DNA of 64,000 nt, from positions 8,147 to 72,146 of the forward strand of contig CACGTA010000001.1 of assembly GCA_902575815.1 (NCBI GenBank), read 5' to 3'. Of this stretch, positions 1 through 64,000 are shown one piece after another. Origin of the DNA: an uncultured Alphaproteobacteria bacterium. Lineage in GTDB: Bacteria > Pseudomonadota > Alphaproteobacteria > HIMB59 > GCA-002718135. The notes beneath the pieces are model-generated. The model saw only the letters and a program-made list of their open reading frames with translations, had not been told where the DNA came from and did not search any database. How positions within the stretch are numbered: the stretch's first letter is position 1; the number at the start of each line of letters is the position of its first letter. The position numbers and the translations under genes are program-made.

Positions 1-59
1 AAATGAAGATCACCAGATGGTTGGACACCGGATAGTATTCTTTTTGTTGGCTTTTCCAT
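1..59 (-). CDS. trpS: Tryptophanyl-tRNA synthetase, N-terminal fragment (runs off window edge)
   Basis: The reverse complement of 1-59 reads ATG GAA AAG... = MEKPTKRILSGVQPSGDLH. This is the SG.QPSG.LH pattern at the N-terminus of class I TrpRS. It is not in the ORF track because it is truncated. Confidence 0.65.
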   Translation of the reverse strand, partial: MEKPTKRILSGVQPSGDLH

Positions 60-60
60 A

Positions 61-1608
61 TTATTTTTTTAAATATTCTCTTAACTGATTTACCGATAGG
101 ACTTTTAACACAATTACTAATCCAAAATAAATAATTATAGCTAAAAAGATCATCAGAAGTAAAAGTGTTGAATTTATTAACACTGAATTACCACTAATAT
201 TTGTAAAAAATAGTCCGTTTAATACGTAGATTCCAACAAATAATAGAAATGAACTTAGTAAAATTTTAATGGAATTCCTTACTAATAGATCATCAAATTT
301 CATATGATTCCTAATAGCTAAAAAGAGGTACAGTAATAATGCATTTACCCATGCACTAATTGCTGTTGCAACAGCGATTCCCATTTCTCTCATTGATCCA
401 ATTAAAAGTAGCGATAAGACAACGTTAGTAATCACACTGACAATGGATATGTATAGTGGTGTTTTAGTATCTTCTCTTGCAAAGAAACAAGAAACTAAAA
501 CTTTAATTATAATGTAAGCAGGTAAACCTAAAGCAAAGTAACTTAATACTTTAGCAGTATAAAAAGTATCTTCTGCTACAAAAGCACCTCGTTCAAATAA
601 AATTTGTATAATGGGTTCAGCTAAAATAAATAATCCTATGGCTGATGGTAAAGAAATTAATAACGAAAATTCAATAGATCTATTTTGAATATTATTTGTT
701 GTTTCTTGATCTGATTGTTTAATTGCTTTTGATAAACTTGGTAAAAGAACTATACCAAGTGCTATTCCAAATATCGCAAGTGGTAATTGGTTAAGACGAT
801 CCGCATAATAAATATGACTGATTGCACCAACGGGTAAAAAAGAAGCAATAATAGTTCCAATAACAATATTTAATTGAATAACACCTGAGCCAACAACACC
901 TGGTAAAAATAATTTGAAAAACTTTTTTAATTTTTCATTTAAAACTGGAAGGATAATACGTGGTCGATAAAAATTTAAAACCGCTCTGTATAAATATAAA
1001 AATTGTAAAACTCCTCCTATTAATACACCATACGATAATGCGTGACCTGCAGTAGTTACAAAAGGTGTTAAAAAGAATAATGACAAAATAAAACTTATAT
1101 TCAAAATGGCAGGAGCAAATGCACCAGCAGCGAAGCGTTCATGAACATTATTAATTGAAGCAAAGTGAGCAGCTAAGGATATAAAAATAATATAGGGAAA
1201 AATTATTTTTCCAAAATGCACAGCAAGTTCATAGGCCTCTTTATTATCAGTAAAACCTGGTGCTAAAACTTGAATGATATAAGGCATCCCAAAGAAGAAA
1301 ATGATCGTTAAAACGACCGTAGCAAATAGTAACATTGAGGTCGTGTTTTCAACAAAGTCAGAAGCCTCGCGTTCATCTTTTGGATTGAGAACAACACCAG
1401 AGAAAACAGGGATTAATGCAGCACTGTATGCTCCTTCTGCTAGGACACGGCGAAAGAAATTAGGAATACGAAATGCTACGAAGAAGGCATCAGCAATTAC
1501 TGTCGATCCAAGATATCTTGCTATTAATATGTCTCGAATAAAACCTAATACTCGACTTAAAAATGTATAGAAGCTGACAGTAAAGAATGATCTAAAAAGA
1601 CTCTTCAT
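61..1608 (-). CDS. murJ: Lipid II flippase MurJ/MviN
   Basis: 515-aa polytopic membrane ORF. It has the N-terminal LSRVLGFIRD...A..FG motif and the overall size and hydrophobic layout of MurJ. Confidence 0.9.
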   Translation of the reverse strand: MKSLFRSFFTVSFYTFLSRVLGFIRDILIARYLGSTVIADAFFVAFRIPNFFRRVLAEGAYSAALIPVFSGVVLNPKDEREASDFVENTTSMLLFATVVLTIIFFFGMPYIIQVLAPGFTDNKEAYELAVHFGKIIFPYIIFISLAAHFASINNVHERFAAGAFAPAILNISFILSLFFLTPFVTTAGHALSYGVLIGGVLQFLYLYRAVLNFYRPRIILPVLNEKLKKFFKLFLPGVVGSGVIQLNIVIGTIIASFLPVGAISHIYYADRLNQLPLAIFGIALGIVLLPSLSKAIKQSDQETTNNIQNRSIEFSLLISLPSAIGLFILAEPIIQILFERGAFVAEDTFYTAKVLSYFALGLPAYIIIKVLVSCFFAREDTKTPLYISIVSVITNVVLSLLLIGSMREMGIAVATAISAWVNALLLYLFLAIRNHMKFDDLLVRNSIKILLSSFLLFVGIYVLNGLFFTNISGNSVLINSTLLLLMIFLAIIIYFGLVIVLKVLSVNQLREYLKK

Positions 1609-1662
1609 ATGGTGGTTTTATAGTTTGGTAAGTGATTTGTATAAGTGAAATTTATGGCTTAA

Positions 1663-2346
1663 TTACGAGCCAAAACAATATCCTGCTGATCTCACGGTTC
1701 TTATAAAATCTTCTTTTACGTCATTATTAATGGCCTTTCGCAGTCTTCTTATATGAACATCAACTGTTCGAGGTTCTACATGGGCCTCATTTTTCCAAAC
1801 ATGATTAAGTAATTGTTCGCGGCTAAAGACACGACCAATATTTTCCATGAAGAAAGCTAATAAATTAAATTCTGTTGGACCAAGATGAAGAGTTTCTCCA
1901 TCTCGTGATGCTGAGTGAGATACAAGGTCAATTACTATTCCTTTATAAGTTAAAACTTCATCTACAAACATTGGTCTAATTCGTCGAAGAACAGCTTTTA
2001 CTCTTGCCACTAATTCGTTAACCGAAAAAGGTTTTGTTATGTAATCATCTGCTCCAGTTTCTAAGCCGCGAAGTTTATCTTCTTCTTCGCCTTTTGCTGT
2101 TAACATTATGATAGGAATATTCTTATGTTCTTTATTTTTTCTAATTCTTCTACAAAGTTCAATTCCTGATAGTTTAGGTAACATCCAATCAAGAATAATT
2201 ATGTCAGGTGGTTTATATAATATTTTTTCTAAAGCAGTTTCACCGTCCGTTGCAGTATCTATTTTATATCCTTCTTTATTAAAATTAAATTTAAGAAGAT
2301 CTAGTAATGCTTCTTCATCTTCGACGATAAGCATTTTTAGTTTCAT
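1663..2346 (-). CDS. phoB: Phosphate regulon response regulator PhoB (OmpR family)
   Basis: Receiver domain (LIVEDE...DWMLP...KPF) plus a winged-helix C-terminus (RTVDVHIRRLRKA...IRTVRSAGY). It is the last gene of the pst-phoU array. Confidence 0.9.
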   Translation of the reverse strand: MKLKMLIVEDEEALLDLLKFNFNKEGYKIDTATDGETALEKILYKPPDIIILDWMLPKLSGIELCRRIRKNKEHKNIPIIMLTAKGEEEDKLRGLETGADDYITKPFSVNELVARVKAVLRRIRPMFVDEVLTYKGIVIDLVSHSASRDGETLHLGPTEFNLLAFFMENIGRVFSREQLLNHVWKNEAHVEPRTVDVHIRRLRKAINNDVKEDFIRTVRSAGYCFGS

Positions 2347-2356
2347 GAATCTCTAC

Positions 2357-2385
2357 TATTAAATTTTTGTTACAATTCTATTACA
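2357..2385 (-). promoter_or_regulatory. Three 11-bp-phased heptamers (Pho-box-like) in the phoU-phoB spacer
   Basis: The minus strand reads TGTAATA-GAAT-TGTAACA-AAAA-TTTAATA. The last heptamer ends only 10 nt before the phoB ATG, so a promoter role is doubtful. Confidence 0.25.
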
Positions 2386-2387
2386 AT

Positions 2388-3098
2388 TTATTTTTTCTTT
2401 GGAAGAATTGCTTCCCAGGTTGGGTCTGGATTACCATCAAATAGGGGCTCACCAGAAACTGCATAATAAATATCTTCAGCTATATTTTGTACATAATCAC
2501 CAATTCGCTCTAGGTCTTTAACCATATATAAAAGACTTGTACATGCTGTGATTCTTTTTGGTTCTTCCATCATGTAGGTTAATAGTTGTCTTAATATTCC
2601 AAGATATTCTTCATCAATTTGTCTATCCATTAACCAAACTTTTTTTGCGGCTTGATCTGAAAATTCTAAAAAAGCTTTTATTACTTCACTAATCATTATA
2701 TTTACTTGTGCACCCATATTAATAATATCTCTCGAAGGTTTTTCTGGCAAAACTATTTCTGCTACTGCTACTCTTTTGGCAATATTTGTTGCATGATCTC
2801 CTATTCTTTCTAGATCTTTATTGATTTTAATTGCTGAAAAAATTGTTCGTAAGTCTGCAGCCATCGGTTGTCTTTTGCCAAGTATTTCAACTAAGCTTTG
2901 ATCAAGAGTATTATATGCTTTATCAATTACATCATCGTTTTCTATAATTTTTTCTGCAAATTCTGTATCTTTATCCTTTAAACATTGAAGTGAGTCTTTT
3001 AGTTGATTTTCAACTAAACTGCCCATATCAACAATATTATTTTTAATGTCTCTAATTTCTTCATCATATGATTTTACAATATGTCCTTCTTGTTTCAT
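2388..3098 (-). CDS. phoU: Phosphate signalling complex protein PhoU
   Basis: 236 aa with the duplicated PhoU repeat (two DLERIGD motifs). It abuts pstB with a 1-nt overlap. Confidence 0.9.
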   Translation of the reverse strand: MKQEGHIVKSYDEEIRDIKNNIVDMGSLVENQLKDSLQCLKDKDTEFAEKIIENDDVIDKAYNTLDQSLVEILGKRQPMAADLRTIFSAIKINKDLERIGDHATNIAKRVAVAEIVLPEKPSRDIINMGAQVNIMISEVIKAFLEFSDQAAKKVWLMDRQIDEEYLGILRQLLTYMMEEPKRITACTSLLYMVKDLERIGDYVQNIAEDIYYAVSGEPLFDGNPDPTWEAILPKKK

Positions 3099-3859
3099 TA
3101 ACCAAATCTCCCTGTAATGTAATCCTGTGTTTTTGTATTATCAGGATTTGTAAAAATTTTGTTTGTCTCACCCGTTTCTATTAATTCTCCTAAATGGAAG
3201 AAACATGTTTTCTGCGAAACCCTGGCTGCCTGTTGCATAGAATGAGTTACTATAATAATTGTATAGTTTAATCTTAACTCATCAATTAATTCTTCTATAA
3301 TAGCAGTTGCTATTGGATCTAAAGCAGAGCAAGGTTCATCCATTAGGATTATTTCAGGATTAACAGCAATTGCTCTTGCAATACATAATCGTTGTTGTTG
3401 ACCGCCTGATAAACTTGTTCCAGGTTCATTTAATCGATCTTTTACTTCATCAAATAGACCTGCCTTTTTTAATGATGAATGTACAATTTCTTCTAATTCA
3501 TTTTTTGAGTCAACTAAACCATGTATAGTTGGGCCATAAGCAACATTATCAAAAATAGATTTAGGAAAAGGATTTGGTTTTTGAAATACCATTCCAATTT
3601 TAGATCTTAGACTTACAACATCGGTTTTTTCACTAATAATTTCTTCGTTATCTACTTTTATTGATCCCGATACTTTACATATTTCAATTAAATCATTCAT
3701 TCTGTTTATACATCTTAAGAAAGTTGATTTACCACATCCTGAAGGACCGATTAATGCCGTAACTTCTTTCTCCTTGATATCCATTGAGATTCCAAAAAGA
3801 GCTTGTTTGGATCCATAATATACATCTACACCATTTGCCAATATTTTAGAGTTACTCAT
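3098..3859 (-). CDS. pstB: Phosphate ABC transporter ATP-binding protein PstB
   Basis: Walker [10 protein letters not shown], signature LSGGQQQRL and Walker B ILMDEP. The PstB-typical N-terminus and C-terminal ITGRFG are present. Confidence 0.95.
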
Positions 3860-3862
3860 GTT

Positions 3863-5143
3863 TTACCACTTCCTTTCAAATCTATTTCTTAAGAACACTG
3901 CAATGGCATTCATCATAAACAAAAATATTAAAATTACCATTATTGCTGCGGCTGATTTTTCTTGAAAACCTCTTTCTGCACTTTCCACCCAAAGATATAT
4001 TTGAACAGGTAGTGCTGCTGAAGGTTCTGTTAAACCTGTTGGAATATTAGGAATAAATGCAATCATGCCAATCATTATTAGTGGTGCTGTTTCTCCTAAT
4101 GCTTGTGCTAATCCAATAATAGTCCCTGTTAAAGTCCCTGGTAGTGCAAGGGGTACGACATGATGAAATACCGCTTGTGTTTTTGTTGCTCCAACTGCAA
4201 GTGCTCCTTCTTTAATTGAAGGAGGAACAGCTTTCAATGAAGCTCGACAGGCAATGATAATGGTTGGTAACGTCATTAAGGCTAATACGGACCCTCCAAC
4301 TAACGGTGTACTCCTTGGAAGACCAAAAACATTAAGCAATACCCCCAACCCAAGTAGTCCAAAAACTATTGATGGGACTGCTGCTAGATTTGAAATATTT
4401 ACTTCTATTAATTCAGTTATTCTATTTTTTGGAGCAAATTCCTCAAGATAAACAGACGCTCCTATAGCAATTGGAAAAGATAAAATAAAAACAGTAAAAA
4501 GAGTAAATAATGATCCCATAAATGAACCAGCTACACCAGCAATTTCAGGATGCCTTGAATCTGCTTTAGTAAAAAAGAAATTATTAAAAACTTGTTTAAC
4601 TCTATTTTCTTCAACTAATTGATCAACATAACTTAATTGAATATCATTTAATTTTCTTCTATCTTCTGGCACATCCCTTCTTGAATTACCTTTTAATAGT
4701 TGATCCACATCACTATGGGCGGTTACCCAAATTTGTTGCTTAGTATTAATAACTTCAGGATTATCTAAGAAGTAGTCTTTAATTTCCTTATCTACATTTA
4801 TAGAAAATAATTTTTTTACTAATTTAATATCTGATTTTGAGAGATCAGGGAAAAAATTTTCAATAGCCTGTTTTTTAACTCTAAAAAATTTTCCTTTTTC
4901 CATATCTTCATCTGAAGAGTCAGGTGTTAGTTTTAAAACCTCTTGATTATAATCAACTTCTAGGAGAACAATTGTTTTTTGAAAAGCAGTGTATCCTTTA
5001 GAAAATATTGTATACAAAAGAAAAACTAAAACTGCTAAAGATAAACACATAGCTGTAAAGCCGTAATACTTAAATCGCATATCTTCTAGGCTTCTCTTTT
5101 TTCTCAAAGAAACAATTTTTTCTTTAGCAATAGAATTATTCAT
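3863..5143 (-). CDS. pstA: Phosphate ABC transporter permease PstA (long form)
   Basis: 426-aa membrane protein with the EAA-type loop (EGALAVGATKTQ) and a large periplasmic insert after TM1. Its position between pstC and pstB supports the call. Confidence 0.9.
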   Translation of the reverse strand: MNNSIAKEKIVSLRKKRSLEDMRFKYYGFTAMCLSLAVLVFLLYTIFSKGYTAFQKTIVLLEVDYNQEVLKLTPDSSDEDMEKGKFFRVKKQAIENFFPDLSKSDIKLVKKLFSINVDKEIKDYFLDNPEVINTKQQIWVTAHSDVDQLLKGNSRRDVPEDRRKLNDIQLSYVDQLVEENRVKQVFNNFFFTKADSRHPEIAGVAGSFMGSLFTLFTVFILSFPIAIGASVYLEEFAPKNRITELIEVNISNLAAVPSIVFGLLGLGVLLNVFGLPRSTPLVGGSVLALMTLPTIIIACRASLKAVPPSIKEGALAVGATKTQAVFHHVVPLALPGTLTGTIIGLAQALGETAPLIMIGMIAFIPNIPTGLTEPSAALPVQIYLWVESAERGFQEKSAAAIMVILIFLFMMNAIAVFLRNRFERKW

Positions 5144-6509
5144 AACGCTCCCTGTATCTCTTTACTATTTGTAGAGCTATAATGTTAAGAAATAATGTAA
5201 TAACAAATAAAACTAATCCTAAAGCAAATGCTGATAATGTTCTTGGGTTATCAAATTCTTGATCACCTATTAAGGCCACAACAATTTGAACTGTAACTGT
5301 TGTTACGTTTTCAAAAGGATTGCCCGTAAGATTGGGGGCTGTGCCTGCTGCAACTACAACAATCATAGTCTCCCCTATCGCTCTGGATATTGCTAATAAA
5401 AATGCTCCTACAATTCCAGGTAAAGCTGCTGGTAAAATTACTTTTTTAATAGTTTCTGCTTTATTAGCGCCAATACCAAGAGATGCTTCCCTTAGACTTT
5501 GTGGGACAGAGTTTATTACATCATCAGATAAAGAAGAAATAAAAGGAATAATCATAACCCCCATTACCATGCCGGCTGCAAGAGCGCTTGTTGGTGAAGC
5601 ATCAATTCCAATTGATTGTCCAAATGCTTTAACGAAAGGTGCAACACTAACAAAAGCAAAGAACCCGTAAACTATTGTTGGTATCCCTGCCAAAATTTCG
5701 AGAAGAGGTTTAACTATTTTTCTAACTCTTTGACTTGCGTATTCTGCTAAATAAATTGCTGTTAATAATCCAAGAGGTGCCGCAACACACATGGCTACTA
5801 CCATTACTAAAAATGTTCCAGCAAATATTGGTACTGCACCAAAGGATCCCTCTGCAGCTGTTTGACCTTCTCTAATTGGAATAAAAGGATACCACTCAGT
5901 ACTAAATAAAAATTCGAAGATTGATACTTCTGCAAAAAAGCGAAGGCTTTCAAATATTAGTGAAAAAACTATTCCTATTGTAGTGAAAATAGCAACAGAT
6001 GAACAAAATATAAGTATATATTGAATATATTTTTCAATTGTATGTTGAGCATGAAATTCTGGTTTTAATTTTTGTGAAGCGTATAAGGCTCCAAGTAACA
6101 TTATAATGATTATTGAGGTATAAAAAGATATTTGACTTATTTGTCTTAAGGAAGAATAATGAGCTGCAGCATTAATTATTTCTATAGATTTACCATCAGC
6201 AAAAGAAAGGTTATTAGCAACATTTCTAATCTCTGCTAACAATAATCCTTCGTTGTAAACTGCGCCCTCAATATATTCAAAGTTACTAATAACTATGTTT
6301 TGAATAATCTGTTCTTGAAAAATAGCCCATGAAAAATAAACAATTAGTGCAGGAAACAAACACCACATTAAAACGTATTGTGCGTAATAATTGGGAAGAG
6401 ATTTGCTTTTCGTACCTTGTTTTTTAGAGTTTAATTTAATTCTTGATCTTCCGTATATAAAGGATGAGAAAATTCCGACTGCAATTAAAACTAAAGACCA
6501 AAAAAACAT
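5136..6509 (-). CDS. pstC: Phosphate ABC transporter permease PstC (long form)
   Basis: 457-aa membrane protein with the EAA-type loop (REASLGIGANKAETI). It overlaps pstA by 8 nt. Confidence 0.9.
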   Translation of the reverse strand: MFFWSLVLIAVGIFSSFIYGRSRIKLNSKKQGTKSKSLPNYYAQYVLMWCLFPALIVYFSWAIFQEQIIQNIVISNFEYIEGAVYNEGLLLAEIRNVANNLSFADGKSIEIINAAAHYSSLRQISQISFYTSIIIIMLLGALYASQKLKPEFHAQHTIEKYIQYILIFCSSVAIFTTIGIVFSLIFESLRFFAEVSIFEFLFSTEWYPFIPIREGQTAAEGSFGAVPIFAGTFLVMVVAMCVAAPLGLLTAIYLAEYASQRVRKIVKPLLEILAGIPTIVYGFFAFVSVAPFVKAFGQSIGIDASPTSALAAGMVMGVMIIPFISSLSDDVINSVPQSLREASLGIGANKAETIKKVILPAALPGIVGAFLLAISRAIGETMIVVVAAGTAPNLTGNPFENVTTVTVQIVVALIGDQEFDNPRTLSAFALGLVLFVITLFLNIIALQIVKRYRERYE

Positions 6510-6524
6510 TTATAACTTAGTATT

Positions 6525-6550
6525 AAAAAAAAGGGGGCTTGTATGCCCCC
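6525..6550 (-). terminator. Intrinsic terminator/attenuator hairpin between pstS and pstC
   Basis: The minus strand reads GGGGGC-ATACAA-GCCCCC followed by eight T. A GC-only stem stands out in an AT-rich genome. Confidence 0.75.
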
Positions 6551-6572
6551 ATTTTATAAAAATTTAAGATTT

Positions 6573-7580
6573 TTATTTATAATTTGTTTGATTAGAAATA
6601 GCATCAAGAACAGCTGCTCTATCCGCAGGACTTAGTTGAACAAGTCCAGCATCTAGTAAGTAACCTTCTGTTGCTTCTTCACTTACAAACTCATTAACAT
6701 AATCCATTAAACCAGGAATAACACCAATGTGTGCTTTTTTAATGTAGAAGAATAAAGGTCTTGCTATTGGATATGAATAATCTTGGATACCTTCCATAGA
6801 GATTTCAACACCGTTAATCATTGACGCTTTAACTTTATCAGAATTATTAGATACAAAACTATAACCAAAGATACCGAATGCACCTTGTTCTTTAGTTATA
6901 TGCTCAACATACAGTTCATCATTTTCACCACCTTCAATAACATGGCCATCTTCACGATACGCTTGACAATCACCGTCAGCAACTAACATATCTTTAACAC
7001 AACCCTTTTTCATTACAAGTGAGTCAAATGCATCTCTTGTTCCAGAAGTTGGAGGAGGTGCCATGATAGAAATTTCAACTTTTGGTAATCTTTTATCTAT
7101 TTCATACCAAGTTGTTGGAGCATTTGCATTATCTCTAGCCATTGCCTGCCAGATTTCTTCTTTAGTTAAATCAATGCCACCTTTCATTGTAGCACCGTTA
7201 GTATATTTCCATTCATAATCTGCAGCGTATGCAAAAGCTATACCATCATTACCAACTCTAACTTCGATGATATCGGTTACACCGCCATCTTGGCACAGTT
7301 TGAATTCTTTATCTTTTTGTGCTCTTGAAGAGTTAGTGATATCTGGATGTTCAACTCCAACACCTGCACAAAATAATTTGTGTCCTCCACCAGAACCAGT
7401 TGATTCAATTACGGGTGCTTTCATTCCTTCTGATGCCATTTTTTCAGCAACTAAAGTAGCGAAAGGATAAACTGTAGAAGATCCTACAATTGAAATATAG
7501 TCTCTTGCTGAAACTGAAGTAGTTCCAAATAAAGCAAGGACAGCAATTAATTTGATTATATTTTTCATATTAAGCCTCAT
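6573..7580 (-). CDS. pstS: Phosphate ABC transporter substrate-binding protein PstS
   Basis: Signal peptide followed by the IVGSSTVYPF and GSGGG motifs of the PstS/PhoT family. The true start may be the second ATG at 7568 (MKNIIK...). Confidence 0.9.
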   Translation of the reverse strand: MRLNMKNIIKLIAVLALFGTTSVSARDYISIVGSSTVYPFATLVAEKMASEGMKAPVIESTGSGGGHKLFCAGVGVEHPDITNSSRAQKDKEFKLCQDGGVTDIIEVRVGNDGIAFAYAADYEWKYTNGATMKGGIDLTKEEIWQAMARDNANAPTTWYEIDKRLPKVEISIMAPPPTSGTRDAFDSLVMKKGCVKDMLVADGDCQAYREDGHVIEGGENDELYVEHITKEQGAFGIFGYSFVSNNSDKVKASMINGVEISMEGIQDYSYPIARPLFFYIKKAHIGVIPGLMDYVNEFVSEEATEGYLLDAGLVQLSPADRAAVLDAISNQTNYK

Positions 7581-7608
7581 TTAAAATAAGGTTGTCGTAC
7601 AGAATATA

Positions 7609-7626
7609 TATTAAGAATTTATTACA
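7609..7626 (-). promoter_or_regulatory. Pho-box-like phased heptamer pair upstream of pstS
   Basis: The minus strand reads TGTAATA-AATT-CTTAATA. It overlaps the phoR stop codon and ends 28 nt before the pstS ATG. Confidence 0.3.
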
Positions 7627-8663
7627 GTTTGCTGAAATACTGGTAAAGAAATAGTAAATGTTGAACCCTTATCTACCTTGCTTTTTATCGATAATTTACC
7701 ATTATGCCTATTAGTTATATGTTTAACAATAGATAAACCCAAACCCGTACCGCCTTGATTTCGAGATCTATTTTTATCTACTCTATAAAATCTTTCAGTA
7801 AGTCTAGTTAAATGCTCTTTCGATATGCCTTCTCCCTTATCTATAAAACTTATTTGGCAAAAGGTGGTATTGTCATCAATTACACTCTCAAGCTCAATTT
7901 CAATAGTAGAATTTTCTCTGCTATATTTAATTGCATTATCAGTTAGATTTAAAAAAACTTGGATCAAAGCATCTTTGTTTGCTGATATTGTAGACTTATC
8001 AAAATCATCCTTGATTTGAACTTCAATTTTTTTTGCCATTAACTTGTTTTGTAAATTATCTACTACGCCTTCAATTAATTGCCTTATATTCGCTTCTTGA
8101 AATTCTATCGGCTTATCTTCAGTCTCATATTTACTTAGTAATAATAGATCTTCGACTAATCTAGTCATACGCCAAGCCTGATCTTCCATTGTGTCTAAAA
8201 ATTTACCAACCGTTTTGTCATTGATCTTATCTTCATTGAGTGAATTTTTAATTGTTTCAACATAGCCTAGAATTGAGGAAAGAGGAGTTCTCAATTCATG
8301 GCTTACATTAGCCACAAAATCTGTTCGCATTTGTTCGTAGTTTTTAAGAAGACTTTGATCGTTTAGTGATATTAACAATTCTTCATAATCTTTTTCAACA
8401 AATATTAAGTCAGCAATAAAATACATATCACTAAAATTAGATGGGGTGAATTCAAACTTAAAATCTTCTTTCTCCCTAAAGGCTTTATCAACAAAAGTAT
8501 TTAACTCTGTTGATCTAATAATATTATTAAGATCTCTTCCTTCATCAATAAATAAAAATTTTTGTTTAGCTGCATTATTGTAAAAAATTATTTCCTTATT
8601 TGTATCAATTGCAATAATAATCGAAGGTATCTTACTTAGACTTAGTCTTAGTTTTTTTTTCAT
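7611..8663 (-). CDS. phoR: Phosphate regulon sensor histidine kinase PhoR, apparently lacking transmembrane segments
   Basis: PAS-like N-terminus (IIAIDTNKEIIFYNNAA), H-box SHELRTPL, and N/G boxes (DNAIKY, GTGLGLSIV). No hydrophobic N-terminal helices are seen. The position is the usual one upstream of pstS. Confidence 0.8.
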   Translation of the reverse strand: MKKKLRLSLSKIPSIIIAIDTNKEIIFYNNAAKQKFLFIDEGRDLNNIIRSTELNTFVDKAFREKEDFKFEFTPSNFSDMYFIADLIFVEKDYEELLISLNDQSLLKNYEQMRTDFVANVSHELRTPLSSILGYVETIKNSLNEDKINDKTVGKFLDTMEDQAWRMTRLVEDLLLLSKYETEDKPIEFQEANIRQLIEGVVDNLQNKLMAKKIEVQIKDDFDKSTISANKDALIQVFLNLTDNAIKYSRENSTIEIELESVIDDNTTFCQISFIDKGEGISKEHLTRLTERFYRVDKNRSRNQGGTGLGLSIVKHITNRHNGKLSIKSKVDKGSTFTISLPVFQQTVINS

Positions 8664-9132
8664 ATTTTTTTAATTTTGGCCAATCATTGTCACTTAAAAT
8701 ATAACCTACACAATTTCTAGAACCACACTTACAAATGTGATCCACAAAATCTGTATCAAAAGGATAACCATAGTTATAGAAAAGTTCGTCTCCTTTTTTT
8801 ATTCGTTTAATAGAAGAAATCCAAATCTCATTATCTATGATGTCTACTTCACAATTCGGATTACATGAGTGATTAATAAATTTTGCAAAATTATAATCGA
8901 CATCACCGTCTATGTCGTATCGCTTGTTTAGTTCAAAAACATAGACCATGCCGTTATTTTTATCTTTTTTTGCTTTGCGGATTTGTTTATCTGCTCTTTT
9001 GTCACCCTCTCTTTTAGTAACTTTATCACCAATATATTGGATTACTTTCTGGCCTTTTTTAATATTAGTTTTTGCAAATAAGCCAGAACCGTGAAGAGGT
9101 GATTTTTTTTTAAACCAAATTTTCTGTGTCAT
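8632..9132 (-). CDS. SET-domain protein (putative protein-lysine methyltransferase) with post-SET Cys cluster
   Basis: Motifs GSGLFA, NHSCNPN, ELFYNYG and C.CGS.NC. The start is taken at MTQKIWF (9132) rather than the ORF-track ATG at 9207. The 3-prime end overlaps phoR by 32 nt. Confidence 0.8.
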   Translation of the reverse strand: MTQKIWFKKKSPLHGSGLFAKTNIKKGQKVIQYIGDKVTKREGDKRADKQIRKAKKDKNNGMVYVFELNKRYDIDGDVDYNFAKFINHSCNPNCEVDIIDNEIWISSIKRIKKGDELFYNYGYPFDTDFVDHICKCGSRNCVGYILSDNDWPKLKKYEKKTKTKSK

Positions 9133-9217
9133 ACTGTTATTTTTATACAATACACACATATAATAAGAAATTGTATTATAAAATGATACATTTATGTATA
9201 AGACCAAAATTTAATTA

Positions 9218-10030
9218 ATGAAATTTGAAACAAACAAAAAATTTTACCGCACAATTTGGATTTCGGATACCCATCTAGGAACTAGTGGCTGTAAAAGCAA
9301 CATGCTTTTAGAATTCTTAGAAGAAACAGATTCAGAATATTTATTTTTAGTAGGCGACATTGTAGATGGATGGCGCATGCGTAAGAAAATGTATTGGCCA
9401 CAAGAACATAATGACGTTGTTCAAAAAGTTTTAAAGAAAGCGAAAAACGGAACTAAGGTAGTGCTTATTCCAGGAAATCATGATGAAGTATTAAAAGATT
9501 TTACAAATTTTTCTTTTGGAGAAATTTCGATCAAAAATGAAGATACGCATCAATTAGCTGATGGAAGAAAAGTACTTATTACACACGGAGATGAATTTGA
9601 TGCTGTGATCATTAATGCGAGGTGGTTAGCCAAAGTGGGATCAGCACTTTATGAATATTTACTAAAGTTAAATAATGTATTCAATTTTATTCGACGAAAG
9701 ATGGGCTTGTCTTATTGGTCACTGTCTCAATATTTAAAAAAGAAAACTAAGCATGCAACAAACTTTATTAGTAACTTTGAGTTTGCTGTATCTGACAGAG
9801 CTAGAAGAGAAAATGCCGATGTTGTCGTGTGCGGGCATATACATAGACCAGAAATAAAGGAATTAAATGGTGTTCTCTATTGTAATGATGGTGACTGGAT
9901 TGAAAGTTGCACAGCACTCGTTGAAGATGAAATTGGCAATTTATCAATTCTTAATTGGCCCGAAGAAAGAGAAAAATTAAAATTAATTTCTTTTGAAGAA
10001 AGACGAAAAATAAAAGAGGATGCAGCCTAA
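9218..10030 (+). CDS. plcP: Metallophosphoesterase of the PlcP type (phospholipase C for phosphate-stress lipid remodelling), copy 1
   Basis: Calcineurin-like motifs ISDTHLG, GDIVDG, GNHD, HGDEFD and GHIH. It overlaps a GT4 glycosyltransferase, which is the plcP-agt arrangement described for marine heterotrophs. Confidence 0.75.
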   Translation: MKFETNKKFYRTIWISDTHLGTSGCKSNMLLEFLEETDSEYLFLVGDIVDGWRMRKKMYWPQEHNDVVQKVLKKAKNGTKVVLIPGNHDEVLKDFTNFSFGEISIKNEDTHQLADGRKVLITHGDEFDAVIINARWLAKVGSALYEYLLKLNNVFNFIRRKMGLSYWSLSQYLKKKTKHATNFISNFEFAVSDRARRENADVVVCGHIHRPEIKELNGVLYCNDGDWIESCTALVEDEIGNLSILNWPEEREKLKLISFEERRKIKEDAA

Positions 10031-11021
10031 AAAAATCGCGTTAATTAGTGATGCGTGGGTTCCTCAGGTAAATGGCGTAGTTACGACATTTCAAAGCATT
10101 ATACCTATTCTAGAAAAAAAAGGTTTTGAAATTAAAATATTACATCCTGAGATGTTTAATAATTTTAGTTATCCTAGGTACAAAGAAATTAAAATTTCTT
10201 ACAATACTAAAAAAGTTACTGAAAAATTTTTTAAAGAATTTAATCCAGATATTGTTCATATAATGACTGAAGGTCCAGTAGGTTTTGCTGGTCGTAAGTA
10301 CTGTCTTAAAAATAAACTACAATACACTTCTTCCTTTCACACCCGTTTTCCTGACTACATTAAGCAAAGAGCTTTTATCCCAAAGAGATTTACATACTCC
10401 ATATTAAGAAGACTACATAGTGATTCAGAAAGAGTTCTTGTTCCATCAGTTTCAATGCTAAATGAGTTAAAAAAATATGATTTTAAAAATTTAGTAGTTT
10501 GGAATAGAGGTGTTGATACAGAATTATTTAATCCAAATAAAAGAGACACAAACAGTAAAGATAGACAACTGACTTATGTTGGTAGAGTAGCAATTGAAAA
10601 AAATATTGAAGAATTTTTAAATCTTAAAGGAAATTATAATAAAACTGTTGTGGGTGATGGTCCCGAATTACAAAAATATATTTATAAATATCCTGAAGTA
10701 AATTTTGTCGGTGTAAAAACTGGAGATGAACTAGCGAAATATTATGCAAACGCAGATGTATTTGTCTTTCCTTCTAAAACAGACACTTTAGGAAATGTAA
10801 TACTTGAAGCATTGGCTAGTGGAACACCAATTGCTGCATATCCAGTAACCGGGCCCATAGATGTGTTAACAGATGAAAAGATTAACACTTTAGATAATAA
10901 CTTGTTACAATCAGTTAAGAAGGCACTTAAAGTAAAAAGAGTTGATTGTAGAAATTTTACTCTTAAATTAACTTGGGACAAATGTGTGAATGAATTTTTA
11001 GAATTTATGGTAAAAGTTTAG
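10020..11021 (+). CDS. agt: GT4 glycosyltransferase, Agt-like diacylglycerol glycosyltransferase, copy 1
   Basis: N-terminal SDAWVPQVNGVV and C-terminal FVFPSKTDTLGNVILEALASGTP (GT-B, E-x7-E region). It overlaps plcP by 11 nt. Confidence 0.75.
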   Translation: MQPKKIALISDAWVPQVNGVVTTFQSIIPILEKKGFEIKILHPEMFNNFSYPRYKEIKISYNTKKVTEKFFKEFNPDIVHIMTEGPVGFAGRKYCLKNKLQYTSSFHTRFPDYIKQRAFIPKRFTYSILRRLHSDSERVLVPSVSMLNELKKYDFKNLVVWNRGVDTELFNPNKRDTNSKDRQLTYVGRVAIEKNIEEFLNLKGNYNKTVVGDGPELQKYIYKYPEVNFVGVKTGDELAKYYANADVFVFPSKTDTLGNVILEALASGTPIAAYPVTGPIDVLTDEKINTLDNNLLQSVKKALKVKRVDCRNFTLKLTWDKCVNEFLEFMVKV

Positions 11022-11041
11022 TTATTTAGGATAATTTTATA

Positions 11042-11698
11042 GTGACATTTTCTTTAAGACAAAAAATACTAGCAGAATTTATCGGGACATATTTTCTTGT
11101 ACTAACAGTTGTAGGTAGTGGAATTATGGGAGAGTTAATGTCAAATGACCTTGGTATAATATTACTAGGAAACACTATTGCAACAGGTGCCATTTTATAT
11201 GTAATTATTTCTATGTTTATTAATATCTCAGGAGCGTACTTTAATCCTGCTGTTGTATTAAGTGATATTATCCAAAAAAATATTCCTATTAATTACGGAA
11301 TAATTTTTATTTTTACTCAGATTATTGCTGGTATATTTGGTTGTTTAACTGCAAATTGGTATTTTGAATATCCTATAATTGAATGGTCACTCAATGAAAG
11401 AGTTGGGGTATTTAAATTCTTTTCAGAAATAATTGCAACTGTTGGATTATTATTAACTATTTTTATATTAAAAGAGGTAAACAAGGAAAGAATAGCTATT
11501 GGTGTAGCTCTATTTATTACCGCAGGATATTGGTTTACTTCATCAACAAGTTTTGCAAATCCAGCAGTAACTATAGGAAGAATGTTTACAGATAGCTTTA
11601 GTGGGATAAGTCCATCAAGTGTTCTAGGTTTTATTTTAGCTCAGATTATTGGTGCTCTTATTGCTACAGTTATTGTTAGATTGTTTTTTAAAAATTAG
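11042..11698 (+). CDS. MIP-family channel (aquaporin/aquaglyceroporin)
   Basis: Two NPA boxes (YFNPAV and FANPAVT) and six predicted helices. It has a GTG start 20 nt after agt and looks co-transcribed with it. Confidence 0.85.
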   Translation: MTFSLRQKILAEFIGTYFLVLTVVGSGIMGELMSNDLGIILLGNTIATGAILYVIISMFINISGAYFNPAVVLSDIIQKNIPINYGIIFIFTQIIAGIFGCLTANWYFEYPIIEWSLNERVGVFKFFSEIIATVGLLLTIFILKEVNKERIAIGVALFITAGYWFTSSTSFANPAVTIGRMFTDSFSGISPSSVLGFILAQIIGALIATVIVRLFFKN

Positions 11699-12600
11699 TT
11701 CAACATATTGTACAAGTAGCCTTCACGGATTCCATATCTTACAAAAATAATATTTTTAATGTTATAAAATGAAGCAAGGCTAAATAAAATATATGTAGAT
11801 AATTTTAATTTATCTAATCGATTGGGTTGGACAACATTCAATTTTTGAATTTGTTTTTTTTCCATAGAGTATAATTTGTGATAAAATATTTCTAACTCTG
11901 AAAATGGTATCATGTACCCATGTAATTTATTTTTCTTGATTCCATTTAGGTGCAAATGAAGTTTTGCAAGATTGCGCCACATGCCTCCAATAACATAAAT
12001 ATTTCCTACGTTTTTAGAAAATTTAAGAGATTGGTTTTTAAATTTAGAAAATAAAAAATTATCAAATTTAATTTTAGTAGTTTTGTACATATCAGATTCA
12101 CTTCTTAAGATGCCAATTTTTAAACTTTTAGTTTCAAGTATGTTTTCATTTTTTATAGTACTAAGTTCTAAACTTCCACCTCCCAAGTCAGCAACTAAAC
12201 CGATTGGATTTTTTATTGAACTAATTACACCTAGGGATCCGCATTTAGCCTCATTTTTTGGTGAGAGCACTTCTACTCTAACTGACTTTTTTTTCTTGAA
12301 GGGTTCAATAATTTCTTTTCCATTTATTGTTTCACGAATTGCGGCCGTTGCAATTATATGAATATCTGAGGACTCATAATCTTTTGCAATCTTAATATAT
12401 TCTTCTAAGCATTTTATAGCTTCTTTTATTTTTATCGATGGGAGTTTACCTGTTTTAATATTTTCACCTAATTTTAAGAATTCTCTTTTTTGATAAAGTA
12501 TTGGAAAAGGATGAATAGCTTGCGCGTATATAACTAGTCTAAATGTATTAGAGCCTAGATCAATAACTGTTATGGGATTTTTATTTTTCTTTTTAGCCAT
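11695..12600 (-). CDS. ppx: Ppx/GppA-family exopolyphosphatase (short form)
   Basis: N-terminal VIDLGSNTFRLVIY and DLGGGSLE actin-like ATPase-fold motifs. Confidence 0.8.
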   Translation of the reverse strand: MAKKKNKNPITVIDLGSNTFRLVIYAQAIHPFPILYQKREFLKLGENIKTGKLPSIKIKEAIKCLEEYIKIAKDYESSDIHIIATAAIRETINGKEIIEPFKKKKSVRVEVLSPKNEAKCGSLGVISSIKNPIGLVADLGGGSLELSTIKNENILETKSLKIGILRSESDMYKTTKIKFDNFLFSKFKNQSLKFSKNVGNIYVIGGMWRNLAKLHLHLNGIKKNKLHGYMIPFSELEIFYHKLYSMEKKQIQKLNVVQPNRLDKLKLSTYILFSLASFYNIKNIIFVRYGIREGYLYNMLN

Positions 12601-12632
12601 GGAAATGTATACATCTAAAGTATTAAACTCGA

Positions 12633-13091
12633 ATGCTACAAGTCTATTTATTACGTCACGCCAAATCTAGTTGGGATAATTTAGAACTTGATGACATTGA
12701 TAGGCCGCTGAATAAAAGAGGTATGAGAAACGCAAAACAATTTTCTAAAATATTAGATAAAAGAAAATTTCAAATTAATCAGATAATATGTTCTCCTTCT
12801 AAAAGAACAACTAGCACATATGATATAATTTCTAATTCATTTGATCGCTCAGTAAAATTTACAATTGATAACGATATTTATGAATGCCCACCAAATATAC
12901 TTGTAAGAAAAATTAAAAAATTAAAAAAAAATACTCTTATCATTGGACACAACCCTAGTTTGATAGAATCAATTAATATTTTATGTAATTCAAATATTGA
13001 ACATTTTCCAACCTGTGCTTTTGCTATAATATCCTTTAAAAATAGCTGGACTATTGATAAAATTTTAAAACCAAAAAATAAAAATTATTAA
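12633..13091 (+). CDS. Histidine phosphatase superfamily protein, SixA-like
   Basis: RHAKS (RHG-type) motif at the N-terminus and a later IIGHNP motif. It is 152 aa and lies upstream of ppk. Confidence 0.7.
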   Translation: MLQVYLLRHAKSSWDNLELDDIDRPLNKRGMRNAKQFSKILDKRKFQINQIICSPSKRTTSTYDIISNSFDRSVKFTIDNDIYECPPNILVRKIKKLKKNTLIIGHNPSLIESINILCNSNIEHFPTCAFAIISFKNSWTIDKILKPKNKNY

Positions 13092-13151
13092 AGAAATATG
13101 AATTTTTTATGAACATGTTTTTTTTATACCTAAAAAATATAAAAAAAAATT

Positions 13152-15251
13152 ATGTTAAAAAAAAATACCACTTATAACTATGCAAACAGGGAATTGTCTT
13201 GGCTAAAATTCAATGAAAGAGTCTTAAGTCAGACATCTGATAGTAAAATTCCACTTTTAGAAAGGGTTAGATTTTTATCAATAGCATTCTCTAATTTAGA
13301 TGAATTTTTTATGGTTAGAGTAGCAGGATTGAATGTTCAAAAATTTTCACGACATAAAAGTTTTGATGGATTAACACCACAACAACAACTCAAGCTGATA
13401 GATAAAGAAACATCGAAGATGATTTCAAATATAAAATCAATATGGATAGATTTACTAAGAGAGCTTTCAGAAAACAAAATCCATATAGATGTAGAAAAAA
13501 CACTGAAAACAAAAGATAAAACATTTATTAAAAATTATTTAGAAGAAAATAATTTGGGAGTTTTAACGCCAATTATTATTGATCCATCTCACCCATTTCC
13601 TTTTATACCAAATAAAGAAACAACCTTAGTATGTCGTTTAATAAATAATAAAAAAACTTTTTATGGAATACTGAGAGTGCCAGAGGGATTAGAAAAATTT
13701 ATTAAATTACCTGGTAAAAAAACACGTTTTGTATCTATGGAGACAGCCCTACTTATTTCTCTAAAAGAAATTTTCCAGTGTGATAGGGTTTTGGATAAAG
13801 GTGTTTTTAGACCAATTAGGAATAGTGAATTAGAATTAGGTGGTGAGGGAGAAGATTTATTTTTAGTATTTCAAAAAGCTATTTTTGAGAGAAGAAGACA
13901 AGAGGTAATAAGAATTGATTTTGATGAAAGTATATCTAGTCACTTAATTAAATTCATAAATAAAAAACTTAACTATAAGGATGTAAATACATATAAACTG
14001 CCAATACCCGTTAATCTTTCGAGTATAGAGTCAATTTTTTTGAAAGATTTTAAAAAATTATTTTTTCCAAAATTTAAGGTACGATTTCCTGAAAGAATTA
14101 AAGATTTTAAAAATGATTATTTTAAAGCTATAGCAAATAAAGATATTGTTATTCATCACCCTTTTGAATCTTTTGAAGTAGTGACTCAGTTTATTGATCA
14201 AGCTGCAGATGACCCAAAAGTCTTATCAATAAAACATACTTTATACCGAACTACTGATGACTCACCAATAGAAGCAAGTTTAGTTAGAGCAGCACAAAAA
14301 GGAAAATTAGTAACTGTCATTATAGAGTTGCAAGCACGTTTTGATGAAGAGCGTAACTTAAAATGGGCAAAAGAATTAGAATTAGCTGGAGCGCAAGTTG
14401 TTTTTGGCAATATTGATATGAAAACTCATGCAAAAATTACACTTGTAACAAGGAAGCAAATGAATTCTGTTGTAAATTACGCACATTATGGAACAGGTAA
14501 TTATCACCCAAGAAATGCAAGAGTTTATATGGATTTATCTTACTTCACCTGCGACAAAACATTAACAAATGATGCTGCAAAAATGTTTAATTATTTAACT
14601 AGTTATTCAGAACCAACCACAATAAAAAAAATAGTATATTCTCCAATAACTGCAAGAAACAAATTAAATGAACTAATTAGAAATGAAATTACAAATGCTG
14701 GAAAAAATAAGCCATCTGGAATAGTATGTAAGTGTAATTCTCTTGTTGATAAACAAATTATTGATGAATTTTATAAAGCATCTCAAAAAAATGTAAAAAT
14801 TGAATTGTTGATAAGAGGAATTTGCTCTCTAATACCTGGTAAAGAAAATCTATCGGAAAATATAGTTGTTAAAAGTATAATTGGTCGTTTTTTAGAACAT
14901 ACGAGAATATATTGTTTTTATAACGGTCATAAATTCCCTCATAGAAAAAATATCTTGTTTATTTCTTCTGCCGATTTAATGCAAAGAAATCTAGATAGGC
15001 GGGTTGAAACATTCATCCCTATTGAAAATGAAACTGTACATGAACAAATATTAAATCAGATCTTAATTGCCAGTATGGCAGATAATACAAATTCTTGGCA
15101 AATGTTGAGTAATGGCAATTATCAGAAAAAAGAAATATCAAGCAAAGAAAAAAAATTTTCCTCTCACAATTTTTTTATCAAAAATCCAAGCTTGTCTGGG
15201 AGGGGTTCAGCAAAACTCAAATCTAGAGCTAAGTCTAATTTAAAAATTTGA
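13152..15251 (+). CDS. ppk: Polyphosphate kinase 1
   Basis: 699 aa with N-terminal NRELSWL.FN.RVL, the IVIHHPFESF and KTHAK motifs, and two PLD-like C-terminal domains. Confidence 0.95.
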   Translation: MLKKNTTYNYANRELSWLKFNERVLSQTSDSKIPLLERVRFLSIAFSNLDEFFMVRVAGLNVQKFSRHKSFDGLTPQQQLKLIDKETSKMISNIKSIWIDLLRELSENKIHIDVEKTLKTKDKTFIKNYLEENNLGVLTPIIIDPSHPFPFIPNKETTLVCRLINNKKTFYGILRVPEGLEKFIKLPGKKTRFVSMETALLISLKEIFQCDRVLDKGVFRPIRNSELELGGEGEDLFLVFQKAIFERRRQEVIRIDFDESISSHLIKFINKKLNYKDVNTYKLPIPVNLSSIESIFLKDFKKLFFPKFKVRFPERIKDFKNDYFKAIANKDIVIHHPFESFEVVTQFIDQAADDPKVLSIKHTLYRTTDDSPIEASLVRAAQKGKLVTVIIELQARFDEERNLKWAKELELAGAQVVFGNIDMKTHAKITLVTRKQMNSVVNYAHYGTGNYHPRNARVYMDLSYFTCDKTLTNDAAKMFNYLTSYSEPTTIKKIVYSPITARNKLNELIRNEITNAGKNKPSGIVCKCNSLVDKQIIDEFYKASQKNVKIELLIRGICSLIPGKENLSENIVVKSIIGRFLEHTRIYCFYNGHKFPHRKNILFISSADLMQRNLDRRVETFIPIENETVHEQILNQILIASMADNTNSWQMLSNGNYQKKEISSKEKKFSSHNFFIKNPSLSGRGSAKLKSRAKSNLKI

Positions 15252-15266
15252 AAATGGAATTTAATC

Positions 15267-15315
15267 CCACTCACAATAATTGGACATAAGCAGGAAGAAA
15301 TAATACTGCGAGTGG
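15267..15315. terminator. Long hairpin inside repeat copy 1, between convergent ppk and agt2; possible bidirectional terminator
   Basis: CCACTCACA ... TGCGAGTGG (9 bp, one G-U on one strand), extended by AATAAT/ATTATT-type pairs. The T-rich tracts are not immediately adjacent. Confidence 0.35.
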
Positions 15316-15394
15316 TAAGATGTAATTAAATTTTATTTTTTACAGACGTGTTAATAGAATATTAAATTTTTATAAATTAAACTAATTTTTTAAT

Positions 15395-15458
15395 TTATTG
15401 GTTTTCAAATAAATTTTTTAGTTCCTTCAATTTTTGAAAATTGAATCTCTTACTTCTT
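15395..15458 (-). pseudogene. Decayed fragment of the arsC 3-prime end
   Basis: This stretch aligns to the last ~20 codons of arsC (18409-18469). A 1-nt deletion breaks the frame (ATTTTCAAAAATTGAAGG versus ATTTTTGATAAATTGAAAG). No upstream coding part is present. Confidence 0.55.
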
Positions 15459-15477
15459 AGTAACTATAATTTTAAAA

Positions 15478-16473
15478 TTAATTTTTTGCATTTACAACAT
15501 TTGATAGAAATTGATTTGCACATTTATCCCAAGTAAATTGCATTGCAAATTTTCTACAATCTTTTCTATCAATCTTTAAGGCTTTATTAAGTGAGTTTTC
15601 AATATTATTATCAAGGCTATCAATTAATGAGTTTTTTAAAATATCTTTAGGACCTGTTACTGGGTACGCAGCCACTGGTGTGCCAGAGGCTAAAGACTCT
15701 AAAATTACATTTCCAAATGTATCTGTTTTGGATGGGAATACCAATGCTTCAGCATTTGCATAATAGTTTGCTAGGTCTTGACCTTTTTTCATCCCAACGA
15801 AAGACACATATGGATATTTATTTTGTAATCGTTGCTTTTCTGGACCATCTCCAACAACAATTTTATGCATCTTAGTTCTTATTTCTAAAAACGCTTCGAT
15901 GTTTTTTTCTAATGAAACCCTACCAATGTAAACAATATACTTTTTCATTCCCTTTTTTCTTTTTAAAGGATTAAATAATTCAGTATTAACTCCCCTTGAC
16001 CAAATTTTAAGATTTTGAAATTGATATTTAGTTAATTCGTTACGCATAGATATTGTTGGAACCAATACATTACATGCATTTTTATGAAAATTTTTTAAAA
16101 AAGAGTACCCAATTATTTTTGGTATCATTATTCTTTGCTCTAAATATTCTGGAAATCTCGTATGAAAAGAGGTTGTATATCTCAACTTATTATTCTCACA
16201 GAATTTTTTCCCCGCAATTCCAACTGGTCCTTCAGTGGCAATATGTATAACATCTGGATCATAATCACCAAAAAATTTTTCTGTTATTTTTTTTGTATTA
16301 ATTGCTATTTTTATTTCCTTATACCAAGGATAACTAAAATTAGTAAACATCATTGGGTGGAGTACTTCAATTTGATACTTTTGTTTTAAAAATGGATTAA
16401 TATGTTGGTATGTATTTACCACACCATTAACTTGGGGAAGCCAAGCATCGGTAATGATCGCTAATTTTTTCAC
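15478..16473 (-). CDS. agt: GT4 glycosyltransferase, Agt-like, copy 2
   Basis: 331 aa and collinear with copy 1 (TDAWLPQVNGVV...FPSKTDTFGNVILESLASGTP). It is roughly two-thirds identical by eye. Confidence 0.75.
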   Translation of the reverse strand: MKKLAIITDAWLPQVNGVVNTYQHINPFLKQKYQIEVLHPMMFTNFSYPWYKEIKIAINTKKITEKFFGDYDPDVIHIATEGPVGIAGKKFCENNKLRYTTSFHTRFPEYLEQRIMIPKIIGYSFLKNFHKNACNVLVPTISMRNELTKYQFQNLKIWSRGVNTELFNPLKRKKGMKKYIVYIGRVSLEKNIEAFLEIRTKMHKIVVGDGPEKQRLQNKYPYVSFVGMKKGQDLANYYANAEALVFPSKTDTFGNVILESLASGTPVAAYPVTGPKDILKNSLIDSLDNNIENSLNKALKIDRKDCRKFAMQFTWDKCANQFLSNVVNAKN

Positions 16474-17276
16474 ACTAATACACTTTCTGCTAGTTTGTTA
16501 TGTTTATGTTGAAAAATTTTTTCTCTTTCAATTGACCAGTCAATAAGGGATAATTGTCCCTCATTATTTTCCACTAGCGCAGAACAACTCTCAACCCAAT
16601 CACCATCATTGCAATATAAAACTCCATTTAATTTTTTTATAATGGGCTTATGAATATGGCCGCACACAACAACATCAGCATTTGCTCTTTTAGCACTATC
16701 AGATACGGCAAACTCAAAGTTAGAAATAAAATTCGTGGCTCTTTTTGTTTGATGTTTGAGAAATTGAGATAATGACCAATAAGATAGACCTAGTTTTCTT
16801 CTGACAAAATTTAGATAGTTATTCAACTTTAATATAAATTCGTATAGAGATGACCCAATACTTGCCAGCCATTTAGCGTTTAATATAACTGCATCAAATT
16901 CATCACCATGTAAAACAAGGGCATTTCTTCCATCAGCTAATTTGTGTGTAAACTTATTTTTTATTGATATATTCCCTAGTGAAAAACTTGTGTAACTTTT
17001 CACAAGTTCGTCATGATTACCTGGGATAAATATTACTTTTGTACCTTTTCTTGCTTTACGCAAAATCTTCTGGATAATGTCATTATGAGTTTGATGCCAA
17101 TAAATTTTTTTTTTCATTCTCCATGCATCAATAATATCGCCAACTAAAAATAAATATTTTGAATCTGTTGATCTCAAAAATTCAAGAAGCATTTCACTCT
17201 TGCTATTTTCTGTTCCAAGATGAAGATCAGATATCCATATAGTTCTATAATATGAAACTGATTGCTGATCTTTCAT
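16470..17276 (-). CDS. plcP: PlcP-type metallophosphoesterase, copy 2
   Basis: It carries the same motif set as copy 1 (ISDLHLG, GDIIDA, GNHD, HGDEFD, GHIH). It overlaps agt2 by 4 nt. Confidence 0.75.
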   Translation of the reverse strand: MKDQQSVSYYRTIWISDLHLGTENSKSEMLLEFLRSTDSKYLFLVGDIIDAWRMKKKIYWHQTHNDIIQKILRKARKGTKVIFIPGNHDELVKSYTSFSLGNISIKNKFTHKLADGRNALVLHGDEFDAVILNAKWLASIGSSLYEFILKLNNYLNFVRRKLGLSYWSLSQFLKHQTKRATNFISNFEFAVSDSAKRANADVVVCGHIHKPIIKKLNGVLYCNDGDWVESCSALVENNEGQLSLIDWSIEREKIFQHKHNKLAESVLV

Positions 17277-17302
17277 TTTATTAATAAATAATAGAAAGAA
17301 TT

Positions 17303-17320
17303 TGTTAAAATTTTATTTCA
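17303..17320 (-). promoter_or_regulatory. Pho-box-like phased heptamer pair upstream of plcP copy 2
   Basis: The minus strand reads TGAAATA-AAAT-TTTAACA, then 9 nt, then TATTAT (-10-like), then 11 nt to the ATG. Confidence 0.4.
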
Positions 17321-17354
17321 ATTACATTAACTAAATTTTTTTTTTACAGAAGTA

Positions 17355-18197
17355 TTAATTAAATATTGAGTTTTTATTACTTGGATCTAATCTATAAGTG
17401 CTATTCCTTAAAAATTTTGTAATCTCAATAAGATTGCCAATTTCTTTTATGGTTTCAAAGGGTATTCTTTGTCCAATGTGAACATCAATTTTTTTTCCCA
17501 TTCTTCTTTTAAGTTCATATATCATTAAAGAATATCGAAAGACTTGCCCAATTTTATCAGCAACATGAAAAAGTTCACTATTTTGTCCTTCAAAAAAAAT
17601 TGGGAGGACAGGTGATTGAGTTTTCATTATTATTTTTGAAGTAAATTGTTTCCATTCACGATCTATTGCTTTGATTCCTTTTTTTAATTTTGGTTTCGTT
17701 GAAACTGATCCTGATGGAAAAATGATTAGTGCCCCATTATTTCTTAAGTGTTCTTCGCATTCTTTACGTGCAGCGATATTATTTATTAAAGCATTTCTAT
17801 TTTTTGAAAAATCAAGAGGAATAATTTTATTCTTAATAAGATCTGCTCCTTGTAAAACTTTATGCGTAATAATTTTGTAATCTTGTCTAATTTTACTAAT
17901 TAAAGAGCATATTGTAAGACCATCAGCTATTCCAAATGCATGGTTAGCGATTACTACAAGTTTGCCATTTTTAGGAATATTACTTTTAGAATGATAATGT
18001 GTCTGAACACGGAGACCTAATCTTTCAATTGCATCATGCCAAAAATTCTCTGGAGGTAAATTTTCTCTTAAATAATCCTCATACAACTTACGTAACTTAA
18101 TTTTACCCGTTCCCAATTCGGTTAATTGAATAATAATCTTTCCAACAGGATTAACTTCGGAGTTAGAAAAGGTAAGCGCTGGTTTATTAATTTTCAT
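17355..18197 (-). CDS. Lysophospholipid acyltransferase family protein (PlsC/OlsA-like)
   Basis: H-x4-D motif NHAFGIADG and the FPSGSVS block. It is 280 aa and co-directional with plcP2-agt2. Confidence 0.7.
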   Translation of the reverse strand: MKINKPALTFSNSEVNPVGKIIIQLTELGTGKIKLRKLYEDYLRENLPPENFWHDAIERLGLRVQTHYHSKSNIPKNGKLVVIANHAFGIADGLTICSLISKIRQDYKIITHKVLQGADLIKNKIIPLDFSKNRNALINNIAARKECEEHLRNNGALIIFPSGSVSTKPKLKKGIKAIDREWKQFTSKIIMKTQSPVLPIFFEGQNSELFHVADKIGQVFRYSLMIYELKRRMGKKIDVHIGQRIPFETIKEIGNLIEITKFLRNSTYRLDPSNKNSIFN

Positions 18198-18227
18198 AAA
18201 ATTTACTTTAAATTCTTAATTTTATAA

Positions 18228-18245
18228 TGTTAAACAATTGTTAAA
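18228..18245 (-). promoter_or_regulatory. Pho-box-like perfect heptamer pair upstream of the acyltransferase
   Basis: The minus strand reads TTTAACA-ATTG-TTTAACA and ends 30 nt upstream of the ATG. Confidence 0.45.
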
Positions 18246-18271
18246 GTACTCGAAAAAGGAGAAATAAAAAA

Positions 18272-18469
18272 TTAATCCCACTCACAATTATTGGTAATTA
18301 GCAGGAGGAAATAATACTGTGAGTGGTAAGAAGCATTTAAATTTTATTGTTTACAGATAGATTAATGGAATATTAAATTTTTATAAATTTAATTAATTTT
18401 TAACTTCATTAATTCTCAAATAAATTTTTTAGTTCTTTCAATTTATCAAAAATTGAATCTCTTACTTCT
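18272..18469. repeat. Direct repeat copy 2 (includes the arsC 3-prime end and downstream hairpin)
   Basis: See copy 1. This copy is continuous with the intact arsC. Confidence 0.85.
18278..18326 (-). terminator. Hairpin downstream of arsC; possible terminator or structured leader of the acyltransferase
   Basis: CCACTCACA ... TGTGAGTGG is a perfect 9 bp stem with AT extensions. On the minus strand it is followed by GATTAATTTTTTATTT. Confidence 0.4.
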
Positions 18470-18828
18470 CTAAATTTATCTAATTGGTTTGAACTAAAAT
18501 GATCTGATGCCGGATCATCAAATGGTATTGAAAATATCTGAGCTTTGGAATTTAAAACTGGACATACCTCTTCTTTACAAAGCGTAAAAACGGTATTTAA
18601 TTCATCTCTAAATTTGTTGTCTAAACTTTCAAAATCTTTTGAATAATGTTTTGATATATCAATATCGATTTCACCCATAACCTCGATAGCATTAGGATTA
18701 ACTTCTTTGGGCACTGATCCTGCACTTTGAATAATGCAATTAGGATATAATTTTTTTGCAATTCCTTCAGCCATTTGACTTCTTGCTGAATTAGCAACAC
18801 ACATAAAAAGAATATTTTTATTTTTCAT
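18409..18828 (-). CDS. arsC: Arsenate reductase, LMW-PTP (thioredoxin-coupled) type
   Basis: N-terminal ILFMCVANSARSQMAEG (C-x5-R P-loop) with later Cys residues (LCKEEVCP). It is 139 aa. Confidence 0.85.
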   Translation of the reverse strand: MKNKNILFMCVANSARSQMAEGIAKKLYPNCIIQSAGSVPKEVNPNAIEVMGEIDIDISKHYSKDFESLDNKFRDELNTVFTLCKEEVCPVLNSKAQIFSIPFDDPASDHFSSNQLDKFREVRDSIFDKLKELKNLFEN

Positions 18829-19052
18829 GTTAGCAAATAAATATATCCAAAAATAAATAGTGGGAGTTGTAAACCAAAGTTTGTGAGCAGAGCTCTATCT
18901 TTTGTCATATAACCAACAATTGACCAACCAACAGCACCTGTACCGTGAATAATTATGTTAATTGGATACGCATTTAAATTGGTTAATAATATTCCTGATA
19001 AAATTAACGCGGTGCTAAACCACTTAATTCTATTAATTGATAAATCTGTCAT
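18825..19052 (-). CDS. Small hydrophobic protein of unknown function (2-3 predicted helices)
   Basis: 75-aa ORF whose stop overlaps the arsC start by 4 nt (ATGA coupling). No recognisable family. Confidence 0.45.
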   Translation of the reverse strand: MTDLSINRIKWFSTALILSGILLTNLNAYPINIIIHGTGAVGWSIVGYMTKDRALLTNFGLQLPLFIFGYIYLLT

Positions 19053-19119
19053 ATCTTCTCCTAAATTCTATATATTGCGAATATTACACTTTACTTAAAG
19101 ATAAAGATATTAATCAAAT

Positions 19120-19137
19120 TGTAACAAAAATTTAACA
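19120..19137 (+). promoter_or_regulatory. Pho-box-like phased heptamer pair in the arsC-operon / pit-operon divergent spacer
   Basis: The plus strand reads TGTAACA-AAAA-TTTAACA and ends 38 nt before the DUF47 ATG. Confidence 0.4.
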
Positions 19138-19175
19138 TTTCTTTCTTTTTTTTTGAAAAGTTCTATAAGCACGCC

Positions 19176-19838
19176 ATGTTTGGATTAAAAAGTGCATCAT
19201 TATTTGGTGATACCAAAAAGCTTGAAAGAGAAATTGATGAGTTTGTTGATATTGTCTCTGAAGTGGGCTTAGTATTTAAATCGATAGTTCCAACTTATCT
19301 CAATCATTCCGCCAATGGTAAATTTGAGGAAATGGTTGAAAAAGTTAAAGAAATGGAAAGTAAGGCCGACAAAATTACAAAAGATGTTGAGCATACTCTT
19401 TATGAAGAAACACTAATCCCAGATGCAAGAAGTGATGTGTTACGACTTCTAGAACACATCGACGAATTAATTGGAATGTACCAAGGAAATTGCTATCACT
19501 TCTCTATTCAAAAACCTAATTTTCCAAAAGAATTTCATGAAGATCTTATTGAGTTAACAGAGACTGTTGTAAATTGTGTTGAGTCACTTTGTTTGACTGT
19601 CCGATCATTTTTTAGAGATATTAAATCTGTTAGAGATAATGCTCATAAAGTAACTTTTTATGAAAAAGAATCTGATATAAAATTTAGTTCACTTGCAAGA
19701 AGAATTTTTGATTCTGAATTGCCTCTAGATCAAAAAATGCATCTTCGATATTTTGTAGAAAAGATTGATCGTATTTGTGATCAAGCAGAAGACATAGCTG
19801 ACGAGGTTCAAATTTACGCTATTAAACGTTCCGTTTAA
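19176..19838 (+). CDS. DUF47 / PhoU-like putative phosphate transport regulator (Pit accessory protein)
   Basis: 220-aa helical protein of the kind that precedes PiT-family transporters. It ends 6 nt before pit. Confidence 0.8.
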   Translation: MFGLKSASLFGDTKKLEREIDEFVDIVSEVGLVFKSIVPTYLNHSANGKFEEMVEKVKEMESKADKITKDVEHTLYEETLIPDARSDVLRLLEHIDELIGMYQGNCYHFSIQKPNFPKEFHEDLIELTETVVNCVESLCLTVRSFFRDIKSVRDNAHKVTFYEKESDIKFSSLARRIFDSELPLDQKMHLRYFVEKIDRICDQAEDIADEVQIYAIKRSV

Positions 19839-19844
19839 TTTTCA

Positions 19845-20897
19845 ATGGAAATTACAATTCTAATTTTTTTATTTGGTGGTCTTTTTTTAGGTTGGTCACT
19901 TGGTGCCAATGATGCAGCAAATGTTTTTGGAACTGCAGTTGGAACACGAATGGTTAGTTTCACAAGTGCAGCAATAATTTGTAGTGTCTTTGTTATTCTA
20001 GGTGCAATTATTAGCGGAGCAGGTACAACAGAAACCTTAGGAAAGTTAGGTGCTATTAATGCATTGCCTGGTGCTTTTGCAGCATGTGTTGCTGCAGGAA
20101 TATCTGTTTATTTAATGACTAAAGTTGGCTTGCCTGTTTCAACAACGCAAGCGATTGTTGGAGCAATTGTTGGTTGGAATTTATACACGGGATCTTCAAC
20201 TAATCTTCAAGTTTTAATTACTATTTTAGGAACATGGATACTCTGTCCTATTATTGCAGGAGTTATTGCAATGGGTTTATTTACTTTTACAAAAAGAGTT
20301 ATACTCAATAGAAAGTTACATATTCTCAGACTTGATGCCTATACAAGAACAGCTTTACTTTTAGCGGGTGCTTTTGGTGCTTATAGTTTAGGTGCAAACA
20401 ATATTGCCAATGTAATGGGTGTCTTCGTACCTATATCACTGTTTACTGATGTTACTATTGGAAATTTATTTGTCTTTTCCTCAAAAGAACAATTATTTTT
20501 TCTAGGTGGTTTAGCAATAGCTGTTGGTGTTTTTACTTACTCGAAAAGAGTTATGTTTACCGTTGGTAATGATCTCTTAAAAATGACACCAGTGGCAGCA
20601 TTTATTGTTGTTATATCGCATTCTATTGTTTTATTTTTATTTGCATCCCAGGGTATAAGTGCTTTTTTACAATCTATAAATCTTCCCTCTATACCTTTGG
20701 TACCAGTATCAAGTTCCCAAGCTGTTGTTGGCGGCGTAATTGGAATTGGTCTTTTAAAAGGAGGAAAAGAGGTTCAATGGTCAATTGCAGGAAGAATTTC
20801 CTTGGGTTGGATGACGCTACCTATAATTGCAGCTTTAATTTCTTTAATTGTTTTATTTATTCTAGAAAATATTTTTAATTTAACGGTCTCTTTTTAA
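19845..20897 (+). CDS. pitA: Inorganic phosphate transporter, PiT family
   Basis: The GANDAANVFGTAVGT signature is repeated as GANNIANVMG in the second half. It is a 350-aa polytopic protein. Confidence 0.9.
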   Translation: MEITILIFLFGGLFLGWSLGANDAANVFGTAVGTRMVSFTSAAIICSVFVILGAIISGAGTTETLGKLGAINALPGAFAACVAAGISVYLMTKVGLPVSTTQAIVGAIVGWNLYTGSSTNLQVLITILGTWILCPIIAGVIAMGLFTFTKRVILNRKLHILRLDAYTRTALLLAGAFGAYSLGANNIANVMGVFVPISLFTDVTIGNLFVFSSKEQLFFLGGLAIAVGVFTYSKRVMFTVGNDLLKMTPVAAFIVVISHSIVLFLFASQGISAFLQSINLPSIPLVPVSSSQAVVGGVIGIGLLKGGKEVQWSIAGRISLGWMTLPIIAALISLIVLFILENIFNLTVSF

Positions 20898-21418
20898 TTA
20901 ACTGCTCGATAAGAAAAAATAAAATCTTCCTGAATTTTAGATTCAATAGCCCCTTTTCTTCTTGCTCGAACTAGATCAATAGCATCTTGTTTTTCATAAT
21001 TGAATTCAACAAGTAAAATAGCAGCTATAGTGCCAGCCCTTCCTTTACCTCCACGGCAATGTAAAACTATATTTTTTCCATCTATCAATTCGTTCTTTAA
21101 TAAAACTTTTGTTGTTTCCCATTTATATTTAAAATCTTTATCTGGTGCTCCCATGTCATAAATGGGTAAATGGTACCAATGTAATTTATGTTTATAAATA
21201 CTTTTGACAAACAAAGTTTTATCACACAATTTTTCAAATTCGCTATCTTCAACAAAAGAAGTAATAGAACTACAATAATTATTTTTAAACATTTCTAATT
21301 CGTTTGTTAAAATTGTTTCTTCAAATAAACCATTAGAGTTAAGACCTGGAAAAGAAGTTAATATAATTTTTCCTGCAAATGACTTAGAGTCAATAAAATC
21401 ATAATTGCTAAATTGCAT
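20894..21418 (-). CDS. Dual-specificity / Cys-based protein phosphatase-like protein
   Basis: HCRGGKGRAGT (HC-x5-R-[ST]) P-loop with an upstream LPIYDMGAP general-acid loop. Its start abuts the phnZ stop. Confidence 0.7.
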   Translation of the reverse strand: MQFSNYDFIDSKSFAGKIILTSFPGLNSNGLFEETILTNELEMFKNNYCSSITSFVEDSEFEKLCDKTLFVKSIYKHKLHWYHLPIYDMGAPDKDFKYKWETTKVLLKNELIDGKNIVLHCRGGKGRAGTIAAILLVEFNYEKQDAIDLVRARRKGAIESKIQEDFIFSYRAVN

Positions 21419-21994
21419 TTACGCGTGTTTAGCTAAAAAAGACTGTCTTGCTTCTTCTAAATAGGGGCGAAAATGTTCAACATCGGGAGTTTTTTTATCT
21501 AGAATTTTTGCTAGATCATCAAATCTTCTAAGCTCTACTGCCTCATCCATAAAAGGTTTGCTTATAAACGCATCTGCTTCTTCTTTTGTGAAAGGACCAC
21601 CTTGAACTTTTAAAGAAAGTTTCGATGCTTCTGATAGACTATCATAATAACCTTCTTCAACACTTGATAAATATCTTTTTGAATCAACATGTGCTCTTAT
21701 TGGTAAAATAACATCTTCACCAAAATATTTTTTTAAAAAATCAGCACCTAAGTTTTCATGATGACCATCTTTCCCTTCATGAATGGGATCGCCGTCCTCA
21801 TAAATAAGGTGGCCAACATCATGCAGTAATGCTGCAGCAATTGTTGGTCCTGGTAATTTATTTTTTTCAGCAAGTTCAGCGCATTGGAGTGCGTGCTCAA
21901 GCTGAGTCACATCCTCATTACCATATTGAGTATCAGCACCTTTTGTTTTCAAAAGATCTAAGAGATAATCTACGATATTTTCTTCCATTCTCAT
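21419..21994 (-). CDS. phnZ: HD-domain phosphonate oxygenase, PhnZ-like (PhnZ/TmpB family)
   Basis: 191 aa with QLEHALQCA, ALLHDVGH, HHENLGADFL, AHVDSKRYL, LS.AS...L..QGGP and RRFDD. This is the ligand spacing I recall for the di-iron PhnZ. Confidence 0.7.
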   Translation of the reverse strand: MRMEENIVDYLLDLLKTKGADTQYGNEDVTQLEHALQCAELAEKNKLPGPTIAAALLHDVGHLIYEDGDPIHEGKDGHHENLGADFLKKYFGEDVILPIRAHVDSKRYLSSVEEGYYDSLSEASKLSLKVQGGPFTKEEADAFISKPFMDEAVELRRFDDLAKILDKKTPDVEHFRPYLEEARQSFLAKHA

Positions 21995-22082
21995 TTATAA
22001 TTAACTTATTAGAAAATAAATTCAATTCCAACTTTAATAAGATTGATCAAATTTATAATAATATTTATTAAGTAAATATTTA

Positions 22083-23180
22083 ATGGATAAAAAATTATTA
22101 ACCCCTGGTCCTCTCACGACATCGATGTCAACAAAAGAGGCTATGCTTCATGATTGGGGTTCGAGAGATACAAAATTTATTGATCTCAATGCATCAATTA
22201 GAGATTCCCTTGTTAAATTAATAGACGGTGAAGATAAATATCAATGTGTTCCAATGCAGGGAAGTGGAACTTTTGCCGTAGAGTCGATGGTAAGCTCTCT
22301 TACTCAAAAAGATTCTAAAATTCTGATTCTGATCAATGGTGCTTACGGACAAAGAATGAAAAAAATGTGCACATATTTAGGGAGAGATTTTATTGAATAT
22401 GAAGTTGCTGAACATGAAGTACATGACATCAATAAAATTGAAGACTTAATTGATAGCAACAACTTAACACACGTCTTTGCTGTATATTGTGAAACAACAT
22501 CGGGTATTTTAAATCCTATTGAAGACATTGCAAAATTGGTTGAGGGGAAAAATTTATCGTTATTCATCGATGCAATGAGTGCCTTTGGTGCATTACCCTT
22601 AAGTTCTAAAACAATTACTTTTGATGCTGTAGCCGCTTCATCAAACAAATGCTTAGAAGGTGTGCCAGGTGTTGGTTTCATTCTTGTTAAAAATGAAGTT
22701 ATTCAAAATGCAAAAGGCAATAGTCACTCACTAAGTCTAGACTTGTATGATCAATGGCAAGCAATGGAAAAAAATAAACAATGGCGATTTACACCTCCAA
22801 CACACGTATTAGCTGCATTCAACCAAGCTATTGAAGAACATAAAGAACAAGGCGGTGTAGAGGGACGAGGCAAAAGATATAAAAAAAATTGTGAAATTAT
22901 TTGTAATGGAATGAAAGAGTTGGGATTTGAGCAACTACTTCCTGATAATTTGCAAGCACCAATTATTATTACGTTTAAACAACCTAGTGATCCTAAATTT
23001 AACTTTGATAAATTTTATAATGCTCTTAGTGAAAAAAATTTTTTAATTTATCCAGGAAAACTAACAGTGGCAGCAACTTTTAGAATTGGGTGTATTGGTA
23101 ATTTAGATGAACAAGACATGATGGATACAATAAAAGCTGTAAAAGAAGTCGTTACTGAATTGGGATTAACATTAAACTAA
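22083..23180 (+). CDS. phnW: 2-aminoethylphosphonate--pyruvate transaminase
   Basis: N-terminal LLTPGPLTTS and the PLP-lysine region SSNKCLEGVPG. It is 365 aa. Confidence 0.9.
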   Translation: MDKKLLTPGPLTTSMSTKEAMLHDWGSRDTKFIDLNASIRDSLVKLIDGEDKYQCVPMQGSGTFAVESMVSSLTQKDSKILILINGAYGQRMKKMCTYLGRDFIEYEVAEHEVHDINKIEDLIDSNNLTHVFAVYCETTSGILNPIEDIAKLVEGKNLSLFIDAMSAFGALPLSSKTITFDAVAASSNKCLEGVPGVGFILVKNEVIQNAKGNSHSLSLDLYDQWQAMEKNKQWRFTPPTHVLAAFNQAIEEHKEQGGVEGRGKRYKKNCEIICNGMKELGFEQLLPDNLQAPIIITFKQPSDPKFNFDKFYNALSEKNFLIYPGKLTVAATFRIGCIGNLDEQDMMDTIKAVKEVVTELGLTLN

Positions 23181-23187
23181 CAAAATA

Positions 23188-23820
23188 ATGACAATAAAAA
23201 TTGAAATACCTTTAGTTAAAGCAACAAATGAAAATCTTAAAGGATATGGGTATTTAATCGATAGTTTTGAAAATAGTGATATTGAAATTGTTACTTGGCC
23301 AAAACAAGGATGGCGCGACATAGAAGAGGGAACTGGTAATGAAGGTGGAACTACCGAAGGTTCTTTTGATACCTGGTGGCAAGGTGAAGTGCTTTATGGG
23401 CAAAATAATGCTGTTCAACATAAGAGCGATTATGAAGTAGATGGAAAATATATACTGGGTTATGCCAATAATCCTGATCAAGAATTACAAAAAGATAAAT
23501 ATTCAGATCCAACAAAAATTTTTTTATGGCATGCAAATTATCATCCTGATGGAGGTCAGCTTTTCTTTCCTGAAGAAAATAAACCATTTATTTGTCCTTT
23601 AGCCTTACCAACAGACGACATTGAACCAGAACATTTTAAAGCATTTTATTGTGACGGATCAAAGGGTTTGTATATTCATCCAAATATTTGGCATGAAGGG
23701 GTGTTTCCAGTTACAGAAAAACAATCTTTTCAAGGAAAACAAGGTAAAGTACATGCAAGAGTTAGTATTGATTTAAAAGAAGAGTTTGACAAATATATCT
23801 TTTTTAAAACTAGAATTTAA
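23188..23820 (+). CDS. Ureidoglycolate-lyase (AllA)-fold protein of unknown function
   Basis: The pattern GYGYLI ... YHPDGGQLFFP ... IHPNIWHEG resembles, from memory, the AllA blocks (YG..I, RHP.GTQ.F.P, YH.N.WH). It starts 7 nt after phnW. Confidence 0.4.
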   Translation: MTIKIEIPLVKATNENLKGYGYLIDSFENSDIEIVTWPKQGWRDIEEGTGNEGGTTEGSFDTWWQGEVLYGQNNAVQHKSDYEVDGKYILGYANNPDQELQKDKYSDPTKIFLWHANYHPDGGQLFFPEENKPFICPLALPTDDIEPEHFKAFYCDGSKGLYIHPNIWHEGVFPVTEKQSFQGKQGKVHARVSIDLKEEFDKYIFFKTRI

Positions 23821-23831
23821 TTGGTAATAGA

Positions 23832-24641
23832 TTATTTTATACCCGAAGTTGCAAAACTCTCTACAAACTGTCTTTGAAAAATAATAAATGCAATTATTAG
23901 TGGTGCGGTTACCATTAATGTCCCTGCGCTTATAGTAGCCCACTCGATACCTGATTCCTCCATAGAAAAGATAGCTAAACCAACATTTAAAATTCTAGTT
24001 TCCTCTGAGTTAGTTATTATTAAAGGCCACAAATAATTATTCCAATGATAAGATATTGATACAAGTCCATAAGCTAAAAAAGTAGGTATAGATAATGGTA
24101 TGTAAACATGCCATAAAATTCGTAATGCTCCAGCACCATCAATCCTCGCAGAATCATCTAGCTCTTTTGGAACAGTTTTGAAAGCTTGTCTTAAAACAAA
24201 AATTCCAAAAGCAGATGCAATGTAGGGAAGGCTAATTGCAGGAATGGTATCTATCAAATTTAAGAATTTAATTGTTTTATAATTTTCGATAAGAATGATT
24301 TCTGGATTAATCATTAGTTGAATTAAAACTAATCCAAAAAGTATGTTCTTAAAAGGAAACTCATATCTTGCAAAAGCAAATGCAGTCAGAGAACATAAGA
24401 TAAACTGGCATGAAGTGGTCATTGTAACGTATATAAATGTGTTGAACATATATCTTGCAAAAGGAGCTTGTGACCAAGCATTTTCAAAATTGTATAAGGT
24501 CAGAGGGGCAAACAAATCAAATTTAACTTGATATTCTATTGGGTGTATCGAAGCCCAGATTGCATATAAGAGCGGTAGTAACCATAAAAATCCAAGTAAC
24601 CAAGCACCAATAATATTAATATTTTTATAGAATGAATACAT
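23832..24641 (-). CDS. CUT1-type ABC permease (UgpE/MalG-like)
   Basis: 269-aa membrane protein with the EAA loop LDDSARIDGAGALRILWHVYIPL. Confidence 0.8.
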   Translation of the reverse strand: MYSFYKNINIIGAWLLGFLWLLPLLYAIWASIHPIEYQVKFDLFAPLTLYNFENAWSQAPFARYMFNTFIYVTMTTSCQFILCSLTAFAFARYEFPFKNILFGLVLIQLMINPEIILIENYKTIKFLNLIDTIPAISLPYIASAFGIFVLRQAFKTVPKELDDSARIDGAGALRILWHVYIPLSIPTFLAYGLVSISYHWNNYLWPLIITNSEETRILNVGLAIFSMEESGIEWATISAGTLMVTAPLIIAFIIFQRQFVESFATSGIK

Positions 24642-24643
24642 TT

Positions 24644-25522
24644 TTATTGGTAATGGACCTTTCTATCCAATAAAAAAATTTGACCAATTCCTATTATTGA
24701 CAATAATATAATTAGTAAAACCGATAATGTTATTGCGTATGCTGTATCCCAAAATTCAAAACCATTCTCATAAATATAATAGAGTAATAAAGCGCTGTTG
24801 TAATTTGGACCTCCACCAGTCATAGTGAATAAATGTTCTATTCGTGTAAAGGCAGTAATTACTGCATTGACTGAAACAAATAATAAGGTTGGTGTTATCA
24901 TTGGTAGTGTAATTTTGTAAAACATTTGCCAACTATTAGCCCCTTCAATAATTGCTGCCTCTTTCATTTCCCTAGGTATTCCTTGAAGAGCAGCTAGAAA
25001 AAAAATCATGTAAAAACCAGACTCTTTCCAAATACTTACAGCAATAATACCCCATAAAACTTGATCAGGGTTTCCTAAAATATTTGTATTTTGGAAACCA
25101 AATAATGATCCAACTTGATCAATTAATCCAAAACCAGGAAGAAAAAAAAAGAGCCATATATTACCAACAGCTATTAAGGGTAAAACTACAGGTAAAAAAT
25201 ATGCAAAACGAAGCAATGGTCTACCGGGTAACTTGCTGTTTACCCATTGCGCCATAATTATTGCAATAATTATTGAAGATGGGATTGTAGAAATTGCATA
25301 AACAATATTGTTAGACATAACCTTCCAAAAAATGGGGTCTGAAAACATATGTTCATAATTTTCAATACCTTTAAACTTACTTGGTTTTCTCCCTTTAGGA
25401 GTAGAAAAAAAACTCATATAAATTGTTTTAACAACAGGTATGTGAACAAAAGTTAATAATAATATGAATCCAGGCGATAAAAGTAAAATTACTGGTATAT
25501 GTTTTTTAATTTTAGTTATCAT
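24644..25522 (-). CDS. CUT1-type ABC permease (UgpA/MalF-like)
   Basis: 292-aa membrane protein with the EAA loop KEAAIIEGANSWQMFYKITLP. Confidence 0.8.
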   Translation of the reverse strand: MITKIKKHIPVILLLSPGFILLLTFVHIPVVKTIYMSFFSTPKGRKPSKFKGIENYEHMFSDPIFWKVMSNNIVYAISTIPSSIIIAIIMAQWVNSKLPGRPLLRFAYFLPVVLPLIAVGNIWLFFFLPGFGLIDQVGSLFGFQNTNILGNPDQVLWGIIAVSIWKESGFYMIFFLAALQGIPREMKEAAIIEGANSWQMFYKITLPMITPTLLFVSVNAVITAFTRIEHLFTMTGGGPNYNSALLLYYIYENGFEFWDTAYAITLSVLLIILLSIIGIGQIFLLDRKVHYQ

Positions 25523-25555
25523 AAAAAAAACGGCACTATTATTAACTAGTGCCGT
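25523..25555 (-). terminator. Intrinsic terminator/attenuator hairpin between the binding-protein gene and the permeases
   Basis: The minus strand reads ACGGCACT-(10 nt)-AGTGCCGT followed by eight T. Confidence 0.65.
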
Positions 25556-25569
25556 TTGATATTTTTTCT

Positions 25570-26844
25570 TTATCTGTAATCTTTTAGTATTTTATCAATT
25601 TCGGCATGCGCCTCTAAAAGAGCAGTTTTAGGATCTTTTTCCCCAGCAACTGCTGCTTCTAACGCTCTATTAAAAATTGAAACAGTTTTAGGTTGCTCGT
25701 AGGTCGAAAATTCTGGACCTGCATACTCCAACTGATCTCTTGCAACAGCTGGATATGGAAATTCTTTTAAAAATTCTTTCATTTCATCAGACTCCCAAGT
25801 CTCAGCTCTAGGTGCAACATAACCAGTGGCTTTTGTCCAGGCAACAGACTGTTTAGGTTCTGTTATCCATTTTACAAAGTCTTTTGTTGCTTGCTGTTCC
25901 TCTTCTGTAGTGTCAATTGATAGATAAAAATTTCCTCCTCCAACTGGTGCTCCAAATTGTTTAATACCAGGAATGAAAGCTACACCCCAATCAAACGGAG
26001 CATTATTTCTGACGTTTGTCAGATTTCCAGTAGTAGTCCACATCATTGCAGTTTGACCCTCAAAAAATGCCTGTGGAGTAGATCCCCATTCAAGTATACC
26101 TGGTCTCATCACCCCTTCAGTAGTACTAAGAGCTACAAGTTTTTCTAATGCTTCAATGGCTTCTGGTGAATTAATATATGTTTCAGTGCCATTATCGTTC
26201 ATAATTTTTCCACCATTGCCATAAACAATTGCACTAAATAACCAGTATGGAAAACCAGCAGATGGAATTCTTATTCCGTATTGACTTACATTTCCATCAG
26301 AATCTTTGATTGTTAATTTTTTTGCAACTTCTAGCTGTTCATCCCAAGTCTTAGGTGGATTTTCAGGATCTAATCCCGCAGCTCTAAAAGCGTCCTTATT
26401 GTAATAGAGTACTGGTGTTGATCTTTGAAATGGAATCCCATAAGTTTTACCATCAACTTGACCATTAGCCATAAAAGCAGGATAAAAACCACCTATCCAA
26501 TTATCAATTTCGTCTTGAGTTAATATATCGTCCCAAGCCATTACACATTCTTCGTCTATATATTTAAAAATTGTAACAGCAATCATAACTGATGTTGCAG
26601 GAGCTGTTCCAGATTTACATGCTGTTAGAAATTTAGTATCTGTATCTGTATAACTTCCTGTGAAAACAGCTTTCACATTTACATCTGGATTTAATTTTGT
26701 GTAATCTTCTGCAAATTTCTCAATTGCCTGAGCAGCTCCACCACCTACAGCGACTGGAAAATAAAATTCTAGGTCAATAGCCCTTACACTTAATGATGTT
26801 ATTACCACGGTTAAAGAGATAATAAGTAATTTAATTATATTCAT
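25570..26844 (-). CDS. Family-1 extracellular solute-binding protein, UgpB-like (glycerol-3-phosphate/glycerophosphodiester candidate)
   Basis: It has a signal peptide, is 424 aa, and carries the YGIPF.RSTPVLYYNKD block typical of CUT1 binding proteins. It is divergent from a GpdQ-like diesterase. Confidence 0.75.
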   Translation of the reverse strand: MNIIKLLIISLTVVITSLSVRAIDLEFYFPVAVGGGAAQAIEKFAEDYTKLNPDVNVKAVFTGSYTDTDTKFLTACKSGTAPATSVMIAVTIFKYIDEECVMAWDDILTQDEIDNWIGGFYPAFMANGQVDGKTYGIPFQRSTPVLYYNKDAFRAAGLDPENPPKTWDEQLEVAKKLTIKDSDGNVSQYGIRIPSAGFPYWLFSAIVYGNGGKIMNDNGTETYINSPEAIEALEKLVALSTTEGVMRPGILEWGSTPQAFFEGQTAMMWTTTGNLTNVRNNAPFDWGVAFIPGIKQFGAPVGGGNFYLSIDTTEEEQQATKDFVKWITEPKQSVAWTKATGYVAPRAETWESDEMKEFLKEFPYPAVARDQLEYAGPEFSTYEQPKTVSIFNRALEAAVAGEKDPKTALLEAHAEIDKILKDYR

Positions 26845-26893
26845 TATAAATCTCCTATTTTTATCAATGAAATTTTTTTGGTTAAGATATAAA

Positions 26894-26911
26894 TATTAAT
26901 ATTTTGTTAAA
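26894..26911 (-). promoter_or_regulatory. Pho-box-like phased heptamer pair upstream of the Ugp-like operon
   Basis: The minus strand reads TTTAACA-AAAT-ATTAATA. Confidence 0.3.
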
Positions 26912-26985
26912 TTTTAACTAATTTATTTTTAAATTTTTTAATTCTTTTTTATTATTTTTTTTTTATGTATATTTATTAAATATTT

Positions 26986-27780
26986 ATGATGAAAATTATT
27001 CACCTCTCTGACCCCCATATTCATACAAATGAATTATTTGGCATAAACTCTGTAGAAAGATTCAAATGTGCTTTAGAACACATTGTTTTAAATCACCGTG
27101 ATGCAGATATGTTTGCTATAACTGGTGATATAACAGACATTGGAGATGAAGATTCTTACAATCTGTTTAAAAAAATAATAAAAGAATTTAATCTACCCCT
27201 AAACCTTGAACCAAAACTAATACCTGGTAATCATGACAATCGTGAAAATTTTAAAAAAACTTTAAATCATGTGCCAACTGATAGTAATGGATTTATCCAA
27301 TACTACGATGACTATAAGAATAATAGATTTATTTTTATAGATACTCTAGAGCACGGAACACACATTGGTCATTATACGTTAAAAAGACAAGAATGGTTGA
27401 TTGATCTTTTAAATAACACAGATGATAATAAAGAAATTTATATATTTATGCACCATAATCCATTGGCACTGGTTAGAGATGAAAGCGATGGTATTGGATT
27501 AAAACATAAAAAAGAATTTAAAGAAATATTGATTAGTAAAAAAAATATTAAACATATTTTTTTTGGTCATCAGCATATTACTAGTTCCGGATCATATCTT
27601 GGTATAAGTTTTTCCTCGCCAAGGAGCACATGGTCACCTCTAATACCAAATTTTTCATCTGAATATAGGCTTGGTTTAGCTAATACTGATCCAAATTACA
27701 ATGTAGCAATTTTAAATAAAAATGGAATAGTAATTCATACTGAAGATTTTTTAAAAACAGAAGTTAATTGGTTTAAATAA
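26986..27780 (+). CDS. Metallophosphoesterase, GpdQ/CpdA-like (glycerophosphodiesterase candidate)
   Basis: Motifs HLSDPH, GDITD, PGNHD, IFMHHNP and FFGHQH. It is 264 aa. Confidence 0.7.
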   Translation: MMKIIHLSDPHIHTNELFGINSVERFKCALEHIVLNHRDADMFAITGDITDIGDEDSYNLFKKIIKEFNLPLNLEPKLIPGNHDNRENFKKTLNHVPTDSNGFIQYYDDYKNNRFIFIDTLEHGTHIGHYTLKRQEWLIDLLNNTDDNKEIYIFMHHNPLALVRDESDGIGLKHKKEFKEILISKKNIKHIFFGHQHITSSGSYLGISFSSPRSTWSPLIPNFSSEYRLGLANTDPNYNVAILNKNGIVIHTEDFLKTEVNWFK

Positions 27781-27783
27781 AAA

Positions 27784-28890
27784 TTATTTTTTTTCGATTA
27801 CAAATATTTCATTGTTAAAATAAAGACCTTTATTTTTAGCAACAATATTTTGAACTACTTTTTCGTAATTTTTTGTTTTTTCTACCTTCATTACTTTATC
27901 ATCATCCATTTGATTGACATATATGGAGGCATTCCAAGCAGAAAAAACTAATGATGTCGCTATACCTCCACTGATTTCTGTTGGTAGAGCTCTCAATTTA
28001 CATTTAATAATTCTTTTTTCTCCAAAAGATAAACTACTTAATAAATCTTTATCTAAATTTTTCTTAAGATAAGAAATGATACTATTTCCAAGAGAAGGAA
28101 AAGGGTCCTCTTTTGGCCAAATTTTACGAATTATTTCATTAGCAGGATCTTTTCCTGAAGCATGAATGGTTAATAATTTCCCTTTTGATTTTAATGCTCT
28201 AATCATTGGTTCGATAACGTATTTTGATTTCTTTTCTGCTGAAATTCTTGAACGATAAGGCTGTGAAGCAATAATAAGATCAAATTTATTATCTGATTTT
28301 TTTTTGGTAGGAATTAATTCATTAACATTAAATTCTTGATCTTCGCGGTAGATAACCATGACTGAAGGCTCTTTATAAGTATGGTTACCTGACTTTTTAT
28401 TAATTTCTATATTCCATTTTTTTTCTAAAAATTCATTTTGTTTTCTTAATTGTTGAGCAAATTCAAGAGAAGTGTCACCTTTTAATTTAATAATATTCCA
28501 ATTAATTTTTTTCTGTTTAACTTCATTTTTTGATTTTAGGTTTGCGGCTTCAGCGTAGTGTAGATTTGAAATGACAAAAACGGTATTCTTATGTTCAACA
28601 AACCTATCGGGTAATTTTTCTAGACCTAATCTTACATCTTCTATGCTTATTTCTTTTGTGCAAACTAATAAAGGTACGTTAGGCCTGGCCTCGTGGCACT
28701 GACGCATAACATTCATAAGTAAGGAACCATCACCCATACCAGCATCAAATATTTTTATGCCAGGTTTTTGAGGTTTAATTTTATTTACGTGAGGGCGTAT
28801 CGCATCGGCAATTTGATTTTTTTCATTTGTTGTTGTGACAAATAATAAATATTTTTGTCTGTTATCATAAAACCTAAAATTTTTTTTCAT
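27784..28890 (-). CDS. Class I SAM-methyltransferase-like protein, function unknown
   Basis: IFDAGMGDGSL (motif I-like), DLIIASQ and GKLLTIH blocks. It is 368 aa and starts 2 nt after the Fe-ADH gene. Confidence 0.4.
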   Translation of the reverse strand: MKKNFRFYDNRQKYLLFVTTTNEKNQIADAIRPHVNKIKPQKPGIKIFDAGMGDGSLLMNVMRQCHEARPNVPLLVCTKEISIEDVRLGLEKLPDRFVEHKNTVFVISNLHYAEAANLKSKNEVKQKKINWNIIKLKGDTSLEFAQQLRKQNEFLEKKWNIEINKKSGNHTYKEPSVMVIYREDQEFNVNELIPTKKKSDNKFDLIIASQPYRSRISAEKKSKYVIEPMIRALKSKGKLLTIHASGKDPANEIIRKIWPKEDPFPSLGNSIISYLKKNLDKDLLSSLSFGEKRIIKCKLRALPTEISGGIATSLVFSAWNASIYVNQMDDDKVMKVEKTKNYEKVVQNIVAKNKGLYFNNEIFVIEKK

Positions 28891-28892
28891 TA

Positions 28893-30005
28893 CTAATAAA
28901 GTCCCATTGATTTAGCAGAAGAGATGAAGGCTTCTTTATTGCCAATAAAGTTTTTACCTCGTTCCCCTAAAAACGCATCATCTACTATATTATTCCATTC
29001 TTGAACAGGAACTTTTATTTCATTTAAGTTAAGAGGAACCTCTAAAGAACGCATAAATTCACTCAGATGATTTGCAGCATTCTCTAGATTATCGTTAAAA
29101 ATTAATTTTAGTCTTTCTTCAGCGACACTATCAATTCCAACCATACTTTTAGTAATCATCGGTAAAGTAAATGAACAAGCAATACCATGCTGAATACCGT
29201 AATTGAGTGTCACGGGGTATGATAGATTATGCGCAATAGCAGTTTTCGTATTGGAAAACGCTAAGCCAGCATGAACGCACGCCAATGCAATGTTTGAACG
29301 TAATTCAATGTTTCTTAAATCTTTAGCGAGAAGTGGTAAATTTTCTAATACTAATTTTGATGCTTGTATTGCATGTGAAGCAGAAACTGGGTTTGCATTA
29401 ATATTCCAAATACTTTCCATTGAATGGGAGAGAGCATCTAAACCAGTTGAAATGGTCAAGCCTAAAGGTTTATCAACCATAATAGATGGATCGATAATTG
29501 CTTTTTCTGCATAAAGAGATTTATGCACCAAAGATAATTTATTATTGTTTTCTTTATCCCATATTGTGGCCCAACACGTAAGCTCACTTGATGCTCCTGA
29601 AGTTGTAGGTATTGCAATAATCTTGATTGGATTTTCGACTCTTGGATTTTTCTTATTACGAACGAAATCTGTTAGATATTCTTGTTTATCTTTAAATGTA
29701 GCAATTGCTTTAGCTGTGTCTGTAACAGAGCCACCACCTATAGCTAAAATATAATCTACCGATTCATTGATTGAAGAAAATTTATTTTGCAACTCTAAAA
29801 TATCCTTATAATCTGGATTAGGCTGAACATCGGTCATAATGGATAAAGGTGGGTTTGAAGAAAATTTTAATTCATCGCTATATTTTTTAAAAATTTCCTC
29901 TGGATGAGTGATTATGATGTAGTTCTTATTTTTAAGAGCATCATGCACTTCTTTAAATCTATTTTCTCCAAAGATAATTTCAACAGGGTTAAAATAATTC
30001 CACAT
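28893..30005 (-). CDS. Iron-containing alcohol dehydrogenase, phosphonate-associated type (phosphonoacetaldehyde / 2-hydroxyethylphosphonate oxidoreductase candidate)
   Basis: Fe-ADH blocks GGGSVTDTAK, PTTSGASSE and the His cluster (ALSHSMES, AHNLSYP). A phosphonate-linked Fe-ADH subfamily is established. Confidence 0.75.
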   Translation of the reverse strand: MWNYFNPVEIIFGENRFKEVHDALKNKNYIIITHPEEIFKKYSDELKFSSNPPLSIMTDVQPNPDYKDILELQNKFSSINESVDYILAIGGGSVTDTAKAIATFKDKQEYLTDFVRNKKNPRVENPIKIIAIPTTSGASSELTCWATIWDKENNNKLSLVHKSLYAEKAIIDPSIMVDKPLGLTISTGLDALSHSMESIWNINANPVSASHAIQASKLVLENLPLLAKDLRNIELRSNIALACVHAGLAFSNTKTAIAHNLSYPVTLNYGIQHGIACSFTLPMITKSMVGIDSVAEERLKLIFNDNLENAANHLSEFMRSLEVPLNLNEIKVPVQEWNNIVDDAFLGERGKNFIGNKEAFISSAKSMGLY

Positions 30006-30009
30006 TACC

Positions 30010-31089
30010 TTAAATTGATTTTGCCGCTTTAGTTAAAATTGTCATTTTCTCAATTGCTTGTTCTCGCGTGAAGAAACCTAAACCACAATCTGGTGCAGCT
30101 ATTAAACGGTGTTCATCAATATGTTCAAGTGAATCTTTGATACGAACTCTTACTTCTTCAACAGACTCCATTCTACTTTTTGCAATATCAATAAATCCAA
30201 AAATTACTTTTGTTTTAGTAAATTTTTCTAAAAGATTTAAATCATTATGCCTATGTGAATCTTCTAAAGATACTTCATCAATAGTTGAATCATCTACCAG
30301 TGATGCAATTCTATCATAAGCATCTAGATCAGCCTTTTTATACCCTTCTGAATCTAATGAGTTAGGATAACCACAACAAATATGGCAAACGCGTTGCACT
30401 TCTTTAGGAATACCATGCATCATTCTTTCTAAATTTTCCATACCATATGAATGAGCTTCATCGGGTTTTCTAGCAAATACTGGTTCATCAATTTGAATAT
30501 ACTGACAACCTGCATCCACAAGTGCCTTAATTTCTTTATTGAGAGCTAATGCTAAATCAAAACCAAGTTTTTTCATGTCATCATAGTAATTGTTGGCAAT
30601 TGAATCTGTAATTGTCATTGGTCCAGGTAGCGTAATTTTAACTGGGTTTTTTGTAAATTGTTGTGCACTCTTCCAGTCTAAATGCATACGTATTTCTTTA
30701 CTTGAAATCGGTGCAACAATAGTTGGAAGGTCAGCTTCGAACGCACCTTGTCTTACTGACTTATGTGTAACTTCCTTAAAACTTACTCCATTTAAAAATC
30801 TGCATTGATATAATACATAACTCTCGCGTCTGACTTCTCCATCTGTTGGAACATCAATACCTGCATTTACTTGATCAGTTATAACTTCTTTAATTGCTGC
30901 TAAAAATAATTTTTCAGCATCTGCACCTGCAGACTCTAATGCTTTTTCATATGCGCCAGGTGACCAATTTGATAATAATCCTTTTGACGCTTTTCTCTCT
31001 TCTTCTGATTTTGTCCCTAAAAACCAATCTTGAATAGGTGTTTGTTTCGGTTTTGGATAAGCACCTATTGTAGTTGTTGTAAGAGGCAT
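30010..31089 (-). CDS. MetE C-terminal-domain-like (cobalamin-independent methionine synthase family) Zn-thiol alkyltransferase
   Basis: 359 aa. TTIGAYPKP N-terminus, HICCGY (His/Cys) and APDCGLGF (Cys) zinc-ligand motifs of the Meth_synt_2 fold. Confidence 0.7.
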   Translation of the reverse strand: MPLTTTTIGAYPKPKQTPIQDWFLGTKSEEERKASKGLLSNWSPGAYEKALESAGADAEKLFLAAIKEVITDQVNAGIDVPTDGEVRRESYVLYQCRFLNGVSFKEVTHKSVRQGAFEADLPTIVAPISSKEIRMHLDWKSAQQFTKNPVKITLPGPMTITDSIANNYYDDMKKLGFDLALALNKEIKALVDAGCQYIQIDEPVFARKPDEAHSYGMENLERMMHGIPKEVQRVCHICCGYPNSLDSEGYKKADLDAYDRIASLVDDSTIDEVSLEDSHRHNDLNLLEKFTKTKVIFGFIDIAKSRMESVEEVRVRIKDSLEHIDEHRLIAAPDCGLGFFTREQAIEKMTILTKAAKSI

Positions 31090-31112
31090 CTATTTTTACT
31101 CCCATTTAAATT

Positions 31113-31146
31113 TAAAATAAAACAGCGGCTTTTATAAAGCCGCTGT
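31113..31146 (-). terminator. Intrinsic terminator/attenuator hairpin after the second binding-protein gene
   Basis: ACAGCGGCTTT-TAT-AAAGCCGCTGT is a perfect 11-bp stem, followed on the minus strand by TTTATTTTAAA. Confidence 0.7.
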
Positions 31147-31176
31147 AATAAAAAGTTAATAATAAATAATCTCAAA

Positions 31177-32430
31177 TTACATAAGATCGTTTATTTCTTC
31201 CATCATTTCTTCTTGGAGATCACCCATATCATCAGCGTCGCCTGTAGCAATTTCTTCCGTGTAATCATAGATTACCTGTGTAACAGCTAATCCATTTTCT
31301 CCAGGATATGCAAACCAATCTGCAAGAAGTGGAAGTTGTTCAACTGCAGTAAGTTTATTAGGGTTTTGAGTATAGAAATCACCTAATAATTCATTCGCTG
31401 CTTTGTTTGGTGGAACATATCCAGTTGTTTCAGCAACTAATGCAGCACCGATACCTGATGTAATGAACTTTAAGAAAGTCCATGCAGCATCAACTCTTGC
31501 TGGATCATCAGATGTAGACACTAACATTGCAGCGTTTCCACCTGCTGGTAATCTTGCTGGTGTTCCATTGTTTACTCCAGCCATTCCAGGGAATGGTGCA
31601 GTTTTTAAAACAAAGTCTGCCTTTGCAGCATTAACTGAACCCAAGCTTGAAGTAGACCAGAACATCATACCAATAGTACCTGCGTTAAACGCAGCTTGAC
31701 CATCAGCAATTGAATAGTTTGGCATATTACATCCGCTCATGATTGCTTTCATTTGCTCTAACGTTGCAAGTCCTGCATCACCACCCATATTTACAGCTCC
31801 ATCTTTAACCATTGGAACATTCTGAGTGTGCATTAATGCTTGGTGGAACCAGTTACCTGTGATGTTCCAACCAAAGTATAGAGTTCCTTTACCTGCTGCT
31901 TCCAATTTATTACATGCTGCAATAACTTCGTCCCAGTTAGTTGGAATACTATTTACACCTGCTTCAGCTAATAAATCCATGTTATAATATCCAACTGGCG
32001 TTGATACAGAAAATGGTAATCCATAAACTTCACCACCAAATGTTGAAAGACTTAACATAGCAGAATGGTAACCATCTTTTTCAAAAGCAGCTTCTTTTGC
32101 AATAAATGGCTCTAAAGACTTAGCAATACCTTTGTCAACTAGAGGTGCTTGTCTGTTAAGACCTTGCATTGTTACATCTGGTAAATTACCTGAAGTAGAC
32201 TCTCTGAAGATTGTTGCAGTTGCATCCTCATAGTTTTCATAAGTTGCTCTAAATTTAACTTGAATATCTGGATGTGCTTTTTCAAACTCTGGCATAATAG
32301 CTTGAAACGTTACATCGAATAATCCTGAATAAGGATAAGCTACTTCTATTTCAATAGACTTAGCTGAATTAACAGAACCATAAAAACCAAAAGCTAATAC
32401 GGCAGCCAATCCTGTAATTAATTTTTTCAT
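31177..32430 (-). CDS. Family-1 extracellular solute-binding protein (CUT1 type), ligand unknown; phosphonate candidate by context
   Basis: It has a signal peptide, is 417 aa, and carries the YGLPFSVSTPVGYYN block. It is visibly richer in GC and in preferred codons than its neighbours. Confidence 0.75.
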   Translation of the reverse strand: MKKLITGLAAVLAFGFYGSVNSAKSIEIEVAYPYSGLFDVTFQAIMPEFEKAHPDIQVKFRATYENYEDATATIFRESTSGNLPDVTMQGLNRQAPLVDKGIAKSLEPFIAKEAAFEKDGYHSAMLSLSTFGGEVYGLPFSVSTPVGYYNMDLLAEAGVNSIPTNWDEVIAACNKLEAAGKGTLYFGWNITGNWFHQALMHTQNVPMVKDGAVNMGGDAGLATLEQMKAIMSGCNMPNYSIADGQAAFNAGTIGMMFWSTSSLGSVNAAKADFVLKTAPFPGMAGVNNGTPARLPAGGNAAMLVSTSDDPARVDAAWTFLKFITSGIGAALVAETTGYVPPNKAANELLGDFYTQNPNKLTAVEQLPLLADWFAYPGENGLAVTQVIYDYTEEIATGDADDMGDLQEEMMEEINDLM

Positions 32431-32481
32431 TTAATCCTCCCGATTGAATATAATAATTTAATCTAACATGTAGCACCAAAG

Positions 32482-32499
32482 GGTTACAATTTTATTACG
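32482..32499 (-). promoter_or_regulatory. Pho-box-like phased heptamer pair upstream of the second binding-protein gene
   Basis: The minus strand reads CGTAATA-AAAT-TGTAACC, with one mismatch in each half. Confidence 0.3.
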
Positions 32500-32566
32500 A
32501 AAATATTACTAAAAAATAAGCTTATTTTTCCACAGCAATAAAGAAAAATTAGAGAAAAAATGATTT

Positions 32567-34009
32567 TTACCAGGGTAGTGAGAAGGTTTTTACATTAGTA
32601 AAGCTTTTCATTGCTTCAATTACACCTTCTTTATAACCAAGTCCTGAATCTTTAATTCCTCCAAAAGGAGACATTTCAATTCTATAGCCTGGAACTTCCC
32701 AAATATTTACAGTGCCAACATTTAAGCCTTGAATATATTTTTTTGCTCTCATGAAGTTATTTGTGCATACACCAGATGATAATCCGAATGCGGTTGAATT
32801 AGATATTTTCATTACAGCTTCATCGTCATTAGGCACACGAATGATTGGTATAACTGGACCAAATGTTTCTTCTAAAACTAATTCACTTTTAGGATCAACA
32901 TGATCTACAACTATTGGAGGTAACAAAGCACCCTTTCTTCCAGGGTGATATAAAATTTTTGCACCGTCTTCTTCAGCCATAGAAACTCTTTTATCAAAAA
33001 GTTCTGCAGCTTGAGCATTAACAACAGTACCTAAGTCTGTTTCCATATTCATAGGATCACCAAATTTAATTTTCTTAGCACGCTCAAGAGCCATTTCAAC
33101 AAATTGATCTGCAATGGATTCTTGAACCAATATTCTTTTTACAGCTGTACAACGTTGACCAGAATTTTTCGTTGCTCCAGTAACAGCTAGTTCAACAGCT
33201 TTTTTAAGATCATCACCATCTAAGTCATTTAAAACAATTAATGGATCATTACCGCCAAGCTCTAGTACTGTTCTTTTGTATCCAGCTTGTTCAGCAATTA
33301 ATTTTCCTACACCCACACTGCCTGTAAAAGTAATTAGATCAATGTTTGGATTTTTGATCATTTCTGATCCAATGTCTTGAGGCCATCCAGTTACAACTGA
33401 AAACATTTCAGGTGGTAAACCTGCTTCATATAAAACATCGGCGAGTACCATTGCTGTTAAAGGTGTTAATTCTGTTTGTTTACATACAGTACAATTATTA
33501 GTTGCAATTGAAGGTGCAATTTTATGCGCTACCATATTCAAAGGATGATTAAATGGGGTGATTGCTGAGATTGCCGTTAAAGGTTCTCTTATGGTAAATA
33601 TTTTTCTGGCTTTTCCATGTGGAGTTAAATCACAAGAAAATATTTCTCCATCATCATGAATACAAAGTTGAGCCGTTAATGAAAATACATCGAAAGCTCT
33701 TCCTACTTCGTATAAAGAATCTTGTTTTGAGATACCAAGTTCTAAAGTAATAATATCAGAAATTTCTTCTTTTCTTTTAACAAGTACTTCTGCAGCAGTT
33801 TGAAGAATTTTTTGTCTCTCATATCTTGTAAGTTTAGGCTGATAATTTGCAGCTATATCTAAAGCCTTTCTTGCATGCTCTGCGGTACCGGCTGGAACCG
33901 TTCCGATTACTTCACCTGTAAAAGGGTACTCAACATTTATTGTTTTATCTGAAGTAACTTTTTCTCCAGCAATACGCATTGCTTCATTAATCATTTTTTT
34001 GTGCATCAT
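32567..34009 (-). CDS. phnY: NAD-dependent aldehyde dehydrogenase, phosphonoacetaldehyde dehydrogenase candidate
   Basis: 480 aa with ALDH blocks ELGGNDP and GQRCTAVKR (catalytic Cys). It overlaps phnA by 4 nt. Confidence 0.75.
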
Positions 34010-35247
34010 AGGGCTCCATTTATTGCATAATAAAATGCATCATAGTTATATAATTGTTTGCTAGTATCTAAGTTTTGTAATTTTAAATTTGATATGAATG
34101 GCACTTCTCTTTCATGGAGTCCTCCATGAGAACGTAAAGGTTCATTTAATCCAGAAAGATTGTGTTTATCTTCCGATGAACCAATAGTCATAAATTCTGA
34201 AGACATACATATAATATCTCCCATTCTATCAGGAGGTAAATTGTAAGTAGAGCATCCTTCATCTTTTGTTAAAACAACTTCTATATCTTTTATTTCTTTA
34301 ATAGCATTTACAACTGAATCTACCTTGCTCTTGTCTTCTAAATAAATTGTTGCAAAAGAACCAAGTGAACCATGATGAACAACATATGGATCTGTAATTG
34401 GTAGGATGACTTTAGCCATGTTTGGTTCAAATTTTTTATCTAAATAATCTTGTAAAAATATTGCATTAGGTGAACCATCTTCTTTTGATTTTGGTTTCAT
34501 TCCGTGATCTGCTGTGATGATTATAGAAACATTCTCCTTATTTAAAAGACCAATATATTTATCAAACATTGCATAAAATTTATTTGCTGTTTCATTTCCC
34601 GGTGCATATTTGTGTTGAATATAATCCGTAGTCGATAAATACATAATATTTGGTTTAAACTCTTCAAGAAGTTTTACACCTGCAGCCATTACAAATTCAG
34701 AGAGTCCTTCAGAATATACTTCTGGCACTGGCATCCCCAACCAATCGTTTACATTATCTATACCATTGAGATCTTTTGTTGCTTGATCAGATTTTTCAGC
34801 AGAAAAACAAATAGCTCTCTCATCATCAAAACTTAATCCGTTTCCTAAAAGTGTTCTCAACTTGTCTTTTGCAGTAACAAGAGCAATTTTAGAACCAGAA
34901 TTGTAAAATTTTTCAAAAATAGTTGGTGCTCGCATATATTTTGGGTCATTCATCATTACTTCTTCACCAGTCTCAGGTGTATAAAAGAAGTTTCCGCATA
35001 TACCGTGTACAGAACTTGGTTGGCCTGTTACAATCGAAATGTTATTTGGATTTGTAAAACTTGGAATAGCGCTGTGAACAAGTAGGTTTTCACCACTTGC
35101 AATTAATTTATCAAGATTTGGTGTAAGATTAGATTTTGATGCTTCTTCGAGATACTCTTTTTGACTGCCATCAAGGCAAATCACAATAGCAGTTTTTGAA
35201 AAATTACTTGGATATTCTCTTTTATTAATTTCTAAGTTATCGGACAC
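34006..35247 (-). CDS. phnA: Phosphonoacetate hydrolase (alkaline phosphatase superfamily)
   Basis: 413 aa. [14 protein letters not shown]-terminus, TADHGM metal site and NPP/AP-superfamily layout match PhnA-type hydrolases. Confidence 0.75.
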
Positions 35248-35337
35248 GAATTCAACTAATATATATTATTAAAAATACGAATTTATAGTTATCTGCTAGT
35301 TAAACTCAATGATAATTTGAATATTTGTTAATAAAAT

Positions 35338-35355
35338 TGAAATAAAACTGAAATA
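35338..35355 (+). promoter_or_regulatory. Pho-box-like perfect heptamer pair in the phnA / ABC-ATPase divergent spacer
   Basis: The plus strand reads TGAAATA-AAAC-TGAAATA, then 8 nt, then TAAAAT (-10-like). Confidence 0.45.
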
Positions 35356-35423
35356 AATAGATTTAAAATATTCTCAAATTTAATAAAATTTTGTAGATTA
35401 AAGTTAACATAGAGGGGGAATGA

Positions 35424-36563
35424 GTGGGGACTATATCACTTAAAAATATTTCAAAGTCATTTGGGTCTACACAAGTACTTAATAATTTGAATGTTGATAT
35501 AAACGATGGAGAATTCTTAACATTAGTTGGTCCATCTGGTTGTGGTAAATCTACATTACTTAGAATAATTGCAGGATTGGAACAACAAACTTCAGGTGAT
35601 GTATTAATAGATAATAAAAATGTAAATAGAGTTAGAGCCAGTGAAAGAGATTTGGCAATGGTATTCCAATCATATGCTCTTTATCCTCATCTCACAGTAA
35701 GAAGAAATTTAGAAACTCCATTAAGACTAAGAGACTATAATGCATTTGAAAGACTACCCTTGATTGGTAATTTTTCTCCAAGCAAAAAAGAGAAAACAGA
35801 ATCTATAAATCAATTAGTAAATAAAACTTCTGAAACTCTAAAAATTTCAGAACTATTAGATAGAAAACCAGGACAATTGTCAGGTGGTCAAAGACAAAGA
35901 GTTGCTCTCGGTCGTGCCATGGTTAGAGAGCCTGTTGCCTTTTTAATGGATGAACCTCTTTCAAATTTAGATGCGGCTCTGAGAGTTCACATGCGATCTG
36001 AATTATCTGAACTTCATAATTCACTTAAAACTACTTTTGTGTACGTAACACATGATCAAGCAGAAGCGTTAACTATGTCTTCTCGAATGGCTGTTATGAT
36101 TGATGGAAATTTATTACAACTTGATACTCCCCAAGAAGTATATGACAACCCTTCCTCATTAAGCGTAGCTCAGTTTGTTGGAAGTCCAAAAATAAATATA
36201 TTTAAAGGAACTGCGGACTCTGGTGGGACGGTAAGTTTTCTCAAGGTTAATCTAAAAAGAAAAAGTTCTGAAAGTAATACAGACTTACATATTGGTATTC
36301 GACCAGAACATTTAGAAATTACAAATGAAAGTAATGAAAATACATTTAGTGGAACAGTTGCATATAGAGAAAATTTAGGTTCAGATATTTTCTTTCATGT
36401 AAATATTGAAGGCGGTTCAAATAAAATAATTGTAAGGGGCTTACCACAATTTACACACCAAATTTCAAACGGTTCTAGTGTGAATATTAAAAGAGTGTCT
36501 AATAAAGCATTACTTTTTAATCAAGCAGGAATGAGGGTACAATTTAATAATGCAATGGGATAA
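35424..36563 (+). CDS. CUT1-type ABC ATP-binding protein (UgpC/MalK-like)
   Basis: GTG start after GAGGGGGA. Walker [10 protein letters not shown], signature LSGGQRQRV, Walker B FLMDEP and a MalK-like C-terminal regulatory domain. Confidence 0.9.
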   Translation: MGTISLKNISKSFGSTQVLNNLNVDINDGEFLTLVGPSGCGKSTLLRIIAGLEQQTSGDVLIDNKNVNRVRASERDLAMVFQSYALYPHLTVRRNLETPLRLRDYNAFERLPLIGNFSPSKKEKTESINQLVNKTSETLKISELLDRKPGQLSGGQRQRVALGRAMVREPVAFLMDEPLSNLDAALRVHMRSELSELHNSLKTTFVYVTHDQAEALTMSSRMAVMIDGNLLQLDTPQEVYDNPSSLSVAQFVGSPKINIFKGTADSGGTVSFLKVNLKRKSSESNTDLHIGIRPEHLEITNESNENTFSGTVAYRENLGSDIFFHVNIEGGSNKIIVRGLPQFTHQISNGSSVNIKRVSNKALLFNQAGMRVQFNNAMG

Positions 36564-36578
36564 GGATAAAATTTACTA

Positions 36579-37535
36579 ATGCATAATTCAAAAGCTCACA
36601 TATGGTTTATTGCACCAGCAATCATACTGATGATAATCATTTTAATCTTTCCTCTTTTTCTTGCAGGAGGAATTTCTTTTACTGACTATAATTTAGGAAA
36701 CAAAACATTCGAGTGGGTTGGATTAGAAAATTATGACAAGATGTTCAATCGAAAAACATATGTCAAAATGATTTGGGCCACAGCCACGTATGTTATTGTT
36801 GTCGTTCCAATTTCTGTTGTACTTGGATTATGTGCTGCTATGCTCTTAAATTCACTAAGGTTTGGCGCTGATATATATAAAACAATTTTCTTTCTTCCAG
36901 TTATGGCAACTCTTCTTGCGATGGCAATTGCATGGGAATTTACTCTTCATCCAACATTAGGAATTGTAAATAGTTTTTTAGCAAATGGGTGTGGAGGAGT
37001 TAGAGAATTCATTCTTGGTTTTCATTGGTTACCGTGGGTAGACTCACAAGAAAGCTGGTATGCTGTAGCATGTGCAAACAACATGGATTTTCCATATTGG
37101 TTAAAACAAAAAAATACAGCGATTTGGACAGTATGTTTCATAGGAATTTGGCAGGCTTTTGGTTTTAACATGGTTTTATATTTAGCTGGCTTAACAAGTA
37201 TACCAAGAGAGTTATACCAAGCTGCGGAAATGGATGGGGCTAAATCTACATGGGAACAATTTAAACTTGTTACATGGCCAATGCTTGGTCCAACAACGTT
37301 GTTTGTTGTGACTATTACTACCATTAGAACATTTCAGGTATTTGATACAATCGAAATACTGACCAAAGGTGGTCCATCAAAAACAACGTATGTCATGATG
37401 TATGCAATTTTTGAAAAAGCTATTCAACAAAACTTAACAAGTATCGGTGCAGCAATCACTGTTGTCTTTATTGGATTTATTCTTGTGTTAACGTTTTTCC
37501 AAAGATATGTCATTGAGAAGAGGGTTCATTATTAA
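36579..37535 (+). CDS. CUT1-type ABC permease (MalF/UgpA-like)
   Basis: 318-aa membrane protein with the EAA loop YQAAEMDGAKSTWEQFKLVTWP. Confidence 0.85.
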   Translation: MHNSKAHIWFIAPAIILMIIILIFPLFLAGGISFTDYNLGNKTFEWVGLENYDKMFNRKTYVKMIWATATYVIVVVPISVVLGLCAAMLLNSLRFGADIYKTIFFLPVMATLLAMAIAWEFTLHPTLGIVNSFLANGCGGVREFILGFHWLPWVDSQESWYAVACANNMDFPYWLKQKNTAIWTVCFIGIWQAFGFNMVLYLAGLTSIPRELYQAAEMDGAKSTWEQFKLVTWPMLGPTTLFVVTITTIRTFQVFDTIEILTKGGPSKTTYVMMYAIFEKAIQQNLTSIGAAITVVFIGFILVLTFFQRYVIEKRVHY

Positions 37536-38428
37536 TGGAAGCTAAACAATATATTGGGGAAGGTTGGAAGCATGCAATCTTAATTATTGGTGCTATCGTA
37601 GTAATGCTCCCTTTTTATATGATGGTTTCAATGTCATTAAAATCTCAGCAAGAAATCCAATCAATTTCTGGTGGTCTCATTGGTGCGCAAGAAACTCAAA
37701 CATTTCCCGTATGTGTTAAAACTGGTTATTCAGAAGAAACATGTACAATGAAGCCATATCAATACAACTATTGGTTTGCTTTTGAAAAAGCTCCTATTCC
37801 TAGATACTTAATGAATGGTGTCATTGTTACTTTATCAATCTTTATCATTCAGGTTTTAGTCGCCTTACCGTGCGCATATGCACTTGCCAAGTTACGGTTT
37901 TACGGACGAGAATTTGTTTTCTCGATGGTTTTATTTTGCTTGCTCATACCAGTTCACGGAATTGCACTTCCATTATACGTTATGTTGGCCCAGGCAGGAT
38001 TAGTTGACACCTATTCCGCCTTAATACTCCCCTGGACCATATCGGTGTTTGGAATCTTTTTAATGCGGCAATTCTTTATGACTGTGCCAGATGAGTTAAT
38101 TGATGCCGCCAGGATGGATGGCATGGGAGAGTACGCAATCGTATGGAAAGTAATGCTTCCAACTGCAATACCAGCGTTACTTGCTTTTGCAATATTCTCA
38201 GTTGTTGCGCACTGGAATGATTATTTCTGGCCTCGTATGGTAATAACAGGAAATAGAGATCTCTTTACTCCACCACTTGGTATAAGAGAATTCAGAGGTG
38301 GAATTGATAGTGACGAATTTGGTCCAATGATGGCTTCGATAGTTACTGTAACTGTTCCTCTTATTGTTGCTTTTATAATCGCGCAAAAACGATTTATTGA
38401 AGGAATTACTTTGACAGGCATGAAGTAA
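37535..38428 (+). CDS. CUT1-type ABC permease (MalG/UgpE-like)
   Basis: 297-aa membrane protein with the EAA loop LIDAARMDGMGEYAIVWKVMLP. Confidence 0.85.
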   Translation: MEAKQYIGEGWKHAILIIGAIVVMLPFYMMVSMSLKSQQEIQSISGGLIGAQETQTFPVCVKTGYSEETCTMKPYQYNYWFAFEKAPIPRYLMNGVIVTLSIFIIQVLVALPCAYALAKLRFYGREFVFSMVLFCLLIPVHGIALPLYVMLAQAGLVDTYSALILPWTISVFGIFLMRQFFMTVPDELIDAARMDGMGEYAIVWKVMLPTAIPALLAFAIFSVVAHWNDYFWPRMVITGNRDLFTPPLGIREFRGGIDSDEFGPMMASIVTVTVPLIVAFIIAQKRFIEGITLTGMK

Positions 38429-38442
38429 ATTCTTATCTACTG

Positions 38443-39291
38443 ATGACATTGTCAGTAAATTTTATTTTTATCTTAATTCTTGTATCTGCTCTATGTCATG
38501 CAGTTTGGAGTGCTATAATAAAATCAAGTAAGAACCCTTTATCGCTAATGGGTATAACTTCTGTCTTAGAAGTTACAATTTTTTTTCCTTTAACATTTAC
38601 TGTTCCATTTCCAACTTTAGAGGTTTGGTATTTTTTAATTGCAACCGTCATCATTCATGTCTTCTACAGACTAAATGTTATCTACTCATATAGGTACGGT
38701 GACCTCTCTTACATATATCCAATTTCTAGAGGAAGTTCATGTCTGTTTGTAGCGATCATTAGTATTTTATTTTTAAGTTCTGATATTAGTGTTGCTGGTT
38801 TTGTTGGAATATTAATTGTTTGTATTGGTTTATTTTTAATTTCTTATTCTAAAAATTTATCTTTTAACTTCAGAGGTTTTGCGCTCGCAATATCAACGGC
38901 TATTCTAATTACTGCTTACACTTTAGTTGACGGAGTCGGGGTTAGACTTTCTGAAAATGGTTTTTCCTATATTTACTGGCTCTTCACACTTAATGGAATA
39001 CCTTTGCTAATTATTGGTTTGATCTCGAAAGATGGTTTACGAAAAAGAGAAACATACACATTTAGATCAGGCATTGCTGCTGGTGTCTTTGCAACAAGTA
39101 GTTACGCAATTGTTGTTTGGAGTATGCAATTTATAGAAATAGCTTATGTCTCTAGTATTAGAGAAATAAGCATTGTGTTTGCTGCAATTATTGGAATGCT
39201 TTTCTTATTTGAAAAGAATGCAAAATCTCGAATAATACCTTCTATTTTAATAGTGAGTGGTATTTCGGTTGTTTATTTTCAGATTCTTTAA
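38443..39291 (+). CDS. DMT-superfamily (EamA-like) transporter
   Basis: 282 aa with ~10 hydrophobic segments and a two-fold internal repeat layout. Confidence 0.65.
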   Translation: MTLSVNFIFILILVSALCHAVWSAIIKSSKNPLSLMGITSVLEVTIFFPLTFTVPFPTLEVWYFLIATVIIHVFYRLNVIYSYRYGDLSYIYPISRGSSCLFVAIISILFLSSDISVAGFVGILIVCIGLFLISYSKNLSFNFRGFALAISTAILITAYTLVDGVGVRLSENGFSYIYWLFTLNGIPLLIIGLISKDGLRKRETYTFRSGIAAGVFATSSYAIVVWSMQFIEIAYVSSIREISIVFAAIIGMLFLFEKNAKSRIIPSILIVSGISVVYFQIL

Positions 39292-39326
39292 GGAAAAAAT
39301 ATAGACTTTTTATACGAAAATTTTAT

Positions 39327-39497
39327 ATGACTTTTATGACTGAGAATATTGTGGAAGTAGATCCAAAAACCGAAACTATCTCTTGCGATGGTGGTGAAGA
39401 TGGTTTAGGACATCCCGCAGTTTATTATACCTTCAATAATGAGAATAAAATAGTCTGTGGTTATTGTGGTAAAATATTTATAAAAAAAGAAGAATAG
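39327..39497 (+). CDS. Small zinc-finger protein (zf-CHCC-like), not in the ORF track
   Basis: Hand translation gives MTFMTENIVEVDPKTETISCDGGEDGLGHPAVYYTFNNENKIVCGYCGKIFIKKEE (56 aa). The C..G...GHP.VY...C.YCG pattern matches this family. The stop lies 2 nt before the next gene. Confidence 0.6.
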   Translation: MTFMTENIVEVDPKTETISCDGGEDGLGHPAVYYTFNNENKIVCGYCGKIFIKKEE

Positions 39498-39499
39498 AA

Positions 39500-39853
39500 A
39501 TGTATAAGGAATCTTGGGGTCAAAAAAGAATTTGTCCAGTGTGTAGTAAACAATACTACGACCTAGGAAGAACAGAGCTTGAATGTCCAGAATGTGGTAA
39601 ACTAATTGAAGTTACTACCATGACTAGACCAAGACGTGGAAGAAAACCTGGTAGTACTAATGCTGCTCCTCTAACAAATCCTATTCCTGCAAAACCAAAA
39701 GAAAAAGATGATGATCTTGATATCGATAATTTGGATTTGGATAACAACGAAGACAATCTTGAAGATGATACTGTTTTATTAGAAGATGAAACAGAAATTG
39801 ATCCAATAGCCGAAGGTATTAAACCTAAAGAAGACGGCGAAGAAGAATACTAG
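39500..39853 (+). CDS. FYDLN_acid-family protein (zinc ribbon plus acidic tail)
   Basis: CPVCSKQYYDLGR...CPECG zinc ribbon followed by a D/E-rich C-terminus. Confidence 0.7.
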   Translation: MYKESWGQKRICPVCSKQYYDLGRTELECPECGKLIEVTTMTRPRRGRKPGSTNAAPLTNPIPAKPKEKDDDLDIDNLDLDNNEDNLEDDTVLLEDETEIDPIAEGIKPKEDGEEEY

Positions 39854-39875
39854 AATTTCAATAAAAATTTAGAAG

Positions 39876-41114
39876 ATGTTTAAGGTACTACAAAACACTT
39901 GGGCCCTTTTTTTTGGCTTTGCTTTAATTAGTCTTGGTCATGGTTTGCAAGGAACGCTAATCGGTGTTCGTTCTGTTTTAGAAGGTTTTAGTTTTTTTGC
40001 ATCGGGGCTTATTATAGCTGGTTATTACGTTGGATACTTAACTGGCGCATTAACAATTCCAATTTTTTTACAACGTGTTGGTCACATAAGAGTTTTTGCC
40101 GCTTTAGCATCGCTTGCTTCTATCGCTATATTATTACACTCAGTATTTGTTCATCCTTATTCATGGATGTTTATACGAATATTAACTGGTTTAAGTCTTG
40201 CTGGAATTTATGTAATCATGGAGAGTTGGTTGAATGAAAAATCAACTAATCAAACTCGCGGTCAATTACTTTCCGTTTACATGATTATTACTTTTGTATT
40301 TGTTGGAGCAGGACAATTTTTATTAAATTTAGGCGATCCAGCTAAAGTTGATTTATTTATTTTAGTATCAATCTTATTATCATTCGCACTTCTTCCTATT
40401 CTTTTATCTTCAACAGAACAACCTAATACAGAAAGTCCTAAATTTTTTTCTTTAAAAGAATTTTATACTGTGTCGCCCTTGGGTTTTGTTGGCGCATTAG
40501 CAACTGGTTTATCGCATAGTGCAGTTTTTGGGTACGGTGCAATTTATGCATCATCTATTAATTTAAGCTTATTTGAAATTTCTCTCTATATGATGATTAT
40601 AACTTCAGCTGGCGCTCTATCTCAATGGCCTATTGGATATTTGTCAGATAGAATTGATAGACGTGTTATTCTTATTGGTGTTTCTTTTATGGCTTCAGGT
40701 TTGAGTTTATTTTTTGTTTTTGCAAACTTTATGCCGCTAACATTGTTCTTAATTTTTACTGGTCTTTTTTCAGTTGCGTGTTTACCAATGTATTCACTTA
40801 CGGTTGCTCATACAAATGACTTCTTACAACCTAATGAGATAGTATCAGCAAGTGCAACCTTTGGTATACTTATTGGTATTGGATCAATTATCGGACCTTT
40901 GTTTGTTTCTGGATTTATGGAAATTTTAGGAGCGCTAGGTTTTTACATCTATTTATTTTTAATACATGGACTGCTAGGGTTGTTTGGTTTGTATAGAATG
41001 ACACAAAGAACTAAACCCCGTGATCTTGAATCACAATATAATCCTTTACCGCGAAATATTAGTCCTGCCGGTATGGAAATGAACCCCGTTACTGAGCCAA
41101 CTGAGGACGAGTAA
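39876..41114 (+). CDS. MFS transporter
   Basis: 412 aa with 12 hydrophobic segments. Confidence 0.8.
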   Translation: MFKVLQNTWALFFGFALISLGHGLQGTLIGVRSVLEGFSFFASGLIIAGYYVGYLTGALTIPIFLQRVGHIRVFAALASLASIAILLHSVFVHPYSWMFIRILTGLSLAGIYVIMESWLNEKSTNQTRGQLLSVYMIITFVFVGAGQFLLNLGDPAKVDLFILVSILLSFALLPILLSSTEQPNTESPKFFSLKEFYTVSPLGFVGALATGLSHSAVFGYGAIYASSINLSLFEISLYMMIITSAGALSQWPIGYLSDRIDRRVILIGVSFMASGLSLFFVFANFMPLTLFLIFTGLFSVACLPMYSLTVAHTNDFLQPNEIVSASATFGILIGIGSIIGPLFVSGFMEILGALGFYIYLFLIHGLLGLFGLYRMTQRTKPRDLESQYNPLPRNISPAGMEMNPVTEPTEDE

Positions 41115-41694
41115 TTCTTTTAAATATTCTGTGAAGTAATAAGAGGATAATTATTCCCATATAAATGACTGGTTCAGTTTTATCAGCACGAACTAAAACA
41201 TAAAAATGCATACTAGCTAGAATGGCTACCGGGTAAATTAAATAATGAATTTTCTTCCATAATTTAAAACCTAATCGTTTAATGATATTGTTTGTTGAAG
41301 TGCTAGCAAGTGGGATTAAAAAAAGAAAGCTTATAAAACCAAAAGTTATAAATGGTCTTTTTATAATATCTTGTATGATAAATTGCATATCTAAAAAATG
41401 ATCTAAAACTATGTAAGTGGAGAAATGCAAACAGACATAATAGAAAGCAAAAAGTCCGATCATTCTTCGTAAAACAACTATCGATTTTAAAGATTTAATA
41501 TTTGATAGAGTGGTAATCATGAGAGTTATGATTATTAATCTGAGTGCCATTAGACCTAATTCATCCATTAGTTTTTCAATTGGATTTACTCCAAGATTTC
41601 CAGTAACAAATTGAAACGCCCAAAGTAGACTTGGAAATAGAATTAAAATAAATAATACAGGTTTACTGCGATTAAAATTTTTTGTTGAAAACAT
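41089..41694 (-). CDS. msrQ: Protein-methionine-sulfoxide reductase heme-binding subunit MsrQ
   Basis: 201-aa membrane protein with conserved His residues (YYVCLHF, SMHFY). It lies directly downstream of msrP. Confidence 0.8.
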   Translation of the reverse strand: MFSTKNFNRSKPVLFILILFPSLLWAFQFVTGNLGVNPIEKLMDELGLMALRLIIITLMITTLSNIKSLKSIVVLRRMIGLFAFYYVCLHFSTYIVLDHFLDMQFIIQDIIKRPFITFGFISFLFLIPLASTSTNNIIKRLGFKLWKKIHYLIYPVAILASMHFYVLVRADKTEPVIYMGIIILLLLHRIFKRITRPQLAQ

Positions 41695-41697
41695 TCA

Positions 41698-42615
41698 TTA
41701 ATAAAATTTAGTCAAATCTAAATCTTTATAGAGGTGTGCTACTTCTTCTTCATAGCCATTAAACATAAGTGTTTCTCTTCTTTTAAACTCTCCAATTCGT
41801 CTCTCTGTTCCTTGACTCCATCTTGGATGATTAACATTAGGATTTACATTAGCATAAAAACCATATTCCCAAGGAGCTAAAGTTTCCCAAGATGTTTCCG
41901 GTTGAGTATCTAAAAATCTAATTTCCACAATTGATTTAATTGATTTGAAACCATACTTCCATGGAACAACTAATCTTATGGGTGCACCATTTTGATTAGG
42001 CATTTCATGACCATACAATCCAGTTGCTAATATTGTTAGAGGATTCATTGCTTCATCCATTCGAAGCCCCTCTCTATATGGCCAAATGATTGTTCTCTTT
42101 TGCTGACCTGGCATTTCTTCCGGTCTGAACACAGTTACAAATTGAACATACTTTGCCGAGCTTAAAGGTTCAGCCATTTTTATAAGTTCAGATAGTTGAA
42201 AGCCTTGCCAAGGAATGACCATGGACCAAGCTTCAACACATCTTAATCGATAGACTCTATCTTCTATTGTTACATTTGATAAAATTTTTTCTAAATCAAA
42301 TGTTTGAGGCTTTTTCACAAGACCATCTATTTTTATTGTCCATGGACTAGGCTTAAAATTTCCAGAGTTTAAATGCGGATGTTTTTTATGAGTCCCAAAC
42401 TCATAAAAATTATTGTAAGTTGTGATTTCTTCGTACGAATTAAGTTTGTCGTTTTCATTTAGATTTTTAGTATAAATTGAAAGATCACTATCGTGGTTTG
42501 CAAATGCTGATGAGGTAACCGTTGCTAGCATGGCGCTAGCTAAAGATCCCTTTATAAACTTACGTCTATTTAAATATGTCTTATAGGGTGTGATTTCAGA
42601 TCCTAAAATTTTCAT
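41698..42615 (-). CDS. msrP: Protein-methionine-sulfoxide reductase catalytic subunit MsrP (molybdopterin)
   Basis: Tat-like leader RRKFIKGS, and the YRLRCVEAWSMVIPW and GAPIRLVVPWKYGFKS blocks of YedY/MsrP. Confidence 0.9.
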   Translation of the reverse strand: MKILGSEITPYKTYLNRRKFIKGSLASAMLATVTSSAFANHDSDLSIYTKNLNENDKLNSYEEITTYNNFYEFGTHKKHPHLNSGNFKPSPWTIKIDGLVKKPQTFDLEKILSNVTIEDRVYRLRCVEAWSMVIPWQGFQLSELIKMAEPLSSAKYVQFVTVFRPEEMPGQQKRTIIWPYREGLRMDEAMNPLTILATGLYGHEMPNQNGAPIRLVVPWKYGFKSIKSIVEIRFLDTQPETSWETLAPWEYGFYANVNPNVNHPRWSQGTERRIGEFKRRETLMFNGYEEEVAHLYKDLDLTKFY

Positions 42616-42666
42616 AATAATAATATATATCTTAAATATTAAAATTGAAGATTTGCTTTAATAATC

Positions 42667-43074
42667 TTAGCTTTTAAAATGGGAGTTATATTTATTTAGT
42701 ATTTTTTCTGGCCATGTACTTTTGATAAATTCAAGAATAGACCAAACATCTTCATCTGATAACGCATCATTACCAAGCATTTTACCTTCATAATCAGGAT
42801 TTGATTTATTAAAACCATATTTAATGACATGAAATAATTGTGCAGGAGAGTGGTGCCAAGTGTGCCCAGTGCCATTAAGAGGAGGTGCTCTTCTATGACC
42901 ATCTTCATCTAACGATTTATCCCACTCTTCATGACCTGCTAAATTACCCATATGACACCCTGCGCAATTTTCAGCATATAGTTTCATCCCTTTAAAAATA
43001 TCAACTTCTGCTGCATGAATACTATGTCCAATACATAATACTATAAGTACCGAAATTAATTTAAGGGTTTGCAT
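42667..43074 (-). CDS. Class I c-type cytochrome
   Basis: Signal peptide plus one CAGCH heme-binding motif. It is 135 aa. Confidence 0.75.
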   Translation of the reverse strand: MQTLKLISVLIVLCIGHSIHAAEVDIFKGMKLYAENCAGCHMGNLAGHEEWDKSLDEDGHRRAPPLNGTGHTWHHSPAQLFHVIKYGFNKSNPDYEGKMLGNDALSDEDVWSILEFIKSTWPEKILNKYNSHFKS

Positions 43075-43142
43075 TCTATTTATATAATTTTTTAAATTTA
43101 TATTTCATTACAAATCTGTCTTTTTTTTGATAGGATATACCT

Positions 43143-44933
43143 ATGAAAAAATTCCTAATCGCATTTGCCATTTTAACTTCAATAATTGCACTTAACAAAC
43201 ATGCGTACAGTGAAAAAGTTCACGGTATTGCAATGCATGGAACACCAAAGTATGCCAGTGATTTTGAAAATCTAGATTATGTGAACCCAAATGCACCTAA
43301 AGGTGGAACGGTAAAATTTGGATCATATGGTTCTTTTGATAATCTTAATAGAGTAGCATTTAAAGGTTCTAAAGCTGCTGGACTTGGGTACGTTAATGAT
43401 ACGTTAATGAGAAGAGTATGGGATGAAGCATTCTCTCTCTATGGTTTAATAGCTGAAAAAGTAGAATTGCCTCAAGATAGATCGTCTATAACTTTTTATT
43501 TAAATTCAAATGCAACATTTCATGATGGCTCACCAATAACACGCGATGATGTATTGTTTAGTCTAGAAACATTTCAAACAAAAGGTACTCCAAATCAGAA
43601 AAAAACATATGGCAAAGTTGTTGAAACTCAATTGATTGGAAATGATGGAATAAAAATGATTTTTGAAAATAATGAAGATAAAGAATTGCCTCTTATTATT
43701 GCGGGCTTTCTTCCTATCATTCCAAAAAAGTTTTATGAAAATCTTGATGTTACAAAAACATTTTTAGATATCCCTCTTGGCAGTGGTCCATACCAAGTTG
43801 ATAGTCTCGATCCTGGGCGTCAAATAAAATACAAACGCGTTGAAAATTACTGGGCAAAAGATTTACCAGTGAATAAAGGTCTCTATAACTTTGATACAAT
43901 TATTTATGATTATTATAAAGACTCAAATGTCTTAGTTGAGGCTTTTAAGGTTGGTGAATACGACTTTAGAAGAGAGTACAACGTTAAACGTTGGTTATCA
44001 GAATATGATTTCAAAGCTGTCCGGAATGGCGAAGTAATACTTACAGAAATGAATAATGATAGACCTGTTGGAATGAATGGTCTTGTGATGAATACAAGAC
44101 GTGACATATTTAATAACAGAAATGTAAGACTTGCTTTAAGTTATGCCTATGATCATGAATGGATTAATAAAACAATATATCAAAATGCATATGTCAGAAC
44201 AGATAGTTATTTTGATAACTCACCATTAGCTTCTTCAGGTTTACCGTCAAAAAATGAGCTAGAATTATTGAATGTATGGAAAGATGAAATTCCAGCAGAA
44301 GTATTTACGGAAACATTTACCCCACCTCTTACGGATGGAAGTGGAAATGATCGTAAAAATTTATTGAAAGCAAAAGAAATACTCGAAAAAGAGGGGTGGA
44401 ATGTTGAAAATGGAAAGCTGTTCAAAGATGGGCAAGAATTTAAATTTGAATTTTTAATTGTCAGTCCTTCAGATGAAAAAATCGCTTTAGCCTATCAAAG
44501 TAATTTAAAAAAACTTGGCATTACTATGGATGTAAGAACTGTTGATTCATCACAGTATCAAGAACGTTTGTTAAGTTATGATTTTGATATGATTAAAAGA
44601 TATTGGGGAGTCAGTTTAAGCCCAGGAAATGAGCAACAATTTTATTGGGGATCAGAAGTTGGTCAAAAAGATGGAAGCAGAAATTATCCTGGTATCAATA
44701 GTCCAGCAGTTGATGCATTAATTGAAAAATTAATTAGTGCAACAAATAGAGAAGAATTAACAACAGCGATCCACGCACTTGATAGAGTATTGTTATGGGG
44801 TCACTATGTAGTTCCTCTTTATCATAGCAACAAAGACAGAATTGCTTATTGGGATTTTTTTGAATACCCAGACGAAATTCCACTTTACGGAATTGTAATT
44901 GAGTCTTGGTGGATTAATAAAGATAAACAATAA
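43143..44933 (+). CDS. Family-5 extracellular solute-binding protein (YejA-like oligopeptide type), orphan
   Basis: 596 aa with a signal peptide and family-5 SBP layout. No cognate permease or ATPase genes are adjacent. Confidence 0.8.
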   Translation: MKKFLIAFAILTSIIALNKHAYSEKVHGIAMHGTPKYASDFENLDYVNPNAPKGGTVKFGSYGSFDNLNRVAFKGSKAAGLGYVNDTLMRRVWDEAFSLYGLIAEKVELPQDRSSITFYLNSNATFHDGSPITRDDVLFSLETFQTKGTPNQKKTYGKVVETQLIGNDGIKMIFENNEDKELPLIIAGFLPIIPKKFYENLDVTKTFLDIPLGSGPYQVDSLDPGRQIKYKRVENYWAKDLPVNKGLYNFDTIIYDYYKDSNVLVEAFKVGEYDFRREYNVKRWLSEYDFKAVRNGEVILTEMNNDRPVGMNGLVMNTRRDIFNNRNVRLALSYAYDHEWINKTIYQNAYVRTDSYFDNSPLASSGLPSKNELELLNVWKDEIPAEVFTETFTPPLTDGSGNDRKNLLKAKEILEKEGWNVENGKLFKDGQEFKFEFLIVSPSDEKIALAYQSNLKKLGITMDVRTVDSSQYQERLLSYDFDMIKRYWGVSLSPGNEQQFYWGSEVGQKDGSRNYPGINSPAVDALIEKLISATNREELTTAIHALDRVLLWGHYVVPLYHSNKDRIAYWDFFEYPDEIPLYGIVIESWWINKDKQ

Positions 44934-44954
44934 AATAAGTAATCAAATATTTTT

Positions 44955-45839
44955 ATGAGTCATACAAGAGCTAACATACTCATGTTAATTGCCTCACTTA
45001 TATGGGGAACAGCTTTTGTAAGCCAAACTACTGGAATGGGAGCCATAGGTCCTTTTACTTTTAGCTTTGGAAGATTCTTTTTTGCTTTTTTAACGGTAAT
45101 TCCATTTGCGATTTATCTAGAACAACAAAATATTTTTAAAATATTAAGTGATAGAAAAAAAGTTTATCTTTGTTTGGCTACAGGTTTTTTTCTTTTTGGT
45201 GGTATGGGGCTTCAACAATACGCTTTACAAAAATCATTAATATCAAATGCTGCTTTTCTTAGCACTCTTTACGTTCCCTTTGTTGGAATAATTTCAAGAT
45301 TCATAATTAAAAAACAGGTACACTGGATTATCTGGATTGCCATTTTACTCTGTTTGTATGGATCATATCTTTTGTCCTCTAATCAATCAGTTGAAATTCA
45401 ACAATCAGATTCACTATTATTTATTGCAGCTTTGTTTTTTGCCTTACATATTATTTATATCGATATTTTTATGAAAGAACTAAACAGTCCTTTTTTATTT
45501 GGAAGTATTCAGTACTTTATTGTTTTTGTTTTATCTATGATCCTAGCTTTTATGTGGGAGGAACCAAAGCTCTCCAATATGCAAATTGAGTGGTTTGAAA
45601 TTTTATACACGGGTATTTTTTCTGCTGGCATTGGATATACACTTCAAATTATTGCTCAACATAAAGCTAATCCTGCTCCTGCTGCTATTATTTTATCAAT
45701 GGAGTCAGTCTTTGCTGCAATAGCAGGTTGGATACTTTTAGATCAAGTTTTAGACACACAAAAAATACTTGGATGCCTTGCAATATTTATTGGAGTCATT
45801 ATAGTACAATTAATACCAATAATTATTAAACAAAAATGA
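44955..45839 (+). CDS. DMT-superfamily EamA-family transporter
   Basis: 294 aa with ten hydrophobic segments. The LIWGTAFV motif is at the N-terminus. Confidence 0.8.
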   Translation: MSHTRANILMLIASLIWGTAFVSQTTGMGAIGPFTFSFGRFFFAFLTVIPFAIYLEQQNIFKILSDRKKVYLCLATGFFLFGGMGLQQYALQKSLISNAAFLSTLYVPFVGIISRFIIKKQVHWIIWIAILLCLYGSYLLSSNQSVEIQQSDSLLFIAALFFALHIIYIDIFMKELNSPFLFGSIQYFIVFVLSMILAFMWEEPKLSNMQIEWFEILYTGIFSAGIGYTLQIIAQHKANPAPAAIILSMESVFAAIAGWILLDQVLDTQKILGCLAIFIGVIIVQLIPIIIKQK

Positions 45840-46810
45840 GTGATAAATTAGACGTAGTTGGAATTGGAAATGCTATGGTAGATGCCATAATTCCTTCCAA
45901 TCAAAGTGAAATTGAAAAACATGAAATTAATAGAGATTCTATGAATCTTATTGATGAAAATTTAAAAAATAATTTGCATGAGAGTTATTCCATCAGAGAA
46001 ATGGCTGGTGGAGGTTCCCTTGGTAACTCCATGTTTGGTATCACCTCTTTTGGCGGTAATGGAAGTTTTATTGGAAAAATTAAAAATGATGAAATTGGAG
46101 TATACCTTCAAAAAGATATGATCCGGGAAGGACTAAAATTTCCATTGGGATTTACATCTCCTAATATTTCAACTGGATGTTGTACAATTTTTGTTGAAGA
46201 AGATGGAACTAGAACAATGTGTACTTTTCTTGGTGCTGGAACATTAATAGGGCCTGAAGATATAAAAGAGGATGATATTAAAAATCATAAGATTGCATAT
46301 TTGGAAGGCTACTTGTGGGATAATGAAAATGCAAAAAAGGCTATGAAAAAAATGGTGGATATTTGCAAGGCTGATAATCAAAAAATTGCCTTTACTCTTT
46401 CAGATCTTTTTTGTGTTGATAGACACAGAGATTCTTTTAAAGAATTAATAACTGAGAATGTTGATATTCTTTTTGCTAACGAAGATGAAATCAAAGCAAT
46501 GGCACAAACAGAAAGTTTTGAAGAAGGTCTAGAATATGCAAAATCATTAAATATAATTGCTGCTATTACTAAAGGAAGTAGTGGATCAGTTATTGTTTCT
46601 GGTAATGACATCACTGAAGTTGCTGCAAAAAAAGTAGAAAAAGTTGTAGATACAACTGGAGCTGGAGATTTATTTGCAGCTGGTTTTTTATTTGGTTATT
46701 CTAAAGGTAAAGCAATGGATGAATGCGGTAACTACGCATCAATTGCTGCCGCAGAAATTATTTCGCATTATGGTGCAAGACCTTTAGTAAAATTGTCTAG
46801 TTTAATTTAG
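45836..46810 (+). CDS. PfkB-family kinase, probably adenosine kinase
   Basis: The VVGIGNAMVD and DTTGAGDLFAAGFLFG motifs are present. It is convergent with adenosine deaminase. Confidence 0.7.
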   Translation: MSDKLDVVGIGNAMVDAIIPSNQSEIEKHEINRDSMNLIDENLKNNLHESYSIREMAGGGSLGNSMFGITSFGGNGSFIGKIKNDEIGVYLQKDMIREGLKFPLGFTSPNISTGCCTIFVEEDGTRTMCTFLGAGTLIGPEDIKEDDIKNHKIAYLEGYLWDNENAKKAMKKMVDICKADNQKIAFTLSDLFCVDRHRDSFKELITENVDILFANEDEIKAMAQTESFEEGLEYAKSLNIIAAITKGSSGSVIVSGNDITEVAAKKVEKVVDTTGAGDLFAAGFLFGYSKGKAMDECGNYASIAAAEIISHYGARPLVKLSSLI

Positions 46811-47777
46811 CTAATAATTTATTTTTATTTTCATCATCACAAAAAGAATACTTAATTGCGTTATGAGTAAGGGAGATTAGTTCTTTTTCATTTAAACCTA
46901 AATCTTCCATGACTTTGTATTCACCGTTTATCGTAGCATTGAAAAAGGGAGGGTCATCCGAATTGACTGTTACTTTTACTCCTTGATCAAATAATGTTTT
47001 CACAGGATGATCTTCATAATCTTTGTAAATTTTAGTTGCAATATTACTTGTTGGACAAGTTTCTAGAATAATATCTTTATCAATTATTTCTTTAACTAAA
47101 TCAGGATCCTCTATTGATCGAACTCCATGGCCTAATCTTGTTGGATGGAGAAGGTTAATAGCATTCCTTATATTTACAGGACCATCCCATTCACCTGCAT
47201 GAACCGTAATTGGAAAATTTTCTTTTTTTAACATATCAAATGTTTCAACAAATAAGTTTGGAGGAAAATGCAATTCATCCCCAGCCAAACCAAAACCAAC
47301 TAAACAAGGATGGGGATTATTTAAAACTTCCTCTGCAGTTCCTTGTACTGACTCTGGCCCTAAATGTCTGATCCCATTCATTATATAACGTGAAACAATT
47401 CCAAAATCCTCTTCAGCTTTTTTAGAAGCTTCATAAACTCCTTCAATAAAAGAATGATAGGTCATGCCTTTTTCTTTAGCATGAGTTGAGGAAATCATCG
47501 CTTCGACATAAAGAACATTGTTAGCTGCGCAATCTTTTAAATATTCATACGTTAATTCAAAATAATCTTCTGGTGTATGTATTACAGAAGTAACAATGTC
47601 ATATTTTTTTATAAAATCATAAAAATCATCCCATTGGTATGCGTACTTTGAACCAAACATTTCTTCAGCTATTTCATAGTTGTTTCGTTTGGCAAATTTT
47701 TTACATAAAGTTGGCGTTATAGTTGCCTCTAAATGAACGTGGATTTCTGCTTTTTTGACTGAATTAAAAATATTCAT
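46797..47777 (-). CDS. add: Adenosine deaminase
   Basis: EIHVHLEA, HAGE and SDDPPFF metal/catalytic motifs. It is 326 aa. Confidence 0.85.
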   Translation of the reverse strand: MNIFNSVKKAEIHVHLEATITPTLCKKFAKRNNYEIAEEMFGSKYAYQWDDFYDFIKKYDIVTSVIHTPEDYFELTYEYLKDCAANNVLYVEAMISSTHAKEKGMTYHSFIEGVYEASKKAEEDFGIVSRYIMNGIRHLGPESVQGTAEEVLNNPHPCLVGFGLAGDELHFPPNLFVETFDMLKKENFPITVHAGEWDGPVNIRNAINLLHPTRLGHGVRSIEDPDLVKEIIDKDIILETCPTSNIATKIYKDYEDHPVKTLFDQGVKVTVNSDDPPFFNATINGEYKVMEDLGLNEKELISLTHNAIKYSFCDDENKNKLLAKLN

Positions 47778-47805
47778 ATAAAAAAAATACCTATATAATA
47801 ATAAT

Positions 47806-48717
47806 ATGGAAGCAAGAATAAACAGAAGAGGCTTTGTTTTAGGCGCTAGTTGCTCTTTATGTGGTTCTGTGATTTTACCTTCTTGTACACAAGTACCATT
47901 AACAAATCGAAGTCAACTTAATTTATATGATAGCAACCTACCTATAATTTTAATGGGTGGTGGTGTAGCAGGTCTTCCAAAAATTTATCCTAATGAAAGA
48001 GCTCTTAATCAAGAAGTTGATAAAACATATTCAAGATTTTTATCAAAAGCTAAAGAAGATAAAATTCTTTTAGATAACACAGATGAATCTAAAAAAATTG
48101 AAGAAATCGGAAAGGAAATTTATACCTCTCTAGATACATTTTATATTAATAAGCGTGAAAAAAATCCTGTAGAAAATTTTAACTGGCAATTTGCTCTAAT
48201 TGAATCTGATACAAAAAATGCATGGTGTATGCCTGGTGGTAAAATTGCTTTCTATACTGGTATACTTCCTGTTTGTAAAAATGATGACGGGATTGCTGCA
48301 GTTATGGGTCATGAAATTGCACATGCATTTGCTAGACACACAGTAGAAAAATTAACTCAAGCATCTATGGTGCAAATGGCAACAATTGGAATATCGCGAA
48401 GTAAATATGCAGAACTTCTTAATAAATCTTTTAGAGTAGGAAATGTAGGAGGTAATGTTTACAACTCCGTTGTAAAGTATGGTATTTTTCTTCCATTTAG
48501 TAGAAAGATGGAAAGGGAAGCTGATTACTTAGGCATGGGATTTATGAATCTTGCTGGATTTAATATTAAAGAACCAGCTAAATTATGGCAAAGAATGATG
48601 GCAGGTCAAGAAGGGAGGGTGCCTGAATTTATGGGATCACATCCAAGTCCTGATAATAGATCAAAAAAGTTTCTTGAATGGGAAAGTGAAATTTTAGATA
48701 AATTTCCCCAAGTTTAA
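47806..48717 (+). CDS. M48-family zinc metallopeptidase (exported/lipoprotein)
   Basis: HEIAH zinc motif with a downstream E. The N-terminus has RRGFVLGASCSLCGS. Confidence 0.8.
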   Translation: MEARINRRGFVLGASCSLCGSVILPSCTQVPLTNRSQLNLYDSNLPIILMGGGVAGLPKIYPNERALNQEVDKTYSRFLSKAKEDKILLDNTDESKKIEEIGKEIYTSLDTFYINKREKNPVENFNWQFALIESDTKNAWCMPGGKIAFYTGILPVCKNDDGIAAVMGHEIAHAFARHTVEKLTQASMVQMATIGISRSKYAELLNKSFRVGNVGGNVYNSVVKYGIFLPFSRKMEREADYLGMGFMNLAGFNIKEPAKLWQRMMAGQEGRVPEFMGSHPSPDNRSKKFLEWESEILDKFPQV

Positions 48718-48738
48718 TTTTAGTGTAATAGGTATTTT

Positions 48739-49785
48739 ATGATTGCTGTTGAAGTTAAAGATCTTACTCATTCAATTAATAATAAAAAAATTTTAAATAA
48801 TATTAATTTTAATCTCAATAAAGATAGTATCTCTTGTATTTTGGGACCGTCAGGTAGTGGAAAAACTACTTTATTAAAGCTCATAGCAGGTCTTGAAAAA
48901 GTACAATCAGGTAAAATTATTATTAATGGTGAAGAAGTAAGCAGTACTGCAAAACACTTACCTACAGAAAAAAGAAAAATTGGTTTTTTATTTCAAGATT
49001 ACGCTCTATTCCCACATTTGACAGTAAAAGAAAATTTGAGATTTCCAACTAATGCAAAAAATTCAACTAATAATGTTGATGAAATTATTGAATTAATTAA
49101 ATTACCAAATTCACTAGATAAATATCCACACGAGTTAAGTGGTGGTGAACAACAGAGAGTTGCTCTTGCACGATCTATAATTTCACAACCCGATTTACTT
49201 TTATTAGATGAGCCTTTTTCAAGTTTGGATTTAAGTCTTCGAGAAGAGGTGCGGGACGATACACTGCATCTTTTACAAAAATCAAATGTGTCTGTAATTA
49301 TAGTCACTCATGATCCTTTTGAAGCAATGTTTATCTCAAATCATATAAATATTTTTGATAAATCAGGTTCGATTGTACAATCAGGAACTCCAAATGATCT
49401 CTATAACAATCCAAAAAATTCGTATGTTACAGGTTTTTTTGGTGAAACAAATAAATTTGAAGGTGTTGTTAAAGAATCACACATTCACACACCGGTTGGG
49501 AAAATTAAAACACCTGGAAATTTAGAAGGTGAAAAAGTTGTGGTACACATAAGACCTCAAGGCGTAAAACTCAACAAACAACCAACACCAGTTAATGGAA
49601 TTAAGGGAACCGTTATGGCATCAAAATTAATGGGGTCATTTAGTTTTATCCATTTATCTGTGTTAGATAATAATAATGAAGTTGTTCATGTTCATAGCCA
49701 CATGCCTGCTGACTTTAATCCTAAACAATCATCTGCAGTGGAGATAGAAATTGATAATGATCAGGCTTACATATTTAAGAATTAA
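48739..49785 (+). CDS. ABC ATP-binding protein, ferric-iron (FbpC)/PotA type
   Basis: Walker A GPSGSGKTT, signature LSGGEQQRV, Walker B LLLDEP and a TOBE-like C-terminus. It is convergent with the iron permease. Confidence 0.8.
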   Translation: MIAVEVKDLTHSINNKKILNNINFNLNKDSISCILGPSGSGKTTLLKLIAGLEKVQSGKIIINGEEVSSTAKHLPTEKRKIGFLFQDYALFPHLTVKENLRFPTNAKNSTNNVDEIIELIKLPNSLDKYPHELSGGEQQRVALARSIISQPDLLLLDEPFSSLDLSLREEVRDDTLHLLQKSNVSVIIVTHDPFEAMFISNHINIFDKSGSIVQSGTPNDLYNNPKNSYVTGFFGETNKFEGVVKESHIHTPVGKIKTPGNLEGEKVVVHIRPQGVKLNKQPTPVNGIKGTVMASKLMGSFSFIHLSVLDNNNEVVHVHSHMPADFNPKQSSAVEIEIDNDQAYIFKN

Positions 49786-49788
49786 GTT

Positions 49789-51384
49789 TTAGTTTTTTAT
49801 TGATTTAGTTATTGTTCTGTTAAGAAAAATTACCGGTCCTAATCCAGTAATAACAATAATTAGAGCTGCAAATGCTGACTCCTCCAACATTTCATCAGAG
49901 GCATATTGATAAACATAGGTTGCTAGTGTCTCAAAATTAAATGGTCTTAATAAAAGGGTTATTGGAAGTTCTTTTAAGATGTCTACAAAAACTAATATTC
50001 CTCCAACTAATAAATTTGTATACAGCAAGGGTAATATAATTTTTCTTATGCTTTTGAAAAAACTCACGCCCATTGTTCTTGATGCGTCTAATAAGTTTGG
50101 ATGAATTCTTGAAATACCTGATGTAATAGCTCCATTGCCAACAGCTAAAAATCTAATACTATACGCAAATAATAAAATTATAAATCCACCAACAGCATAA
50201 CTCATACGAAAATAAATTAAATCATTAAGCCACCCGACAAATACCACTATTCCAACAGCAAGAATTGTTCCTGGAAAAGCGTAACCAGAAGAAGCAAAAA
50301 ATATTAAAATTTTTTGGAAATTATTTGATTTATATGCTCCAACTATAATCATTAATAAGGAGAGCAACATAATGAATGATGAAGAAATAAATGCTAAAGA
50401 TATACTTGATAGTGTTATTTGAAAAATTTCAATAAAATTTATTATAGAATAACCTTTAATTACAAAATTCAATAAAATTGAAACAGGTATTATAAAACCA
50501 AGACTTAAAGGTATTAGACAAATTAAAAACAATAGTGAATTTTTAATACCAGAAATTGTTTGGGTTGGTGTATAAGATGCGCCACTGTACTTTTCATGAA
50601 ATTTTCTGCTACGCCTACCCAAATACTCTAAAGTTAAAAGTACTATAACAATCATAAATAAAATACTAGAAATCTGTGATGCGCCAGATAGACTATTCAT
50701 TCCTAGCCAAACATTAAATACACCTAAGGTTAATGTTTCAATTGCAAAATAATCAACTGTCCCAAAATCAGAAATTGTTTCCATTAGTACTAAGGCCAAA
50801 CCTGCAATTATACCTGGACGACCAAATGGAATAGCAACATTGAAGAAGGAATTCCTTCCGTAAATAGAACTAGTTTGAAAAAAAGATATAGGTGTCGTTA
50901 TAAATGATGCTCTAGTCATTAAATATACATATGGATACAATACAGAGGACATTACTAAAATTGCACCTCCCATTGATCGCACATTTGGAAACCAGTAATC
51001 TTTCGTGCTTGTCCAACCAAATATGTCTCTTAACAATGATTGAAGAGGACCAGCATATTCAAAAAAGTCGGTATAAGTATAGGCAATAATATAAGCTGGG
51101 ACAGCAGCTGGTAATAATAACATCCATTCAAAAAATTTTTTCCCAAAAAAATTATATCTTGTCACTATCCAGGCAGTAGTTAAACCAAAGACTAAACTTA
51201 ATCCTCCAACACCAAACATTAAAATTATTGTATTGGTCAGATATCTGGGCAAAACAGTAGAAAATAAATGTGGCCATAGTGACGTATCGCCTAAAATCGC
51301 GTAATAAAATATTGAAAAAATAGGAGCGATAATTACTAAAGCAATTATCGCCACAGAATTTGACCATAAATTAAAATTTATCAA
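49789..51384 (-). CDS. Ferric-iron ABC permease, fused two-domain type (FbpB-like)
   Basis: 531-aa protein with a duplicated permease domain, as in FbpB/HitB. Confidence 0.8.
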   Translation of the reverse strand: MINFNLWSNSVAIIALVIIAPIFSIFYYAILGDTSLWPHLFSTVLPRYLTNTIILMFGVGGLSLVFGLTTAWIVTRYNFFGKKFFEWMLLLPAAVPAYIIAYTYTDFFEYAGPLQSLLRDIFGWTSTKDYWFPNVRSMGGAILVMSSVLYPYVYLMTRASFITTPISFFQTSSIYGRNSFFNVAIPFGRPGIIAGLALVLMETISDFGTVDYFAIETLTLGVFNVWLGMNSLSGASQISSILFMIVIVLLTLEYLGRRSRKFHEKYSGASYTPTQTISGIKNSLLFLICLIPLSLGFIIPVSILLNFVIKGYSIINFIEIFQITLSSISLAFISSSFIMLLSLLMIIVGAYKSNNFQKILIFFASSGYAFPGTILAVGIVVFVGWLNDLIYFRMSYAVGGFIILLFAYSIRFLAVGNGAITSGISRIHPNLLDASRTMGVSFFKSIRKIILPLLYTNLLVGGILVFVDILKELPITLLLRPFNFETLATYVYQYASDEMLEESAFAALIIVITGLGPVIFLNRTITKSIKN

Positions 51385-51401
51385 AACAGTTAACCTATAA
51401 T

Positions 51402-52415
51402 TTACCAGCCTACTCTATCAATGATTTTCTGAGCTACGGGAGCAAGTTCTGCAAGTTTTTCAACAGGCAGTTTATCTTCTTTAAACTCGCCCCATGATTT
51501 TAACTCATCAGTTAATTGCATATCTGGGTTAACCGGATATTCATAGTTTATAGAACTGTAAAGGACTTGTGCTTTTGGCTGAGTAAGAAATTCAAGTAGT
51601 GCAATTGCATTGTCTTTATTTTTAGAGTACTTAATTACACCTCCGCCAGCAACATTAATGTGATTCCCTCTGTCTTTTTGATTAGTAAAAACTAACTCTA
51701 TTGAGTTAGCCCACTCTTTTTGTTCTGGATTCTTTTCATTAAATTTCATTTTTCCAAAGTAATATGTATTCATTACAGCAATATCACAGACACCTTCATA
51801 AATTGCTTTTGCTTGAGCTCTATCATTACCCTCAGGTTTACGTGCTAAATTTGCCACAACGCCTGCAGCCCATTCTTCAGCAATAACTTCTCCATTTGCA
51901 GCAATTATTGAAGCTAAAAGTGATCTATTGTAGTCATGGCTGCCAGGTCTTGTACAAATTTTACCTTTCCATTTTGGATCAGATAAATCTTCTATTCTTT
52001 TAATTGAGTCTGTAGATAATCTTTCTTTTGATATTGCAACAATTCTAGCTCTCTTGGAAAGTGCAAACCATTTATTATTACTGTCTCTTAAATGATTTGG
52101 AATATTCATATTCAAAATATCTGAGTTAATTGGTTGCAAGATATCCTTTTCAACAAATTGGTTTAACCTTGCTATATCAACTGTTAATACCAAGTCAGCA
52201 GGTGTATCTTCACCTTCAGCTAGAACTCTTTCTAGTAATCCTTTTTTTGCATGTAAAACATTTACCTTTATACCAGTCGATTTTGTAAATTCCTCAAAGA
52301 AAGGATCTATTAAAATTGGCTGCCTGTATGAATAAACATTAACCTCTTTGGCAAACAAGTTTAGTGAAATGGTGGATGCAATTAGTATTAGTAGTAATCT
52401 AAAAATAATTTTCAT
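51402..52415 (-). CDS. Ferric-iron ABC substrate-binding protein (FbpA/AfuA-like)
   Basis: 337 aa with a signal peptide. The VNVYSYRQP start and the TYYFGK Tyr-pair region are typical of FbpA. Confidence 0.8.
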   Translation of the reverse strand: MKIIFRLLLILIASTISLNLFAKEVNVYSYRQPILIDPFFEEFTKSTGIKVNVLHAKKGLLERVLAEGEDTPADLVLTVDIARLNQFVEKDILQPINSDILNMNIPNHLRDSNNKWFALSKRARIVAISKERLSTDSIKRIEDLSDPKWKGKICTRPGSHDYNRSLLASIIAANGEVIAEEWAAGVVANLARKPEGNDRAQAKAIYEGVCDIAVMNTYYFGKMKFNEKNPEQKEWANSIELVFTNQKDRGNHINVAGGGVIKYSKNKDNAIALLEFLTQPKAQVLYSSINYEYPVNPDMQLTDELKSWGEFKEDKLPVEKLAELAPVAQKIIDRVGW

Positions 52416-52432
52416 ATAACCTTCTTTTTTTT

Positions 52433-52479
52433 GTGGAGATAATAAATTTCTCCACGTTCTATGATTAAGAATCTTATTA
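52433..52479 (-). promoter_or_regulatory. Candidate operator region upstream of the iron-binding-protein gene (palindrome plus Fur-box-like AT-rich site)
   Basis: GTGGAGA-N9-TCTCCAC lies at 52433-52455. TGATTAAGAATCTTATTA at 52462-52479 matches about 13 of 18 positions of the classical Fur box, from memory. Confidence 0.3.
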
Positions 52480-52574
52480 AAAATTATCAGAATACGAATA
52501 TAGATCTATATGAATTTTTTTTTAATATCAGTGTTGTTAAAATTCATAAAATTAGATTTATTCTAAATTTAAAG

Positions 52575-52603
52575 TTAAAAATGTTGGGGCCACTTTGGGC
52601 CCC
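52575..52603 (-). terminator. Intrinsic terminator of the small heat-shock gene
   Basis: The minus strand reads GGGGCC-CAAAGT-GGCCCC followed by AACATTTTTAAC. Confidence 0.6.
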
Positions 52604-52631
52604 TATCCAAAACTACTTTATTGAAATTAGT

Positions 52632-53051
52632 CTAGCTTTTTTTTTCTTCTGGAATAATTCTCTCCAAATCAATAGCTAAAAGTCCATTCTTCAATTCAGC
52701 ATCTTTAACTTTGATGTCTTCTGAAATTGTGAACGATCTTTCAAACTGTCTTGTTGATATTCCTTTATGGATTACACCATTACCATTTTCATTAACCACT
52801 TTTTCTTTAGGTTTATTTCTAACAGTTAGATTGTTTTCTTTTAATTCAATCTCAATATCTTCTTTACTATATCCAGCGAGAGCAACTTCAATTTTATAGT
52901 TATGCTCATCAACTCTATGAATATTGTAAGGTGGATAATTTGTATTGTATCTTTCCGTAGACTCCAACATTCTATCAAATTCATCAAAAATTGAGTCAAA
53001 TCCAACAGAGAATGGTCTTAGAGAATTCCAAACGGATAGGTTTCTAGTCAT
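52632..53051 (-). CDS. ibpA: Small heat-shock protein (Hsp20/IbpA family)
   Basis: The alpha-crystallin domain is present (YNIHRVDEHNYKIEVALAGYSKEDIEIE...GLLAIDLER). The start is taken at MTRNLSVW (53051), preceded by AGGAG. Confidence 0.85.
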   Translation of the reverse strand: MTRNLSVWNSLRPFSVGFDSIFDEFDRMLESTERYNTNYPPYNIHRVDEHNYKIEVALAGYSKEDIEIELKENNLTVRNKPKEKVVNENGNGVIHKGISTRQFERSFTISEDIKVKDAELKNGLLAIDLERIIPEEKKS

Positions 53052-53054
53052 AAT

Positions 53055-53075
53055 AACTCCTTTATTAAGCAAGTT
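53055..53075 (-). promoter_or_regulatory. ROSE-like RNA thermometer hairpin masking the Shine-Dalgarno sequence
   Basis: The RNA AACUUGCU-UAAUAA-AGGAGUU has UUGCU pairing with AGGAG. It forms 7 pairs if the G is bulged, which is the hallmark ROSE geometry. Confidence 0.5.
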
Positions 53076-53114
53076 TATTTTGCCCGCACCCACAATGGCA
53101 TACAGACAAATATT

Positions 53115-53142
53115 ATGTGGGGATGATTGTGTTTAATTCAAG
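53115..53142 (-). promoter_or_regulatory. Sigma-32 (RpoH)-type heat-shock promoter
   Basis: The minus strand reads CTTGAA-N14-CCCCACAT, a close match to the CTTGAA/CCCCATNT consensus. It lies ~60 nt upstream of the ibpA ATG. Confidence 0.55.
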
Positions 53143-53148
53143 TCTTTG

Positions 53149-53805
53149 TTATTTCTTTCTTATAAACGATAATCCATCAGATAAAGGCAGAAGAGAGAAT
53201 TCCACCCTTGTGTCATTTTGTATTTTTAAATTTAAATCACGTATAGTTTTTGTTTGAGAGTCTTGTTTAGTTTCATCTGCCACATCACCGTGCCAAAGCA
53301 TATTATCAATAATTATTATTCCATTAGAAACTAATAGTTTTAGCGACAGTTCGTAATAATTTGGGTAATTATTTTTATCAGCATCTATAAAAATTAAATC
53401 ATAACACTGTTTACGGTCTATCATGCTTTGCATTACCTCAACACCATCTCCAATAATCGATTCAATTTTGGAGCTCATATTATCTAATTCCCAATATTTT
53501 TTTGCTAAGGATAAAAATTCATCTGAATTATCAACAGTTACGATTTTCCCCGATTCAGGTATACCTCTAGCCAAAAACAAAGTGCTCATCCCTGTAAACC
53601 TTCCAATTTCTAAACAGTTTTTAGCATTAGAAATTTTAGTTATCATTTCTAAAAACTGACCTTGTTCTTTTGCAATCTGCATTTGGGAAACACTACCAAG
53701 TTTTAAAGTTTCATTTTCTAGTTCAGTAATTATTTTATCTTCTCGGTAACCTACGCTTTGTAAGTATTGTACTAGTGCTTTATTAATTTCAGTTTGAGTG
53801 CTCAT
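53149..53805 (-). CDS. Class I SAM-dependent O-methyltransferase (family 3, caffeoyl-CoA OMT-like)
   Basis: 218 aa with LEIGRFTGMSTL (motif I) and DLIFIDADKNNY blocks. Confidence 0.8.
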   Translation of the reverse strand: MSTQTEINKALVQYLQSVGYREDKIITELENETLKLGSVSQMQIAKEQGQFLEMITKISNAKNCLEIGRFTGMSTLFLARGIPESGKIVTVDNSDEFLSLAKKYWELDNMSSKIESIIGDGVEVMQSMIDRKQCYDLIFIDADKNNYPNYYELSLKLLVSNGIIIIDNMLWHGDVADETKQDSQTKTIRDLNLKIQNDTRVEFSLLPLSDGLSFIRKK

Positions 53806-55115
53806 TAATTTATGGTTTCAAATATTTCAGATAGTTTTTGAGTTTTTTTATCTGAAATAATGAAACAGCCTTTTATTTTATTTATTAAATTATCATCTAT
53901 ATTTTTACTTGAGTATAAACTTAACAGAGGAGTTGAGGAATTTACTTCATCGCCTATATTGAGAACATTATCATATCCAACTCCATAATTTATTTTATCG
54001 GTAACCTGTTTTCTACCACCTCCAAGTTCAATAAGTATAAGGCCTAATTCTCTGGTATGAATATTTTCTATCCACCCACCCTCAATAGAAAATATATCTT
54101 TTTGAATAGATGTATTGGTTAGATCTTTTTCATAAGATGTTAAAATATTTTTTGGTCCACCCAAGGCTGCAACCATCATTTCAAATTTTTCTGCAGCTAG
54201 TCCATTATTAATAACAGTATTAATTTTATTATAAGCCTCTTCTTTTGAAATTTTATAAATGTTTACTAATAGCGAAGATATTAATTCATTAGTGATCTTC
54301 TCTAATCGATGATCTTTAAAATCATTTTTAATATATTTTATGCATTCTAATATCTCCAGTGTATGACCAGCACTTTTACCTAGGACCTGATTCATATCCG
54401 TTAATATAGCTTCGCAATTTAAACCTGCTCCTTTAGCGACTCTTACTAAGGAGTTCGATAAATCTCTTGCTATATCAATAGTGCTATTAAAAGATCCATT
54501 ACCAACCTTTACATCAAGTACTAGAGATGAAAGACCACTTGCAATTTTTTTTGAAAGAATAGATGATGTTATTAAAGGTAAAGATTCTACTGTACCTACA
54601 ATATCCCTTATAGAATATAATTTTTTATCAGCTGGTGCTAAGTTAGAGGTTTGACCAATAATTGCACAACCAACGTCTTTTACAACTTTTTTAAAAGTTT
54701 CTAAATCAGGCTTTGTATTGTACCCAGGTATTGAATCAAATTTATCTAGAGTACCACCGGTATGACCCAAACCTCTACCTGAAATCATAGGTACATACAG
54801 TCCACAAGCTGCAAGAATTGGTGCTAAAATAATGCTCGTCTTGTCTCCAACACCACCAGTTGAGTGCTTATCACAAACCAACTCAGAATCTACAATCTCA
54901 GACCAATTTATTGTATCGCCTGAGTTCGTCATCGCTTCAGTTAAACAAACAGTTTCTTCAGGAGTCATTCCATTTGAAAATATTGCCATGCTCATTGCTG
55001 CAATTTGTGCATCCGAAAAAGATCCATTTGTTAAACCGTCTACAAAAAAGTTGATATCTTCTTTTGATAGATCTTTGTTGTCTCTTTTTTTTCTAATTAT
55101 CTCTTGAGGTATCAT
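53805..55115 (-). CDS. deoA: Thymidine (pyrimidine-nucleoside) phosphorylase
   Basis: N-terminal IIRKKRDNKDLSKEDINFF, and the HSTGGVGDK and GRGLGHTGGTLDK motifs. Confidence 0.9.
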   Translation of the reverse strand: MIPQEIIRKKRDNKDLSKEDINFFVDGLTNGSFSDAQIAAMSMAIFSNGMTPEETVCLTEAMTNSGDTINWSEIVDSELVCDKHSTGGVGDKTSIILAPILAACGLYVPMISGRGLGHTGGTLDKFDSIPGYNTKPDLETFKKVVKDVGCAIIGQTSNLAPADKKLYSIRDIVGTVESLPLITSSILSKKIASGLSSLVLDVKVGNGSFNSTIDIARDLSNSLVRVAKGAGLNCEAILTDMNQVLGKSAGHTLEILECIKYIKNDFKDHRLEKITNELISSLLVNIYKISKEEAYNKINTVINNGLAAEKFEMMVAALGGPKNILTSYEKDLTNTSIQKDIFSIEGGWIENIHTRELGLILIELGGGRKQVTDKINYGVGYDNVLNIGDEVNSSTPLLSLYSSKNIDDNLINKIKGCFIISDKKTQKLSEIFETIN

Positions 55116-55923
55116 CGAATTGAACTTCTTGTATAAATTGTTTAATTAAATTTAAAACATTGTTCTCTGCTAAACTTGCATTCTCTAAAGTTTCCTGATG
55201 ACTTAATTTTGTTTTATTCATACCAGCAGCTAAGTTGGTGATTACGCTGATACCAATAACCGGAAGTCCGCAATGATTAGCAACTAAAACTTCTGGTACT
55301 GTAGACATTCCAACTGCATTTCCACCTATTACTTTTAAGGCATTGATTTCAGCAGGAGTTTCAAAATTTGGTCCTGAGTACATACAATAGATACCTTCAT
55401 AAATTTTTTGATCTATTTTTTTAGCGACTTGTATTAACTGATCTCTATAAAACTTGTGATACCCATCACTCATATCATGAAAACGAGGGCCATACTCTTC
55501 AGCATTGGGTCCAATAAGTGGATTAAAACCACTCCAGTTAATATGATCTTTAATTGCCATTAGACTACCAGCCGGCATAGCTTCATCTAAACTACCTGCT
55601 GCATTTGTAACAACTAATAACTTAGACCCAATGTCCTTCAATACTCTTATAGGTGAAGCTAAACTTTGGGGATTATGCCCCTCATAAATATGTGATCTTC
55701 CATACATACAAACAACATTTAAATTATTTATTTTTCCTAAAACTAATTTACCTGCGTGACCTTTGACAGTTGGCTGTGGAAAATCAGCTAACTGTTCATA
55801 TGAGATTGATTCTTGAATATCTTTTTCTTCAAAAAAATTAGTTAGTCCACTTCCTAAAATTACGGCAATATCGGGTGAAGTATTATTTGTTATTTCTAAA
55901 AATTTTTTTGCCGAGGGTAACAT
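55093..55923 (-). CDS. Purine nucleoside phosphorylase (trimeric PNP family)
   Basis: Blocks VILGSGL, GRSHIYEG, NAAGSL and MSTVPEV. It is 276 aa. Confidence 0.85.
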   Translation of the reverse strand: MLPSAKKFLEITNNTSPDIAVILGSGLTNFFEEKDIQESISYEQLADFPQPTVKGHAGKLVLGKINNLNVVCMYGRSHIYEGHNPQSLASPIRVLKDIGSKLLVVTNAAGSLDEAMPAGSLMAIKDHINWSGFNPLIGPNAEEYGPRFHDMSDGYHKFYRDQLIQVAKKIDQKIYEGIYCMYSGPNFETPAEINALKVIGGNAVGMSTVPEVLVANHCGLPVIGISVITNLAAGMNKTKLSHQETLENASLAENNVLNLIKQFIQEVQFDDTSRDN

Positions 55924-56339
55924 TAAAGATTCTCTGGGCCAAAAGAATCTGGAAGTAATTCTTCGAGCGTAGATGTTTTCATATGACCATTTTCATTACA
56001 CATATGAATCTTAGTATCTAAAGTAGCAAATTCTCTTAACCTCTGTCTACAACCACCACAGGGGGAGCATAATAATTCACCTGAACCTATAACCACAACT
56101 TCTAAAATTTTTTTGTTTCCATTAGATATCATATTTCCAATTGCAGTTGCTTCGGCACACTGGGATTGAGGATAGGCTGCATTTTCAACATTACAACCAG
56201 TAATAATTTTACTATCTTCTGTTAGAAAAGCTGCTCCTACTTTAAAATTTGAATAAGGCACATGAGCTTGCTCTCTAACTTTTTTTGCAGCCTTGAATAA
56301 ACTATCAAAATTTTCTGAAACCATATTCTTGTTTAACAT
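55923..56339 (-). CDS. cdd: Cytidine deaminase
   Basis: CAE and PCGGCRQ zinc motifs. It is 138 aa. Confidence 0.9.
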   Translation of the reverse strand: MLNKNMVSENFDSLFKAAKKVREQAHVPYSNFKVGAAFLTEDSKIITGCNVENAAYPQSQCAEATAIGNMISNGNKKILEVVVIGSGELLCSPCGGCRQRLREFATLDTKIHMCNENGHMKTSTLEELLPDSFGPENL

Positions 56340-56365
56340 GAAATTACTAAAAAAATTATTTATTT

Positions 56366-57517
56366 CTAAATCTTAAACAATTCTTGTGACAAATCAGGAA
56401 GTTCGTCTCCCCAAAAAACTTTTTTACGCAAAAATTCTGGATCTTGGTTAAAACAAATTGACATTGCAGAATTATAAACAGCCCTGGAATCAATAGTCGA
56501 ATTTAGATCTCTTCCCTCAAACAATTCTTTCTTTTTTAGTCCAGGCCAATCTGTATAAACTTGAGATTTTTTTAACAAGCCTCCAGCCATTAGTATTGCA
56601 CTTCCATATCCGTGCTCAGTTCCATACCCTCCATTTTGTTTTATAGTTCGGCCAAATTCAGTAAGAGTAAGAATTAGTGTATTATCAAATGCTTGGCCAA
56701 GATTTTCATGTAAAATAGTAACAATTTTATTTACCTCTTCTAGTTCGTCAGCATGCGCTCCATCAACACCTCCTTGAGCAGCATGGGTATCGAAACCATC
56801 TAAATCAAATACAGCAACTCGAGGACCACTTTGATCTTTTAATTGTTTAGCAGCTTCAAGAGCAAGTTTTTTTCTATCATCAGAGTCAGTAGCTATTTGC
56901 ATAGACAATGGTCTTTGTCTAATTGTATCAAGTGTAGATTTAATTAGCTCGTTATGCTCACCTTTAAATTCATTATAAATTTGATCTATTAACTTTGTTT
57001 CAACAAAATCTGGTGATGGGAAGAAATTATTATTCTGTGGCACGCCTCTTAATAAAAGTGGCATTGGTAAAGATATTGCCAGACCTTTTCCTATAATATT
57101 TGAAGCTAGTAATCCTCTACCAAGCCATCCTGTTTTTTCTTTGTATGGAATGTGTGCTCCAGTTTCCATTAAATTTTGCCCATCAAAATGTGATCTACCT
57201 GTGTAAGGAATATTTGTTGCATGAACAAATGCCGCTTGATTTTTTTGCCAGAGTTTATGAAAAATTTCTAATTTAGGGTGAAGACCAAAATCACTGTTCA
57301 AATTAAGAACGTCTTCCAGAATAAGTTTTTTTCTCAATTTTTTAAGACGTTTATCTCCAATAACAGGAACCGCTGTTAAACCATCCATTCCCCCACGAAG
57401 TGATATAATAATTAGATTTTTTTTCTGCATTGAAGCAAAACTTATTTTTGGAAAATATCCAGAAAGAAACAATGTTGTTGATCCTCCAATTAAAAAATTT
57501 CTTCTTGTGCAGTTCAT
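56366..57517 (-). CDS. DUF1501-family protein (alkaline-phosphatase/sulfatase-like fold), Tat-exported
   Basis: Tat-like leader TRRNFLIGG, and the SLRGGMDGL and TEFGRT blocks typical of DUF1501. Confidence 0.8.
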   Translation of the reverse strand: MNCTRRNFLIGGSTTLFLSGYFPKISFASMQKKNLIIISLRGGMDGLTAVPVIGDKRLKKLRKKLILEDVLNLNSDFGLHPKLEIFHKLWQKNQAAFVHATNIPYTGRSHFDGQNLMETGAHIPYKEKTGWLGRGLLASNIIGKGLAISLPMPLLLRGVPQNNNFFPSPDFVETKLIDQIYNEFKGEHNELIKSTLDTIRQRPLSMQIATDSDDRKKLALEAAKQLKDQSGPRVAVFDLDGFDTHAAQGGVDGAHADELEEVNKIVTILHENLGQAFDNTLILTLTEFGRTIKQNGGYGTEHGYGSAILMAGGLLKKSQVYTDWPGLKKKELFEGRDLNSTIDSRAVYNSAMSICFNQDPEFLRKKVFWGDELPDLSQELFKI

Positions 57518-58950
57518 ATTTTTAATACTCCTGGCAAATTACAAATGACTCCATACTTTTGTCCTAAATCATAATCTGATGTGCCAAATCTAAAATTATC
57601 AATAAGAGACGCCATATTTTCATGATCTTCAAAATTATTTTTAAGACAAGATAAAATAAAACCATGGGATCTGTTTCCAGATTTAACAAGCATTGGAAGT
57701 TCAACTGAAGCAAACCAAAAGCGGCGTAATAATAATTCTGGCGACACCCAATCTACCTCCAAATCACTCCAACCATTAGGTTGTTTGGCACGATAAGGTG
57801 AATGGCCTATTTCTCTAAGTATCCATGATAATTGTCTTTGTCTGTTATTTGGCTTCGACTTAAAAGTATAATTCATTTTTTCAAAAGAAAGCGGAATATT
57901 TAAATCAAACATTCTAGATAATTGCATTAACCATATTTCAGGTGGATGAAATTTATGTGTAATCTCATTATACTTATAAGCTTGCGTTATAACTGCTTTG
58001 TGAATTTCAATTAAGTTTCCATTGGATTTGTTCCATGCTTCTATTACTGGATCTATCATTTCTTCTGTTGGTTCATCTGTAATAAAATGCCTGCATAATT
58101 TTGTTGAAACAAATTTGATACAGATTGGGTGTGTTGCCAAATCATGAATTACTTTAGCAAGTTCTCTTTTTGCGTCATTTTTATATTTAACCCCTAAAAC
58201 AATTTTATCTCCTTTTTGATGCATTTCTTGATCAAACCATATATCGCCGGTTTCTAAATTTTTTCTATCCCATTTGTGAGCCCAACCTGTCATGATATAG
58301 GCTAATTGAATCACATCTTCCTGTGTGTATCCAGCATTTGGAGATACTGTATGTAACTCTAATAATTCTCTTGCATGATTTTCGTTTATAGTTTCTCCCC
58401 ACTCCATTCCTTTTTTAGAATTAGGGCCAAAAGATTCTGAATTATCAAGGTGATGAATCATACACCATGAAGTCGTAACTGACTGGACCATTTCTTCAAA
58501 AGTTTTAACCATGTTGGGTCTAATAATTTCACGTTGATAGGGTCCGGTACTAAACTCTGCTAGAAAATCTTTTTCACTTATTGCAAAATGATTTCCCCAA
58601 AAAAGCCAGAAACGCTCGAAAACAGGTTGTTTTGAATACTTTGTTTGAAAATGACGAATAGCATGTTCATTTAATTCAAAATATCTTTCACCAGTTTTTA
58701 TTCTTAATTCATCTTTTGCTTTTCTATAAGCATGTTTATCATTTTTAAATTTTTTTCTTAAAACTTCTCTATCTCCATACACCCATTCACCATATTTTTT
58801 TCTTAAATCTTTTTCTGTTGGGATTGTTCCAGGCCACAAGAGATCAGGTATGGTATCTAATTGATTTATTGCCCAATTAAGAGGATCTTTATCTGGATTT
58901 TCATTTGGCGACAGGCCAAACGCTACTCGTCTATAAAAATTTAATGACAT
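57514..58950 (-). CDS. DUF1800-family protein
   Basis: 478 aa. It overlaps the DUF1501 gene by 4 nt, which is the invariant DUF1800-DUF1501 pairing. It also has the ELHT and WxNHF-type blocks. Confidence 0.7.
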   Translation of the reverse strand: MSLNFYRRVAFGLSPNENPDKDPLNWAINQLDTIPDLLWPGTIPTEKDLRKKYGEWVYGDREVLRKKFKNDKHAYRKAKDELRIKTGERYFELNEHAIRHFQTKYSKQPVFERFWLFWGNHFAISEKDFLAEFSTGPYQREIIRPNMVKTFEEMVQSVTTSWCMIHHLDNSESFGPNSKKGMEWGETINENHARELLELHTVSPNAGYTQEDVIQLAYIMTGWAHKWDRKNLETGDIWFDQEMHQKGDKIVLGVKYKNDAKRELAKVIHDLATHPICIKFVSTKLCRHFITDEPTEEMIDPVIEAWNKSNGNLIEIHKAVITQAYKYNEITHKFHPPEIWLMQLSRMFDLNIPLSFEKMNYTFKSKPNNRQRQLSWILREIGHSPYRAKQPNGWSDLEVDWVSPELLLRRFWFASVELPMLVKSGNRSHGFILSCLKNNFEDHENMASLIDNFRFGTSDYDLGQKYGVICNLPGVLKI

Positions 58951-59001
58951 ATATAAAAAAAATAGTTTACATATATTTATAATTTTTAAAAATAAAATTT
59001 A

Positions 59002-59652
59002 ATGAAAAATATACCTCTTAAAATTTGTGGCATAACAAATGTGAAATCTGTTGAAGTGGCACATAAAAATAAAATAAAATCATTAGGTTTTGCCAGTAAA
59101 AATTTAAATGGACCAAACACAGTTAGTGATAAAAAAATACAATCATTAATTAAAGAATGTAAGAATTATAAGATAGAATCAGTTCTTCTGACTCGGTATG
59201 TATCTTTAGACAAGCTAATAGAACAAATAGATTTTACAAAACCAAAGACAATTTCATGTTCATATCATTTTCCCAAAAAAGATTTATTAAAAATAAAAAA
59301 AATATTTAGAAGATTAAAAATTGGTATTGCAATTAATCCAGAAAGTTTTGATAAAAAATACATTGAATCAATTAGAAAAATTGTTGATGTTATTTATTTT
59401 GATATGAATGTTTATAGGAAAAAGAGTATTAAAAAGTACTCATTGAAAAAAAGTATTAAACAAATACAGTTCATAAAAAGTAAAAATATTCCAGTTTATA
59501 TTGGTGGTGGTATAGACAAAAAAAATGTTTCCAATATTCTAAAACAAATAACACCTTTTGGATTAGATATTTCTAGAAGCTTGAAAAATCAGAGAAATTT
59601 AATTTCTGAATCAAAACTCAAAGATTTATTAAATCAAATTTCGGTAGGATAA
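59002..59652 (+). CDS. Phosphoribosylanthranilate isomerase-like (TrpF-like) TIM-barrel protein, divergent
   Basis: N-terminal LKICGIT and C-terminal GGGI...NV....PFGLDISRS resemble TrpF. The central part is very K/I-rich and poorly matching. Confidence 0.5.
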   Translation: MKNIPLKICGITNVKSVEVAHKNKIKSLGFASKNLNGPNTVSDKKIQSLIKECKNYKIESVLLTRYVSLDKLIEQIDFTKPKTISCSYHFPKKDLLKIKKIFRRLKIGIAINPESFDKKYIESIRKIVDVIYFDMNVYRKKSIKKYSLKKSIKQIQFIKSKNIPVYIGGGIDKKNVSNILKQITPFGLDISRSLKNQRNLISESKLKDLLNQISVG

Positions 59653-60129
59653 TCGTTTAATAATATATTTATTTTGCAACTCTTTCGATAACACTTTTAT
59701 TGATTTTTTTTCAAGCGGATGTCTAAAAAATGGATCAATATCAAGTATTGGATATAACACAAAGTCTCTTTCAGCTGCTCTTGGATGAGGAATTATTAAA
59801 TTTTTTTTATTAAATTTTTGTTTGCCAAAAAAGATAATATCCAAATCAATGTTTCTTGGACCATTAATAATTTTTTTATTTTTTTTTAATTTTTTTTCAA
59901 TTTCATATATATTATTTATTAATTCTAATGGCTGCTGATTGGTTAATAGCTTTATTGCGGTGTTAAAAAAATTACTTTGTGATTTATATCCATAAGGAGA
60001 AGAAATATAAATATTTGCAAATTTTTTTATATTACCAATATTTTCTAACTCTCTAACGGCACACCGTAAATTAAATATAGCATTACCTAGATTTGAACCA
60101 AGTGCGATTATTGTTTCAGTTTGATACAC
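59629..60129 (-). CDS. folK: 2-amino-4-hydroxy-6-hydroxymethyldihydropteridine pyrophosphokinase
   Basis: The IALGSNLG, GPRNIDLDII and PHPR motifs are present. Confidence 0.85.
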   Translation of the reverse strand: MYQTETIIALGSNLGNAIFNLRCAVRELENIGNIKKFANIYISSPYGYKSQSNFFNTAIKLLTNQQPLELINNIYEIEKKLKKNKKIINGPRNIDLDIIFFGKQKFNKKNLIIPHPRAAERDFVLYPILDIDPFFRHPLEKKSIKVLSKELQNKYIIKRLSYRNLI

Positions 60130-60460
60130 TTAGTGATTCAGCTCCATATTTTTTTGCTACAGCTGTTTTATTAATTGTAATTTTAACTTTTTTTATTTTA
60201 AATTTTTTTTCAAGAACATTGGATGTTTTTATTATTAAATGCTCAAGAGTATGTGATTTAGATTCCTTTATAAAAGTTTTTAAATATTTTGTAATAGATG
60301 AATAATCCTTAACATTATTTATATTGTTTAAATCTAGTGAGTTTTTAACAGGATAGATAAATTCTAATGTTACCTTTAATAACTGTTTTTTCTTTCTCTC
60401 TTGAGCAGTGATACCTATATTTGCACTGATGGATAAGTTTTTAATTTCTACTTTGAACAT
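60116..60460 (-). CDS. folB: Dihydroneopterin aldolase
   Basis: 114 aa with the IGITAQER motif. It sits between folP and folK with overlaps on both sides. Confidence 0.7.
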   Translation of the reverse strand: MFKVEIKNLSISANIGITAQERKKKQLLKVTLEFIYPVKNSLDLNNINNVKDYSSITKYLKTFIKESKSHTLEHLIIKTSNVLEKKFKIKKVKITINKTAVAKKYGAESLSVSN

Positions 60461-61266
60461 AGTTCTTCAAAAATCTTTAATGATTGAGACGTTTCTTTTA
60501 TGTCGTGAACTCTAAATATATCAACTCCCTTTTGATAACAATATAATGCAGAAGCGATTGAACCTCCCAATCTTTGATTTGTTTCACTTTTATCTATGAA
60601 GTTGATCCAGCTTTTTCTAGATGATCCTAATAATAATCCATATCCCTTAAACTTAAACTGATTAATTTTTTGCATGATTTCTATATTCTGTTTTAAATTT
60701 TTACCAAAACCAATACCTGGGTCAAACCATACTTTGGATGATGGAATTTTTATTTTTTCTAATTGTTTAATTTTCTGAAGAAATATTTTTTTAATATCTT
60801 GTACAACATTATTATATGAGTGTATTTTCTTTTGCATAGTTTTGGGTGGTGCAGGTGTGTGCATTAAAATTAAACCAGTTTTAAATTTTTTAGTTAAAAA
60901 GAATAAATCTTCTGAGCCGCCGAAGACATCATTTATAATATGAGCTCCCATATTCAATGCATATTCTTGAGTTTCAATTTTATTAGTATCAACCGATATG
61001 ACAAATTTATTTTTTGGCAATTTTTTTAATATCGGTTCTAATCTTTTAACTTCTTCTTTGTGTGTTAAAGGATCTGAACCAGGTCTTGTACTTTCTGCCC
61101 CAATGTCAATAATACTTGCTCCATTTTTAACCATTTCTTTAATATTTTTTAGTGCATCTGAACTTTTAAAACTCTTTCCACCATCACTAAAAGAGTCAGG
61201 AGTGACATTGCATATTCCCATTACCGTTGGACTAGTTAGTTTAAAATTATATTTCCCTAATTTCAT
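60448..61266 (-). CDS. folP: Dihydropteroate synthase
   Basis: GICNVTPDSFSDGG, IDIGAESTRPG, DPGIGFGK and SRKS motifs. Confidence 0.9.
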   Translation of the reverse strand: MKLGKYNFKLTSPTVMGICNVTPDSFSDGGKSFKSSDALKNIKEMVKNGASIIDIGAESTRPGSDPLTHKEEVKRLEPILKKLPKNKFVISVDTNKIETQEYALNMGAHIINDVFGGSEDLFFLTKKFKTGLILMHTPAPPKTMQKKIHSYNNVVQDIKKIFLQKIKQLEKIKIPSSKVWFDPGIGFGKNLKQNIEIMQKINQFKFKGYGLLLGSSRKSWINFIDKSETNQRLGGSIASALYCYQKGVDIFRVHDIKETSQSLKIFEELCSK

Positions 61267-62018
61267 TTCAATAATATTTTTGAATATTTTTTTGATAAAA
61301 AATTATATATTTTCATTGAAGACCTATACCAATTAAACTGTTTAATAAAAGAAATACTAACCACACCTTTACCAGAGCCAACTAAAAGTATTTCACTAAA
61401 TTGATGTAAACTAGAAATATTAATATCTGTTCTATAAATTTTATAAGGTAGATTTTTAATTAAGTATTCTAGAGTAATTCCGTAATAATAGTAATTTTTT
61501 GGAATAAATAATTTATTACCATTTACAAAAATTAAATTGGTCGTAGAACCTTCTAAAATTTTATTGTTAAAGTAAAAAAGGATCTCTTCTTTTTGTAAAT
61601 TAATTTTTTTTTGCAAAGAAATTATTTTTTTGTACTTTAAGTTTTTGAAGTTTGGTAAAGCCCGTTGGAATCTAAAAAATTCTGCAGTAAAATACTTATG
61701 ATCTTTGTTTCGTTTACGCACAGATAATGAGATTATTTTTTTTGTGACTGCAATTCTTAATAGGTGGTCGTAATTTTTAATTTTAGAATATTTATTTAAA
61801 AAATTGGTTAAAAGATTTTTTGAAATTTTAATATCAATGCCAAAATATCTTAAATCTTTATTTAGTTTTTTTAAATGTTCATCAACTAAGATAAAATTTG
61901 GCTCTTTGCCAAATAGTCTAATGGTTGTAAAGATGCCCTTGTATCCCCAAAGAGAATTGAACTTAAGTAATTTAAAATTCTTAGCGTGAAAGGATTTTTT
62001 TAATAAGATATTTTCCAT
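61263..62018 (-). CDS. pabC: Aminodeoxychorismate lyase (class IV aminotransferase fold)
   Basis: It is 251 aa and contains the EGSTTNLIF block. Its position between pabA and folP supports the call. Confidence 0.6.
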   Translation of the reverse strand: MENILLKKSFHAKNFKLLKFNSLWGYKGIFTTIRLFGKEPNFILVDEHLKKLNKDLRYFGIDIKISKNLLTNFLNKYSKIKNYDHLLRIAVTKKIISLSVRKRNKDHKYFTAEFFRFQRALPNFKNLKYKKIISLQKKINLQKEEILFYFNNKILEGSTTNLIFVNGNKLFIPKNYYYYGITLEYLIKNLPYKIYRTDINISSLHQFSEILLVGSGKGVVSISFIKQFNWYRSSMKIYNFLSKKYSKILLK

Positions 62019-62538
62019 TTGTAGTTAAAAATGAATCTGGGTGAAACTGTAATCCATAGGCTTTATTAATATCATCTTCAACCGCCATTGCTACATTTGT
62101 TTTTACACAACGCATTGTAATTATCATTGATTTAGAAACAAATGGTTCAGCCATTTTTAAGGAATGATATCGACCTCCTAAAAAATTAAAATTTTTTTTA
62201 AAAATTGATTTATCGTTAGTAACTTTAATATGACTCTGATAACCATGAAGAATATTTTTTTGTTGAACTATTTTAGCTCCTTCACAAAAAACTATTTGTT
62301 GGAAACCTAAACATATTCCTAATATTTTTTTCTTTCCTTTATATTTATTGTAAATCTTAGTTGTTAATGGATAATCTTTTGGTTCACCAGGGCCTGGTGA
62401 AAGAACGATGGTCGAAGATTTTTCTAGTTTTGTTTGATCTATTTCATAATAATTTGAAACAAATGTTGGTTCAATACTATCTAGTAGATGAGCTAAATTG
62501 TATGTGAATGAATCTTCGTGATCAATGAGATAAATCAT
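61981..62538 (-). CDS. pabA: Aminodeoxychorismate/anthranilate synthase glutamine amidotransferase component
   Basis: Triad motifs GICLGFQ and LQFHPDS. It is 185 aa. Confidence 0.85.
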   Translation of the reverse strand: MIYLIDHEDSFTYNLAHLLDSIEPTFVSNYYEIDQTKLEKSSTIVLSPGPGEPKDYPLTTKIYNKYKGKKKILGICLGFQQIVFCEGAKIVQQKNILHGYQSHIKVTNDKSIFKKNFNFLGGRYHSLKMAEPFVSKSMIITMRCVKTNVAMAVEDDINKAYGLQFHPDSFLTTNGKYLIKKILSR

Positions 62539-63743
62539 TAGTTAAATAAGTCTAAAAGTGATTTAGCTTTAATATAATTTTCATTATATTCTTTTTTTGC
62601 GGTACTGCCTAAGATCACACCACTAGCAACTGATAATTCAATATCATTTTTAAAATTAAGTAGTGTTCTAATCATTATGTTAAATCGCATATCACCATTT
62701 GAATGTATAATTCCAAAACTGCCTGTATAAATATTTCTATCAAATTTTTCTTTTCTATTTAGAAGTTGAATAGTACTAATTTTTGGACAACCAATGACTG
62801 AACCACCTGGCATTAAAGAAGAAATTATATCATGGTTACTCATTTTATTTTTTATAACCCCCTTGATTGTCGTAACATAATGAAAAAGATCTCGATATTC
62901 CTCAACCTTTTTGAGTTTATCTATTTTTACAGATCCAGTTTTACAAATTTTAGACAGATCATTTCTTTCCATATCAACAATCATATTATGTTCTTTGGTT
63001 TCTTTTTCATTTCTTCTAAAGAATGTGAGAGCTTTATTTTTATTTAACTGCTTTGTTTTTCTTAATGTTCCAGCAATAGGTTTAGTTCTAATTATGTTAT
63101 CTTTTTTCAATATGAGTGTCTCTGGTGAACAACTTACGATATTATAATCTTTTTCCCTGATAAGAAAACTTTCAGGCGATTCATTCATTTTCATTAGCTT
63201 CCAAAAAAGATCAATAGAATTGATATTACCTTTTTTTGAATATGTTTGAGCTATTTTAATTTGATAAGTTTTTCCCTGTTTTATATTTTTAGAGAAATCA
63301 TTAAATAGGTTAGAGTACTGCTTTAAAGATAAATTAAGATTAAACTTTTTATTTAACTGTAAATATTTTTTTGTATTTATACTTATATTTCTAAAATTGG
63401 GTTTAATGCTTTTGATTATTATTTTTTTACCAATACTAATTTTAGTTTGTGGCTTGTAAAATACACCGCTATGAAAATTTTTAGATCGCTGTTCTGGAAA
63501 CTTTATTCCTATATTTTCACAAAGAAGTTTATAACCAAAGAAACCAACATAACAATTCAGTTCTTCAATCTTTGATTTTTTTGATTTTGATTGAATATTA
63601 AGAAAATTTTTTAGATTTTTTTTATTAATAATAATTCTTCTAGAAAAATCAGTATAGAGGTCATAACCCTTATCAGTTTTATAAATTATAAGAGGTTTAT
63701 CTGATTGATATAGTCTATTTAGATATTCTTTATTGTTCAGCAC
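62538..63743 (-). CDS. pabB: Aminodeoxychorismate synthase component I (short form)
   Basis: Chorismate-binding blocks SCSPE, RTKPIAGT, EH.MIVD..RND and GGSVIGCPK. Confidence 0.8.
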   Translation of the reverse strand: MLNNKEYLNRLYQSDKPLIIYKTDKGYDLYTDFSRRIIINKKNLKNFLNIQSKSKKSKIEELNCYVGFFGYKLLCENIGIKFPEQRSKNFHSGVFYKPQTKISIGKKIIIKSIKPNFRNISINTKKYLQLNKKFNLNLSLKQYSNLFNDFSKNIKQGKTYQIKIAQTYSKKGNINSIDLFWKLMKMNESPESFLIREKDYNIVSCSPETLILKKDNIIRTKPIAGTLRKTKQLNKNKALTFFRRNEKETKEHNMIVDMERNDLSKICKTGSVKIDKLKKVEEYRDLFHYVTTIKGVIKNKMSNHDIISSLMPGGSVIGCPKISTIQLLNRKEKFDRNIYTGSFGIIHSNGDMRFNIMIRTLLNFKNDIELSVASGVILGSTAKKEYNENYIKAKSLLDLFN

Positions 63744-63771
63744 TTGATTCTATTATAATTAGGATTCTTAT

Positions 63772-64000
63772 ATGAAAAGTTTTTTTACTAAAATATTCTT
63801 TTTTGGCTTAACAGTCACATGGTCATTAGGTCTTTTTGCACATGGAACTATCATTTTTCCAAATGTAGAACATGGTGATGGTTTCATTGATGTTAAGATA
63901 TATGACACAAAAGAGAGCTTTTTGGATGAAAAATTAGCAATTGAGAGCGTTAGAAAAAGAGTACAAAAGGGTGAGGTTGTAGTTCCTTTGAGTAAGATCC
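63772..64000 (+). CDS. Secreted hypothetical protein, 5-prime part (runs off window)
   Basis: ATG at 63772 followed by a signal-peptide-like MKSFFTKIFFFGLTVTWSLGLFAHG. No confident family assignment. Confidence 0.4.
   Translation, partial: MKSFFTKIFFFGLTVTWSLGLFAHGTIIFPNVEHGDGFIDVKIYDTKESFLDEKLAIESVRKRVQKGEVVVPLSKI

Follow-up and report, generated by a model that had tools for sequence, protein, structure and literature searches.

Related systems have been described in other members of the SAR11 lineage. The characterised diacylglycerol glycosyltransferase Agt of HTCC7211 (GTcp) lost its activity with the mutation F258A (PMC8231724), and its residue T162, implicated by docking, is a predicted diacylglycerol contact. 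SAR11 raises ornithine lipid under phosphorus stress (PMC6298996), and O-acyltransferases of the OlsF-N/GlsA type make up the Pfam family PF19576 (review PMC11631085). An ArsC-aquaporin arsenic module has been proposed for SAR11 as well, the aquaporin serving arsenite efflux together with LMWP-type ArsC (PMC6426599). The DNA analysed here, a window of 64,000 nucleotides from an uncultured alphaproteobacterium, carries two plcP-agt pairs that fall outside the clade of GTcp, at about 45 % identity to it; they are 45-54 % identical to a pair from another SAR11 lineage (locus L110) that belongs to the clade which the HTCC7211 Agt resembles. The earlier note had cited the SAR11 PlcP and Agt activities as established; the HTCC7211 enzymes lie in a different clade, and the activities of both copies are thus predictions.

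The best explanation of the region is that it is the central part of a modular island for phosphate stress in a SAR11 (Pelagibacterales) genome. We give a probability of roughly 0.65 to the account as a whole, which combines an ancient duplication of the plcP-agt pair, a repeat-flanked cassette carrying the second copy, roles in lipid remodelling, and a MIP channel that belongs with arsC. The features on which it rests are the following:

9130-9217, divergent intergenic region between the SET-phoR-pstSCAB-phoU-phoB operon (minus) and plcP1 (plus), from the ORF map and sequence
9218-10030, plus, plcP1: type-1 PlcP-like metallophosphoesterase, 270 aa (Pfam Metallophos)
10020-11021, plus, agt1: type-1 GT4 diacylglycerol glycosyltransferase homologue, 333 aa (Pfam Glyco_transf_4 and Glycos_transf_1)
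11042-11698, plus, MIP gene: atypical MIP channel, 218 aa (Pfam MIP)
11695-12600, minus, ppx: exopolyphosphatase family (Pfam Ppx-GppA, E = 2.7e-43)
12633-13091, plus, SixA-like histidine phosphatase gene (Pfam His_Phos_1; NCBIfam SixA E = 1.9e-13, below cut-off)
13152-15251, plus, ppk1: polyphosphate kinase, with four of four PPK domains
15242-15465, left direct-repeat copy: native ppk/arsC spacer with a hairpin of 9-bp stem and 63 nt remaining from the 3' end of arsC
15478-16473, minus, agt2: type-2 GT4 diacylglycerol glycosyltransferase homologue, 331 aa (Pfam Glyco_transf_4 and Glycos_transf_1)
16470-17276, minus, plcP2: type-2 PlcP-like metallophosphoesterase, 268 aa (Pfam Metallophos)
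17333-17382, third, partial spacer copy covering the acylT stop codon, 80 % over 50 nt (repeat search)
17355-18197, minus, acylT: PF19576 (OlsF-N/GlsA-type) O-acyltransferase, 280 aa (Pfam Acyltransf_2 and Acyltransferase)
18229-18245, minus, direct repeat TTTAAC-N5-TTTAAC, within the 55 cassette-specific nt that precede acylT (pattern search)
18253-18477, right direct-repeat copy: diverged spacer copy with hairpin and the 3' end of the intact arsC
18409-18828, minus, arsC: LMWP-type arsenate reductase (NCBIfam arsC_pI258 family, E = 1.2e-26; syntenic gene call and Pfam LMWPc agree)

According to the ORF map, the two pairs stand in inverted orientation and their genes overlap, as had been reported, by 11 nt in copy 1 and 4 nt in copy 2; 13 independent single-cell assemblies show the same layout, which is therefore not an assembly artefact. 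The MIP gene does begin with GTG 20 nt beyond agt1, while the cassette operon opens with acylT, 78 nt ahead of plcP2, and the start of arsC overlaps a small DUF6552 ORF upstream. The intergenic region at 9130-9217 is presumed to be a shared promoter region of the SET-phoR-pst operon and plcP1. Alignment of orthologous upstream regions gave short conserved blocks only, and no Pho box was established by this alignment, by a repeat pattern search or by a promoter scan, the last being uninformative in such AT-rich DNA. The TTTAAC-N5-TTTAAC repeat upstream of acylT is a candidate regulator-binding site; the pattern occurs at three sites in the window, all within 18.2-19.2 kb, against 2.2 expected, which is not significant.

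Both pairs are old and both are functionally constrained. PlcP1 and PlcP2 align free of gaps with 178 of 254 residues identical (70 %; E = 9e-146), and Agt1 and Agt2 share 199 of 328 (61 %; E = 7e-156). The DNA is not, as had been claimed, much more diverged than the protein, with nucleotide identities of 69 % (plcP) and 67 % (agt). The earlier note's view of old paralogues and no recent duplication is nevertheless borne out: synonymous sites are near saturation (third-position identity 0.52 for plcP and 0.48 for agt; pS 0.66-0.71), the longest identical run between the copies is 19 nt, and copy-to-copy DNA comparison found no conversion tracts between the pairs. The DxH, GD, GNHD, HGD and GHIH metal-binding motifs are intact in PlcP1 and the metal-binding motifs likewise in PlcP2, and the GT4 motifs, too, are kept in both pairs. 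For plcP1, dN/dS is 0.03 between the window and locus L105 and 0.03-0.05 within type 1; for agt1 it is 0.18 against L105, and against locus L109 it is 0.10 for plcP2, 0.13 for agt2 and 0.17 for acylT. With values of 0.03-0.2, both pairs are under selection that maintains them.

By homology, PlcP would strip the head groups from phospholipids under phosphate starvation and leave diacylglycerol, onto which Agt would transfer the sugar of a UDP-sugar, yielding glycolipids. The two Agt types differ at residues implicated in GTcp. Agt2 is ancestral-like at all 14 such positions and Agt1 conserves 12 of them, the exceptions being L257 in place of GTcp F258, a position within the UDP-sugar motif of the donor pocket, and N162 in place of T162; both are found in all nine type-1 representatives. 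In GTcp numbering, F258L and T162N are fixed in type 1 only, at positions 95-99 % invariant elsewhere, and five of five strongly polarised diagnostic Agt columns are derived in type 1. Judged by these residues, the type-1 Agt is the derived paralogue and the type-2 Agt the canonical enzyme. As the lineage-fixed changes affect donor-pocket and diacylglycerol-contact residues, the specificity of the type-1 Agt is probably different. The two pairs could instead be redundant, the second copy adding enzyme dosage under phosphate stress with no specialisation. This is possible, though we think it unlikely: catalytic and substrate-binding motifs are all kept in both pairs, the two PlcPs show few differences, which are conservative and symmetric, and either type alone suffices in many lineages, but a dosage-only pair would not be expected to persist as two distinct, deeply diverged clades, and the type-1 Agt has its fixed changes at positions otherwise nearly invariant.

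The main structural fact, which the earlier note had missed, is that copy 2 belongs to a unit, flanked by repeats, that some close relatives carry and others lack. The genes acylT-plcP2-agt2 form a three-gene operon and a 2.8-kb unit, with 2787 bp of unique sequence, in the terminator region of the convergent ppk and arsC genes. A repeat search with extension found direct repeats of 224 nt bracketing this cassette, 83 % identical and spaced by 3011; they consist of the spacer and the last 63 nt of arsC, a content backed by alignments with cassette-less loci. The right copy is the diverged one, at about 83-87 % identity to the native spacer, and is 99 % identical to its counterpart in L109. Related loci show intermediate arrangements at this junction: the order in L109 and L119 is acylT, a gene of 470 aa, a 57-nt ppk 3' remnant and plcP2-agt2, and L122 has only acylT and a leftover of the 470-aa gene's 3' part. 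The cassette was thus probably built stepwise in the ppk/arsC terminator region. Compared with L109, L102 and L122, the third spacer copy at 17333-17382 is a deletion scar where a longer cassette variant has the 470-aa gene.

Thirteen single-cell assemblies carry the cassette, and three others (L001-3), whose flanks are 96.9-99 % identical DNA, do not. In these three, ppk abuts an intact arsC with a lone spacer of the left-copy type. The direct repeats offer homologous recombination a substrate for removing the unit precisely, and close relatives do lack it, retaining a single hybrid spacer. A midpoint-rooted neighbour-joining tree of ppx-sixA-ppk, a single region of 3.5 kb from a group in which recombination is known to be frequent, places the cassette-less trio as one clade nested among cassette-bearing lineages, which makes one loss more parsimonious than several gains. 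The opposite direction, with the cassette-less state ancestral and the unit recently gained in the window's lineage when foreign SAR11 DNA with its own copy of the ppk/arsC junction integrated, would explain why the right repeat is the diverged one, as expected if it was brought in with the insert, and the duplicated junction fragments (from the 3' end of arsC and, in L109, also of ppk) resemble the footprint of a single-crossover integration. We consider it unlikely, given the nested position of the trio and a stretch already in the cassette-less spacer that matches the 3' end of acylT at 80 %; this stretch suggests that acylT once stood at the ppk/arsC site. Loss among the close relatives is thus our preferred direction, and transfer of the cassette between SAR11 lineages is likely to have occurred too.

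The earlier note gave each pair its own third gene. Among the two pairs of the window, the acyltransferase is indeed specific to copy 2, but the MIP gene is no partner of copy 1 in particular, as it also follows type-2 pairs (L091, L094) and is missing from many type-1 loci. The channel has NPAV at both NPA motifs and lacks the canonical Arg after the second; among relatives of solved structure, NIP2-1 matches best (E = 1.4e-7). A working part in lipid remodelling, with a flux of glycerol or head-group products, seems quite unlikely to us: the gene is always directly downstream of the last agt, at 20 nt in the window and 12 nt in L091 and with a 1-nt overlap in L094, which suggests co-transcription, yet many plcP-agt loci do without it and, short contigs ending inside the gene aside, it was never seen without arsC in the loci examined. 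Where ppx-sixA-ppk is absent it stands beside arsC, and the two adjoin in L131. The MIP gene and arsC of the window match the published module, whose efflux proposal also speaks against a lipid role, and the channel is a fixture of the locus that probably serves ArsC as its arsenite channel. Under phosphate stress, ArsC would reduce the arsenate that is taken up, and the arsenite would leave through the channel, whose gene is probably co-transcribed with plcP1-agt1 though functionally it would belong with arsC.

The product of acylT is, strictly, not PlsC/OlsA-like, as first described, but of the other O-acyltransferase type. It matches PF19576 with 59.1 bits (cut-off 27), keeps the NHxFGxxDG and FPSG blocks, and has a core SAR11 paralogue beside glpX with 60-66 % identity. 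Its best matches are the O-acyltransferase, N-terminal half of OlsF (NCBIfam, E = 5e-42; score 144 against an equivalog cut-off of 620) and GlsA (E = 2e-25; 90 against 260), and the hint of an aminolipid that had been seen in the gene gains from this assignment. In L110/L111, of another Pelagibacteraceae lineage, an OlsB-like N-acyltransferase gene (NCBIfam OlsB, E = 3e-67) is directly followed by a PF19576 acyltransferase, 34 % identical to AcylT, beside plcP-agt and phoR-pst; no OlsB-type gene was found in the window or in related loci of this lineage. From family and analogy we infer an aminolipid role, in which an OlsB-type enzyme, with its gene elsewhere, would make a lyso-aminolipid for AcylT to O-acylate, raising the amount of ornithine-type lipid. 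That AcylT is an ordinary lysophosphatidate acyltransferase (PlsC) supplying phospholipid or diacylglycerol would agree with a weak match to PF01553 (34.9 bits; TIGR00530, E = 3.7e-5) and with the missing OlsB neighbour, but is improbable in view of the stronger PF19576, OlsF and GlsA matches, the family member right behind an OlsB-like gene, and the known rise of ornithine lipid in stressed SAR11.

As for the origin of the two pairs, sequence comparison indicates that the whole pair was duplicated once, long ago, within the SAR11 lineage. In distance-based, bootstrapped neighbour-joining trees that included 75 outgroups for PlcP and 57 for Agt, the SAR11 types 1 and 2 together form a clade with 100 % support for both proteins, and the same topology is obtained with 102 database homologues. 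Type 1 is supported by 100 % (PlcP) and 99.5 % (Agt), type 2 by 93 % (PlcP) and 77 % (Agt), the last value being the weak point of the tree. The strong divergence with saturated synonymous sites and the insertion-like, repeat-flanked setting of copy 2 would suit independent horizontal acquisitions from different donor lineages, as once proposed, but the joint monophyly, the distance of the closest outgroups (at most 56 % identity for PlcP and 46 % for Agt, against 61-76 % between the types), the existence of tandem loci and a uniform G+C of 27-30 % across the region make this very improbable. A tandem duplication would be the simplest form of this event, as the order plcP-agt-plcP-agt survives in some lineages (L091-93, L120-121), and lineages would afterwards have retained type 1, type 2 or both: a lone type-2 pair occupies the ancestral site in L094-96 and L122-123, and a lone type-1 pair is found in L001-3, L105, L107, L108 and L124-136. 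The type-1 pair of the window, flanked by the SET/phoR-pst operon and the MIP gene, would then mark the ancestral site.

The ORF map, the Pfam searches and the protein alignments all confirm what the earlier note had read from the sequence, namely two diverged plcP-agt pairs in inverted orientation. Between the pairs lie ppx (- strand), a gene for a SixA-like phosphatase (+) and ppk (+); to their left is a SET-phoR-pstSCAB-phoU-phoB operon and to their right arsC, a DUF6552 ORF, a PhoU-like gene and a PHO4/PiT transporter gene. We refer to this phosphate-stress gene region as the island. On the ORF map, the pairs and their immediate partners are placed as follows:

9218-10030, + strand: plcP1, overlapping agt1 by 11 nt
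10020-11021, + strand: agt1
11042-11698, + strand: MIP channel gene with a GTG start, 20 nt 3' of agt1
15478-16473, - strand: agt2, overlapping plcP2 by 4 nt
16470-17276, - strand: plcP2
17355-18197, - strand: acylT, the acyltransferase gene, 78 nt upstream of plcP2

The Pfam families found are Metallophos, GT4/GT1, MIP and Acyltransf_2. Each of the six proteins has an exact match in public marine data; their clusters at 90 % identity comprise 118 to 1045 sequences, some of them named Pelagibacteraceae. PlcP1 and PlcP2 are 70 % identical without gaps and Agt1 and Agt2 61 %; contrary to the impression that the DNA is much more diverged than the protein, nucleotide identity is 69 % between the plcP copies and 67 % between the agt copies. 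Between the copies, synonymous sites are nearly saturated, with pS of 0.66-0.71 and an identity of about 0.5 at third positions, and a search for gene conversion between the paralogues found no tract, the longest identical run being 19 nt. The genes of both pairs are kept under purifying selection: in unsaturated comparisons, dN/dS is 0.10 for plcP2, 0.13 for agt2 and 0.17 for acylT between the window and the related locus L109, and 0.03 for plcP1 and 0.18 for agt1 between the window and L105, a locus with a type-1 pair (types 1 and 2 being those of copies 1 and 2). Both PlcPs score above the PF00149 cut-off with complete metal-binding motifs (D17xH19, G46D47, G86NHD, H123GD and G206HIH), the fixed differences between the PlcP types are few, conservative and symmetric, with two derived per type, and plcP, overlapping agt in both copies, stays linked to it in all related loci.

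The earlier note offered old paralogues or independent acquisitions as the origin of the pairs. A profile search with both Agts recovered two SAR11-like cluster groups, 71-95 % and 60-63 % identical to Agt1, beyond which the next matches reached at most 54 %, and in a neighbor-joining tree of 119 homologues these groups were sister clades, apart from all others. In bootstrap trees of PlcP and Agt from ten SAR11 gene copies, with 75 (PlcP) and 57 (Agt) outgroup loci, the clade uniting SAR11 types 1 and 2 had a support of 100 % for both proteins, the type 1 clade 100 % for PlcP and 99.5 % for Agt, and the type 2 clade 93 % and 77 %, respectively. The two trees are congruent, and the pair would therefore have been duplicated as a unit; independent acquisition from distant donors is unlikely, since the highest outgroup identity is just 56 % for PlcP and 46 % for Agt. 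Together with the near saturation of synonymous sites, the monophyly of the two types supports and sharpens the reading of the pairs as ancient paralogues, born, as far as the trees can tell, inside SAR11. In the literature searched, neither two plcP-agt sets nor an acylT-plcP2-agt2 cassette was found described for SAR11.

The two-pair island is a variation on the known PlcP-Agt lipid-remodelling system. In the operon of 'Candidatus Pelagibacter' sp. HTCC7211 (PB7211_983 for PlcP and PB7211_960 for the Agt known as GTcp; Sebastian et al. 2016, PMC4796936; PMC8231724), a metallophosphoesterase gene is likewise followed by an overlapping GT4 gene, with the same families, catalytic residues and phosphate-stress neighbourhood, whereas the window has two pairs, one of them borne on a cassette. 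GTcp was placed through peptides back-translated from published primers; WP_008545403.1 was not surfaced by the cluster look-ups. These peptides (MKILIVT, PLVNGVVRT, EIRLSLNV, HIATEGPLGFMAR, TTSFHTRF and the C-terminal LNISPN) match neither type 1 nor type 2, which read TEGPVG and EIKI[SA], and resemble the group of Fonsibacter and the database protein P0177, outside the type-1/2 clade. The neighbor-joining tree of database homologues, which includes neither GTcp nor Atu2297, gives types 1 and 2 a clade of their own beside GTcp-like and Fonsibacter groups. Proteins like the database homologue P0120 were considered as GTcp and set aside, their match in residue numbering being judged coincidental and their composition not SAR11-like. 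Another database Agt, P0103, is identical to the type of P0092 over most of its first 200 residues and continues into an unrelated GT4 C-terminal half; either two domains were swapped by natural recombination or the assembly is chimeric. The GTcp-type pair of the related locus L110 is 45-47 % (Agt) and 48-54 % (PlcP) identical to the pairs of the window, and its PlcP served as the stand-in for the validated PlcPs (HTCC7211 PB7211_983, MED193 and SMc00171). The Agt of Agrobacterium tumefaciens (Atu2297), a bifunctional glucosyl/glucuronosyl-diacylglycerol synthase (as cited in PMC8231724), is a distant homologue in the same GT4 subfamily, with diacylglycerol as acceptor and induction by phosphate deficiency; the donor range is established for Atu2297 and GTcp, not for types 1 and 2.

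Some SAR11 populations thus hold two deeply diverged plcP-agt sets, neither of the biochemically characterised type, and the lipid products of HTCC7211 are therefore not simply transferable to them. Phosphate stress is gauged in ocean metagenomes by the abundance of PlcP, with SAR11 contributing much of the signal; given two sets per cell, counts of the plcP marker do not equal counts of cells.

Both Agts have the GT-B domains (PF13439 with PF00534/PF13692), and neither type shows any variation at the catalytic His and Asp or at the Arg and Lys of GRVxxEKN. The motif set of the Agt/GTcp group (the His-Asp dyad, GRVAxEKN and FPSxTDTFG) is complete in type 2 and has one deviation in type 1: the UDP-sugar motif reads TDTFG in the former and TDTLG in the latter, where the equivalent of F258 is Leu in 9/9 representatives. 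Between 9 type-1 and 7 type-2 representatives, 11 columns are fixed differently; comparison with 102 outgroups polarises five of them, and at all five (S104, D112, L132, S143 and L257) type 1 has the derived state. For GTcp, Wei et al. (2021, PMC8231724) examined 14 residues by experiment or by docking and found that F258A abolished activity. Twelve of the 14 are invariant across both types and two are altered in type 1 only, F258 to Leu (Phe in 100 of the 102 outgroups) and T162 to Asn (GTcp numbering); type 2 has the ancestral state at every position implicated in GTcp. The paralogues thus appear asymmetric, and the changes fixed in type 1, which involve a residue of the UDP-sugar pocket, one in predicted contact with the diacylglycerol and a site beside the catalytic His, hint at an altered specificity, a lead rather than a proof. 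If true, the type-1 Agt would make a glycolipid, or use a donor or an acceptor, not yet assigned in SAR11, and the substitutions are the exact residues at which glycolipid donor specificity can be tested. To the wider reading, in which the type-1 Agt has been neofunctionalised and acylT-plcP2-agt2 is a self-contained 'phosphorus-free membrane' cassette exchanged by recombination at duplicated repeats, we would give about one chance in four.

The junction of the cassette carries the clearest traces of its history. In the window, acylT-plcP2-agt2 lies between 224-nt direct copies (15242-15465 and 18253-18477) that are 83 % identical and start 3011 nt apart; each consists of the ppk/arsC spacer, with its 9-bp-stem hairpin, and the terminal 63 nt of arsC, which on the left are a dead fragment and on the right continue into the intact gene. 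In the related loci L001-3, arsC follows about 150 nt after ppk, the flanking DNA sharing 96.9-99 % identity with that of the window, and the cassette-less genomes have one spacer, of the left type, joined to an intact arsC, which is the product expected of recombination between the two repeats. Further footprints are a third, partial spacer copy across the acylT stop codon (80 % over 50 nt), an acylT 3' end with a following hairpin homologous to the ppk/arsC spacer in L102, 57 nt left over from the 3' end of ppk, which in L109 follow the gene for a 470-aa protein, and a 3' remnant of this 470-aa gene between acylT and ppk in L122. Read together, these footprints indicate a unit that was assembled and trimmed stepwise, in several recombination events, at a single convergent terminator. 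The cassette shows neither a recombinase gene nor terminal inverted repeats or attC-like sites, every ORF in the 9-21 kb region having been assigned and none to a recombinase. Carriage by phage is unsupported, no close relatives of plcP or acylT having been found on viral contigs. In the ppx-sixA-ppk tree, the three genomes without the cassette group together in one clade within the carriers, which makes one loss the most parsimonious account of the absence; this tree, rooted at its midpoint, represents a single region, and a gain is the possible, less parsimonious alternative.

Flexible genomic islands of streamlined marine bacteria are turned over by homologous recombination, without integrases. 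The island resembles them in its modular, nested content at one site, in having no integrase or transposase and in repeats that come from native gene ends; unlike in those, the footprints in the window are explicit, with the 3' ends of arsC and ppk duplicated and one terminator spacer present three times, and four alternative states were recovered among close relatives. On the wider reading given one chance in four above, SAR11 populations would gain, lose and exchange the cassette by homologous recombination at terminator and gene-end repeats, in a recombinase-free flux tuned to the phosphate regime. The repeat-flanked cassette with its nested states provides a testable picture of how adaptive modules may come and go without mobile-element genes.

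The conserved hairpin (CCCACTCACA ... TGTGAGTGG) has a loop of about 31 nt with AGGAGG and lies in the ppk/arsC spacer, at 15262-15320 and 18273-18331 of the window; the same hairpin also follows acylT in L102. It may act as a bidirectional terminator; it had no match in Rfam, its loop exceeds the length that the terminator scan can handle, and a short ORF inside it is not conserved. The 470-aa protein occurs with acylT in L109 (9951-11363), L119 (5457-6866) and L102 (3504-4916), its remnant in L122 lying at about 13220-13310, and its gene has been deleted from the window's variant of the cassette. The protein is very acidic and rich in G, D and N, with a signal-peptide-like N-terminus, and had no match in Pfam, NCBIfam or PDB.

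The contexts of the related loci, collected through exact-protein look-ups and one metagenome scan, fall into the following states:

SET, type-1 plcP-agt, then directly DUF6552 and PhoU-like-PiT, with MIP, ppx, sixA, ppk and arsC all missing from the locus: L105, L107, L108, L124-130, L133, L134, L136
Type-1 pair, MIP and arsC, without ppx-sixA-ppk: L131
Type-1 pair, MIP, ppx-sixA-ppk, arsC: L001-3
Type-2 pair, MIP, ppx-sixA-ppk, arsC: L094-96
Tandem type-1 then type-2 pair, then MIP: L091-93, L120-121
Type-2 pair, MIP, ppx-sixA-ppk, acylT alone before arsC: L122-123
Layout of the window: 13 single-cell assemblies
Layout of the window with the 470-aa gene between acylT and plcP2: L109, L119

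In the loci compared, the MIP gene sits after whichever agt comes last, type 2 included, and travels with arsC; the channel is thus a companion of arsC and not, as had been proposed, the partner of copy 1. An LMWP-ArsC and an adjacent aquaporin of SAR11, enriched in low-phosphate waters, were proposed as an arsenic-resistance module by Giovannoni et al. (2019, PMC6426599), and this reading fits the MIP/arsC contexts seen here. The module of SAR11 Ia.3 (PMC6426599), with its AqpS-like aquaporin, has the same two gene families in the same island, and the two are adjacent in L131, whereas in the window they are kept apart by ppx-sixA-ppk and the cassette, and the channel is putatively co-transcribed with plcP1-agt1. 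The channel (PF00230, 93 bits) is unusually short at 218 aa and has two NPA motifs with a V after each (NPAV...GR), without the canonical selectivity-filter Arg right after the second, which reads NPAVTIGR; among solved structures, its closest relative is NIP2-1, a metalloid channel of plants, at E = 1.4e-7 only. When 9218-11021 of the window is compared with 7686-9495 of L105, PlcP1 is 99 % identical and the neighbouring Agt1 just 82 %, with dS of 0.23 for plcP1 and 0.62 for agt1; the comparison suggests that agt1, beside the variable junction, is a recombination mosaic or has a faster turnover. The C-terminus of Agt1 varies with the island state (...EFMVKV versus ...SQIDSKN and forms of 340-341 aa).

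The acyltransferase, earlier called PlsC/OlsA-like, belongs instead to PF19576 (59.1 bits against a cut-off of 27, residues 46-273), the family of the OlsF-N/GlsA-type lyso-aminolipid O-acyltransferases, which is distinct from the PF01553 of OlsA/PlsC (reviewed in PMC11631085). The best NCBIfam matches of AcylT, the acylT product, are the O-acyltransferase half of OlsF (E = 5e-42) and GlsA (E = 2e-25); both scores are far below the equivalog cut-offs (144.1 against 620 for OlsF, matched in its N-terminal half only, and 89.6 against 260 for GlsA), and AcylT is therefore a relative of OlsF/GlsA, not an equivalog. Unlike OlsF, it is a stand-alone protein of 280 aa, unfused to an OlsB-like domain. 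The NHxFGxxDG and FPSG blocks are kept throughout its homologues, which comprise a group of 83-100 % identity, whose members lie at this island or accompany the 470-aa gene, and, after a gap, a group of 60-66 %, which belongs to the SAR11 core and is placed between glpX and the sox genes. The core paralogue (L101 6001-7487, L103 6001-7573) lies between glpX and a gene for a conserved 198-226-aa coiled-coil-like protein, upstream of sox; this downstream protein is not OlsB-like.

No OlsB-like gene was found in the window or in the related loci of this lineage, and coupling to OlsB was seen only for a 34 % identical AcylT homologue in L110 and L111. The order there is a DAG-kinase-like gene, plcP-agt, then convergent OlsB-like (NCBIfam OlsB, E = 3e-67) and PF19576 acyltransferase genes, then phoR and pst. 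This arrangement mirrors olsB-olsA, with N-acylation expected to precede O-acylation, although the O-acyltransferase is of PF19576 and not a PF01553 OlsA/PlsC. The ornithine lipid of SAR11 is reported to rise under P stress (PMC6298996), which makes a copy of the O-acyltransferase in a stress island plausible. The suggestion of an aminolipid product thus gains from the family assignment and from L110/L111 and loses from the equivalog scores and the missing OlsB neighbour. L110 (6204-10581) and L111 form a compact three-route lipid locus adjoining phoR-pst in the GTcp-type Pelagibacteraceae lineage.

Upstream of acylT are 55 nt of the cassette's own sequence, holding a TTTAAC-N5-TTTAAC direct repeat that has a similar counterpart before the PhoU-like gene; the window contains 3 such sites where 2.2 would be expected, which is no enrichment. 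Aligned orthologous upstream regions contained no convincing Pho box motif, and CTGTCAT-like strings, which overlap the SET and DUF6552 start codons, were discounted as Pho boxes. Scans for sigma-70 promoters and terminators gave fewer matches than shuffled sequences and are uninformative in such AT-rich DNA.

The DUF6552 ORF encodes a small membrane protein of 75 aa (about 18826-19053, - strand) and overlaps the start of arsC; it directly abuts agt in the islands without the MIP to arsC segment and is kept in every island state seen. A second variable spot of the island, at 23832-27780 of the window, was compared with the left flanks of L081-L090. An ABC transporter (SBP_bac_1 and two permeases) adjoins a second metallophosphoesterase, of 262-264 aa, in the window, L081, L087 and L099; the transporter is missing from L082-84, L086 and L088-90, and in L085 a ugp-like transporter and a GDPD glycerophosphodiesterase take its place.

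Follow-up and report, generated by a model that had tools for sequence, protein, structure and literature searches.

The two direct repeats that flank a block of three genes between arsC and ppk are probably the scar of an illegitimate or homology-assisted insertion between those two convergent genes, a scar on which homologous recombination would now act to delete and re-insert the block. This is argued from directly observed anatomy of the repeats, a series of alleles in relatives, chimeric repeats at empty sites, and conservation of a hairpin. The ‘window’ here is the whole stretch of DNA analyzed, 64,000 nt (64 kb) in length, with its relevant features collected in Table 1.

Table 1. Features at and around the arsC-ppk junction (positions are those of the window; blank where no value applies)
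Feature	Position	Strand	Description
plcP1-agt1	9218..11021	+	lipid-remodelling pair no. 1; shares 68.8% of nucleotides with plcP2-agt2
ppk	13152..15251	+	polyphosphate kinase 1; convergent on block, and on arsC in empty-site alleles
R1	15258..15457	-	displaced arsC tail, spacer, and hairpin; agt2 stop 19 nt off, ppk stop 6 nt off
R1 hairpin	15267..15315	-	A to G change preserves G.U pair only in minus-strand RNA
Decayed arsC 3' fragment inside R1	15398..15457	-	1-nt deletion; stop TAA to CAA
agt2	15478..16473	-	Agt-like glycosyltransferase of family GT4; shares 61% of amino acids with agt1
plcP2	16470..17276	-	metallophosphoesterase, PlcP-like; ~70% amino-acid identity to plcP1
Partial third copy	17328..17421	-	acyltransferase 3' end plus TCTGTAAA box; resembles middle of repeat
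Junction of 1772-bp difference	17333..17334		window is L092-type form minus 1772 bp
Acyltransferase	17355..18197	-	PF19576/PF01553; resembles O-acyltransferase half of OlsF/GlsA
Unique spacer, R2 to acyltransferase start	18198..18268	-	exact direct repeat TTTAACA-ATTG-TTTAACA at 18228-18245
R2	18269..18469	-	last 20 codons plus stop of working arsC, 82-nt spacer, hairpin, 9 nt past hairpin
R2 hairpin	18278..18326	-	stem CCACTCACAGT(A)/(T)ATTGTGAGTGG; ~26-nt loop with TTTCCTCCT
arsC	18409..18828	-	intact thioredoxin-type LMWP arsenate reductase; 3' end belongs to R2

The repeats, R1 and R2, are 86.1% identical over 201 columns (MAFFT, blastn; E = 6e-56 with blastn), with a single 1-nt indel and with starts spaced 3011 nt apart; a first-pass annotation of this DNA had put their identity at about 85%, which formal alignment bears out. 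Weaker similarity runs approximately 16 nt more towards ppk (15242/18253), with the left boundary of the repeat sharp and the right boundary fuzzy. By segment, identity is 88.5% for the arsC tail, 82.9% for the spacer, and 87.8% for the hairpin, and runs that are identical between copies are short for a RecA-type crossover (11-22 nt, some of them 17-22 nt). Also as annotated previously, R2 takes in the end of the intact arsC, from codon -20 to the stop (18409-18469; EVRDSIFDKLKELKNLFEN, then stop), together with 139 nt downstream including the hairpin, and R1 consists of that same hairpin plus a frame-broken arsC tail. Translation of the R1 minus strand yields EVRDSIFKN and a stop, a frameshift, and then KLKELKNLFENQ and a stop. 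The R1 arsC tail matches even when taken alone (92.6% over 54 nt, E = 1e-14).

R1 is present in 10/10 near-identical single-cell loci (L081-L090; 97.5-99.5% identity to the window). In other relatives the arsC tail at the R1 position has either a different 1-nt deletion (L092 and L112) or is still in frame (L094), and decay of this tail therefore has been independent per lineage. The 64-kb window holds no further full copy of the repeat, and the partial third copy is 72% identical over ~95-100 nt; in L093 and L097 a full R-type hairpin comes after the matching position.

The hairpin is conserved. Stem pairing is 95.5% over 11 distinct versions, with four pairs changed on both sides, and the covariation score was reached in 0/500 shuffles. 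The R1 hairpin folds at -18.5 kcal/mol in the minus strand (z = -3.98; plus strand, z = -1.7), with G.U pairs found in the minus strand only. A distant empty-site relative (L001) has the same hairpin between convergent ppk and arsC; its stem shows compensatory changes, and its loop motif is unchanged. As an intrinsic terminator it would have an 11-12 bp stem with covariation, an atypically large loop (25-29 nt), and a 3' U-run that is present in R2 and L001 and weak in R1; the hairpin goes uncalled in a scan for consensus terminators, and Rfam 15 covariance models give no match. Judging from sequence, the R1 hairpin most likely acts at the 3' end of the agt2 operon, as a terminator-type structure, and to a weaker degree at that of ppk. 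In L093 and L097 a related hairpin with its TCTGTAAA box is found also 3' of the acyltransferase gene, that is, in a different context. It is conceivable, if very unlikely, that this unit (TCTGTAAA box plus 12-bp stem and CCUCC-containing loop, 3' of arsC, of agt2, and in some relatives of the acyltransferase gene) is a portable module-boundary site for an unknown or housekeeping recombinase, or instead a Pho-response RNA. Were the module-boundary version true, then the SAR11 Pho region would be built of hairpin-bounded cassettes, loosely integron-like without a nearby integrase gene. An actual integron (IntI integrase, attI, and each cassette followed by an attC site that ends in RYYYAAC...GTTRRRY) was rejected as a candidate: the scanned ORFs hold no integrase, and the hairpin arms, read straight off the sequence, are CCACTCACA/TGTGAGTGG.

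At least six layouts are seen between arsC and ppk among relatives, with the single-cell genomes chosen by protein identity and allele counts therefore not representing frequencies. The layout of the window is shared with L081-L090 and with L100. The empty site envisaged by the first-pass annotation (arsC, single repeat, ppk) does exist, both in the same population (single-cell L111 and L113, metagenome contigs L104 and L108) and in the distant MAG L001. Predicted Ppk proteins are ~99% identical to that of the window in L104, L108, and L113, the three checked, and the L111 arsC is 98% identical to the window's; filled and empty alleles, that is, coexist on near-identical flanks. For each empty allele two readings are open, an ancestral state and a secondary loss by deletion. 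Other alleles possess the acyltransferase gene alone with a single repeat and without plcP2-agt2 (L091, L101), the order acyltransferase-470aa-ppk'-plcP2-agt2 (L092, L112, L098), or an extra ABC transporter at the junction (L102). Where the window has its 1772-bp junction, L092-type alleles hold a gene for a 470-aa protein, the hairpin of that gene, a 57-nt remnant of the ppk tail, and ~195 nt of unique DNA for which no homolog was found among the loci compared; the layout in the window derives from this longer composite by deletion.

Exactly three open reading frames do lie between R1 and R2 (agt2, plcP2, and the acyltransferase gene), as had been claimed. Since acyltransferase-only and 470-aa-bearing alleles exist, however, the three are not one cassette, and the earlier description of a single three-gene lipid cassette does not survive: The acyltransferase gene stands alone in L091 and L101, and in L092, L112, and L098 the 470-aa gene and ppk-tail remnant intervene between it and plcP2. 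It follows from this allele series that the arsC-tail copy travels with plcP2-agt2, and that two alleles of the arsC-ppk spacer are combined at the locus.

In the empty alleles L104 and L108 the single repeat is of copy-2 type at 24/24 diagnostic columns and then of copy-1 type at 13/13, the signature of one crossover between copies, inside a run of 22 nt that is identical in the window's copies. The L113 repeat is a finer mosaic of copy types, and that of L111 is entirely copy-1 type, there serving as the working arsC tail. Between window and L111, 6/360 nt differ in the body of arsC and then at least 22 of the next 200 nt, i.e., divergence goes from 1.7% to >10%, starting ~12 nt inside the left boundary of the repeat. 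This rise fits an insert that carried its own arsC tail. The crossover position in L111 fits a left-edge core, whereas L104/L108 and L113 switch within the repeat. Mosaic repeats could be in part old polymorphism of the arsC-ppk spacer instead of crossovers between copies.

Under the preferred reading, insertion followed by homologous loss and regain, R1 and R2 would be two versions of one chromosomal piece, consisting of the last 20 codons of arsC, a spacer, and a long hairpin before convergent ppk. Their tandem placement would have arisen when Pho-regulon accessory genes entered between arsC and ppk, these being the aminolipid-type acyltransferase gene, the 470-aa gene (later lost in the window's lineage), and plcP2-agt2. 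R2 would have come with the inserted DNA, now completing the working arsC, and R1 would be the original tail, now displaced, with a coding part free to decay and a hairpin that is retained. The first insertion may have been by illegitimate or homology-assisted recombination between differing SAR11 alleles of the locus, i.e., by no mobile-element enzyme, with a left junction that would be seamless inside arsC and a right junction that would be non-homologous, 19 nt past agt2. We infer both the direction of that event and its enzymology. The ppk-tail remnant of L092 requires a second illegitimate junction, which a one-step model alone does not explain. In the present day, homologous recombination of R1 with R2 would delete the 3-kb block, and the released circle could re-insert; the block is accordingly a presence/absence polymorphism in one population. 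That the same population is found with and without the block points therefore to ordinary gene gain and loss by recombination, with no new mobile element.

The first-pass annotation had proposed an insertion that restores its target. That proposal withstood each of the three conditions that the annotation had set against it (a repeat scattered over the genome, relatives without empty-site variants, and arsC-tail similarity below significance), and the L111 divergence jump agrees with an insert that brought its own arsC tail. An integrase-type island is not supported, given the lack of both recombinase and compositional anomaly. Just as stated then, integrase and transposase domains (Pfam) are absent from scanned window ORFs of at least 100 aa, a search that for 20.9-32.4 kb rests on gene calls of near-identical single-cell loci, and 16 related loci likewise lack recombinase domains to a distance of 10 kb. 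The block displays no anomaly in GC relative to its flanks (0.25-0.32, equal to those flanks). Integration of a small module at an att core, located at the left edge of the repeat (GAAGTAAGAGA..), with a phage or another part of the genome supplying the tyrosine or serine recombinase and with R2 as the surrogate arsC 3' end, is accordingly unlikely. It would account for the sharp left and fuzzy right boundaries of the repeat, for L111 as a precise left-edge excision, and for a restored arsC, and islands marked by partial tRNA repeats have been described in SAR11 (PMC11796062); it is opposed not only by the missing recombinase and ordinary base composition but also by the mid-repeat crossovers of other empty alleles and by a block that is modular, varying at further breakpoints. 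Rather unlikely as well is Campbell-type entry, in which a circle bearing cargo plus one arsC-tail/spacer unit joined an empty site via a single homologous crossover in the 200-nt unit. Such entry is the L104/L108 deletion run exactly backwards, explains why L111 divergence begins at the repeat boundary, and has identical runs of 20-22 nt to work with, but it only shifts the problem, as such a circle must already hold the non-homologous agt2-arsC tail junction; moreover, a pure R2 and a pure R1 demand a crossover in the first ~12-21 nt, and no circle has been observed.

Replication template switching is highly improbable. Here a fork stalled at the arsC/ppk hairpin would have copied the nearby plcP-agt in inverted orientation and returned ~257 nt upstream, duplicating arsC tail, spacer, and ppk tail. 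The arsC and ppk ends are indeed only ~257 nt apart in the empty site, plcP2-agt2 is inverted relative to plcP1-agt1 just 5 kb away, the L092 plcP2-agt2 has a ppk-tail remnant to one side and an arsC-tail remnant to the other, and L095, of another lineage, has a tandem plcP-agt-plcP-agt in the place of plcP1-agt1. A plausible template nonetheless is wanting, with plcP2-agt2 resembling plcP1-agt1 at only 68.8% of nucleotides and the L095 copy at 67% of amino acids, and R1 and R2, which differ by 14%, look like separate alleles rather than a fresh in-situ duplicate. Largely refuted, and scarcely credible, is the idea that the repeat has a function of its own as an intergenic module dispersed in the genome (a regulatory RNA or something REP/MITE-like), and that selection or transposition, rather than an insertion event, makes its copies alike. 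The L093/L097 hairpin and box after the acyltransferase gene would suit such a module, as would conservation of loop motif UUUCCUCCU as far as L001, but R1 holds a true arsC coding remnant, an Rfam match is lacking, 384 kb searched with a covariance model yielded no additional copy, and a metagenome pattern scan confined the hairpin to arsC, ppk, acyltransferase, and 470-aa contexts. (Five other matches in that scan were chance ones in unrelated DNA, four of them GC-rich.) A REP/MITE-type repeat was ruled against specifically for having no copies at unrelated loci; a scattered multi-copy repeat, which the first-pass annotation had raised as a concern, is thus not what is seen.

The locus is best read as one more of the small flexible islands already known from SAR11, and no new kind of element comes to light here. 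SAR11 populations have many small islands without mobile elements, some of which repeat part of a flanking tRNA, and such islands are thought to be exchanged via homologous recombination (PMC11796062). As with those islands (Molina-Pardines et al., Microbiome 2025, PMC11796062), position between conserved genes is fixed and contents alternative, size is ~1-5 kb, mobile-element genes are absent, and cassette insertion leaves part of a boundary gene repeated. Here, however, the duplicated boundary is an arsC 3' end plus convergent-gene hairpin instead of a tRNA, a divergence of 14% makes the copies look like products of different alleles, and empty alleles that have recombined are seen directly, their switch points mapped. 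Integrase-borne islands and prophages at gene or tRNA 3' ends (attL/attR) are similar in that the target is restored, the original 3' end is displaced to the far side, empty sites are single-copy, and direct repeats with a duplicated target-gene 3' end flank the block; they differ from this locus, with its independently varying cargo modules and crossovers at several repeat positions, in possessing a recombinase gene and a compositional signature. One seamless homologous junction (in arsC), one non-homologous junction (past agt2), and later loss by repeat crossover recall instead direct-repeat deletion along with homology-facilitated illegitimate recombination, although as a mechanism the latter is here deduced from sequence. 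De Vries and Wackernagel are said to have described such recombination, in 2002, in naturally recombining bacteria.

The locus displays, at base-pair resolution, gain and loss of phosphate-stress genes in a streamlined ocean bacterium without mobile elements. Duplication of a gene end plus terminator would keep both neighbor genes intact after insertion and later supply a handle for block removal. In the SAR11 strain HTCC7211 phosphorus-sparing PlcP-Agt operon (Sebastian et al. 2016, PMC4796936; Carini et al. 2015), agt likewise directly follows plcP in a Pho-regulon neighborhood, with the same families (metallophosphoesterase, GT4), whereas the pair here is the second of its genome, diverged from the first, adjoining an aminolipid-type acyltransferase gene and present in only part of the population. 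The nearest outside relative of plcP2-agt2 is 67% identical. This second lipid-remodelling pair and the acyltransferase are variable traits within a single population, which bears on use of metagenomic plcP/agt abundance as a marker of phosphorus stress. The host is a SAR11-type marine bacterium, and the block consists of phosphate-sparing lipid genes. The exact direct repeat in the spacer between R2 and the acyltransferase gene is a candidate Pho box or promoter.

Aligned against each other, the two copies of the direct repeat, here copy 1 (R1) and copy 2 (R2), are 86% identical over 201 columns with one indel (E = 6e-56), bearing out the roughly 85% that the first-pass annotation had counted by hand. 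Copy 2, as had also been claimed, consists of the end of arsC together with hairpin-bearing downstream DNA, that is, the last 20 codons plus stop, an 82-nt spacer, and a 49-nt hairpin (18278-18326). Copy 1 is likewise arsC tail, spacer, and hairpin, with a tail that indeed is frame-broken, reading on the minus strand as EVRDSIFKN*, then a frameshift, then KLKELKNLFENQ*. Matched alone, this tail is 92.6% identical to arsC over 54 nt (E = 1e-14), i.e., a similarity earlier left in some doubt is significant. By segment, the copies agree at 88.5% of positions in the tail, 82.9% in the spacer, and 87.8% in the hairpin, with exact runs in common of 21, 20, 22, and 17 nt.

The window holds two full copies only. 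A partial copy, 72% identical, overlaps the 3' end of the acyltransferase gene (17328-17421); that is, the last codons of this gene and the TCTGTAAA box which follows resemble the middle of the repeat, as also at 3281-3387 of the related locus L093. In L093 and L097 a full R-type hairpin comes after this gene end and box, so that the same 3' module is found behind three different genes. Ahead of an ABC binding-protein gene, an AT-rich stretch (26865-26984) weakly resembles copy 2 (69.5% over 128 nt), a similarity that probably reflects base composition plus a Pho-box-like motif.

The repeat is not dispersed. A hairpin-pattern scan of a metagenome collection returned 12 loci, of which five match by chance in unrelated DNA, GC-rich in four cases, and seven are real, all of the latter adjoining arsC, ppk, the acyltransferase gene, or a gene for a 470-aa protein. 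A covariance model of the hairpin, searched over the window plus 27 SAR11-type loci (384 kb), recovered known hairpin copies only, and Rfam, in gathering and E-value modes, gave nothing relevant, its sole match being a chance snoRNA. The possibility raised earlier of copies scattered about the genome thus meets with nothing outside of this locus family in either the pattern scan or the covariance search, and this locus fails the defining tests of dispersed repeats as well as those of integrons.

The repeat unit is the 3' end of arsC plus a structured spacer between convergent arsC and ppk genes, as is indicated by the arrangement in a distant relative, by stem covariation, and by a minus-strand folding bias. 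In that relative (L001, a MAG), whose ppk is 75% identical, ppk converges directly on arsC. The 142 nt between the two hold the hairpin, which differs from the window's by two compensatory stem changes plus one wobble change, retains the UUUCCUCCU loop motif, and is flanked by T-runs. Pairing in the 12-bp stem reaches 95.5% over 11 distinct hairpin versions, vs. 31-49% only in slid registers, with four pairs altered on both sides and a covariation score which 0 of 500 shuffles reached. Minus-strand RNA, i.e., in arsC/agt2 sense, folds clearly better (z = -4.0 to -4.5) than does plus-strand RNA (z about -1.7 to -1.9), and the copy 1 variants A->G and C->T preserve G.U pairs on the minus strand only.

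Judged from sequence, the hairpin would most likely serve as a 3'-end or terminator element. Its large loop is atypical of terminators, and a consensus terminator scan did not call it, the loop being too long. It seems very improbable that the unit specifically marks module boundaries, or that it acts as a regulatory RNA in the Pho region. The loop motif (window 15285-15295 and 18296-18306), which is anti-Shine-Dalgarno-like and reads AGGAGGAAA on the other strand, is kept from window to L001 with the spacer around it not conserved; L093 was noted in this regard as well, and the copy 1 variant is UUUCUUCCU. A small plus-strand ORF starting in the hairpin past the AGGAGG loop was rejected as not conserved: its length is 13 aa in R2 and L093 and 25 aa in L091 and L111, R1 has no start codon for it, and L001 lacks it.

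The window, AT-rich at 31% GC, carries a SAR11-type phosphate-stress region (see table). Phosphorus-free lipid synthesis has been demonstrated for PlcP and Agt of SAR11 HTCC7211 (PMC4796936). As the acyltransferase resembles, at levels under curated cut-offs, the O-acyltransferase half of OlsF and GlsA, phosphorus-free lipids plausibly are the product of all three cassette genes.

Features of the phosphate-stress region and candidate Pho boxes, in window positions
Feature	Position	Strand	Remark
phoB, phoU, pstBACS, phoR	1663-8663	(-)	
plcP1-agt1	9218-11021	(+)	
MIP channel, ppx, SixA-like phosphatase			between plcP1-agt1 and ppk
ppk	13152-15251	(+)	
Copy 1 (R1)	15258-15457	(-)	
agt2	15478-16473	(-)	
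plcP2	16470-17276	(-)	
acyltransferase	17355-18197	(-)	
Copy 2 (R2)	18269-18469	(-)	
arsC	18409-18828	(-)	
DUF6552 gene		(-)	beyond arsC in gene order
PhoU_div + PHO4 transporter			after DUF6552 gene
Candidate Pho box	2357-2374	(-)	2 mismatches, upstream of phoB
Candidate Pho box	18228-18245	(-)	exact, upstream of acyltransferase
Candidate Pho box	19120-19137	(+)	1 mismatch, upstream of PhoU_div-PHO4
Candidate Pho box	26894-26911	(-)	2 mismatches, upstream of ABC-transporter binding protein

A ppk scan of the genome collection gave, among the matches listed, distant alphaproteobacterial ppk genes (44-49% identity), with only L001 useful; close relatives were collected via exact-protein look-ups. 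Ten single-cell genomes encode an identical ArsC and over 15 kb match the window at 97.5-99.5% identity; all ten have its layout and both repeat copies. Other alleles differ module by module, and the bracketed DNA therefore is a set of independently varying modules rather than one three-gene cassette. Read in arsC sense, L091 and L101 have arsC, a single repeat, a 72-nt spacer, the acyltransferase gene, and a 3' remnant of the 470-aa gene which, with its own hairpin, abuts ppk; plcP2-agt2 and a second repeat both are absent. L092, L112, and L098 start with arsC, R2, the acyltransferase gene, and an intact 470-aa gene plus its hairpin, continue with a 57-nt ppk 3'-end remnant, ~195 nt of unique DNA, plcP2, and agt2, and end with an arsC-tail remnant plus R1, then ppk. 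The window is this L092-type form less exactly 1772 bp, at 17333/17334. L102, the left part of the contig also yielding L098, has an additional four-gene ABC transporter right behind the R2 hairpin (853-4994, opposite strand: binding protein, two permeases, and an ATPase with a TOBE domain). In L093 and L097 the acyltransferase and 470-aa genes are in another context, an R-type hairpin lying between the two, and in L109, L110, L114, and L115 arsC and the MIP gene form a convergent pair, the whole ppx-sixA-ppk block being missing. The arsC-tail remnant travels with plcP2-agt2, not with the acyltransferase gene.

The 470-aa protein (L092 8951-10363; also L112, L098, L093, and L097) has no match in Pfam or NCBIfam. 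In L092 a Pho-box-like motif lies ahead of its gene, and a hairpin of the gene's own (GAAGCTGGATATATTCCAGCTTC) behind it; the window has lost the gene by deletion, and the remnant in L091 is at ~9500-9545. The ppk-tail remnant (L092 10386-10442), made up of the stop codon and about 49 nt, is located between that hairpin and plcP2 and is a second duplicated gene end, on the other side of plcP2-agt2. It is 96.8% identical to the ppk tail of L091 vs. 89.5% to that of L092 itself. For the adjacent unique DNA, blastn and tblastx found no homolog among the loci compared; the region upstream of plcP2 in L092 matches L095 weakly. In the L109-type alleles the arsC-MIP spacer is 7 nt (L109 887-895), ArsC is 94% identical to the window's, and neither repeat nor cassette is present.

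Empty sites, that is, arsC, one repeat, then ppk, are found in the same population, as the first-pass annotation had proposed looking for: L111 and L113 (single-cell genomes) and L104 and L108 (metagenome contigs). Their flanks closely match the window's, with ppk ~99% aa-identical in L104, L108, and L113, and ArsC 96-99% identical in L104, L111, and L113. The copy-1 and copy-2 sets differ at 37 fixed columns. In the L104/L108 repeat the first 24 of these have the copy-2 state and the remaining 13 the copy-1 state, with just one switch, which sits in a 22-nt run identical between the window's copies. This repeat is what one copy-copy crossover would be expected to yield, or, just as well, what the reverse reaction would start from. 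The L111 repeat is wholly copy-1 type, its tail (EVRDSIFIKLKELKNLFEN*) being a working arsC end, and that of L113 is a finer mosaic. Between L111 and the window, 6 of 360 positions differ in the arsC body, vs. at least 22 in the next 200 nt, starting ~12 nt inside the repeat's left boundary. That the empty sites are assembly artefacts is unlikely, as two independent single-cell assemblies plus two metagenome contigs show three different repeat mosaics, with shared exact runs of at most 22 nt. The coding remnant of copy 1 was intact at duplication and has decayed independently since, as the frameshift in L092/L112 differs from that of the window's lineage and L094 has none.

That plcP2-agt2 came from a recent duplication of plcP1-agt1 was rejected, the pairs being 68.8% identical in nucleotides and Agt2 61% identical to Agt1 in amino acids. 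Close Agt2 homologs (98% and 91%) are at this locus only, the next (67%) being from a lineage with tandem plcP-agt-plcP-agt upstream of a MIP gene. Given such low identities both to plcP1-agt1 and to outside Agt, plcP2-agt2 would be an old paralog from within SAR11 rather than recently copied; the loci compared did not reveal the context of its donor. In SAR11-type L095 (3-3642; also L096), tandem plcP-agt pairs lie directly upstream of MIP-ppx-SixA-ppk, and the second Agt of L095 is the closest outside relative of Agt2.

How did this arrangement arise? On the best reading, copy 1 would be the resident arsC tail plus spacer of an empty-type allele, severed from arsC by the joining-in of other DNA, with that incoming DNA opening with the arsC tail and spacer of another allele (copy 2) and running into the acyltransferase gene and beyond. 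The insert's left junction is seamless; its right junction (agt2 stop + 19 nt / arsC -60) lacks homology, and the symmetrical ppk-tail remnant of L092 marks a second non-homologous junction. The full composite looks like two different alleles of the arsC(-60)-to-ppk(-49) segment in tandem around plcP2-agt2, in which case the copies' 14% divergence would reflect allelic divergence, not age. The single repeat of L091/L101, which shares states with both copies, agrees with such a composite.

Most simply, the first event would have been homology-assisted illegitimate recombination between SAR11 chromosomes, with homologous recombination between copies later taking the block out and perhaps putting it back. 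Campbell integration of a circle, a site-specific enzyme acting in trans, and replication template switching are possible, though each less likely, as that first event. The absence of integrase and transposase remarked upon earlier holds, i.e., no recombinase gene was found in scanned window ORFs or related loci, and the block's composition is the same as that of its flanks; on both counts the locus does not qualify as an integrase island. An insertion that restores its target, as initially suggested, stands in part: the locus is an insertion/deletion scar which restores arsC, and empty sites are real, but the cargo is composite and no sign of a dedicated mobility function was seen.

For SAR11 populations, some 60 small islands (median size 1.4 kb, no mobile elements) are reported, each position being fixed, with exchange attributed to homologous recombination and, in four cases, a partial repeat of the flanking tRNA identifying cassette insertion (PMC11796062). 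The present locus fits this kind and adds one more case to these small flexible islands, though unlike with the tRNA-marked islands the boundary repeat here is a protein-coding gene end together with the hairpin of a convergent gene pair, and at arsC-ppk recombinant empty alleles can be seen directly.

The motif TTTAACA-N4-TTTAACA, which has Pho-box architecture (7+4+7), is found at four promoter positions in the window. As its window-wide count of 8 is not above chance (5.8 +/- 2.4), its being a Pho box is only a lead. PhoU_div-PHO4 is another presence/absence module, a few kb off the repeat, and is absent from between the phosphatase gene and DUF6552 in L112 (5107-5146). In L108 (5177-5512), an in-frame fusion joins the arsC 3' half (66 aa, 97%) to an N-terminal prepilin-type methylation motif, with type II secretion G/F genes coming next; either this rearrangement is real or the metagenome contig is a chimera. 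Lastly, ppx of the empty-site genome L111 (9218-9979) is shortened, to 253 aa vs. 301.

Follow-up and report, generated by a model that had tools for sequence, protein, structure and literature searches.

The locus described here raises two questions, namely how an oxygenase of the PhnZ type can operate when no gene for the hydroxylase of the classical pathway lies beside it, and what a cysteine-based phosphatase gene is doing immediately downstream. A sequence-only reading of the window (the whole 64-kb stretch of DNA that was analysed) had drawn attention to both, and its basic observation, the identity that it gave to the HD-domain protein and the local absence of a hydroxylase all stand; the novelty that it saw in the missing hydroxylase, and its idea that the phosphatase might replace that enzyme, do not. 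The novelty lies in the phosphatase partner of the PhnZ-type HD gene of SAR11, and not in the missing hydroxylase: we found the pairing of a PhnZ oxygenase with a cysteine phosphatase in no paper.

Table 1. Positions in the window of the genes and regions discussed in the text, with the profile scores that identify them.
Feature	Position	Strand	Remarks
PhoU_div (DUF47) and PHO4/Pit-type phosphate transporter	19176..20897	+	Pfam PhoU_div 81.9 bits, PHO4 207.9 bits
Phosphatase gene	20894..21418	-	174 aa; Cys-based PTP/DSP fold
HD oxygenase gene	21419..21994	-	191 aa as called; predicted PhnZ-family HD-domain mixed-valent di-iron oxygenase, SAR11 clade
Divergent intergenic region (HD-phosphatase / phnW-cupin)	21995..22082	.	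88 bp; promoters presumed
phnW, 2-aminoethylphosphonate--pyruvate transaminase	22083..23180	+	NF010006 508.3 bits (cutoff 296); TIGR02326 456.2 (cutoff 400.8)
Ureidoglycolate-lyase-family protein ("cupin")	23188..23820	+	210 aa; Pfam Ureidogly_lyase 40 bits, C-terminal half only
Phosphonate-associated Fe-alcohol dehydrogenase, candidate 2-hydroxyethylphosphonate dehydrogenase	28893..30005	-	TIGR03405 363.5 bits (cutoff 423.7)
phnY, phosphonoacetaldehyde dehydrogenase	32567..34009	-	TIGR03250 798.7 bits (cutoff 635.65)
phnA, phosphonoacetate hydrolase	34006..35247	-	TIGR02335 467.4 bits (cutoff 407.55)

The HD protein, for which the second methionine is the start in many homologues (giving 189 aa), had been taken as PhnZ-like, and profile matches, PDB matches and conserved residues agree with this. 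Its top NCBIfam match is TIGR03276, "phosphonate degradation HD-domain oxygenase" (202.7 bits, E 3e-60, profile positions 2-176 of 179), a near miss of the trusted cutoff of 214.6; the subtype models for TmpB (NF049941) and GmPhnZ1 (NF052439), with equivalog cutoffs of 300, give 158.6 and 154.6 bits, and there are full-length PDB matches to TmpB (6NPA, E 2e-33) and PhnZ (4MLM, E 8e-29). Equivalents of all six PhnZ metal ligands (H34, H58, D59, H80, H104 and D161) are present; 9 of 9 sequences of the SAR11 clade keep them, as do at least 137 of the 138 representatives of the rest of the family. The counterparts of PhnZ Tyr24, Glu27 and His62 are Y, E and H, without variation in the SAR11 clade; since TmpB has the Glu27 equivalent as well, this residue does not tell one type of amine from another. 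The assignment to the PhnZ family of mixed-valent di-iron oxygenases is thus supported. With PhnZ (uncultured bacterium HF130_AEPn_1, 4MLM/4MLN), TmpB (Leisingera caerulea, 6NPA) and GmPhnZ1 (Gimesia maris) the SAR11 protein has in common the HD-domain fold family, the six Fe ligands and the Tyr/Glu/His residues of the substrate site, but it belongs to a clade of its own, has no adjacent or fused 2-oxoglutarate (2OG) hydroxylase, and has a Cys phosphatase next to it. Judged by sequence distance, this clade stands apart from every PhnZ type so far characterised (at least 0.54 to everything else, and 0.64-0.69 to PhnZ and TmpB, as against at most 0.28 within the clade), and this separation, taken together with the scores below cutoff, means that its specificity may differ from that of every characterised PhnZ.

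The phosphatase passes the Pfam models PTP-SAK (49.3 bits, cutoff 27), Tc-R-P (32.3, cutoff 27) and Y_phosphatase (25.8, cutoff 20.9), with DSPc at 28.2 bits, below its 33.5. It had been described as eukaryote-style, which is imprecise, the best solved sequence relative being the archaeal SsoPTP (E 1e-10; PRL-1 follows at 4e-9) and the best Pfam family a bacterial one. Its P-loop HCRGGKGRAGT follows the HCX5R(S/T) pattern, with C121 as the nucleophile; H120, C121, G123, G124, G126, R127, G129 and T130 are invariant in 16 homologues, and so is the general acid D88, which lies in PIYD (HLPIxD) and aligns with the IPD motif of SsoPTP. The AF2 model (pLDDT 90.9, pTM 0.88) has a PTP fold, and Foldseek aligns it with KAP, PRL, SsoPTP and PTPMT1 at TM 0.65-0.78 (probability 1.00 for KAP, PRL and SsoPTP). 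A median dN/dS of 0.14 indicates purifying selection, and no signal peptide is visible by eye. The P-loop, the upstream Asp and the Rossmann-like PTP fold are therefore common to SsoPTP (2I6I), PRL-1/2/3, KAP/CDKN3, Tk-PTP, PTPMT1, PTP-SAK and the SAR11 protein, but identity to SsoPTP, PRL, KAP, Tk-PTP and PTPMT1 is only 20-32%, and an N-terminal beta extension of about 35 residues sets the SAR11 phosphatase apart from them. It also differs from other small PTP/DSP phosphatases in being restricted to SAR11 (246 protein clusters, 115 species genomes) and in lying always in phosphonate gene neighbourhoods. Its substrate is probably not a protein.

The two genes had been reported to have no spacer, and the reading frames bear this out: the stop codon TAA of the HD gene (21421-21419) abuts the ATG of the phosphatase gene (21418-21416), with a spacer of 0 nt, and the two motifs that had been singled out, LPIYDMGAP and HCRGGKGRAGT, both lie in the phosphatase frame. 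The genes are probably co-transcribed, with translational coupling. On the other side, the PhoU_div-PHO4 genes, found downstream of the phosphatase gene in 68 of 79 loci, are convergent on it, and the stop codons of both overlap. A lack of conservation in relatives had been named as what would speak against the pairing; the phosphatase gene directly follows the HD gene in all 79 informative species genomes (spacer 0 nt in 65, 2-6 nt in 13 and 298 nt in one), so the pairing survives on this count. The linkage is kept when the upstream genes vary (PhnW-cupin, or EamA with a transporter and an FAD oxidase) and when the downstream genes do (PHO4, ArsC or others). SAR11 genomes are highly syntenic, however, which makes conserved adjacency within this one family weaker as evidence of functional coupling than it seems. 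In more divergent clades the phosphatase gene follows the permease of a PhnS2T2U2 2-aminoethylphosphonate (2-AEP) ABC transporter, the HD gene then lying on the far side of the transporter genes, and in some clades a minimal cluster consists of EamA, HD, PhnS2T2U2 and the phosphatase only. Natural fusions of the HD and phosphatase proteins were absent from the 79 loci; two apparent ones (P0122 and P0002) turned out to be chimeric extensions, and an odd shared protein cluster was encountered alongside this search.

As to the missing hydroxylase, the window had been said to encode no 2OG dioxygenase, and this is correct: no Pfam match to TauD or PhyH was obtained among its approximately 60 ORFs, and eight 2OG-oxygenase domains taken from natural fusions with PhnZ homologues in other DNA (six PhyH, two TauD/GBBH), used as queries against six-frame translations of the window and of about 95 related loci, gave no match at E <= 1e-3. 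The suggestion that a new partner enzyme replaces the hydroxylase is without support; a Cys phosphatase cannot install a hydroxyl. The other suggestion, that an already hydroxylated substrate is taken up, agrees with a published explanation. In complete genomes, 24 of 75 phnWAY clusters (32%) have phnZ without PhnY*, against only 7 phnY*Z clusters; phnZ is also found in 15 of 1186 phnWX clusters, and in neither kind does it occur alongside pbfA, and the hydroxylase-free phnZ has been explained by direct degradation of environmental (R)-1-hydroxy-2-AEP, or R-HAEP (PMC8154272). As phnZ without a hydroxylase in phnWAY clusters was thus already published, its occurrence here is not a discovery.

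This comparison is pertinent because of a context that the sequence-only reading overlooked, namely that phnW, phnY and phnA are present in the same window, all above their trusted cutoffs. The phnW gene is divergent from the HD-phosphatase pair, phnY and phnA lie 11-13 kb from it, and in a compact relative (L090) phnZ, phnW, phnY and phnA are all found within about 7 kb. Around them are pstSCAB-phoU-phoB-phoR, ppk, ppx, PhoU_div-PHO4 and two pairs of a PlcP-like phosphoesterase with a glycosyltransferase, as well as the candidate alcohol dehydrogenase of Table 1 (2-hydroxyethylphosphonate dehydrogenases of the PhpC type have been described; PMC13576164). The locus is best explained as the aminophosphonate branch of a phosphate-scavenging island of SAR11 (Pelagibacteraceae). 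Like the phnWAY clusters with accessory phnZ of Zangelmi et al. 2021 (PMC8154272, Table 1), it has phnW, phnY and phnA, its phnZ is likewise without PhnY* and without pbfA, and the same R-HAEP reading applies. That survey, however, dealt with complete genomes of cultured bacteria and mentions no phosphatase partner; here, moreover, the genes are spread over about 14 kb of the Pho island, with ugp-like and other genes in between, and phnW also has a ureidoglycolate-lyase-like partner.

Taking these data together, we lean, by no wide measure, towards a 2-AEP route accompanied by a hydroxylase-free HD oxygenase and a coupled phosphomonoester phosphatase, all within the SAR11 Pho island. PhnW would convert 2-AEP into phosphonoacetaldehyde, PhnY would oxidise this to phosphonoacetate, and PhnA would release acetate and Pi; the identity of these three genes is clear, and the flux through them is presumed. 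The HD protein, with an Fe(II)/Fe(III) centre, would bind a 1-hydroxy-phosphonate by the oxygens of the hydroxyl and phosphonate groups and use O2 to oxidise C1 and cut the C-P bond, giving Pi and a carboxylate; it would need no hydroxylase because its substrate would arrive already hydroxylated. This substrate is most likely (R)-1-hydroxy-2-aminoethylphosphonate, which would yield glycine, although hydroxymethylphosphonate may also serve; we base both substrate and reaction on family membership, the conserved ligands and the published interpretation of phnZ in phnWAY clusters. The phosphatase would be a cytoplasmic, Cys-dependent enzyme working through a phospho-cysteine intermediate (C121, R127, D88), and the Pi that it frees would most likely come from a phosphomonoester, one imported together with the pool of amino-organophosphorus compounds or formed from that pool. 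This role is the weakest step of the proposal, since PhnZ chemistry itself needs no phosphatase.

One could imagine instead that the two enzymes act on one molecule, either an imported compound in which a C-P bond is combined with an ester- or anhydride-linked phosphate, or an intermediate of the pathway in phosphorylated form, so that the phosphatase unmasks or finishes what the oxygenase cleaves and both phosphorus atoms are recovered. The operon linkage, which survives rearrangement of both flanks, and the minimal cluster described above would fit such a scheme, as would the recurrence of choline-kinase-family kinases beside HD or phnW genes in related clusters. It would also suit the P-loop, HC(R/W/M/K)GGKGR(A/S)GT, with its nearly invariant Lys at X4, which resembles the loops of PTEN/VSP type that bind poly-anionic substrates. 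However, we know of no natural compound of this make-up, the window has no kinase, and in other proteins PhnZ-family domains are fused to PhnX, PhnX-like HAD domains, PhnN or alcohol dehydrogenases, which indicates that enzymes physically linked in this family often belong to parallel routes and not to successive steps of one. We therefore regard a single shared substrate as unlikely. We would say the same of a stronger version, in which the HD-phosphatase pair and the PhnS2T2U2-type transporter form a self-contained and undescribed route for the mineralisation of a seawater organophosphorus compound, with the phosphatase as the chemical partner of the oxygenase; it could then act on an activated phosphonyl intermediate, or strip the phosphate from a hydroxy-phosphonate that carries one.

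The fusions just mentioned resemble the SAR11 pair in that PhnZ is recurrently linked to a second enzyme of phosphonate or phosphoryl-transfer chemistry and not to a hydroxylase. The SAR11 link is, however, an operon and not a fusion, and the fusion partners (including the HpnZ/PbfG-type alcohol dehydrogenase) have known phosphonate roles and other folds (HAD, P-loop kinase, Zn-ADH), none of them PTP/DSP. The HAD fusions do not reveal a general theme of PhnZ plus phosphatase, their HAD domains being PhnX or PhnX-like phosphonatases. Viral contigs carry one distant relative (33% identity), in DNA of high GC content, where it is joined to a domain resembling ADP-ribosylglycohydrolase; this is uninformative on SAR11.

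It may also be asked whether the phosphatase has anything to do with phosphonates, or is a general phosphate-starvation phosphatase, a protein phosphatase or a regulator whose gene merely happens, in so compact a genome, to lie behind the same promoter. Unrelated phosphorus-scavenging genes abound in the island, the phosphatase gene is also convergent on PHO4 in most loci (68 of 79), and its closest solved relatives (KAP, PRL, SsoPTP) are protein phosphatases. Yet the gene remains with HD in loci from which PHO4 has been lost (L057, L060, L061, L064, L068 and L070), it joins the 2-AEP transporter operon where it is separated from HD, and it was never seen outside phosphonate neighbourhoods, all of which makes an unrelated phosphatase quite improbable in our opinion.

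Little better can be said of the textbook case, the classical two-enzyme pathway, in which the substrate would come from a 2OG hydroxylase of the PhnY*/TmpA type whose gene lies in another part of the genome, and the HD protein would carry out the second step. The span inspected in each genome was about 10 kb on either side, which leaves room for such a gene, but no 2OG dioxygenase or PhnY*/TmpA-type hydroxylase was found within that distance in 80 related species genomes, the characterised pairs are adjacent or fused (fusions were seen here as well; PMC10574752), and PhnZ outnumbers PhnY* by 3-6 times in ocean metagenomes (PMC3266647). Only in L100 was a TauD gene seen close to a related HD gene, and there the GC content jumps from 31% at the HD gene to 48% around TauD, so that the contig is probably chimeric. 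A distant hydroxylase thus seems to us a rather poor prospect.

Finally, that the ureidoglycolate-lyase-like protein, or another uncharacterised island protein, is a new type of hydroxylase replacing PhnY* is very hard to believe: the former accompanies the HD gene in 73-74 of 79 loci and is without assigned function, and many of its His residues do not vary, but it is a fixed partner of phnW, whose gene it follows in those loci and also where phnX is present and the HD-phosphatase pair is not (L093), it is absent within 10 kb of the pair in L077 and L080, its family is known for a lyase reaction, a PDB profile search retrieved AllA only, over 70 residues, and its AF2 model (pLDDT 46, from a shallow alignment) is unusable. 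Another candidate, unk368 (27784-28890), had no Pfam, NCBIfam or PDB match and resembles a SAM methyltransferase, by a motif recognised by eye.

The SAR11 HD clade bears on a wider debate. Estimates of phnZ abundance in the surface ocean range from less than 1% to about 20% of bacterial genomes, with no consensus according to a 2023 review (PMC10574752); one survey that counted all PhnZ homologues attributed about 45% of them to Pelagibacterales (PMC9381506), and another counted three characterised PhnZ subclades only (PMC8316502), which explains the gap. The SAR11 clade is probably the uncounted form that underlies the disputed abundance of marine "phnZ". If the pair did constitute an undescribed route, most of the surface-ocean "phnZ" signal would report that route and not 2-AEP oxidation. 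Once the HD substrate is identified, it should be clear which phosphonate is mineralised under phosphate stress by the most abundant heterotroph of the sea, and whether the product is glycine, which SAR11 requires; the phosphatase partner offers a concrete and cheap experimental handle.

Some minor observations concern regulation. An Rfam scan of the 64-kb window gave no matches, and a crude Pho-box matrix, built from four putative sites and therefore a circular test, recovered its own four sites and two more, none of them in the region between HD and phnW. This 88-bp region does contain conserved blocks, for example CTAATAAGTTAA and ATCAA..TTA, among the 24 distinct versions found in 75 loci.

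The HD-domain gene of the window, a member of the PhnZ oxygenase family, and the phosphatase gene behind it are directly joined: the stop codon of the first is followed at once by the start codon of the second, so the frames abut with a 0-nt spacer, and these coordinates bear out what the sequence-only reading had said. The adjacency is also kept in relatives. We retrieved 80 of these, all SAR11/Pelagibacteraceae represented by single-cell or metagenome genomes, and in 79 of them the phosphatase gene comes straight after the HD gene, the eightieth locus beginning at a contig end; 65 loci have a spacer of 0 nt, another 13 one of 2-6 nt and a single locus one of 298 nt. Upstream of the HD gene stands a PhnW-cupin pair in 73-74 of 79 loci; in the related loci L077, L078 and L080 its place is taken by genes for an EamA protein, for a 2-AEP ABC transporter and for an aminophosphonate oxidoreductase of the TIGR03329 type. 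Downstream of the phosphatase gene one finds PHO4 in 68 loci and ArsC or other genes elsewhere, and loci devoid of PHO4 still have the phosphatase beside the HD gene. In more divergent clades, whose phosphatase is 57-63% identical to that of the window, the order is HD, PhnS2 on the opposite strand, then PhnT2-PhnU2-phosphatase, the phosphatase thus being the last gene of a 2-AEP transporter operon. Among the related loci retrieved it was never seen outside a phosphonate neighbourhood. The partnership is therefore conserved, with the caveat that all of this comes from a single bacterial family, in which synteny is high in general. Purifying selection acts on both genes (the median dN/dS is 0.10 for HD and 0.14 for the phosphatase, dS being near saturation).

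Features of the window and of related loci from other genomes (L-numbers)
Feature	Sequence	Coordinates	Strand	Remarks
HD gene	window	21419-21994	-	191 aa; stop TAA at 21421-21419
phosphatase gene	window	20894-21418	-	174 aa; ATG at 21418-21416
phnW	window			divergent from HD gene, 88 bp off; 508 bits, cutoff 296
ureidoglycolate-lyase-family gene (cupin)	window	23188-23820		210 aa; 7 nt after phnW
ureidoglycolate-lyase-family gene	L093	7733-8371		after phnW
ureidoglycolate-lyase-family gene	L090	10001-10639		after phnW
phnY (phosphonoacetaldehyde dehydrogenase)	window			798.7 bits, cutoff 635.65
phnA (phosphonoacetate hydrolase)	window			467.4 bits, cutoff 407.55
gene trio	window	27784-31089		between phnW and phnY blocks
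PlcP-like metallophosphoesterase + GT4 glycosyltransferase	window	9218-11021		
PlcP-like metallophosphoesterase + GT4 glycosyltransferase	window	15478-17276		
glycosyltransferase/PlcP-like/OlsF-like block	window	15478-18197		
direct repeat, copy 1	window	15258-15400		
direct repeat, copy 2	window	18268-18408		
Pho-box-like repeat	window	2358-2387		before phoU
Pho-box-like repeat	window	17304-17322		before PlcP-like gene
Pho-box-like repeat	window	18229-18247		before OlsF-like gene
Pho-box-like repeat	window	19118-19136	-	before PhoU_div
Pho-box-like repeat	window	32483-32501		before solute-binding protein gene adjoining phnY
choline-kinase/APH-family kinase	L077	2271-3194		
choline-kinase/APH-family kinase	L093	746-1618		
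choline-kinase/APH-family kinase	L098	5173-6048		
choline-kinase/APH-family kinase	L101	1-732		
phosphatase-domain fusion	L096	5968-7536		522 aa

Sequence and predicted structure alike show the second protein to be a phosphatase with a catalytic Cys and the PTP/DSP fold, and the HC-x5-R assignment made earlier is thereby confirmed. Among Pfam models PTP-SAK (49.3 bits) and Y_phosphatase (25.8) pass, DSPc staying under its cutoff, and among proteins of solved structure the archaeal SsoPTP (E 1e-10) and PRL-1 come nearest in sequence. AlphaFold predicts the structure with confidence (pLDDT 90.9), and the model superposes on KAP, PRL, SsoPTP and PTPMT1 (TM 0.65-0.78); across 16 homologues that share 54-88% identity with the window protein, neither the P-loop HCRGGKGRAGT nor the general-acid Asp88 varies. 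The family is a small marine one, with 246 clusters in a set of 5.8 billion proteins, and is carried by 115 species-level genomes, of which the 80 retained are all SAR11. The window gene itself is 100% identical to one on contig 5 of the single-cell genome AG-892-A10.

A distant relative (33% identity) forms the N-terminal domain of a longer protein on a high-GC viral-collection contig, the C-terminal part of which looks, by eye, like an ADP-ribosylglycohydrolase; such a fusion is probably why some SAR11 homologues bear the JGI name 'ADP-ribosyl-[dinitrogen reductase] hydrolase'. An exact-sequence look-up assigned the phosphatase to the same 90%-identity cluster as the HD protein (2704 members, some of 174 aa and others of 189-191 aa); this would take either a fused protein that bridges the two or an error in the table, and no HD-phosphatase fusion occurs in 79 genomes.

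The claim that the HD protein is PhnZ-like holds at the level of the family. It scores 202.7 bits (E 3e-60) with NCBIfam TIGR03276, 'phosphonate degradation HD-domain oxygenase', just below the trusted cutoff of 214.6, and 158.6 and 154.6 bits with the TmpB and GmPhnZ1 equivalog models, whose cutoffs are 300; it aligns over its full length to TmpB (6NPA, E 2e-33) and PhnZ (4MLM, E 8e-29). All six PhnZ iron ligands (H34, H58, D59, H80, H104, D161) are present, as are Y24, E27 and H62, and all are invariant in the SAR11 clade (149-member alignment). Comparison with PhnZ and TmpB nevertheless sets this clade apart, with internal distances of at most 0.28 and distances to all others of at least 0.54 (PhnZ 0.69, TmpB 0.64). 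An exhaustive HMMER search gave 3295 representatives at E <= 1e-3, the closest complete one being P0361 (71% identical); a few fragmentary sequences are 70-88% identical to part of the protein and all others at most 53%. By sequence, then, the SAR11 HD proteins are a separate, uncharacterised clade of the PhnZ family.

The absence of a hydroxylase partner likewise stands for the window, but not as a novelty. There is no Pfam match to TauD or PhyH in its ~60 ORFs, and eight 2OG oxygenase domains fused to PhnZ in nature, used as queries, gave no match at E <= 1e-3 in the six-frame window and ~95 related loci, whose unmatched ORFs include no 2OG hydroxylase. The only TauD gene that neighbours a related HD gene, in L100, was rejected: it sits in 48% GC DNA against 31% GC at the HD gene, so that the contig is probably chimeric. 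A survey of complete genomes counted phnZ in 24 of 75 phnWAY and 15 of 1186 phnWX clusters, never together with pbfA, phnY*Z clusters numbering only 7, and its authors interpret phnZ in such clusters as serving for (R)-HAEP from the environment, a poor substrate for PhnW/PhnX (PMC8154272); ocean metagenomes show PhnZ in 9.4% of genomes, as against 1.6% for PhnY* (PMC3266647). In light of these surveys a local lack of hydroxylase is unsurprising, and the 'orphan PhnZ' is an arrangement already known, for which a reasonable explanation exists.

Elsewhere in the family 19 of 150 representatives carry an extra domain, a 2OG oxygenase in eight (6 PhyH, 2 TauD/GBBH-type). In the proteins P0368, P0371, P0372, P0385, P0387, P0404, P0434 and P0500 the fusion partners are PhnX, PhnX-like HAD hydrolases, PhnN, a Zn-alcohol dehydrogenase of HpnZ/PbfG type, an MtnB-like protein of class II aldolase fold and DUF5690; transporters occur as partners too. 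PhnZ-family proteins are thus commonly linked to another enzyme related to phosphonates instead of to a hydroxylase; a PTP fold is absent from these partners, and we found no paper tying a PTP/DSP phosphatase to phosphonate genes.

The window (GC ~31%) is a phosphate-starvation island, with pstSCAB-phoU-phoB, phoR, ppx, ppk, PhoU_div and a PHO4-type transporter, an aquaporin, an OlsF/GlsA-like acyltransferase, ArsC, ugp-like genes, and two PlcP-like/GT4 pairs that we take to be lipid-remodelling machinery for phosphate stress. Since phnW, phnY and phnA are all present, the HD gene belongs to a phnW/phnY/phnA cluster.

The gene identities, the catalytic residues and the operon structure with its conservation are established. 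Beyond these, we think that the HD protein would carry out O2-dependent cleavage of a pre-hydroxylated phosphonate to Pi and a carboxylate, most likely of (R)-HAEP to glycine, in parallel to the action of PhnW-PhnY-PhnA on 2-AEP. The phosphatase would be cytoplasmic (no signal peptide is seen by eye) and work via a phospho-Cys121 intermediate; that it frees Pi from a phosphomonoester of the same imported substrate pool is a weak suggestion, because PhnZ chemistry requires no phosphatase. There is a hint of tighter coupling, both enzymes acting on one bifunctional or phosphorylated substrate: minimal clusters combine transporter, HD and phosphatase (DSP) genes, a Lys is nearly invariant in the P-loop, and choline-kinase-family genes recur in related clusters.

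According to a 2023 review, the abundance of phnZ in the sea has been put at anything from <1% to ~20%, and consensus is impossible (PMC10574752). The higher figure takes in Pelagibacterales sequences, 45% of marine phnZ (PMC9381506), and the lower is restricted to characterised subclades (PMC8316502); the clade of the window is a form left uncounted in the latter. The phnWAY+phnZ cluster itself is ordinary, and what is new is its phosphatase partner, which is undescribed and specific to the lineage, in an organism that dominates its habitat.

Several minor observations may be added. The ureidoglycolate-lyase-family protein (3969 homologues, poor AF2 model), for which we found no role in phosphonate metabolism in the literature, accompanies phnW also in a cluster with phnX and without HD-DSP. 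The choline-kinase/APH-family kinase, absent from the window, lies beside SAR11-type HD or phnW genes, often with an SDR and the TIGR03329 oxidoreductase; its top NCBIfam match is GntI, under cutoff. The direct repeats (~140 nt, ~88% identical, no Rfam match) have an internal hairpin (CCCACTCACA...TGYGAGTGG) and bracket the OlsF-like block, which is variably present in related SAR11 loci, so that they may mark a cassette boundary. The Pho-box-like repeats read GTTAnAA-N4-(G/A)TTAnAA, and the matrix was derived from four of the very sites it recovers, which makes the test circular. Lastly, the trio, in the same order in most related loci, encodes a 368-aa protein that has a SAM-methyltransferase-like motif (IFDAGMGDGS) and matches nothing in Pfam, NCBIfam or the PDB, an Fe-alcohol dehydrogenase of the phosphonate type (TIGR03405, 363.5 bits) and a protein resembling the MetE catalytic domain.
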